NCBI GenBank assembly: GCA_037447605.1
Contig: JBBHKD010000031.1
Coordinates: 1 to 35,024 of the forward strand
Reading direction: 5' to 3'
Origin: Zygnema circumcarinatum SAG 698-1b
Taxonomy: Eukaryota; Plantae; Zygnematophyceae
Length of the DNA stretch: 35,024 nucleotides
A program made the translations under genes and the position numbers. Shown here piece after piece: positions 1 to 35,024 of the stretch (position 1 is the stretch's first letter; each line of letters starts with the position of its first letter). The notes beneath the pieces are model-generated. The model had not been told where the DNA came from, ran no database searches, and saw nothing but the letters and a program-made list of their open reading frames with translations.

Positions 1-25
1 TAGAACGCCTACCTATTCCGACGCA

Positions 26-1541
26 TTGGATGGAGCGGACGCAGCGAAGTGGAGAGTCGCCATAGATAGCGAGCTGAATAATCTTAAGGAGAATGGGACG
101 TGGCGGCTAGAGGAGCTGCCCCCAAGACGAAAGGCAATCGGCTGCAAATGGGTGTTTAAAGTCAAAAGGAAATCAGACGGGAGTGTAGATAGGTTCAAGG
201 CACGGCTAGTGGCGAAAGGTTTCGCACAGAAATTCGGAATCGATTATTCTGAAACCTTTGCACCCGTGGTCAAGTTCAACTCACTGCGCGCATTGATTTC
301 GATCGCGGCGGACGAGGGGATGCACGTCCACCAGCTGGACATCAAAACGGCATTTCTTTATGGAGATCTCGAGGAGGAGATCTACATGCAGCAACCGGAG
401 GGAACGGTTGAACCAGGAGCAGAGCACCTCGTCTGCAGACTTGTCAAGAGCCTGTATGGGCTGAAACAAGCGCCGAGAATTTGGTACCAGAAAATCCACG
501 AATTGCTTATCAAGAATGGCTTCACGCGCTTCAACGCCGACCACTCGGTGTACACGCAAGGGGAGGGAGACGCACAAATGTTCGTAGGTATCTACGTAGA
601 TGACCTCATCATCGTGAGTTCCTCCATGAAGAGCATTCAAGGTCTCAAGGACCTCCTAAAGCAGAATTTTCAGATGTCAGATCTCGGCCTTGCGGAATAC
701 CTCCTCGGCATCCAGCTTAAGAGGGGGAGAGACAGAAGCTTGTTCCTCTGCCAGGAGAAGTACGCCAAGGAGGTCTTGGCAAAGTTCAACATGGACAAAT
801 GTTCACCATGCTCCCTCCCCATGGGCCATTGGCAGCGGGCTCAGCGGGACATGAGCCCGAGGCAGGCGGGCGGGGAGATGGCAGTACTCCAAATGCAGTG
901 CGCCATCGGCGACCTAATGTACCTATGGTGGGAACAGGATACGGCGGTCGATGCGGCTTCGGTACATGGAGAATCGGGAGCTAAGCCATTGGGAAGCGAT
1001 CAAAGAGAATCTTTCGATAATATCTAAAGGGGCGTCCCATTATGGACTACGGTTCGAGAGGGCCTTGGCGGTTAGTGTTGAATACCACGGATCACGGTGG
1101 GGAGAGACCCGAGATGCGGCAAAGTCCGCCGGGATACAGCGTATCACGAGCAGGAGAGTCATCTCGTGGAGTTCAAAATTACAGGATACGGTGGCTCTGT
1201 CGAGTACCGAAGCAGAATACGTGGCCGCATGTCACGCTGCCAGAGAGGCGGTCTGGCTGGCACTATTCTTCGAGGAATGTGGAAGACCACAGATTCCCTT
1301 GCATATCCTGACGGACAACAAATCCTCCATCGCGTTGATCGAGAATCCCGTATTTCATAGGCGAAGCAAACATATTAAGATCCAGCACCACTATACGCGA
1401 GATCTAGTGGAGGCGGGCGAGATCGCGGTGTCTTTTGTGAAGACCAAAGATATGGCCGCAGATATGTTGACCAAGGGGGTCAACGGACCAATCATGTGGA
1501 GGAACATCGTCCTCCTGAATCTCGGTCCCTTTAGAGCCTAG
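26..1541 (+). CDS. pol: Ty1/copia family A pol C-terminus: reverse transcriptase and RNase H, split across frames
   Basis: ORF 26-1027 has KWVFKVK, KARLVAKGF, QLDIKTAFL, SLYGLKQAPR and IYVDD (593-604). ORF 951-1541 has ISWSSKLQDTVALSSTEAEY, TDNKS, HRRSKHI and AADMLTKG. Confidence 0.96.
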
Positions 1542-1546
1542 ACCCC

Positions 1547-1557
1547 AAGAGGGGGAA
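1547..1557 (+). promoter_or_regulatory. Polypurine tract (PPT) of copia A
   Basis: AAGAGGGGGAA just after the RNase H stop and directly before TGTTG. Confidence 0.85.
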
Positions 1558-1870
1558 TGTTGTACGGGACTAGAGGCCGTACAACGTTTGGCGTATAGTC
1601 TCTAGCGGATAATGAACTAGACGCGAACATGAAGCGACAAGGCTGGTCGCGCGACCAATGTGACGCGATAAGTTCTGGGACCGTGACATGACGAAACGGA
1701 GTATCGGCGCGCCCGGGGCGACGCGACGATATGTCGCGCGGACGACACTTTTCGGTCGCACAGACGCAGGCGCGCGCGCGGGCGCGCGAGACGCGAAGTC
1801 CCGGAGATGTACGGACGCGGACGAGAGAGGGCGCGCGAGCCGCTAAGTTCAGGAACTGTACGGGCGCGCG
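1558..1870 (+). repeat. Copia A 3' LTR, partial (cut by N gap)
   Basis: Starts TG immediately after the PPT; no convincing ORF; ends at gap 1871-1880. Confidence 0.8.
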
Positions 1871-2094
1871 NNNNNNNNNNGCCAGAGATCTGGCCGTTTC
1901 GTCCATCCCCGAAAGTAACACTTTCTGAATGGGGATCTGTGGTCAACCCAAATCCATGGGTGAATGCAGAACTAACAAAGTTAGCATCTGCCCCAGTATC
2001 TAGCAGTACAACTGCTGGGTGGCCATTGGCTGACCCGATGAAGGTCATGGCGCGATGGGCAAGGTGGAACATAGATCGCACTATATGCGTAGGT

Positions 2095-2516
2095 TGAGGA
2101 CGAGCCGTCCTCCACACCAAGGTGTAGGGGGATCGAACCAACGAACGGGTGGATCCTTCCACCAACTTGTGCCCTTTCCTCAACTGTTTCACCAACCGCC
2201 AGTTGGCGTTGGGAAAAGTGCGAATTGCCAAGTGCTGAGGAACCAGCACATGCAGCCCAAGGATATGGGATGTGTCCCGCATGACATGCATGGCATTCAT
2301 GGCACAATTCACCAAGATATCATTACCCATGACATTAAGGATAAACACATTCCATTGACCATGCATCACCACATCCATAAACCCAGAAGGAGTCACTACA
2401 GTGGCAGGGGAAAGAGAAATGGAAGAAGGAAGTACATCCAACACAAAGAGATCTTGCACTCCCAAAGGTCTGCCCACCAAGTTAAGAATGTCCGTGGTTC
2501 TAAGAAACAATAGTCT
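2095..2516 (-). CDS. Extra domain between NC and protease, putative Dam-like methyltransferase fold (copy 1)
   Basis: Open and in frame with the protease. DLF at 2445-2453, then GFMD, VFILNVMG (NVMG at 2325-2336), LHVLVP, WRLVKQLRKGH. The fold assignment is pattern-based inference. Confidence 0.5.
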
Positions 2517-2562
2517 TTTATCCTTGATGGCAGCCCCATTCCCTCCCCCTAGCCTAGCATGT

Positions 2563-2606
2563 CCACCAGCAACGACCCCTAAGCTGCTGGTGGGTTGGGG
2601 TTTTCC
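2563..2606 (-). promoter_or_regulatory. Predicted -1 ribosomal frameshift signal (slippery heptamer plus hairpin)
   Basis: Minus strand reads GGAAAAC (2600-2606, G_GAA_AAC in the gag frame), spacer CCCAAC, then stem CCACCAGCAGC / GTTGCTGGTGG around a 9-nt loop. The pol frame is -1 relative to gag. Confidence 0.7.
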
Positions 2607-2811
2607 GGCCCCTTGCCCTTCTTGTCCTTGGTGTTGAGAGGGCAATCCCGGGCTTTGTGCCCCTCCTTGCGGCAGCGGAAACACTTGTTCTCCCGCTGCA
2701 TCTTCTCCATTTCCTCTGGAGTCAACTTCAGAGGCCCTGCAGTGGGTGGGCGGGCAGTCACTTCCGGCTGCTTCCGCTTGTTCTTTCCTGCCATCTTGGC
2801 ANNNNNNNNNN

Positions 2812-3559
2812 CGACGTCATCGATATCACCATCAAATTCGAGCTCTACGATGAGCTGATGCAAATGAAGATGGCCCAGACCGAGGAGTTGACCACATACG
2901 TGATACGCTTTGACGAACTGATGGCGAAATTCGTTATCGCCAGGCAGCCTATCGTCCAGGATCATCAGATTGTGAGCTTCCTCCGAGGTTTGCCGAGCCG
3001 GTTTGCACCAACTATCAACTCCCTGAAAACCCTGCTCGTCAAAAATACGCTTACTCTTGAGGAAGTGATAATGCGAGTGAGAGCGGAGGAGAGCACGATC
3101 AAAGGGACGAAGAGGTCCACCTCGGAGGACGTGATGGCGATCGACCAGCGGAGACCTCAGAAGAACAGTGGAGCGCCGGCACGACTTTGCAACTTTTGCA
3201 AACGCAAAGGTCACCTTGAAGCCGAATGTCGAACCAAGAAGGCTGCCCAGGGCAACGTACCGACCCCGAGCGCACCCAAGAAGGACGGCAAAGGCAAAGG
3301 CAAGGAGATCATCTGCTACAAGTGCGAACAGCCGGGACACATGGCGCGGAACTGCACGGCAGATGTAGCCGCCCAGATGAGCGCGAGTCTGTCGGCTAGT
3401 GAAGCAAAGCACGCAGCATTTGTAAATCAAATTTCAGTTAATGAAATTGACTATTCTGATTATCTGCCGTGGCTTATAGACTCAGGTGCTTCTAAGCACA
3501 TATTAATGCGGCGGCTCAAGTCTCTATTTTCTCTCCACGTCACCCGAATCTTTGGATGA
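2812..3559 (+). CDS. gag: Copia gag C-terminal half with two CCHC knuckles and protease active site
   Basis: FLRGLPSRF; CNFCKRKGHLEAEC (3188-3229); CYKCEQPGHMARNC (3314-3355); WLIDSGAS. Confidence 0.92.
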
Positions 3560-4399
3560 TCACAGCCCGATGTTGTCGGCCCGCGGGAACCCGGATATTT
3601 GTTACACAAGGAGGGAGTAGTCAGTGTCACCATGCGGTGAAAGACGACTTCCCAAATCCAGGTTGACGGCTGCACTGACCCTTAGAAATAACTTCTTTTA
3701 GGTTAGTGGATCTGCGGGGGCGGATATGAGGGATATTTAAAATGAATACACACGCAAAATAGTGCATAGAAAAACCCGAGAAAAATCACGTGTCCCGAGG
3801 ACCCGGCCCGAGGGGAGGGGCTCTGCTACCTAGGCTGACCGGTAAAAGCAGGGAATTGAGTCATCGCGTAATTTGAGGCAACAAAGCGTTAGGGAGTCTC
3901 GGTGGCGGCTTGATGCTTACGCCCGAACTCTCAACTCATGAAGCAGTTCCCGAAACTACTTGGCGAGGATTGACATAGCTGTCCTAGGGAAGCGGTGCGA
4001 CAATGGCGAGTGAGCCGTGCACTCCCGCGGTCGCGGCCGGCGACCATGGGCCAGCCCACAAGGCGGCGGGGCGGCCATTTTTATTGGCGAGGAAGTTCCG
4101 GCGAACTTGCGAAATGAAACCGGCGTCCCGCAAACAAAGTAGTAGCGAGAACACCAGCATGCTATGCAGACGGTACTCTGTATGACGGCAACTAAGTCAG
4201 GGGCTAATTTTAGTGGCGCCCCGCACGCTACGCCGTGGCGTACCATCGGCCGAATATTCGCTGGCCCAGGCGGCCTTAGCGAAATTCTACTCAGGCGAAG
4301 TAAGTCGGCATTCAATAGAGGACTCCGGAAGTCGGCCTGCCTTGACCTCCGATTCAGCCCGGCGTAGCACACCGTCGACTTGGGCACACAATGCGTCTG

Positions 4400-5235
4400 T
4401 GATGCAGAGACCGCTACGACCTGGAGCCTGCGTCGAGGTTTCCCCTCCTAGCGGCTCGAAAAGCGGGGAGAAGTGCGCCCATTGCGGTAGGCCAAGACCC
4501 ATTGTCACCTTCACGACCCGCGGCGGAGACGTTCCGCGCCACGGAGGTTGGGCTTCGTTCTGGCGACATGCAGTGAACCCGATCCTCCACGAGAGGCGAA
4601 GGAAGTTCGGTACTTCGCCATTCCTTATTGACTACTCAAGGAAGATCTGGGTTGCGCTATTGAAGCACAAGAGCGAGGCATTCGATACCTTTTGTACTTG
4701 GCAGACAGAGGTAGAAAGGCAGTCCGGTGAAAGGATTCAAAGACTCCGGACGGATAATGGGGGAGAATATAAATCCCTCCAGTTCTCTGAATATCTTCAG
4801 TCCCTTGGGATCCGACACAAGTTCACGGCCCCGTACAACCCACAGAGCAACGGAGCAGCGGAGAGAGTGAACCGTACCCTCGGCGACATGACGAGGTCGA
4901 TGCTTAGTGAGTCCCCCTTCTCTTTCAATTTTTGGGGAGAAGCCATCCTCACGACGACCTACATTCGGAATCGATGTCCCTCCAGCGCCCTGAAGGATCA
5001 CAGGAAAGTACCGGAGGAGATGTGGAGTGGGAGGAAGCCCACGATTCAGCACTTACGAGTATTCGGCTCGCCATGCTGGATAGCGATTCCAAAGAGCAAG
5101 CAGACGACGAAGTTCAGCCCGAGAGGAGAATTCGGCTACTTCCTTGGCTACAACGCCGACAGTTTGACTTATCGCCTCTGGAATCCGTCCACACAGAGAA
5201 AGGAAGGTCGACAAGTGTCAGCGACCTTACGTTGA
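4400..5235 (+). CDS. pol: Copia integrase core, frameshifted at its 5' end
   Basis: IDYSRKIWV, RTDNGGEY, NGAAERVNRTL, FWGEA, LRVFG, FLGY motifs in ORF 4213-5235. Confidence 0.93.
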
Positions 5236-5299
5236 AACCGCAAGGGAGGCGCGGCCTTGAACTTCGAGTGGGCAGCTCCCGACCATAGAATTTCTCCCA

Positions 5300-5809
5300 G
5301 TGAGGGATATTCTGGGAGGTGAGGATCTGCCCCCACCAGCGTCCTTCCCCTTCGACCCAACGGACCAAAACCCACTTCGGCGCTCGGTGTCGCCGCCACG
5401 TGGAGGAGAGGCCTTTCAGGAGGAAGCGCCCGAATCGGCATTCCCGGAGGAACAGCCCGAAGACAACCTGTCCGATCTTGACAACGATCAGGACATCACT
5501 GAAGATGAAGCGGAGGAGCCTCCTACTGCGCAGGTACAACCCAAATGGGTACCGCGGCATGGGATGGACCCACCCCTGTATGCCAACGCGAAGGGGTTTA
5601 CACCTAACTACGGGACAAAACCACCTTGGAGGCCCAGGAACAAGCCTGTGAAATACGGGGATTTCGGTCCAAGGAACCCATGGACTCAGAGGGGGAAGAG
5701 GCCGAGGGGAAACCCAGAAAAGGTACCCCTTGACTCAGCCGACTTCACAGGAATGGCACTTTGCCTTATGGCACATTTCGAGGAGCCGCCTACCATTCCG
5801 GCGCATTAG
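5300..5809 (+). CDS. Acidic, Pro-rich IN-RT linker of copia pol
   Basis: ORF between integrase and RT, ending in HFEEP-like pre-RT motif. Confidence 0.7.
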   Translation: MRDILGGEDLPPPASFPFDPTDQNPLRRSVSPPRGGEAFQEEAPESAFPEEQPEDNLSDLDNDQDITEDEAEEPPTAQVQPKWVPRHGMDPPLYANAKGFTPNYGTKPPWRPRNKPVKYGDFGPRNPWTQRGKRPRGNPEKVPLDSADFTGMALCLMAHFEEPPTIPAH

Positions 5810-6543
5810 ATGGAAGCGGGCCCTTAGCGAAGTGGAAGTCGCCATAGATAGCGGTGAATAGTCTTAAGAGGAAATAGGACATGGCGGCTAGAGGAGCTGC
5901 CCCCAGGACGCAAGGCAATCGACTGCAAGTGGGTGTTTAAAGTCAAACGGAAATCAGATGGGAGTGTAGATAGGTTCAAGGCACGGCTAGTGGCGAAAGG
6001 TTTCGCACAGAAATTCGGAATCGACTATTCTGAAACCTTTGCACCCGTAGTCAAGTTCAACTCACTGCGCGCATTGATTTCGATCGCGGCGGACGAAGGG
6101 ATGCACGTCCACCAGCTGGACATCAAAACGGCATTTCTTTATGGAGATCTCGAGGAGGAGATCTACATGCAGCAACCGGAGGGAACGGTTGAACCAGGAG
6201 CAGAGCACCTCGTCTGCAGACTTGTCAAGAGCCTATACGGGCTGAAACAAGCGCCGAGAATTTGGTACCAGAAAATCCACGAACTGCTCATCAAGAATGG
6301 CTTCACGCGCTTCAACGCCGACCACTCGGTGTACACGCAAGGGGAGGGAGACGCACAGATGTTCGTAGATATCTACGTAGATGACCTCATCATTGTGAGT
6401 TCCTCCATGAAGAGCATTCAGGGTCTCAAGGACCTTCTAAAGCAGAATTTTCAGATGTCAGATCTCGGCCCTGCGGAATATCTTCTCGGCATCCAGCTTA
6501 AGAGGGGGAGAGACGGAAGCTTGTTCCTCTGCCAGGAGAAGTA
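5810..6543 (+). CDS. pol: Copia A reverse transcriptase, second copy, cut by gap
   Basis: ORF 5933-6568 with KARLVAKGF, LYGLKQ, IYVDD; only scattered substitutions versus copy 1. Confidence 0.95.
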
Positions 6544-6553
6544 NNNNNNNNNN

Positions 6554-7840
6554 GTAGGAAGTATATAGAGAGTAGCATTCCTCAGAGTAAATAACCTCAT
6601 ACCACATGCCAATGGGGGTGTGTAGCGAGCTGAGGCCGAGCCTGTAGTTAAGAAGAGGAGTAGTGCTGCCAGTCTTGGGAAATAGTAAGTGGGGTAGTGC
6701 AAGCTGCATTAAGCAGCCAGGGGCTGCTTGAATCTGTTGTACTTCACCTCCAAAGAAAATCAGAGTTTTATGCCCGGTGGGGCTTTCTCTATCTTGACGT
6801 CTCTTGTCTTGCATCTATCTTGAGCTTTCCTTTCGCGAACAGCTGCTGCGAAGATGTCTACGACTCAAGAGCCGAGTGGAGGCGACTCTGTCGAGGGTGG
6901 TTCCACCATGGAATTTCCAACAGACCACTCGCGGAGTGGGTTCGCTGGCTCGATTGTACGGCAGAATGGTCAGCGGGTGAAGAATGCTAAGGAGGGCTGG
7001 CGAAGCGGCGGAACTGTATGGATGGACAAGAACTAGGTCGGTGCCATCGTAGGTTTACGAGGCGCACTAGCTGGTCGCTAATTCTGAGTGCGCCCACTCA
7101 GCGGAATGCAAGGGCCGGCCGTGACGTGACAATTGTGTCACGTCACATCGCCATGGTTNNNNNNNNNNTGTAATGCTGCTCTGTCGTTGGTTGTTTAGGA
7201 AGAGCAAGTAGAGGCTGAGGCGTAGAGGAGTCCGGCCTTGTGTATGAAGGTCGTGAGAACTAGCTCTCATCATGCTAAGCTTTAGTGAAGAAGTTAGATG
7301 GTGTGTCGCTCATGTGTTGAGGTAGAGGAGGAGTTCAAGGAGGCAGTTAGTGCCTGGCTACTGCAGTTGGGGTGTAGGCTATCTATGAGAATAGGATAGT
7401 GCTCATGTAAGGAGGAGAATCTAGCATAAGGGATTATGTAGATTTCCCAAAGAGCTTGTATTACACTCTTGAAGTTTAAGGAGTTTTATGGCCGTGGGCT
7501 TTCTCCTTATTACTGCATCATTTGTCATGTGAGTAGTCGTGTTGGATTGACGTGGTGGATGAGTGGAGGTGACCATTGTATGGGCGGTGTGTTGCTCCAC
7601 ACGAGGAGATCATTGAAGGAGCGTGGACTTGAGGAGCCGAGACCATGGAGGAGTTGAAGTGTTCTTGTAGGTGTCGCTTTTAGTTTTCCGCTGTGCGCAC
7701 CTGGCAAGGGGTGGATGGAAGGCAGTTAGTGGAGGAAGCGGTATGTGGCCCAAGTGGAAGATGAAGAAAGTTTTGAGCTTCATCCGGGCATGTATTTATC
7801 CCTTCCTTGAAGTCTGCCCTCTGGGCCCCTTGCACCAACA
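6554..7840 (+). repeat. Copia B-type 5' LTR, partial, contains gap 7159-7168
   Basis: Colinear with about 14290-15050 (shared ctagctctcatcatgctaagctttagtgaagaagttag). Ends CCTTGCACCAACA, the same end as 15050, followed by a PBS. Confidence 0.85.
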
Positions 7841-7842
7841 AG

Positions 7843-7854
7843 TGGTATCAGAGC
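7843..7854 (+). promoter_or_regulatory. Primer-binding site, tRNA-iMet type
   Basis: TGGTATCAGAGC two bases after the LTR end CA. Confidence 0.92.
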
Positions 7855-10800
7855 TAACGGTTGAAGTCTTGGAGCATTTAGTGCTTAAGGTTCAGTCTTA
7901 GAGCTTATAGTTGTAATCCGAAAGAGTACCAAGTGAGAGTGAGGGTCTTGGAGCATACTAGAGTGGGGGGTTTCAGTATGAGTTCCAAAGGGAGAGATCC
8001 TTGACTAGAGAAAGAGCTGAAGAGGTAGTTCTTTGGGGGAGCTGAATAGTTGGCTCAAAGGTACTCAAAAGGATAGCTATGGTCAAACTCGGAGTCACGT
8101 TGATGGTTTCGTTTGTAGCAAGCAAGTTGCTGGAATACTCAGTTTTGAGTAGTCACAAGGAGAGGATGCGTTTGGAGTACTAGTCTTGACAGCTCGAGGA
8201 AAAGTGTGCGAAAGAAGGCTAGCCTAACGACATTGATTCTAACGTCGTTTTGAGAGATCCGGCTCAAGGGAGTCAAGGTCTGGCGGCATGGAGGTGCTGC
8301 ATTGAGTAGCACACACTTGAGGTGACCCAACTCAGCGGAGTTGGAGGAGTCAGCGTGAGAGACGCACAAGCAAGGGTGGCCTAACCCTTTGGGAGCTTGT
8401 ATGCTCGGATATGTCGAAGGCGAAGTTGCTTCATCGAAGGATTCGAGGGGAGGACTTACCAGCACTTTGAGAAGTGGAGAAGGCTCCAGTTCCATATCGA
8501 GTTTGCCATGGTATGTGGAGGGGACTGCCCTCCCAAGCACGCTCTTGGGATTAGAGACTAGCTTTGGAGTTAGAGACTAACAAACTGGAATCTTCACATC
8601 GGTTGTGGGAGAGGCTAGGAGAGGTGTAGAGTGGCAAGGAGTGTCACGTAAGGAATTAGTTCATTTCAGATGCGTCTGGGGTGAAGGGGGCCCAAGATCT
8701 AGGATCTAGGGAAGAAAGTTGCCCAGGAATCATTGCTTAAATCCTGACTAGTCTGGTGGACAGATCTAGTGGAATTGATAGTCACTAAAGATGTTAGTGA
8801 AGGACCACTAAGGAGGAGTTCAGGGAATTCCCCGAGGAGTAGTGGAGGAGATCAATTCAGAGGTAGGGAGGTCGCAACTTTCTACAAGGAGTTTACTTCA
8901 CCGAGGAGTAGATGTAGCAAAGGATTAGAGTGGATAGAGTCAAGAGGCATTGACAACCATTCAAGAAGGGGCAAGGCTGAAGTCGGACGAGGAGGATTCC
9001 ATTCCAAGTCGACATTATGCAGTCGGGAGCTTGTGGAGATCATTTTGCTAACAAACTTGTAGGGCTGATTCTTGTGGAGGGATCATTCGGATCCAAGGAG
9101 TTCTCGGCATGGTGGCTCAGTTGTGTCCAGACGTGGACCTGATCTTTGTTCGAAGAGTTTGCTGGGAGTGCACGCTTAGTTTACTCGGGAACAAGGGATA
9201 GAAATTTTCAGAGGAGGAGCCAAGTTGCTGAACTCAAGAGGAGGCAAGAGGAGCTGATGGATCTCGAAGGAGAAGTGGCGTACAGCTGCCTTGGAAGTCA
9301 AGGTGCAGTACTTTTAGACCACTGATTTTTTTTTATTTGAATTTTTCCTTTAAATTTGAAATTATTTTGGAGGCAAGCAGGTAGGAGTTAGATGCAAGTA
9401 GTGGAGACCCTTGTGAAGGGAGAGAGCGGAGTAGCTCGTACTTCTTCGAAAAGAAGAAGGTGCAGCGGTGGACGTTGGCACGACAGCTTGTGGAGCTCGG
9501 CATCAAAGAACTCGGTCACTTAAGCTGGTAGAGCTTGAGGGTGCTTGCAAGGACTAGGATCTTCAGAGGTGCCTAGGTCCGGAAGTCACAAGAGGACAGG
9601 GGCATCGACATGGAGCTGGCGTGGTCGCACTCATGAGGGGATGGCGCTCTGAAACAAGGTACCGCAGCCTTGCACCTTTTGTGTGATAGACTTTTGAGGG
9701 GGAGATTTCGGTTTCCCTCAAAGGAAGAAGATAGTCAGACTCAGGTACATGGTTAGAGGAGGGTGCTTCTAGTGTAGCCCGAAAGACTAATCATGCTTAT
9801 CATTAGCGGAGGAGCAGCAAGACCATAGGCTGGAGATGCTGACTTCAGATGACCTTTCTCCGGAGTGGGAGAAATGAAGAAGAGGCTATGATAGTGGAGG
9901 CTGAGCAGTTTTGAAGCGTTGAAGAGAAGACCTTGAAGATTCGAGGGGCTGCAAGTGATCATGGAGATCAAGTGGCGGCAAGGAGCGCTTGAAGGCACGG
10001 CTGGTGGCAACGGAATCAAGGGGAGAGGCAGAGTGAGGAGGATGTCATCACGATGATGGTGCAGTACACTTCCCTTCTTGGTATTCCTTAGAAAGTCACT
10101 AAGCTGGAGTGAGGTACTTTCAGATGCATAAGAAAGTGCAGAAATTATTTTTTGAGATTTTTGACACGCAATCAAGAAAGCGTCAAGCAGGGTTTTTAGG
10201 ACACTTTGATAGAGGAAGAGGAACATCTAGTTTGCTGGCTCATTGATGGAGTAAGTGAGCAGAATTGAGACCCCAAAGGTGGAGTACAAGAGGAGGGTGC
10301 CAAGATGATGAAGCTAGAGGTGGCTTTGGAGGACCAGTCCTTGTACAAGGAGGCTGTTTAGCTTAAGAGGGGGTAGGTAAGATGTTCAGGTTTGGCCTTG
10401 GCAGATGGTGCTGAGGAGAGCTTGTCCATGAGGGATGAGTTAGTTCATAGTGTGAGGTCCCAGGATCGTGTAGAGGAAGTTGTTGGTGAAGAGGGCGCTT
10501 CATTTGGGTGGAGGTCTACAACAAATGGCGAGAGTACCACGAGGAAGATTCGAAGGACAACTTTGAACGATCTCATGTTTATGAGGGGGTGAGCGGCAAT
10601 GGAGAAGGCGACATTTTGATGTGTGAGTTGGGAGGAGAAGTTGGGACTTCTCAGGTTTACCTTTGGAGAATAACTTTGCAGATGTTGAAGGTTCCAACCA
10701 CATTATTGACAAGGTGTCAATTGCGCTCAAGGAGGATCTGATGTGCAATCGATGCACATGCGGAGGGAAGACCATCGTTGGGAGGAGATGGCCCGGGGGA

Positions 10801-10932
10801 GAGTGCAATGGCTATTGCATTCACGGTGGAATCAATCAAGGGGTTGATGTGCAAGCGGCAAGGTATGCCTAAGTTAGTTGATGCTTGGCTTAGGGTGCCA
10901 TGTTAGTATAGCTTGCAAGGAACTTACGTACC
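7855..10932 (+). pseudogene. Degenerate copia internal region (gag, PR, IN N-terminal remnants; RT/RNase H not recognisable)
   Basis: Many stop codons. An ELWHQRLGHLS-like HHCC remnant can be restored at about 9494-9525 with two indels; possible VHSD and TFxD remnants at about 9620-9690. Followed by a PPT after only about 3.1 kb. Confidence 0.6.
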
Positions 10933-11109
10933 AAGAGGGGGATTGTTGATGTGTGGGGTACATCAAGGTGTTGGTACTTAGTTCCTAGCATGAATGTTGT
11001 CCGGGAGATCAATGTGTTGGTATAGGGACAATGTCATGCATGAACGGTCATGTTTGGTGAAGGACCGAACATGGGTGGTGCCCGTATCATTAGGGCACGG
11101 GTACGGCAG
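10933..11109 (+). repeat. PPT and start of a 3' LTR, cut by gap
   Basis: CCAAGAGGGGGAT|TGTT junction is identical to 12927-12943; LTR would start at 10944. Confidence 0.65.
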
Positions 11110-11119
11110 NNNNNNNNNN

Positions 11120-12923
11120 AGACTCGGTCGAAACTGTACCTTTGCACGGACAGGAGTCTGAGGACTTGGATATGGCCGAGAGAGACGCGATGAGGGCAAG
11201 GATGCCTCCGGGATTTGTTCCCGGAATTTTCTTCAACTCGAGGAGTGGGAGAACGCAAGGACCGCGGAGGAGCACCCGTGTGGTGAGGAGGCCTGAACGA
11301 TACAGGCCGTCGCAGACTAATCTGATGCAGGAGAGAGTGCCTACGGACTCTGCTGACCTCGCAGGAGTTGCTCACTGCTACATGATTACCGAGCCGCAAA
11401 CCTTCCGAGGCTGAGAGCCACGATGGGGTCGATGCAGCGAAGTGGCGAGGCAGCTGGTTCAGCGAGTGGAACAGCTTGACACAGAACGGGACGTGTGACT
11501 GGAGGCGCCGAAGGGAAGGAGAGCCATCGGAGCGCAAGGTGGGTGTTCAGGGTGAAGCGAAGGCGGACGGAGTGTCGACCGCTCACAAGGCGCGGCTGTG
11601 CGAAGGGCTACAGCCAGAAGCACCGGCACCCATGACACGGAGACCTCCGCCTCGGTGGTGAGTCTCACTCCCTCCGTGCCTCACTCCATCGCAGCTGTGA
11701 GGGATGCATGTCGATCAGCCAACACATCAGATTTGCTTTGCACGGACATCTGCGAGCAGATCTACATGGTGCAGCCCGAGGAAAGTTGTCTTGGGGCACA
11801 GCATCCTTGTCTGCCGCTGCAAGCCAAGAGTCTGCATGGACTTGAAGCAGCATCTAGGATTTGGACAAGAAGATTGACGATCTTCGAGGAGAACGGGATT
11901 TGTGTGCTTTTGAGACGGATCATCCCGCCCACCACAGCAGCAGCAGATCTCATATACGCGGGATTGACGTGGATGACCTCATTATGGCGGGCCTCATCTT
12001 GGAGAGAATCAATGATCTGAAGAAGCTTTTGCAAGTGGAAATCGAATGTCGGATCTCAAGGCGGTGAGTCTTGGGGACACAGACTGAAGGGCAGGACGGA
12101 AGTCTGTTTCCTGAAGTCAGAGAAGCAGCCTGATGATGATGGTGAGATTCAATATGGAGGGAGCGCAGACCGTGCACCAGTCCGATGGAGATCGGGCGCG
12201 AGATTGTTGAAATATATGGAGCCTGCGACGCACGCGCAGGCACACGCTGCATACGGAGCTGCTGCAGACCTGCTATCGAAGTTTAATGTACCTGATGATT
12301 GCTACCTTGACCGACTCTGCGAAGGCTGTGAGCGCCGCAAGTCGGTTCATGGAGAATCCCGGCCCTGAGCATTGGGAGGCCGTAAAGCGAATCTTTCGGT
12401 TCGTACGGGGGACCCTGGAGTACGGACTTCGTTACGAGAGAGGGCCGAACAGAGTGATCGGATACACCGACTCTGACTGGGGAGGTGACGTGGACACATC
12501 GCGATCGACCTCCGGATTTGTTTACCTGAACGCAGGTGGAGCGATCTCATGGAGCTCGAAGCTACAGGATTCGGTTGCGTTGTCTAGCACCGAAGGCGAG
12601 TACATGGGAGCATGTCACGCAGCGAAGGAGGGAGTTTGGTTCCAACATTCTTTGATGAGTGTAAGAGGCCACAACGTCCCTTGACTTTGTTCACGGATAA
12701 TTGCCCTCTGTCATACTTCTTGTAAATCTTGCAATTTCATAAGAGGACAAAGCACATTAGAGTACAATACCATTATGTGCGAGAATTAGTAGAGGAGGGG
12801 ATGATTGTTGTGAAGTTCGTGGGGACGAAGGAGCAGGCTGCGGATATGTTGACTAAAGGAGTTAGTGGTGAGACGCTACTAGTGAATAGCAGACTCATTG
12901 GGCTAGGGCCCATGAGGAACTGA
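11120..12923 (+). pseudogene. pol: Copia family B pol C-terminus (linker, RT, RNase H), indel-riddled
   Basis: RRSTRVVRRPERY and EPQTF linker motifs; RT remnants; GYTDSDWGGD, ISWSSKLQDSVALSSTEGEY, KRTKHI, ADMLTKG. Confidence 0.92.
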
Positions 12924-12928
12924 GGCCC

Positions 12929-12939
12929 AAGAGGGGGAT
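12929..12939 (+). promoter_or_regulatory. PPT of copia B
   Basis: AAGAGGGGGAT between the RNase H stop and TGTTAG. Confidence 0.85.
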
Positions 12940-15050
12940 TGTTAGTGTTAGTGTGCTATAGTTAGACATTGTACGGGTTCACACTAACATTGTTGTGGTC
13001 CTCAGTTGGGAAACATGAGACCCGCCAGCAGTGTTCCTAGGAATAGGGCCGGCCACAACGTCGGCGCCCGGACGCTTTCGGACTTGCCAGCATGTTGGTG
13101 ATGTCGCGGTCTGCCAGGCTTTAAAAGCGTATCGGTTGCGGCACCATCAGGCCCATGATCGAGGATTGAAATCGCACTATGCCGGACAAGCGCGACGGCG
13201 CTAGCGCCACGATGAGATTTTGTTGCCTGCACGGCGCGAACGTGTACGGTGTCGCGAATCACATGCGCGCGCTGACGGCGCATGCAGATTGGATGATGGA
13301 ATTTCTGGCGTGGCCAATCATCGAAGAGTTCAGATGCGTGGCAGCTGTGACGACGACCTGACCAGGTCGGTGCTGGGCGAGGCTCACGGTGGAAGCTGGA
13401 TGTTGAACGCGTACCTGGCTGCCACCATATAAAGTGTGATGTGAACATCGGTCAACAAGGAAGATGTCACGAACACGGCCATGGCGGCACACAGGGTTTA
13501 GTTTGTTATGAGGAGAACCAGATTATATGACTGGAGTCCCGTGACTCATTCTGCCTGCCCGTGCGTTGGCTGCCGTCTTTACTCGCAAGGTAGTGAGTAG
13601 AGGGAGAGAGTGCAGTGAGAGGGGAGAACTTCATGTGGGTGACATTCTTATTATAAAGGAGTTTTAGGAGCCGTGGAGTTTTCTCCTATACTGGTGGTGT
13701 GATTTCACTGCTCGCTTCCTCAAGGCTCATTCTCACAGGAGTTATGGGCTGGTGAGTGAAGTGGGAGATAGAGTGAGAGAGAGTGAAGATGTCTTCATCG
13801 GTGGGAACCGGAGTTCCAATGGAGGGCGACACGCGAGGTGGCGCCGGGAGCAGCGAGCAGATCCAGACTCCAACAGAGATATTTGGCGCGAGAGGCGGAT
13901 CTGCACGAAGCGACATGATTGGTCGCGCCAGCGTGCAGATAGCGATGTAGTCTTCAGGCGTGACGTGACGCGGAAGTCGGCCGAGAGATCAAGAGGTTAC
14001 GCCATGAATGAGAGGGCAGACGTGGCATTGCTGACCTTTGTGCGTTCCGCGCTCGACAGTGTCACCGTAGAGACCGAAGGCCGCGATTTCTTGAGCGTAT
14101 GGATAGTGTACGGGCCGGGCGGTGGACGTGTACGCAAATCGGCGGCGAATGCTACGGACGACCTTAAGTAGGTCGCCGCCGCGAGGTTTTGGCCGGAGAC
14201 CGCCAAGCCGGGCCGCTGAATGCGTAGTCAGTCGCTGAATGGCCGCCGTCGCTGAATGCATGCTGCCAGTTATGCGCCTCGCGGACGTGACATCGTGTCA
14301 CGTCACGCCGGCCGCCATAGTTTAAGAGGGAGCAAAGTTTGGCTCTCTCTCATCACCACTCTCCTCAATGGCAGGCCGCCGACCGCGGTTGTAAAGGAAG
14401 AGTAAAGTGCAGGCCGAGGCCTAGAGGAGTCCGCCTTGTGTAATGGTTGTCGTGGAAGGAACTAGCTCTCATCATGCTAAGCTTTAGTGAAGAAGTTAGA
14501 CGGGTGCGTCCCTATGTGCCGAGGTAGGAGTGGAGGAGTTCTCATGGAGGCAGTAGTGCATACGTAGCTTTGGGGTGTGCTTAAGTAGAGTATGTGAGAG
14601 GATAGATAGTGTTTCATGTGGAGGAGGAGAATCTAGCATACCTGGATCGATGTAGATTTCAAGAGCTTGTATTACACTGGCGAAGTTTAAGGAGTTTTAG
14701 GCCGTGGGCTTTTCTCCTTACTATCGTATCATTTGTCATGCGTGGAGTCCTCGTGGTTGATCGACGGGTGGATGAGTGGAGGCGACCATCAGATAGCGGT
14801 GTGTTGCCTCCACACGAGGAGACTACTGAGGAGCGGAGTTGAGGAGCCGAGACCATGGAGGAGCTGGGCAGTTGCACTCAGGTTAGTTTTCACCGTAAGC
14901 ACCTGGCAAGAGGTGGACGAGAAGGCATATCGTGGCGGAAGCGGTATGTGGCCCAAGGAGAAGAAAAAGAAAAGTTTTGAGCTCTGATACCCAGGGCATG
15001 TGTTGCCCTTTCCTTGTGTCTTTCCTTTCTTGCTGCCCCTTGCACCAACA
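12940..15050 (+). repeat. Copia B 3' LTR, about 2.1 kb
   Basis: TG start after the PPT; CCTTGCACCAACA end matches 7828-7840; 3' half homologous to 7120-7840. Confidence 0.8.
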
Positions 15051-15814
15051 CAAGGCTGCTCCGGCAGTGATGTTCGTCTCAGCCGGAGGTGGCGGTGGAG
15101 GATCATTCTGAATGGGTGCAGGAGGCGCTTGCTCCGGGCTGCTGCAAGGAGACGGGCTGTAGTTGATGAGAGAAGGACCCCGCGGATTTGCCGTCTCATC
15201 GCCCTCTGGATTCTCCTCCATCGGGTGATCCTCTTGGTCCTCAGGGCTGGAAGGCGGAAAAGGCGGAAAGTCTGAAAATGCCTCCATTAAACAAACAATC
15301 TTGGAAAGAGAAACACAGGCTCTGATACCATAATGTAACAAGCCTTGAGCACGACACCCAAAGCCTGCTAGAGACTAAGTCACTTAAATGTAATGCTGGT
15401 TTCTGGAACGATTGCAAGTGCCCCCTTCCCAGGACCCCCCCTTGCATTCATCCCGCCTTATATCACGGCTCCCCGTCGAACCCTTTACCAAGCGTAAGGA
15501 CGGGGCGGGGCTAGCCAATGGCGCTATGCCATGTATTGTCGGCTGGTCAATGCCGGTTGTATGAGAGGCGTGCGGTCACCAGCATTTAATGTGTGACGTG
15601 GCGTCCTCCGTATAGCGACCCGGCGATGCGTGGTGGCGTTCGATCTTGAACGGCGGCGCGCAGAATACCAAATCAGTCCGTACCGTCCGTACGGGCAGTA
15701 CGGATCCGCACGGCTACACCGTATGACTGTACGGATGGCCCGGACGGCCAAACCGTACGGAAATCCTCAGGATGCCGGCGGCACCGTGGTGTCTGTAGCG
15801 TTCAGTTCGCTACA
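15051..15814 (-). mobile_element. Gypsy family C 5' end: LTR 15334-15814, PBS 15319-15330, Pro/Glu-rich gag N-terminus truncated by copia B
   Basis: GCTCTGATACCA (reverse complement of the iMet PBS) next to TGTAACAAGCC; MEAFSDFPPFPPSSPEDQE ORF; far LTR end is TGTAGCG-N7-CGCTACA. Confidence 0.8.
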
Positions 15815-16639
15815 GCCGCAGTCTCCGAGTTCTCCTCCATCACCTCGTCAGGAACTGGTGGTGGAGATTCTTACGACTTCGAGGGCCCGGGTCCCCTCGA
15901 CTGACGGTGGTCACCATGACCGCGGAGTTCTCTTTCAAAGAAGGCCGCAGCAACCGATGCCAAATCGCAACGTGAACCGTCTCGCCGGCCAGCGGAGGAA
16001 TAACTGGCGCCCGGCGCACGTCTGGCGAGGCGAGAGTCAGAGTGAAGGCGAGGAAGCGAGAGGTGGCAGCCCTGGCCAGGGGTGCAACTGAATGCCCACG
16101 TCTGCGCAGTTTGGTGGCCGGCCGGTCACCACGCCCCTTCACCTTCAGTTGAACCTCCCTACCGGCATGGAGTTAGGCGGGGGCCCGGCCAATGGCCCAC
16201 AGAACTGCCCGCGTGTCCTCGACTCCGGATGGGTCAGAGATTGTACACAACGATACCGAACGCTCACACGCATTCGCGGCGCGCCGTCTGTCGATTACGC
16301 GGTCCGGTTCTGGCACGGCGGGTTGGGCGGCGATTAGTCCGTACCAGCGGTAACCGTAATTGAGCGGGCGGCCCGGTTCTGCGTTTACAAAACGTAAGGA
16401 AGATGTCGGTGGAGTTCCGTAATCCCACCGACCACATCGGCGGCATGATACATGTAATGTCACCGATTTATACGGCGCGCGCCGAACCCTTGCAACGCCC
16501 GCGGGATTTAGATCCAGACCCTTCACAGTCTAGGTGGTCCCCGACGCCTTGGCCACTCGGCCAGCGCCCGGGGTGAGAGTACTAGGACGGAGCGCGCCCT
16601 AAGTACCCCTCCCGTGGGTGACTGTAGCGTTTCGCTATA
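15815..16639 (-). mobile_element. Gypsy family D 5' end (gag start, PBS remnant, LTR about 15964-16639), noisy
   Basis: 15820-15920 aligns with 33690-33790 (ggtggtcaccatgacc gag start); 16060-16200 aligns with the D LTR; ends GGGTGACTGTAGCGTTTCGCTATA. Confidence 0.72.
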
Positions 16640-16798
16640 GATAGAGGGTCAGATGCGATTGGGGCCAGCAGTACTCTCAGACCTGATCAAGCATTCTCAA
16701 CTACGCCAAGTGCTGCGCCGAAATCACCTAGTTTTCGCACGACATTCACTCGACATCGGCAAGACCCACTTGATTGAGCACCATATCGATACAGGGGA
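16640..16798 (+). pseudogene. Remnant of an older gypsy element (E), pre-RT segment of pol
   Basis: QLRQVLRRNHLVFARHSLDIGKTHLIEHHIDTGD matches the gypsy pre-RT HxIxTGD region. Confidence 0.75.
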
Positions 16799-16887
16799 TG
16801 TAACAAGCCTTGAGCACAACACCCAAAGCCTGCTAGAGACTAAGTCACTTAAATGTAATGCTGGTTTCTGGAACGATTGCAAGTGCC
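16799..16887 (-). repeat. Second family C LTR, first 89 bp, interrupted by H1
   Basis: Near-identical to 15334-15422. Confidence 0.9.
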
Positions 16888-16940
16888 TGTAACAACCTGC
16901 ACCCTGGCAGGCTGCTCTGAGAGTCTAAGTGCCAAAGAGA

Positions 16941-16944
<4 letters not shown>

Positions 16945-16973
<29 letters not shown>
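16945..16973. repeat. (GA)n microsatellite inside gypsy LTRs
   Basis: Recurs at about 19487, 21416, 23152, 27279, 28899 and 33909, always near the same LTR end. Confidence 0.95.
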
Positions 16974-16978
<5 letters not shown>

Positions 16979-17749
16979 CGTGAGCTCAATGCTGGTACAA
17001 AGAGCTCGGATGGTCTCCCATCCGGGCGCAGCCCCCTTAAGCTCCCCGCTGAATCCCCTACCAAAGATGGAGGACCGGAGCTTTATCGCCATCAGGAGTT
17101 CGGCTGGCGGAGAGATCCTAACCGAAAGCATTCCGCTAAGGACAAGCTTCCCGGTCTCGCGATTCACGGCGTCGACGGCTGCCGCGAAATGGGCAAGACG
17201 GTTGGTACACCGACAATATCGCCAAATTTCGGCCCGCCGCATAAAGCATTTTATCGGTACTGCTAAAAGATGCCACCGCGATCTGCGGGTCGCTGCCAGG
17301 CGGCGCGCCGACGCAGGGAAGTGCGCGCGGCCAGACTTTCTCGCCGCTGATCTGTAGAGTACGGTAGCGTCCGTATACCAGACGGACGCACCAAGACGAT
17401 TCAAAAGAGATCCTTTGCCCCAGCCCAAGACCTCCCCGCTGTCTGGGCAAAATGGCTCTATCCTATCCGCCAGCCGAGATTTAAGGGATGGGCCATAGTA
17501 TCACTATGAGTACGCCTCCGTGGTCACGCCAGAGCTGCTACGCTACATTACTTCTCCTCGTGAGTATGTGAACGCCCTCGCTCATCGGGAAAAGCACCTC
17601 GCGCTCGCCAGCTTTAAGAGGTATTTAACTGTTTCAAGGGGTGTACGGAGGTTTCCAGCGTTAATCCCGTCGTTCCTTTCCTCGCAGCGGTGGATCTGCC
17701 TGGGAACCCCTACGCCGCCCGCCACCAGCCGGGTTCAAGCCCTCAAGCA

Positions 17750-17900
17750 TAATCTCGTGAGCTCCTCGCAATTTGTCGATTGCTCACGTTCCCACGCTAT
17801 GCTCAACCCCATAGCCCAAACCATTTCACGCAGATATTCGTGGGCGGAAGTCTCGACCTCTACTCACAAATCGCTGGGTTTGGATGGCCTCTACCTCATA
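17750..17900 (-). CDS. Integrase C-terminal chromodomain (H1)
   Basis: EYEVEAI, then EYLVKWFGYG and EHSxWE recoverable with 1-nt indel corrections. Confidence 0.85.
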
Positions 17901-19418
17901 CTCGAGGTCACCTTCAACTTCCACTGGAGGGGGAGGTGGTTGGACTCTCCCATCGCTGCGGTATGCCTTAAGAAGACCCACATGAAAGACCGGATGCACT
18001 TTCATATGAGCCGGTAAAGCCAACCGGTAAGCGACCTCACCGATTCGCTTCACGACCGAAAAAGGTCCCATGAAGCGAGGCCATAATCCTCACGTTCCGC
18101 CAGAAGTCTTCGTGGCGCAAGTTCGGCCAGACCGAAGAAGACTGATCGCCTCTACAGTTGGGTTAATGCAAAGACGACGACGACAAGATAAAGTTTTCTC
18201 TCGGCCGACCGCTGCTAACAGGTCTCCGCTCGCCCTTCAGAACGGACATTTTCCGAGAGGAAAGCACTAACGCAGAGGTTGACTCCTCGCCAGCCTCTCA
18301 TGCCCCAAGGATCCGGGAGCCGGTGAACATCCATGTTCCACACATCTGGCTGTTGATCTCTTGGCTGCAGGGGATTTAGAGGATGCTGACCAAAGTTCAA
18401 GAAGAAAGGAGTGGTACCGATTGATTCCTGGAATGCATTATTAATGGCATACTCAGCCACCGGGAGCAGTTCATCCCATCCATCCGGGATGGGTCCCACA
18501 TAATGCCTCAAATAGTCTTCCAGAATCCGGTTAACCCTCTCCGTCTGCCCATCTGTCTGAGGGTGGAAGGCTGTACTCATAGCCTGCTTAGTCCCGATAA
18601 TACGAAGGATTTCTTTCCAGAAATGTCCTGTGAATCGGGTGTCACGATTTGAGATGATCTCAGATTGAAGCCCATGTTGACTCCAGACTTTGTCAACATA
18701 TAGCCGCTATTTTCGTTTCCAAGACTGGCCGCTCTATAAAGTACGAAAATGCACCATTTTGTCAGCGTCGAGCAAACACGGTAGATGGAGTCAAAACTCG
18801 AAGCTATCACAGTAACTGCGGATCAAATCCATATACCTACACTTCCCACCTCCTAGAAGGGAGGGGCGTAGGGGTCAAGCAAGCTGCTAATGTGTCCAGG
18901 CGCAGGCTTATCCCGCCGACAAGTTGGGCATGCGAGTACATACGCTCATCGCCCGGGCTGTACTCCGCCACCAGAATTCTGAGTAAAGGCTTCACGGTTT
19001 TGGCAACTCCTATATGGCCCTCGTGATGAGGATCGTGCATCTCTACTCAAGATGAGCCGCCGCATGATCCAGCCTCTTGGCAATGACTAACTGCCATCGC
19101 GGGTACCAAAATTGCTTTTGAGCACGAAGCTATACTATAGCCGCGCCTTGGCCGTCCAGAACAAAGGATCACTAGCAAAATTCTCCTCCCCAATCATCAT
19201 CCGGTTCAAATCGTGAGAGAAGCAGAGGGTTGATCGCTGGCCACCGCGAAGGGTTTATGACAAAACATACCGAGATAAACGCCGGTTGGCCGCCTCGCCT
19301 CCACCATCTCGCACTCACCACAACACTCGAAGTCGACGAAAGCACCATCCGTGCTAGATGAATGTTGCCCGCTAAGCGGTCCGCCATATTCAGCCTACTG
19401 TGCCTGTGATACCCACTT

Positions 19419-20148
19419 TGTAACGGCCGAGACCGACTCTTCAAATTAAGCAAGGAAAAACATCACCAAAGACTTCGAAGTTCGTGAGAGAGAGAGAGAG
19501 AGAGAGAGCAAGAGAGCGAGAGCCAGAGAGTGGCGCAGCCCCGGCAGGGTGCAACCGAATGCCGCAGATGCTATTAGTGACGATACCACCGCCCCTTTAC
19601 GCCCCCGCTGGAACCTCCTACCAAAGATGGAGGATTGGAAGCTGTGGTCGCCCAATGGCGTGACGCCACGGTCCCTCTCCTCTCGACTCAAAATGGGTCG
19701 AGGTGTACAACGCATCTATCGTTGTCGCGATTTCCGCCGGCGCAGGCCGCGACGCGCCGTGATGCTTGCTGCACGGCCGGATCCTACGCGCCGGGTCCGG
19801 GATCATTACCATCCGCATCAACGGCAATCGCTATTGTACCTGACGAATCCGAAGTTCGTGGCGGGGATCCGCCGCCGGCTCCCAGATCCAACCACGCGTA
19901 GACCGATTGGTCCCGCGTGCCGTTAGTCCGCGATCCTCCTCTACGAGAGGTGAGGGGACCTTGGCCGACGCGGGGGCCCATAGAGATTATGTGGCGCAAG
20001 CCCCACGCAACCGCCTATGGTTCCGGAACTCTGTGACCTCCTCGTCAGCCCCATATAGGGTATCCGATGCCCCAACCGTTAGGTATTGCATCGATGGAAA
20101 CATAAAGCCACTGCTCTATAACCCTCGGGTGATCAGGAAGAAGCTACA
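19419..20148 (-). repeat. Solo D-type LTR with CACTT target-site duplication
   Basis: CACTT at 19414-19418 and 20149-20153; TGTAAC...GCTACA; H1 RNase H sequence on both sides. Confidence 0.9.
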
Positions 20149-20353
20149 CACTTGCAAATGAACTGCTGGAGGAACTCGCATCAAATAAGGCTCGGGCCAC
20201 CAAAAGAGTTTGCCACAAGTGGGAGAGGAACGCCGCGGACGGTGGTCCGTGACTGCCGGACTGCCACCGCCTCTAAATAAAGAACGCTATGTCCTCGTAT
20301 GCGGAACTACGCCTAAGAGCTCTTGCTCGTATGATTAGTTTCGCCAAATTGGT

Positions 20354-21052
20354 TCATTTTTGCGACTTCTCATAAGCAAGAGAGGTTGGTCGCTCGAACA
20401 AGACCGCGACCCAAAGCTTAACCCAAGCAGAGGCGTCACAGACCACCTCATACGGTAAGGTGGGATCAGCCAACCTCAACGTAGGTGCTGTTACAAGCGC
20501 ATGTCTCACACCATCAAAGGCCGTCTGGCATTCTGGTGTCCACGCATAGGCGACACCGGAACGTGTCAAGTTGGTAAGCGGAGTTACCAACTTACTAAAG
20601 CCTTGGATAAATTTACGAAAATAATTCGCAAATCCAAGAAAAGATCGCAACTGATGAAGATCAGCCGGTACAGCCCATGTCTTTACAGCAGACACCTTGG
20701 CTGGATCAGGTTTCAATCCCTGATCATTCAAGATATGCCCAAGATACAACAGCTCACGTTGCATGAAGTTACATTTCTTTCGCTTGGCATAAAACGTGTG
20801 TTTCCGCAACACCTCGAACACTTTGCGCACATGCACAAGATGCTCAGCGTCTGTCTTGCTGAATACCAGGATATCATCCAAGTACACAAGGACAAACTCA
20901 TCCATGCCGACGAACATTTCGCTCATCACGCTGGAAGGTACCGGAGCATTGGTCAAAAGGTAAAGACCTGTATCAGGCCAATCGGGCGTCCGGTGCCGTT
21001 TTAGGTACATCGGCCCGCCGACACCTGACCATGATACCCTGCGCAAGATCAA
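20354..21052 (-). CDS. pol: Gypsy reverse transcriptase / connection region (H1)
   Basis: VLVYLDDILVFSK, KCNF, YLGH, LRSFLGFANYFRKFI, CDAS. Confidence 0.95.
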   Translation of the reverse strand: MILRRVSWSGVGGPMYLKRHRTPDWPDTGLYLLTNAPVPSSVMSEMFVGMDEFVLVYLDDILVFSKTDAEHLVHVRKVFEVLRKHTFYAKRKKCNFMQRELLYLGHILNDQGLKPDPAKVSAVKTWAVPADLHQLRSFLGFANYFRKFIQGFSKLVTPLTNLTRSGVAYAWTPECQTAFDGVRHALVTAPTLRLADPTLPYEVVCDASAWVKLWVAVLFERPTSLAYEKSQK

Positions 21053-23090
21053 GCCAGGTGAATACTCGCCCCTCGCAGACGCATCTAAAGAATACCGTCA
21101 CCGCGCCGTAAAGCAAATCGCTTCTTACCGCGGATCTTGCTGGCGGCGCCCCATAATCGGCGCACATACGCGAAAGACCCATCCTTCTACCAACGGCGAG
21201 GATGGGGAGCCCCAAAGGGCCTGGCCGCTCAATCCAGTTCTGCCTTGTGCCAATGAAGTTGCCAAGAGGTCTCCTCACTCTTCTCGGACTAAGCCTATGC
21301 ATAGGCTCCCCAAGGAGGCTTCGCTCGCTCAGTGGGTATGGTATGCCCCACCCTTCCGCAGAGGCAGATCAGAATCAACCTCAGCCGCGGTGTCGCCTGA
21401 GTCTAAGTGTCAAGAGAGGAAGAGAGAGAGAGGAGCGTGAGCTCAATGTCGGGTAATAAAGTAGCCGGATGAGTTCTCCCATCCGCAAATTTTGCTCCCC
21501 GCTGGAATCCCCCTACCAAGATGGGAGGATCGGGGAGCTGTGGATCGCCATCAGAAAGCCCGGCCAGGTATGGTGATCCTTAACCGAAGTTATCGCTGGC
21601 GACAAGCCTGCGGGTCTCTTCGCTGCATTCACGGGCGCCGGTGACGCGCGCGCTGGGCCGTGCGCTGCGTACGGGTTGGTGCACCGATGAAGTCGCATTG
21701 CCGCCTTCGCCTCGCATAGCATTTTTACTTGCTTCTGTTAAAAGATGCCACCGCGATTTCGCGGGTCGCGCTACAAGGCGCAAGGCGCCGACGGCGGTGC
21801 GCTACGCGCCGTATCTTCGCCGCGGATTCAGATAGTCGGTGCGCCCGCATACCTCGCATCGACGCACCGCGACGCATCCAAAAAGAGATCCTTTGCCCGG
21901 GCCATTAAAGGATACCCAGCCCAAGACCTCTCGCGTTCGCAAATGGGCCCTATCCTATCCGGCCAGCGCCGAGATGAAGGGATGTTTCACAGACACTATG
22001 AGTAATGCCTTCCAGTGGTCACGCCAGAGCGCGCTACATTACCCTCAGGAGTATGTGAACGCCTCGCTCAATCGGGAAAAGTAATCTTGGCGCACCAAGT
22101 AGCTTTAAGAGGTATTCGCTCTGCTCGCTGCGTACCTGAGGGCTCGGGCCAAGTAATCCCGCCAAGTCCCTTTCTCCGGTAGCCACAAGGACGGGTCGGG
22201 AACCCCCTAGCCTCGCCTCGCCACCACCGGGTTCAAGGCCCCCAAGCATAATCTCGTGAGCCTGCGGCAATTTGTCGATTGCTTCTCACGCTCCTATCAC
22301 TGCTATGTTCCAACCCCCATACCCCAACCATTTACCTAGATATTTCAGGGCGTGAAGTTCTAATCTCTACTCACCGCCCCGTAGGTTCAATGGCTTCAAC
22401 CTCATATACTGAGATCACCTTCAACTTCCAATCGAGGGGGAGGTGGTTTGACTCTCCCATCACGCGTATGCTCTTAAGAAGACCCACATGAAAGACCGAT
22501 GCACTTTCATATTTGTTTAAAGCCAACCAGTTAGTTTACTCCGACCGATTCGGGCCTGGGCGACCGTGAAAGGTCCCATTGCTTGTGCCATAACTTACGT
22601 TCCGGCCAGAAGTCTTCAGCGCTAGTTCGCCGTAGACTCAAAGAAGACTGACGCCTCTACAGCTGTTAATGCAAAGACGACGACGGATCAGCATAAAGCT
22701 TTCGGGCCACATCGGGCCAAGCATCAGTGGTCCGCTTGGCCTCAGAACGCTTCTGGACATTTTCCGAAAGGAAAGCACTAACGGCAAGTAGTGTTGATCT
22801 CCGCCAGCTCCTCCTATGCCCCAAGGATCTGGGAGCCTGTGAACATCCATGTTCCACACATCTGGCTGCTGATCTCTTGGCTGCAGGGGATTTAGAGGAT
22901 GCTGACCAAAGTTCAAGAAGAAAGGAGTGGTACCGATTGATTCCTGAAATGCATTGTTAATGGCATACTCAGCCACTGGGAGCAGTTCATCCCATCCATC
23001 CGGGATGGGTCCCACATAATGCCTCAAATAGTCTTCCAACATCCGGTTCACCCTCTCCGTTTGCCCATCTGTCTGAGGGTGGAAGGCTGT

Positions 23091-26000
23091 TGTAACAACT
23101 GAGAAAACGCCTCCTCAGCCGTGCGCGGAATTGCACTTCAGAGTTCAGCAAAGAGAGAGAGAGAGAGCGAGAGCTTCAGAGGGAGGCGCAGCCCTGGGCA
23201 GGGGTGCAACCGAATGCCGGTGACGCTTGGTCGGGTGACGGCGCCACCCAGCCCTTATTTCCCCCGCTGAACTCCTACCAAAGATGGAGTGATCGGAAGC
23301 GGTCGCCCAATGGCAGGCTGCCACGGTGTTCCTCTCTCACCCTCGAATGGCTCGTAGGTGTACAACGCATTTAACGCCTTCTCCTCAGATTCTCCATGGC
23401 TGCTGCTGGGCCAGCGACGTGCGCGCTGGGCGCCGTCAGACGCCAAGGTAATCTGGCCGGATCCTGCGCCGGGCGCCGGTCCGGACTGCTGTACTCTGCA
23501 CACGCACTCTCAACGGGTAACCGCTATTGTACCTGACGTAACGGGAATTCCGTGTGGGACTCGGGCCGCCCGAGATCCAATCGCGGGACCGGATTGGTCC
23601 CGTGGTGCCGGTAATCTCCAATCCTCCCTTAAGCCGAGGAGGGGACCTTGGCTGCTGGTGTGGGGCGCACCGTGACTATGTGGTGCCCCCACGTGTGAAC
23701 CAGTTCTTACGGTTCGAACCTAGGACCTCCGTGGTCCTATAGGGTATCCCATGCCCTAACCGTTAGGTACCCATTGGATGGAAATACAAAGCCATGCCGA
23801 AGCTCTGCAACCCTTCCTTGGGGTGATCAAATGAAGTGCTTCGCTACATTACTCCCCCTCGCGGAGAATGTGTGAACGCCTCGCTCACGCAGGGTAGTAA
23901 AGGCACCAGTTTTAACGTACGCCAATCCCCTACGCGGATAACCGAGGGCTCACATAACCCCATCAAGTCCTTTCCGAAAGTTGCGCCGGGGATTCGCCAG
24001 AACCCCCGAGCCGCCCTCGCCGCTTCTCCTCCCCCTCGCTGGCCCCGCGCCCCAAAGCATGTTGATGAGCCTTGGCAATTGGTTGCTCTGTTCCTCGCTT
24101 CCCATGTGCTATGTTCAACCCTTATAGCCCAACCACTTCACGAGGTATTCGTGACGGAAGATCGACCCTTTCGCTGCATGTGGGCTTGAATGGTTTCAAC
24201 TTCGTACTCAAGTTCCACCTTCGTTCCAATCGGTGGGGAGTGTGGTTGGATTCTCCCATCGCTACTTCGTGACCTTAGCAAAACCCATGAAAAGACCGAT
24301 GCACCTTCATGAGCTGGTAAATCCAACCGTAAGCTTAATTCTCATTGATTCGTCACTCACTTTAAAAGGTCCTGGCTGAACGGGGCCACAGCCTACGTGT
24401 TCCTATGCTTTGAGTCTCAAGTCACAGACTTAGCAACACTCACGCTTTCGCTGAAGGTGAGTTGGGTACGGTGACGGTCAGCATAGGCCTTTTGTCGCGA
24501 CTAGGCCGCTAGCAGGGTCTGCCGTGCCCTCTGCAGCGCCTCAGACATTAGCCGGACAAAAGATCTGACTGCGGGAGGTTGAGTCCCTTCAGTCCCTCTC
24601 AGCTTCCAAGGATCGGGGGTTTTGTGGACGCCCATGTTCCACGGATCAGGGGGCTGATACCTTGGTTGCAAGGGATTTAGAGGATGTTGGCCAAAGTTCA
24701 AGAAGAAAGGGGTGGTACCAATGGACTCCTGGTAAGCATTATTGATGGCATACTCAGCCACTGGGAGCAGTTCATCCCACCCATCCGGGGTAGGTCCCAC
24801 ATAATGCCGGAGGTAATCCTCCAGGATCCTGTTCACCNNNNNNNNNNGGGATTCATCTTGCGGCTTTCATACGCCAAAGGTTGGCCATTTTGAAACAAGA
24901 CGGCACCCAAGGCGAATCCCGAAGCATCACAAACCACCTCATAAGGCTTGGACGGGTCCGCTAAACGGAGAGTGGGTGCGGTAACAAGGGCATGGCGCAC
25001 ACCTTCGAATGCATCCTGGCATTCAGGGGTCCATGTAAAGGGGACACCGGAACGTGTCAAATTAGTCAAGGGAGTAACCAACTTACTAAACCCTTGGATG
25101 AATTTACGAAAATAATTCGCAAATCCCAAGAAAGACCTCAACTGATGCAAGTCAGTCGGTGGTGCCCAAGTTTCCACCGCTGAAACTTTGGCAGGATCAG
25201 GCCGAAGGCCTTGATCATTCAAGATATGCCCAAGATAGAGCAACTCACGTTGCATGAAGTGACATTTCTTCCTCTTGGCATAAAACTGGTGTTTCCTCAG
25301 GGTCTCAAACACTTGCCGAACGTGTTCNNNNNNNNNNGGAACCAGCACATGCAGCCCAAGGACATGGGAGGTGTTTCCCATGACATGCGAAGCATCCATG
25401 GCACGTTGCATGAGAACATCATTGCCCATGACATTGAGGATAAAGACATGCCAAGCACCATTCATCACTACATCCATGAACCCAGAAGGAGTCACTACAG
25501 TGGCAGGGGAAAGAGAAATGGAAGAAGGGAGAACATCAAACACAAAAAGATCGTGTATTCCCAAAGGTCTGCCAACCAATTTAAGAATGTCCGAGGTTCT
25601 AAGAAACAAGTGTCTCCTCGCACTGGTGGCAGCCCTCATCCCTCCCCCTAACCTAGCATGCCCACCAGCAACGACCCCTAAGCTGCTGGTGGGTTGGGGT
25701 TTTCCGGCCCCTTGCCCTTCTTGTCCTTGGTGTTGAGAGGGCAATCCCGGGCCTTATGCCCCTCCTTGCGGCAGCGGAAACACTTGTTCTCCCGCTGCAT
25801 CTTCTCCATTTCCTCTCGAGTCAACTCTCATGGCCGCAGCAAAGGGTGGGCGCAGCCACTTCCGGCCGCTGGTGCTGCTCTTCCCCGCCATCTTTGGCGT
25901 GTGTCAGGGTCCTGCCTCCACGACCCTGCCACGCCGCCTCCTACCCCCGCCGTCGAAGTACCTCGTGACACCGCGCAGGGGCGGTGTCCAAATCAATGGC

Positions 26001-27976
26001 CGTGATCAAAGTACGCTGGGTAGTCACGGGTCCCACTCTGCGAGTCCGCGGGTTAGTTCTTAGTCGCCTCGCGTGTGGTTTTAAGCCATTCTCAAGTGGA
26101 AAAGAACTCAGCCCCGCCCTGTGCTTGTGAGTGGTGATTTGGGGGCATTGATTTCTGTCGCAGTCCGCAGTAAAACCGCTTTTGACGCCGGGTTTGGACC
26201 ATGTTCTGAAACTTATCCCAGGCCTCCAAGCCGGGATCCAAGGCCCCAAAGTGTTTGATAAGTTCATCTCTGAACTTATCCCAATCGTCCCCATCCATCG
26301 AGAGGCCCTCATACACACGTATGCTGCCTCCTTCCTGAGGCCGGGTAAGCAAAGCTTTCACCTTAATCGGAGGGGGGATGCTACTTTGGTCGCCGTAAGG
26401 TAGCTCTTCGTTTGGATTCCAACCACGCCAATCGGAAAGCGCCCGCGGTGATGTTCGCCTAAAGGGAAAGCGGGCTACTCTTGGCTCGACCTTCCGCCGC
26501 ATGTGAGGTTATGAGGAGCAGCCTGAAAGGATCGATATCTTCTCCGCCAAAGCAGCCGCCTTCGACACGGGGGTCTCCCCATCGTGCCGTGGTTCGCCAC
26601 CCCTGCGGTGACTCGTGGAAAACCAGGTCTGATTCTCACGGGCCGCTTCCTAGCCGGGGCGCTTCGACGCATTTACGCCATCGAGGGAAAGCTGGGTTTG
26701 AACTCCCCTTCCCCGTGACCTCGCCGCGATCTACCTTCTACAACCCGGGGTTCGGTGGCATACCTTCCTCATCCTCCCCGAGCCCCGGGTCCAAAGGCCC
26801 CAAACTCCATTTGGAGCGTGTCCACCAAGCGCGACTGCGGAGCTCCATGTCGCCAACCTGCCTCGTGACAGCCATGGTGTCGACGCCGCCGCTTACATCC
26901 TTCCCCGCTGGCCGATCTTCCTCTTCATCTTCGTGGAAGCCTAATCGCAGATAGGGCACCGATCATGGATCGGTGGATTCTCGCCGGAGCCGCTCCGTGA
27001 TGCGGGAAAGGGTGTAGTAGCCACGGATGACCTTGGTCACAGGCTTCTCGTGGACTGGCCCTCCATGGGGTGGCCGCAGAAAGTTTCCCTCCATCACCTC
27101 GCCCCGACGTGGTGGAGGTGGCGGCCCTCGGTGGCCCCGGTCCTCCGCCCCAGTGGTCACCATGACCCACCAGGTTCCCTCCCAAAGAAGAAGGCCGCTA
27201 ACGCCGCTCATACCCAATGTAACACCGAGAAACGCCTCCCCTCACCGCGGCTGAATTGCACTCTCGTGAGTTCAAAGAAAGAGAGAGAGAGAGAGTTTAG
27301 AGCTTCGTGAGGAGTAAGGCGCAACCTTAAGTGTGGGTGCAAACTCAATGCCGTAAGTTGAGTTGGGTGACGATAAATACCTACGCCCCTTTACGCTTTT
27401 CCCTCGCTGGAACTCCTCCTACCAAAGATGGAGGATTGGAAGCAGGTCGCTCAATGGCAGTCGCCACGCAGTTCCTCTCTCTCTCGGACCCGGTCGTGTC
27501 GCAGGTGTATACCTTATCAACGTCATTCGGGTGATTTCTGGCTGCTGCTGCCGCGACGCGGGCGCTGGCCACAGACGCCAGTGCACGGCCGGATCCTATG
27601 CGCTACGCGCTGGGTCCGGACAGCCGCGCCGCATGTACCAACAACGTAACCGCTATTGTACGGAATGGCGGGGACTTCAAAGTGATCCGCCGCTGCCCGA
27701 GATCCAATCGCGAGACCGGATTGGTCTCGCGGGGCCGTTGGTCCGTGATCCTCCTCTACGCTGAGAGGAGGGGACCTTGGCCGCTGACGTGGGGCCCATA
27801 GAGATGATGTGGCGGCCCCACGGGTGAACTAGTTCTTACGGTTCGAACCTAGGACCTCCGTGGGTCCTATAGGTATCCGGCGCCCCAACCAAGTAGGTAA
27901 TGCGATTGGATGGAAACATGCGCCACGCCGCAGCTCTTAAGTAACTCTTCCTTGGGGTGATCAGAAGGCCGCTACA
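23091..27976 (-). mobile_element. Full-length chromovirus D-b nested in H2 integrase (internal part collapsed by two gaps)
   Basis: 3' LTR 23091-23848, PPT complement 23849-23858, chromodomain about 24060-24206, IN, RT fragment 24848-25327, extra domain 25340-25620, gag up to ATG 27163, 5' LTR 27218-27976. Host resumes in register; left TSD GCTGT, right copy noisy (ACCGT). Confidence 0.88.
25660..25705 (-). promoter_or_regulatory. Predicted -1 frameshift signal (D-b)
   Basis: GGAAAAC at 25699-25705 followed by the same hairpin as copy 1. Confidence 0.7.
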
Positions 27977-29585
27977 ACCGTATCATAGCTCTCGCTAGTC
28001 CCTATAATCCGGAGGATTTCTTTCCTTAAATGGCCTAAGTGAATTGGTATCAATGACCGAGATGATCTCAGACAGTCCATGCTCTACCTGCACCTTGTCA
28101 ACATATAGCCGCAGCATTGGGCTCGCACCGCCTTAGCAGCTGGCTGCAAAATGCACCATTTTGCTCAGGCGGTCGATAAACACGAGGATGGAGTCAAAAC
28201 CCCGAGCTATCACAGGTAAATCTGTGATCAAATCCATACCCACACTCTCCCACTCCTAGCGAGGGCGCAGGGCCTGGAGCAGTTTTCGGGCACACGTCCC
28301 GTGCCAGGCTTATCCCACGACAAGTTGGGCATGCGAAACATACGCCCCACGCCCGGCTGTAATTCCGGCCACCGTGAATTCTCGGAGGTGCTTCTACTGG
28401 TTTTGGCAACTCCTGATATGGCCCTCAGACGAGGATCAGCATCTCACTCTTCAAAGATGAGCTGCATGATCCAAATTAGTACGTGACTTAACCGCTTTTA
28501 TCGGTGTACCACAAAATTGTTTTTGAGCACGAAGCTTGTTCTTATACCAGTGCCTTGGCTGTCCAGAACAAAGGATCACTGCTGGGTACCCTCCTCAATC
28601 ATCCGTCTGGAAATCGTAGAGAAAGCAGGAGGGTTGATCAAGGCCACCGTGGGAAGGGTTTATGACAAAACACACCCTGAGATGTAAACGCCGGGTTGGA
28701 GCCGCCCTTCGCCTCCACCATCCGCACCACCAACACTGAAGCCGACGCAGCCACCTCATCCGTGCTAGATGGCCGGTTGCCCGCTAAGGGTCCGCTTACA
28801 TCTCAGCCTACCAGCCCCCAGAGTACCCACTTTGTAACGGTAATGAGAACCGACTCCTTCACCAAGGAAAACACCTCGGACCAAAGACTGAGTTCAGCAG
28901 AGAGAGAGAGAGAGAGAGAGCAAGAGAGCCAGAGCTCTCAGAGTGGCGCGCCCCCTCGCGTGGGTGCAACTCAATGCGTCGCAGATGTTGGTTGGGTGAC
29001 GAAGGGCCACCTTTACGCTTCCCCGCTGGAACCTCCTTTACCAAAGATGGAGGATTGGAAGCGTGGCTGTCCAATGGCAGACGCCACGGTTCCTCTCGAC
29101 TCAAATGTAGGTGTACAACGTATCGCACGTGGTTGTAGCCGCATTCCGCGGCAGGCGCCGCGACGCCGGCGCCGGGCCGTATGTCAATGCGACGGTCGAT
29201 CCTACGCGCGCTGGGTCCGATCAGCGCCTTTGTCCGCATCAACGGTAACCGCGTATTGTACTGGACGTAACGGAGAAGTCTGTAAAGGGGATCCGGGGCC
29301 GCTCCCGAGATCCAACCGCCAGACCGATTGGTCCCGTGGTGCCGTTAGTCCGTGATCCTCCTCTACGCTGAGAGGAGGGGACCTTGGCCGCTGACGTGGG
29401 GCCCATAGAGATTATGTGGCGGCCCCACGGGTGAACCAGTTCTTATGGTTCGAACCTAGGACCTCCGTCGTCCTATAGGGTATCCGATGCCCTAACCGTT
29501 AGGTACTGCATTGGATGGAAACATAAAGCCACGCCGGGCTCTAAGTAACCCTTCCCCCTTGGGGTGACTGTAGCGTTTCGCTACA

Positions 29586-30059
29586 TTACTCCCCCCCTGT
29601 GAGAATGTGAACGCCCTCGTTCACGTGTGTGGGGTAGTAAAGGCATCTCGTAGTTTCAAGGCACGCTGAACTTACGCTGTGATAACCGGAGTGGGCTCGG
29701 GCCGATAATCCCGTCAAGTCCTCCGAAGTTGCGCTAACGCCCGAACCCTCGCTGCGGCCGCCATTTCCGCGCCACCCCCAAAGCATGCTGATGAGCTCCC
29801 GGCAATTGGTTAAGTTGCCCTCGGCTTCACAAGTGCTATGTTCAAACCCATAGCCAAACAATTTCACGAGGTATTCGTGAAGGGAAGATCGACACTTTCT
29901 CACAAGACGGTGGGCTTGAATGGTTTCAACTTCATACTCAAGTTCACCCTCAAGCTGCACTGGTGGGGGAGGTGGCTGGATCCTCCCATCGCTACGGTAG
30001 ACCTTTAGCAAACCCACATGAAAGACCGGATGCACCTTCATGTGGGATGGTAAATCCAA
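29586..30059 (-). CDS. pol: Integrase C-terminus (GPY/F region) with chromodomain at about 29790-29936 (D-a)
   Basis: HPVFHVGLLK, EYEVETIQAHR, EYLVKLFGYG, EHST, NLTNCREL. Confidence 0.9.
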   Translation of the reverse strand: MDLPSHMKVHPVFHVGLLKVYRSDGRIQPPPPPVQLEGELEYEVETIQAHRLVRKCRSSLHEYLVKLFGYGFEHSTCEAEGNLTNCRELISMLWGWRGNGGRSEGSGVSATSEDLTGLSARAHSGYHSVSSACLETTRCLYYPTHVNEGVHILTGGE

Positions 30060-30266
30060 CCTCGTAGTTTATTGATTCGGGCTTCCACCTCCCCAAAGGT
30101 CCGGACATGAAGCGGGCCACAGCCTACGGTTCCGCCATAAGCTTTGAGTCTCAAGTTTGCCGTGGTTAAAGTAACACCTCACGCTTCGCCAAGGTGAGTT
30201 GGGTACGTGACGGTCAAGATAGGCCTTTTGTCGCGACCGGGCCGCCAGTGGTCTCAGCTGCGCCCT

Positions 30267-31463
30267 TCAAGCAGCCGCCTCCTCGCATATTAGCCGACAA
30301 AGATCTCTCGGGACCGGGCGGAGGTTGAGTCCCACGCCCCTCTCTACCCCATGATCGGGGTTCTCGCGGACGCCTGATGTTCCACGGATCGTAGCTGGAT
30401 CCCTTGGCTGCGGATTTAGAGGATGCTGGCCAAAGTTCAAGAAGAAAGGGGTGGTACCAATGGACTCCTGGTAAGCATTATTGATGGCATACTCAGCCAC
30501 TGGGAGCAGTTCGTCCCACCCATCCGGGGTAGGTCCCACATAATGCCGGAGGTAATCCTCCAGGATCCTGTTCACCCGTTCCGTCTGGCCATCAGTTTGC
30601 GGGTGGAAAGCTGTACTCAACGCCTGCTTGGTCCCAACGATTTTGAGCACTTCCGCCCAAAAAATGGCCTGAATCGCGGGACGCCTTCGCCGCATTACAA
30701 TTTCCATCAAGACCATGCCGCTCCACACTTTGTCAACATACAACCGTGCAATCTCGTCGGCCCCAGCTGTCTTAGTAGTTGGTGCAAAATGCACCATCTT
30801 GCTGAGCCGATCGACAAAGACGAGGATGGAGTCATGCCCCCGAGGTGTCACAGGAAGATCTGTGATCAAGTCCATACCCACACTATCCCATTTCCGAAAA
30901 GGAGGTGTGAGGGGTTGCAGCTGGCCAGGGATCCTGCCAGTGCGGGGTTTGTTTCGTTGACAAGTTGGACAAGCGAGTACATACGCTTTCACATCCCTCG
31001 AGAGTCCAGGCCACCAGAACTCTCGGAGCAGTGCCTCACGGGTTCTGGCAACTCCCATGTGACCCTTGTACGGAGGATCATGGAGCTCACTCAGAATGAG
31101 TTGCCGTACAGTTCCGGCCTTGGGCACGACCAACTGCTGGCCGTGGTACCAGAATCCGTCCTTAGACACCACTTTGTCCTTATAGCCATTTCCTTGGCCA
31201 TCCAAGAACAAAGGATCACCAGTATACCCCTCCTGGATCATCCGTCTGAGATCAGAGAGAGCAGGAGGGTCGACTGCGTCACTGGTGGAGGGATCTATGA
31301 CAGCATACCGAGATCTTTGAGACTCGGGTTGGCCGCCCCTCACCTCACATATCCGCTCCACCAACACTGAGTCGACGAAAGGCCGCGACCATCCAGTAAG
31401 ATGCCGAGGCCGCCACTCGGGTTCAAGTACATTCCAAATTCTCTTCCCGCCGATAAAACCCAT
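30267..31463 (-). CDS. pol: Gypsy integrase (HHCC and DDE core), D-a
   Basis: LHDPPYKGHMG, CPTCQRNK, GMDLITDLP, FVDRLSKM, AFHPQTDGQTER. Confidence 0.95.
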   Translation of the reverse strand: MGFIGGKRIWNVLEPEWRPRHLTGWSRPFVDSVLVERICEVRGGQPESQRSRYAVIDPSTSDAVDPPALSDLRRMIQEGYTGDPLFLDGQGNGYKDKVVSKDGFWYHGQQLVVPKAGTVRQLILSELHDPPYKGHMGVARTREALLREFWWPGLSRDVKAYVLACPTCQRNKPRTGRIPGQLQPLTPPFRKWDSVGMDLITDLPVTPRGHDSILVFVDRLSKMVHFAPTTKTAGADEIARLYVDKVWSGMVLMEIVMRRRRPAIQAIFWAEVLKIVGTKQALSTAFHPQTDGQTERVNRILEDYLRHYVGPTPDGWDELLPVAEYAINNAYQESIGTTPFFLNFGQHPLNPQPRDPATIRGTSGVRENPDHGVERGVGLNLRPVPRDLCRLICEEAAA

Positions 31464-31729
31464 CGGGCAAATAAACCTTTGGAGGAATCCCCAGACCGGC
31501 CGCGGCTCGCTGCATACAGTGGGTCTCGTTGGGTTGAGAGGAACGTCAGCGGGCGGTGGTCAGTGACCAGCGTGACCGCTTTCGCCCCCTCTAAATAGCA
31601 CCGCCATGTCCTCAGGGCGTGGACCACTGCAAGCAGTTCCTGTTCTGTTGCAGAATAGTTGCGCTCAGCGGGATTCATTTTGCGACTTTCATANNNNNNN
31701 NNNTGGCACGATGGGCAAGATGGAACATA

Positions 31730-32190
31730 GATCGCACTATATGCGAGGGTTGAGGACGAGCCGTCCTCCACACCAATGTGTAGGGTGAGCCAACCAGCAA
31801 GCTGGTGGATCCTTCCATCTCTTGCACCAACGTGTGCCCTTTCCTCAACTGTTTCACCAACCGCCAAGTGGCGTTGGGAAAGGTGCGAACTGCCATGTGC
31901 TGAGGAACCAGCACATGCAACCCAAGGACATGGGAGGTGTTTCCCATGACATGCAAAGCATCCATGGCACATTGCATGAGAACATCATCGCCCATGACAT
32001 TGGGGATAAAGACATGCCAAGCACCATTCATCACTACATCCATGAACCCAGAAGGAGTCACTACAGTGGCAGGGGAAAGAGAAATGGAAGAAGGGAGAAC
32101 ATCAAACACAAAAAGATCGTGTATTCCCAAAGGTCTGCCAACCAATTTAAGAATGTCCGAGGTTCTAAGAAACAAGTGTCTCCTCGCACT
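31730..32190 (-). CDS. Extra NC-PR domain, putative Dam-like methyltransferase fold (copy 3)
   Basis: ORF 31675-32205 is open throughout and carries the same motifs as copy 1; NVMG at 31990-32001. Confidence 0.5.
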
Positions 32191-32249
32191 GGTGGCAGCC
32201 CTCATCCCTCCCCCTCTAATGGCATGCCCACCAAAGAACGACCCCTAAG

Positions 32250-33789
32250 TCAGCCGGTGTGGGTTGGGGTTTTCCTACTTTGCCCTTCCTTTTGTCCTGG
32301 TGTCGAGAGGGCAATCCTGGCCTTTGCGCCCTCTGGCGGCAAATGAACACTTGTTCTCCCGGGCTGCATCTTCTCCATTTCCTCCTCGAGTCAACTTCTG
32401 CCGCAGGCGTTGGGTGGGCGGGCACCACTTCCGCCGCCTCGCTGTTCTTCCCTCGCCAGCTTAAGTAGAGCCGAGGGTCCCGGGCCTTCCACCTAATTCT
32501 CAGCCACGCTGCCCGACCTCTCATTGCCTGAAGGGCCTCGTGAGACGCTCGCAGGGGCGGTGTCCAACCGGAATGGCCGCGATCAAAGCACAGCCTCGTG
32601 AGTCACGTCCCAATGCTCTCGTGAGTCCGTGGGTTAGTTCTTAGTCGCTTCCCTCGTGTGTGGCCTGCCATTCCCCGGCGGAAAAAGAACTCAGCCCCGT
32701 CTCGCTTGTGAGTGGGTGATCCTGGTGCACCACTTGTCGCAGCGTCCGCGTAAAACCGCTTGACGCTGGCTTGGACCATGTTCTCGAATTCTATCCCGGG
32801 CCTCCAAGCCGGATCCAAGGCCCCAGTGTTTGATAGTTCATTCTGAACTTATCCCAATCGCCCTTAATGTCATCGAGAGGCCCCTATACACACGGTAGCG
32901 CGGCTCCTTCGAAAAGTTGGGTAAGCAAAAGCTTACCCAATCGGGAGGGGGGGATGCTTGGTCGCAAGAAGGTAACCCTTCGTTTGACCCAACCACTGCT
33001 CAATCGAGCAGTCCGTGGTAGGATGTTCGCCCCAAAAGGAAAGCGGGGCCACCTTGGCTCGATTCCGTCGGGTATCCCTCGTGAGGTTGCGGGAGCAGCC
33101 CCAGGATCGGGATCTTCCTCCGCCCCCGCAAATAGCCTGCCCTCGACGGGTCCCCATCACAGGGTTCACACCCCCTGCGACTTCCGCGGGAAAGTCTCGG
33201 GTAGGGGGCTGATCACCGCTGGCCGCTCTCAAGTAGGGGCCTGGCCGGGGCGCCGTGACGACGACGCCACCGGAGTGGTTTGCCTAACCCCTTCCCCAGG
33301 ACCTGATGTATCCACTGCCTCTACAGCCTGAGGGGGGGTTCGGGGCATACCTTCCTCGATCCTTCGGAGCCTGTCCGAAAGGCCCCGGAACTCCATTTGG
33401 AGCGTGTCCACCAAGCGGCGGACCGTGAGCTCCATGTCGTCCACCTTCCTTGAGCAGCTCAACGTATTCACGTTCTGCTCCCTTACACTCTTCCCCAGAT
33501 CCTCAATCCTGTTCCTCATTTTCTGGGCCGCGCCCACGGTGATGTGGGCCCCGATCATGGGGTAGGGCCCAGTTGAGGCTTCTACCGGAGCCACGGGCTC
33601 CGGTTGGGTGGGGAGAGGGGCGGTGTTCTCCGGGTGACCTTGATCACCCGTGGGCTCGGGACTCGGCCCCTCCATAGGGACGGGCGTAGTCTCCGAGGTC
33701 TCCTCCATCTCCTCGTCCCGGGGAACGGGAGGTAGAGGTGGCGGCCCCGAGGGCCCCGGGTCCCCTCCGGCCCGGCGAGTGGTCACCAT
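32250..33789 (-). CDS. gag: Gypsy gag (D-a), frameshifted or noisy
   Basis: MVTTRR start just downstream of the PBS; Pro/Glu-rich N-terminus, coiled-coil-like segment, capsid-like segment (paralog in D-b reads WDKFRDELIKHF...AWDKFQNMVQ), CCHC remnant near 32300-32350. Confidence 0.82.
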
Positions 33790-35024
33790 GACCCACTAGG
33801 TTCTCCCAAAAGAAGAAGGCCGCAACGCGGCTCTGATACCAATGTAACGGCTGAGATCTGACTCTTCACCGCTGAAAACACTCGACCAAAGACTTCGAAG
33901 TTCCGCTTAGAGAGAGAGAGAGAGAGAGCAAGAGAGCCGTAGAGCTTCGAGAGTGGCACTCAAGTGGGTGCAAACCGGCGCGCCGGTACGTGCTTGGTTG
34001 GGTGACGACAAATACCCTCGCCCCTTTACGCTTCCCGCTGAACCTCCTAACAAAGATGGGAGGGATTGGAAGCAGTGGTCGTCCAATGGCGATCACACGT
34101 GTCCCTCTCCTCCCACCAAATGGGTCGAGGTGTACACGCGACGCACGTTGCCGCGATTCCGCTGGCGGAGCCAGCGACGCGCCGTGATAAGTCGCTAACG
34201 GCCGGGATCCCCATACAAGCGCTGGGTCCGACCGCGCCGGTTCGTACCAACGGGTAACCTTATTGTACCTGACGAACGGAGAAGTCCGTGGGGGGATCCG
34301 CCGCGCCTGAGATCCAACCGCGAGACCGGATTGGTCCCGTGGTGCCGTTAGTCCGTGATCCTCCTCTACGCTGAGAGGAGGGGACCTTGGCCGCTGACGT
34401 GGGGCCCATAGAGATTATGTGGCGGCCCCACGGGTGAACCAGTTCTTATGGTTCGAACCTAGGACCTCCGTCGTCCTATAGGGTATCCGATGCCCTAACC
34501 GTTAGGTATTGCATTGGATGGAAACATAAAGCCACGCCGGGCTCTAAGTAACCCTTCCCCCTTGGGGTGACTGTAGCGTTTCGCTACACACTTGCAGTCG
34601 AACCGTTGGAGGAACTCAGACCAGCGTGCCTGCCGCCTCGAAAGAGTTTGCTGCGTGGAGAGGAACGTCAGTGGACGGTGGTCCGTGACCAGCGTGACTG
34701 CCACCGCCCCCTCTAAATAGCAACGCCATGTCCTCAGGGCGTGAACCACAGCCAAGAGCTCTTGCTCTGTGGCGGATTAGTTTCGCTCAGCTGGGTTCAT
34801 TTTGCGACTTTCATAAGCAAGAGGTTGGTCGCCTGGGAACAAGACCCACCCGTGCTTAACCTTAGGCGTCACGCTGCACTCACCCCATACTCTGCAGCGG
34901 ATCACCAACCTCAACGTGAGGTGCCGGCATAAGCGCATGTCTCGCCACCATCAAAGGTCAAGTCAAGTATCTCCGTGTCCATTTATTAGGCTTACACCGA
35001 ACGGTCAAGTTGGTGTCGGAGTTA

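Follow-up and report, generated by a model that had tools for sequence, protein, structure and literature searches.

The window analysed here, the whole 35,024-nucleotide stretch of the Zygnema circumcarinatum SAG 698-1b scaffold, contains eight gaps of 10 N and is crowded with pieces of retrotransposons; Tandem Repeats Finder detected nothing in it. An earlier note, made from the letters alone, had described an open domain between the gag stop and the protease of a chromovirus in three copies, and we recovered all three, each on the minus strand and the second of them partial (Table 1). Copy 1 forms a 921-bp island (1881-2801) that is bounded by two 10-N gaps and has plus-strand Ty1/copia pieces as its neighbours. 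Its gag stop lies at 2579-2581, and the upstream part of gag is lost in the N gap 2802-2811. The remaining C-terminal end of gag shows a zinc knuckle, to which Pfam zf-CCHC gave no match at E ≤ 0.01. The Pol frame is open across the entire island and overlaps the end of gag. A single heptamer of the XXXYYYZ type, not a classical slippery site, was found in the gag frame a few codons upstream of the gag stop. As the earlier note had stated, the domain of copy 1 runs in frame into the protease: the sequence continues to LLDTGA, Pfam Asp_protease_2 matched residues 219-261 of the ORF (E = 9.9e-5), gag-asp_proteas and RVP_2 matched as well, and BLASTP aligned this start with the proteases of relatives, in a region modelled at a pLDDT of 87-92.

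Table 1. Positions of the three domain copies and the adjoining element pieces in the window
Feature	Position	Strand	Evidence and remarks
Copy 1, C-terminal end of gag with CCHC zinc knuckle and gag stop	2579-2801	-	Translation; CX2CX4HX4C read from the sequence
Copy 1, overlap of the gag and Pol frames	2582-2801	-	Pol at -1 relative to gag
Copy 1, start of Pol: putative diverged Dam-like domain of ~170 aa with no break and no catalytic tetrad	2049-2567	-	Family HMM, hhalign, BLASTP, AlphaFold/Foldseek
Copy 1, N-terminal piece of the retropepsin (LLDTGA), continuing the frame of the domain	1881-2048	-	Pfam; cut by the N gap 1871-1880
Copy 2, N-terminal two thirds of the domain, unbroken	25338-25666	-	Cut inside the domain by the N gap 25328-25337
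Copy 2, C-terminal end of gag	25678-25898	-	Identity of 97.4% with copy 1 around the knuckle; 3 frameshifting indels relative to copy 1 in the aligned stretch
C-terminal end of RT and piece of RNase H, adjoining copy 2 across the gap	24848-25327	-	Pfam RT_RNaseH_2 (E = 1e-17) and RVT_1; 67% identical to P0171
Copy 3, full-length domain, unbroken	31704-32232	-	Ends at the N gap 31694-31703
Copy 3, C-terminal end of gag, broken, knuckle not intact	32245-32466	-	7 indels against copy 1, of which 6 shift the frame
Copy 3, downstream Pol: end of RNase H, integrase (zinc-binding domain and core), SH3-like domain, chromodomain	29586-31693	-	Pfam Integrase_H2C2 (E = 1.7e-20); tblastn with L004 proteins

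The three loci hold a Ty3/gypsy set consisting of protease, RT/RNase H, DDE integrase and chromodomain, spread over gapped fragments, none of which contains the full set without a gap. Pfam Chromo scored 28.9 bits against a cut-off of 25.1 at 29586-30059 on the minus strand and, since integrase and RT/RNase H sequences from the same type of element accompany this chromodomain, the label of a chromovirus given in the earlier note is correct. The integrase ORF matches green-alga-type chromoviruses at about 50-55% identity, those with a named source being from Volvox africanus, Haematococcus lacustris and Closterium; Chromochloris is likewise among the named nearest relatives. Jointly with the overall explanation given below, we consider it likely that the three loci represent pieces of a single green-alga-type chromovirus family, made up of Ty3/gypsy elements with a chromodomain. 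Copy 2 has a mosaic structure, with a gag end close to copy 1 and a domain 98.2% identical to that of copy 3. This may reflect either recombination between subfamilies or a chimera of the assembly. Because every piece ends at an assembly gap, the copies may also be collapsed or chimeric assemblies of a greater number of genomic copies.

Over the domain, copy 1 shows 85% DNA identity with copies 2 and 3 (85.1% with copy 2) and differs from them at 15% of the bases. Yet the frame is kept, as the earlier note had observed: the domain frame contains no stops in any of the three copies, and the sole indel is an in-frame change of 9 nt. Unlike the domain, the C-terminal ends of gag in copies 2 and 3 carry frameshifting indels in comparison with copy 1 (Table 1). 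The comparison of synonymous and nonsynonymous changes, suggested in the same note as a check for selection, agreed with constraint. The Nei-Gojobori dN/dS between copies 1 and 3 was 0.43 in the domain frame, a ratio that comes from two diverged sequence types in a gapped assembly and has a similar value in the wobble-sharing antisense frame. The 76 differences between the two copies divide into 30.5 synonymous and 45.5 nonsynonymous ones, and the excess of the synonymous class has a binomial P value of 0.0026. As these particular copies may be dead relics, the retention of the domain is to be understood as a property of the lineage.

The earlier note had further likened the domain to Dam-like adenine methyltransferases, and sequence searches of Pfam and the PDB with the translation from the window itself returned no methyltransferase. 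In Pfam, the domain of the window copies was unmatched at E ≤ 1, and the Dam model was absent even at E ≤ 1-10. NCBIfam, PHROGs and the PDB sequences gave no match to it at E ≤ 10, and phmmer against 1.84 billion representative proteins found only two low-complexity matches made up of multiple stretches. Metagenome scans with patterns back-translated from the window copies and from three relatives found nothing, and a word-indexed search with the N-terminal region of the related Pol protein L004 returned L004 itself only. Direct comparisons were likewise negative: BLASTP gave no match between the window domain and L004, and hhalign detected no significant similarity between the three window rows and four relatives. 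Neither the profile of the relatives (alignment A4) nor the Volvox domain produced a meaningful match among the PDB sequences. From the failure of these early searches it follows that the domain is strongly diverged, and its link to other proteins was seen only with a 71-member profile and with the Pol protein P0171.

The survey of algal chromoviruses that the earlier note had called for was more fruitful, as related Pol proteins carry an apparently homologous domain at the same position. In the Volvox africanus element (L005), a precomputed match to Pfam PF05869 (Dam) is recorded for the gene model immediately before the protease, and it scored 26.0 bits (E = 8.6e-6) when rescanned here. The N-end of its Pol contains an N-P-P-Y tetrad, with the protease following about 100 aa on. 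The layout is the same in L004, L006 and L008, where the tetrad positions are degenerate. As a sample of relatives, we took the best 120 Pol proteins from a search with the Pol of L004, many of them metagenome proteins. An HMM of the N-terminal region built from four sequences matched 71 of the 120, and the 71-member HMM matched 106, some of them only at the protease-proximal end. Three family members reached the gathering score of Pfam Dam, 28.1 bits: P0233 with 32.8 bits (E = 6.8e-8), P0217 with 31.3 bits (E = 1.9e-7) and P0211 with 29.4 bits (E = 7.3e-7). Five more members scored 25.9-27.7 bits; P0147, P0173, P0141 and P0209 (Volvox reticuliferus) stand just below the gathering score. In every family member with a match to Dam, the match was N-terminal of the protease, and the matches of the relatives span only positions of about 17-87 among the 169 of the profile. 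L005 and P0233 showed, in addition, a weak secondary match to Pfam PCIF1 (PF12237).

The window domain is tied to this family by several statistics that are independent of one another. The 71-member HMM scored 10.3 bits against copy 1 (E = 2.7e-5 as a single comparison) and 7.7 bits against copy 3 (E = 1.6e-4, likewise for a single comparison), values that were reached by 0 and 1 of 1000 shuffles, respectively. In hhalign, the three window rows matched the family alignment with E = 2.7e-4 and a probability of 42%, the alignment being collinear over 141 columns at low mact. A further link leads through P0171 (L009), the nearest relative of the window element, with 67% identity over RT/RNase H and 56% over the integrase. 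The N-end of P0171 matched the family HMM at E = 2.9e-12 and matched the window domain over nearly its full length in phmmer (E = 2.7e-5) and with 23% identity over 130 aa in BLASTP (E = 5e-5 with composition adjustment); P0171 itself has no match to Pfam Dam. In both the window and the relatives, the domain lies directly upstream of the protease, with the same position, length and order of conserved blocks. Because the profile and pairwise statistics are joined by this identity in position, length and block order, the common origin of the window domain and the Dam-bearing family is well supported but not proven. Only the C-terminal half of the domain falls within the local alignment that is significant. 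In the N-terminal half, the register varies between alignments and places either L-N-V-M or N-C-A-M of copy 1 in the tetrad columns. By way of the relatives, the Dam-like ancestry proposed in the earlier note was supported, and that part of its motif-by-motif parallel to DIRS and phage Dam domains that falls in the unstable N-terminal half was not.

Structure prediction gave a result of the same kind. With only the three near-identical window rows, AlphaFold reached a pLDDT of 46.6, and the matches of the model pointed toward methyltransferases without significance. When the input was alignment A6, the 80 rows of which combine window sequences with Pol proteins from the databases, the pLDDT was 68.7 and the pTM 0.53; the C-terminal half of the domain was modelled as strands and helices at a pLDDT of 77-86, and the N-terminal half was at 40-66. 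Foldseek gave no match at E ≤ 0.001 for the model of the window domain. Its best match in BFVD bears the annotation of a phage DNA N-6-adenine-methyltransferase (E = 8.3e-3, probability 0.99, TM-scores 0.38/0.43), a likeness by annotation that does not imply membership of PF05869. In the PDB, the best match was human PCIF1 (6irw_B; E = 0.017, probability 0.99), a cap-specific adenosine N6-methyltransferase, followed by the SAM methyltransferases KsgA/Erm, TrmI, ZCCHC4 and CcrM. PCIF1, a large cellular enzyme of mRNA, has an NPPF motif, and we claim no membership of its family for the window domain, the model of which has a TM-score of only 0.28 to it. The check by AlphaFold and Foldseek was favourable to the methyltransferase proposal in that adenine and SAM methyltransferases came out on top and unfavourable in that E was 8.3e-3 at best and the TM-scores were 0.28-0.43. 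The predicted models are weakly consistent with an alpha/beta fold like that of methyltransferases, and also with the weak Pfam matches of the relatives to PCIF1.

An alternative to common descent is that the stretch is a fast-evolving, unstructured gag-pol transframe spacer unrelated to DAM, its similarity to the family arising from chance or composition. Such a spacer would be in line with the absence of direct database matches, the poor model first obtained from the single family and the nonsignificant hhalign comparison with the four relatives. It would hardly produce HMM scores that shuffled sequences almost never reach, though, nor a match to P0171 that persists under composition adjustment, and it would have to coincide in position, length and block order with relatives that bear Pfam Dam. 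The pLDDT of the C-terminal half and the low dN/dS speak against it as well, and we regard a spacer as unlikely.

Descent from a methyltransferase module does not make the domain an enzyme. Neither copy 1 nor copy 3 contains the pattern [DNS]PP[YFWH], an NPP or any Pro-Pro within the domain, and both thus lack motif IV of the class I SAM-dependent N6-adenine methyltransferases, [DNS]PP[YFW]. Several family positions at which one residue occupies 77-85% of the rows are replaced in the window copies; the family positions kept include a Phe column near the N-terminus as well as one Val-Pro and one Val-Trp pair. With the catalytic tetrad and several other conserved positions replaced, the domain most likely cannot methylate and, as its sequence suggests, probably persists as a remnant without activity. 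A methylating activity, which the earlier note had considered for the domain, finds no support here. The loss is widespread in the family: only 15 of the 81 sampled family domains keep the tetrad, and the motif-less yet conserved state, seen in the other 66, is the majority state of the clade in the present sample. Among the database proteins lacking the tetrad, 51 of 63 were uninterrupted Pol proteins of at least 1200 aa.

These observations bear on the possibility that the domain is an active N6-adenine methyltransferase marking the cDNA of the element or its RNA:DNA intermediate, which is the stronger form of the proposal in the earlier note and the working model for DAM-LTRs in a recent preprint (Fernandez-Moreno et al., bioRxiv 10.64898/2026.05.21.726589, May 2026). 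An active enzyme would fit the homology to the DAM family, the presence of relatives that keep the NPP-aromatic tetrad and match Pfam Dam, and the adenine methyltransferases among the best matches of the predicted fold; one alignment register even leaves an Asn at the first tetrad column of copy 1. Against this, neither candidate register of the window copies provides a Pro-Pro or an aromatic residue, several strongly conserved family positions are replaced, and the Dam model of Pfam is silent even at the most permissive thresholds. According to the preprint, moreover, even motif-bearing eukaryotic DAMs expressed in E. coli brought no gain of 6mA. For the domain in the window, we thus find present methylation activity quite improbable.

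The open frame could also be a by-product, with the true coding lying in another frame or on the antisense strand (plus-strand ORFs at 2055-2513 and 31822-32346) or with the DNA not coding at all. Several frames are indeed open in this G+C-rich DNA, and the wobble-sharing antisense frame, the fifth of the alternatives, has a dN/dS of about 0.5, yet this frame has stops in the comparison of copies 1 and 3. The remaining four of the five contain stops and have ratios of 0.8-2. Only the domain frame is free of stops in each of the three copies and leads on into the protease, the homology to the N-ends of the relatives' Pol falls in that frame, and the alternative frames have no Pfam match. Given the stops, the dN/dS values and the lack of database matches, we rejected the antisense and alternative frames and hold this explanation to be very improbable.

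Betaretroviruses carry a dUTPase at the NC-protease transframe position. The window domain resembles it, and the dUTPase of some fungal Gypsy elements, as an accessory module placed at the beginning of Pol and differs in fold and family, with no dUTPase signal in the window. A dUTPase-like module, a lead provided by the spacing of small motifs and supported by the position and by the precedent of dUTPase as an accessory domain in the Pol of some fungal Gypsy elements (PMC2864245), is scarcely credible and was rejected, as there is no Pfam dUTPase match, the models are alpha/beta instead of an all-beta jelly roll, no dUTPase was found among 500 Foldseek matches in the PDB or among the BFVD matches listed, and the relatives match Dam instead.

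The domain can be set beside several known systems. The phage and bacterial Dam enzymes of PF05869 belong to the family that the relatives of the window element match, whereas the window domain has neither a Pfam match nor the tetrad. DIRS1-like elements possess a tyrosine recombinase and no aspartic protease, and their methyltransferase domain is not placed between NC and protease. The window element differs from them in having a DDE-type integrase, a chromodomain and a retropepsin instead of the tyrosine recombinase. Retrotransposons with a captured DNA methyltransferase module also include the Gypsy-DNMT3 elements of charophytes and SymbioLINE/DIRS-DNMT (PMC5890265), in which the catalytic motifs are reported to be kept; in contrast to the window domain, theirs is a C5-cytosine enzyme, located at another position in Pol.

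The closest counterpart is in the preprint cited above (10.64898/2026.05.21.726589). It describes prokaryote-like DAM domains encoded by retrotransposons, among them those of a Chlorophyta DAM-chromovirus-like clade, and derives the DAM of LTR elements from DIRS elements (DIRS1-like, with tyrosine recombinase). An Asn-Pro-Pro pocket is reported there as conserved, the function suggested for the domain is to tag intermediates of reverse transcription or to bring in the host AMT1, and the screen was run with hmmsearch at E ≤ 1e-5. Traits expected of the clade also include a chlorophyte host, as a rule one encoding AMT1, and insertions enriched in 6mA. The window element shares with the Chlorophyta clade, as described there, the green-algal type of Ty3/gypsy chromovirus with a DAM-derived domain inside Pol, and differs from it in that the domain is undetected by Pfam PF05869 and lacks the Asn-Pro-Pro triplet. 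Judged by architecture and sequence homology, the element belongs with that clade. Such an element is not new in kind, chlorophyte DAM-chromoviruses having already been described in 2026. As protease and gag are unmentioned in the preprint text consulted, the exact position of the domain, before the protease, is an observation of the present analysis.

The explanation that we favour, and to which we give a probability of roughly 0.72 as a whole, is that the window contains chromovirus fragments with a kept, catalytically dead, DAM-derived domain at the N-end of Pol. Pol would begin not with the protease but with this domain of ~170 aa, descended from a Dam-like (PF05869) adenine methyltransferase module. 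Judged from the frames alone, Pol would be read at -1 relative to gag, by frameshifting. The domain would then be made only within Gag-Pol, next to NC, and may in this way enter the particle. Methylation appears to have been lost in this lineage, and the frame has nevertheless stayed open, with an excess of synonymous changes. Since the loss of the tetrad is common to most relatives with an otherwise intact Pol, the present role is most likely noncatalytic, with the domain serving as a folded N-terminal piece of Pol. Candidate roles would be the binding of nucleic acid or of a partner, or the spacing of NC from the protease.

Retrotransposons with an adenine methyltransferase of prokaryote type were described only in 2026, and the role proposed for them rests on a conserved catalytic pocket. 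The element analysed here suggests that the module extends, at the same place in Pol, into lineages that are invisible to profile screens and lack the tetrad. A screen at E ≤ 1e-5, the threshold of the preprint, would miss domains like those of the window, and DAM-LTRs would therefore be undercounted. The loss of the tetrad in the majority of the clade as sampled here bears both on these numbers and on the question of what the domain is kept for. For annotation, the gain is a name for a stretch of ~170 aa otherwise called an orphan spacer, and the case indicates that such a module may be recognised by reading the sequence alone. A broader reading, which we offer tentatively and consider rather doubtful, is that in most members of the clade, the window lineage included, the captured DAM module is a pseudo-enzyme kept by selection at the NC-protease junction. 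If this were true, the property maintained by selection would be a noncatalytic one instead of adenine methylation itself, for instance the binding of nucleic acid, the recognition of 6mA, the recruitment of a host factor or control over the protease, and the current working model for DAM-LTRs would change.

As we surveyed the domain across the chromovirus family, we found that the Asn-Pro-Pro-aromatic tetrad that is catalytic in Dam-like adenine methyltransferases is not widely kept. Among 81 family domains drawn from the related Pol proteins P0123-P0242 and the related contigs L004-L008, only 15 retained [DNS]PP[YFWH], while 11 carried N-A-P-F at the aligned columns; most of the family proteins lacking the tetrad were full-length Pol. 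This disagrees with the preprint on DAM-LTR retrotransposons, in which the DAM pocket is described as conserved (10.64898/2026.05.21.726589).

The window copies have to be read with the state of the scaffold in mind. We counted eight N runs, each of exactly 10 N, and such a run terminates every chromovirus piece relevant to the domain. The scaffold has probably collapsed or chained repeat copies, and the chromovirus "copies" and their neighbors may for that reason be noncontiguous in the genome. Copy 1 is flanked on both sides by Ty1/copia pieces, and the stretch 92-391 in the first of these shares 96% identity with 5873-6172 in the second. At least two additional partial chromovirus copies were found on the minus strand between copies 1 and 2, and neither protease nor the domain was found for them within the window. 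Separately, the plus strand shows a strong and sustained G-over-C skew (0.15-0.39 per kb) at about 7000-15000, a region that contains a decayed copia RNase H-like ORF and where we found no family-matching long ORF and no tandem repeat.

Features of the window discussed here
Feature	Coordinates	Strand	Content
Ty1/copia piece	1-1870	+	RVT_2 (E 2.4e-79), RNase H-like end
Ty1/copia piece	2812-6543	+	copia gag (Retrotran_gag_2, zf-CCHC), protease motif, integrase core, second RVT_2
Copy 1	1881-2801	-	
Copy 2	25338-25898	-	
Copy 3	31704-32466	-	
Additional chromovirus pieces	17796-24863	-	integrase and RT, 34-66% identity to L004 proteins
Decayed copia ORF	12286-12684		RNase H-like
Antisense ORF, copy 1	2055-2513	+	
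Antisense ORF, copy 2	25211-25651	+	
Antisense ORF, copy 3	31822-32346	+	
10-N gaps	1871-1880, 2802-2811, 6544-6553, 7159-7168, 11110-11119, 24838-24847, 25328-25337, 31694-31703		

Copy 2 is a mosaic of the other two: the C-terminal end of its gag matches copy 1 at 97.4% identity but copy 3 at 76%, whereas the domain of copy 2 shares 98.2% identity with copy 3 as against 85% with copy 1. Either subfamilies have recombined close to the gag-pol junction, or the assembly is chimeric here. In all three copies the domain is overlain by a long antisense ORF. These ORFs gave no family matches, their dN/dS pattern is that expected of a wobble-sharing or out-of-phase frame, and they probably arise as a side effect of composition.

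The gag-pol junction itself is not uniform among the domain-bearing relatives (L004, L005, L008 and L009) and the window (2579-2801). A stop separates gag and Pol in L004 and L005, both lying in one frame, while the gag frame differs from that of Pol in L008 and in the window, with Pol at -1 in the window; Pol is also at -1 in L009, yet a gag/Pol overlap is absent from its ORF list. The differences represent either natural expression strategies or damage.
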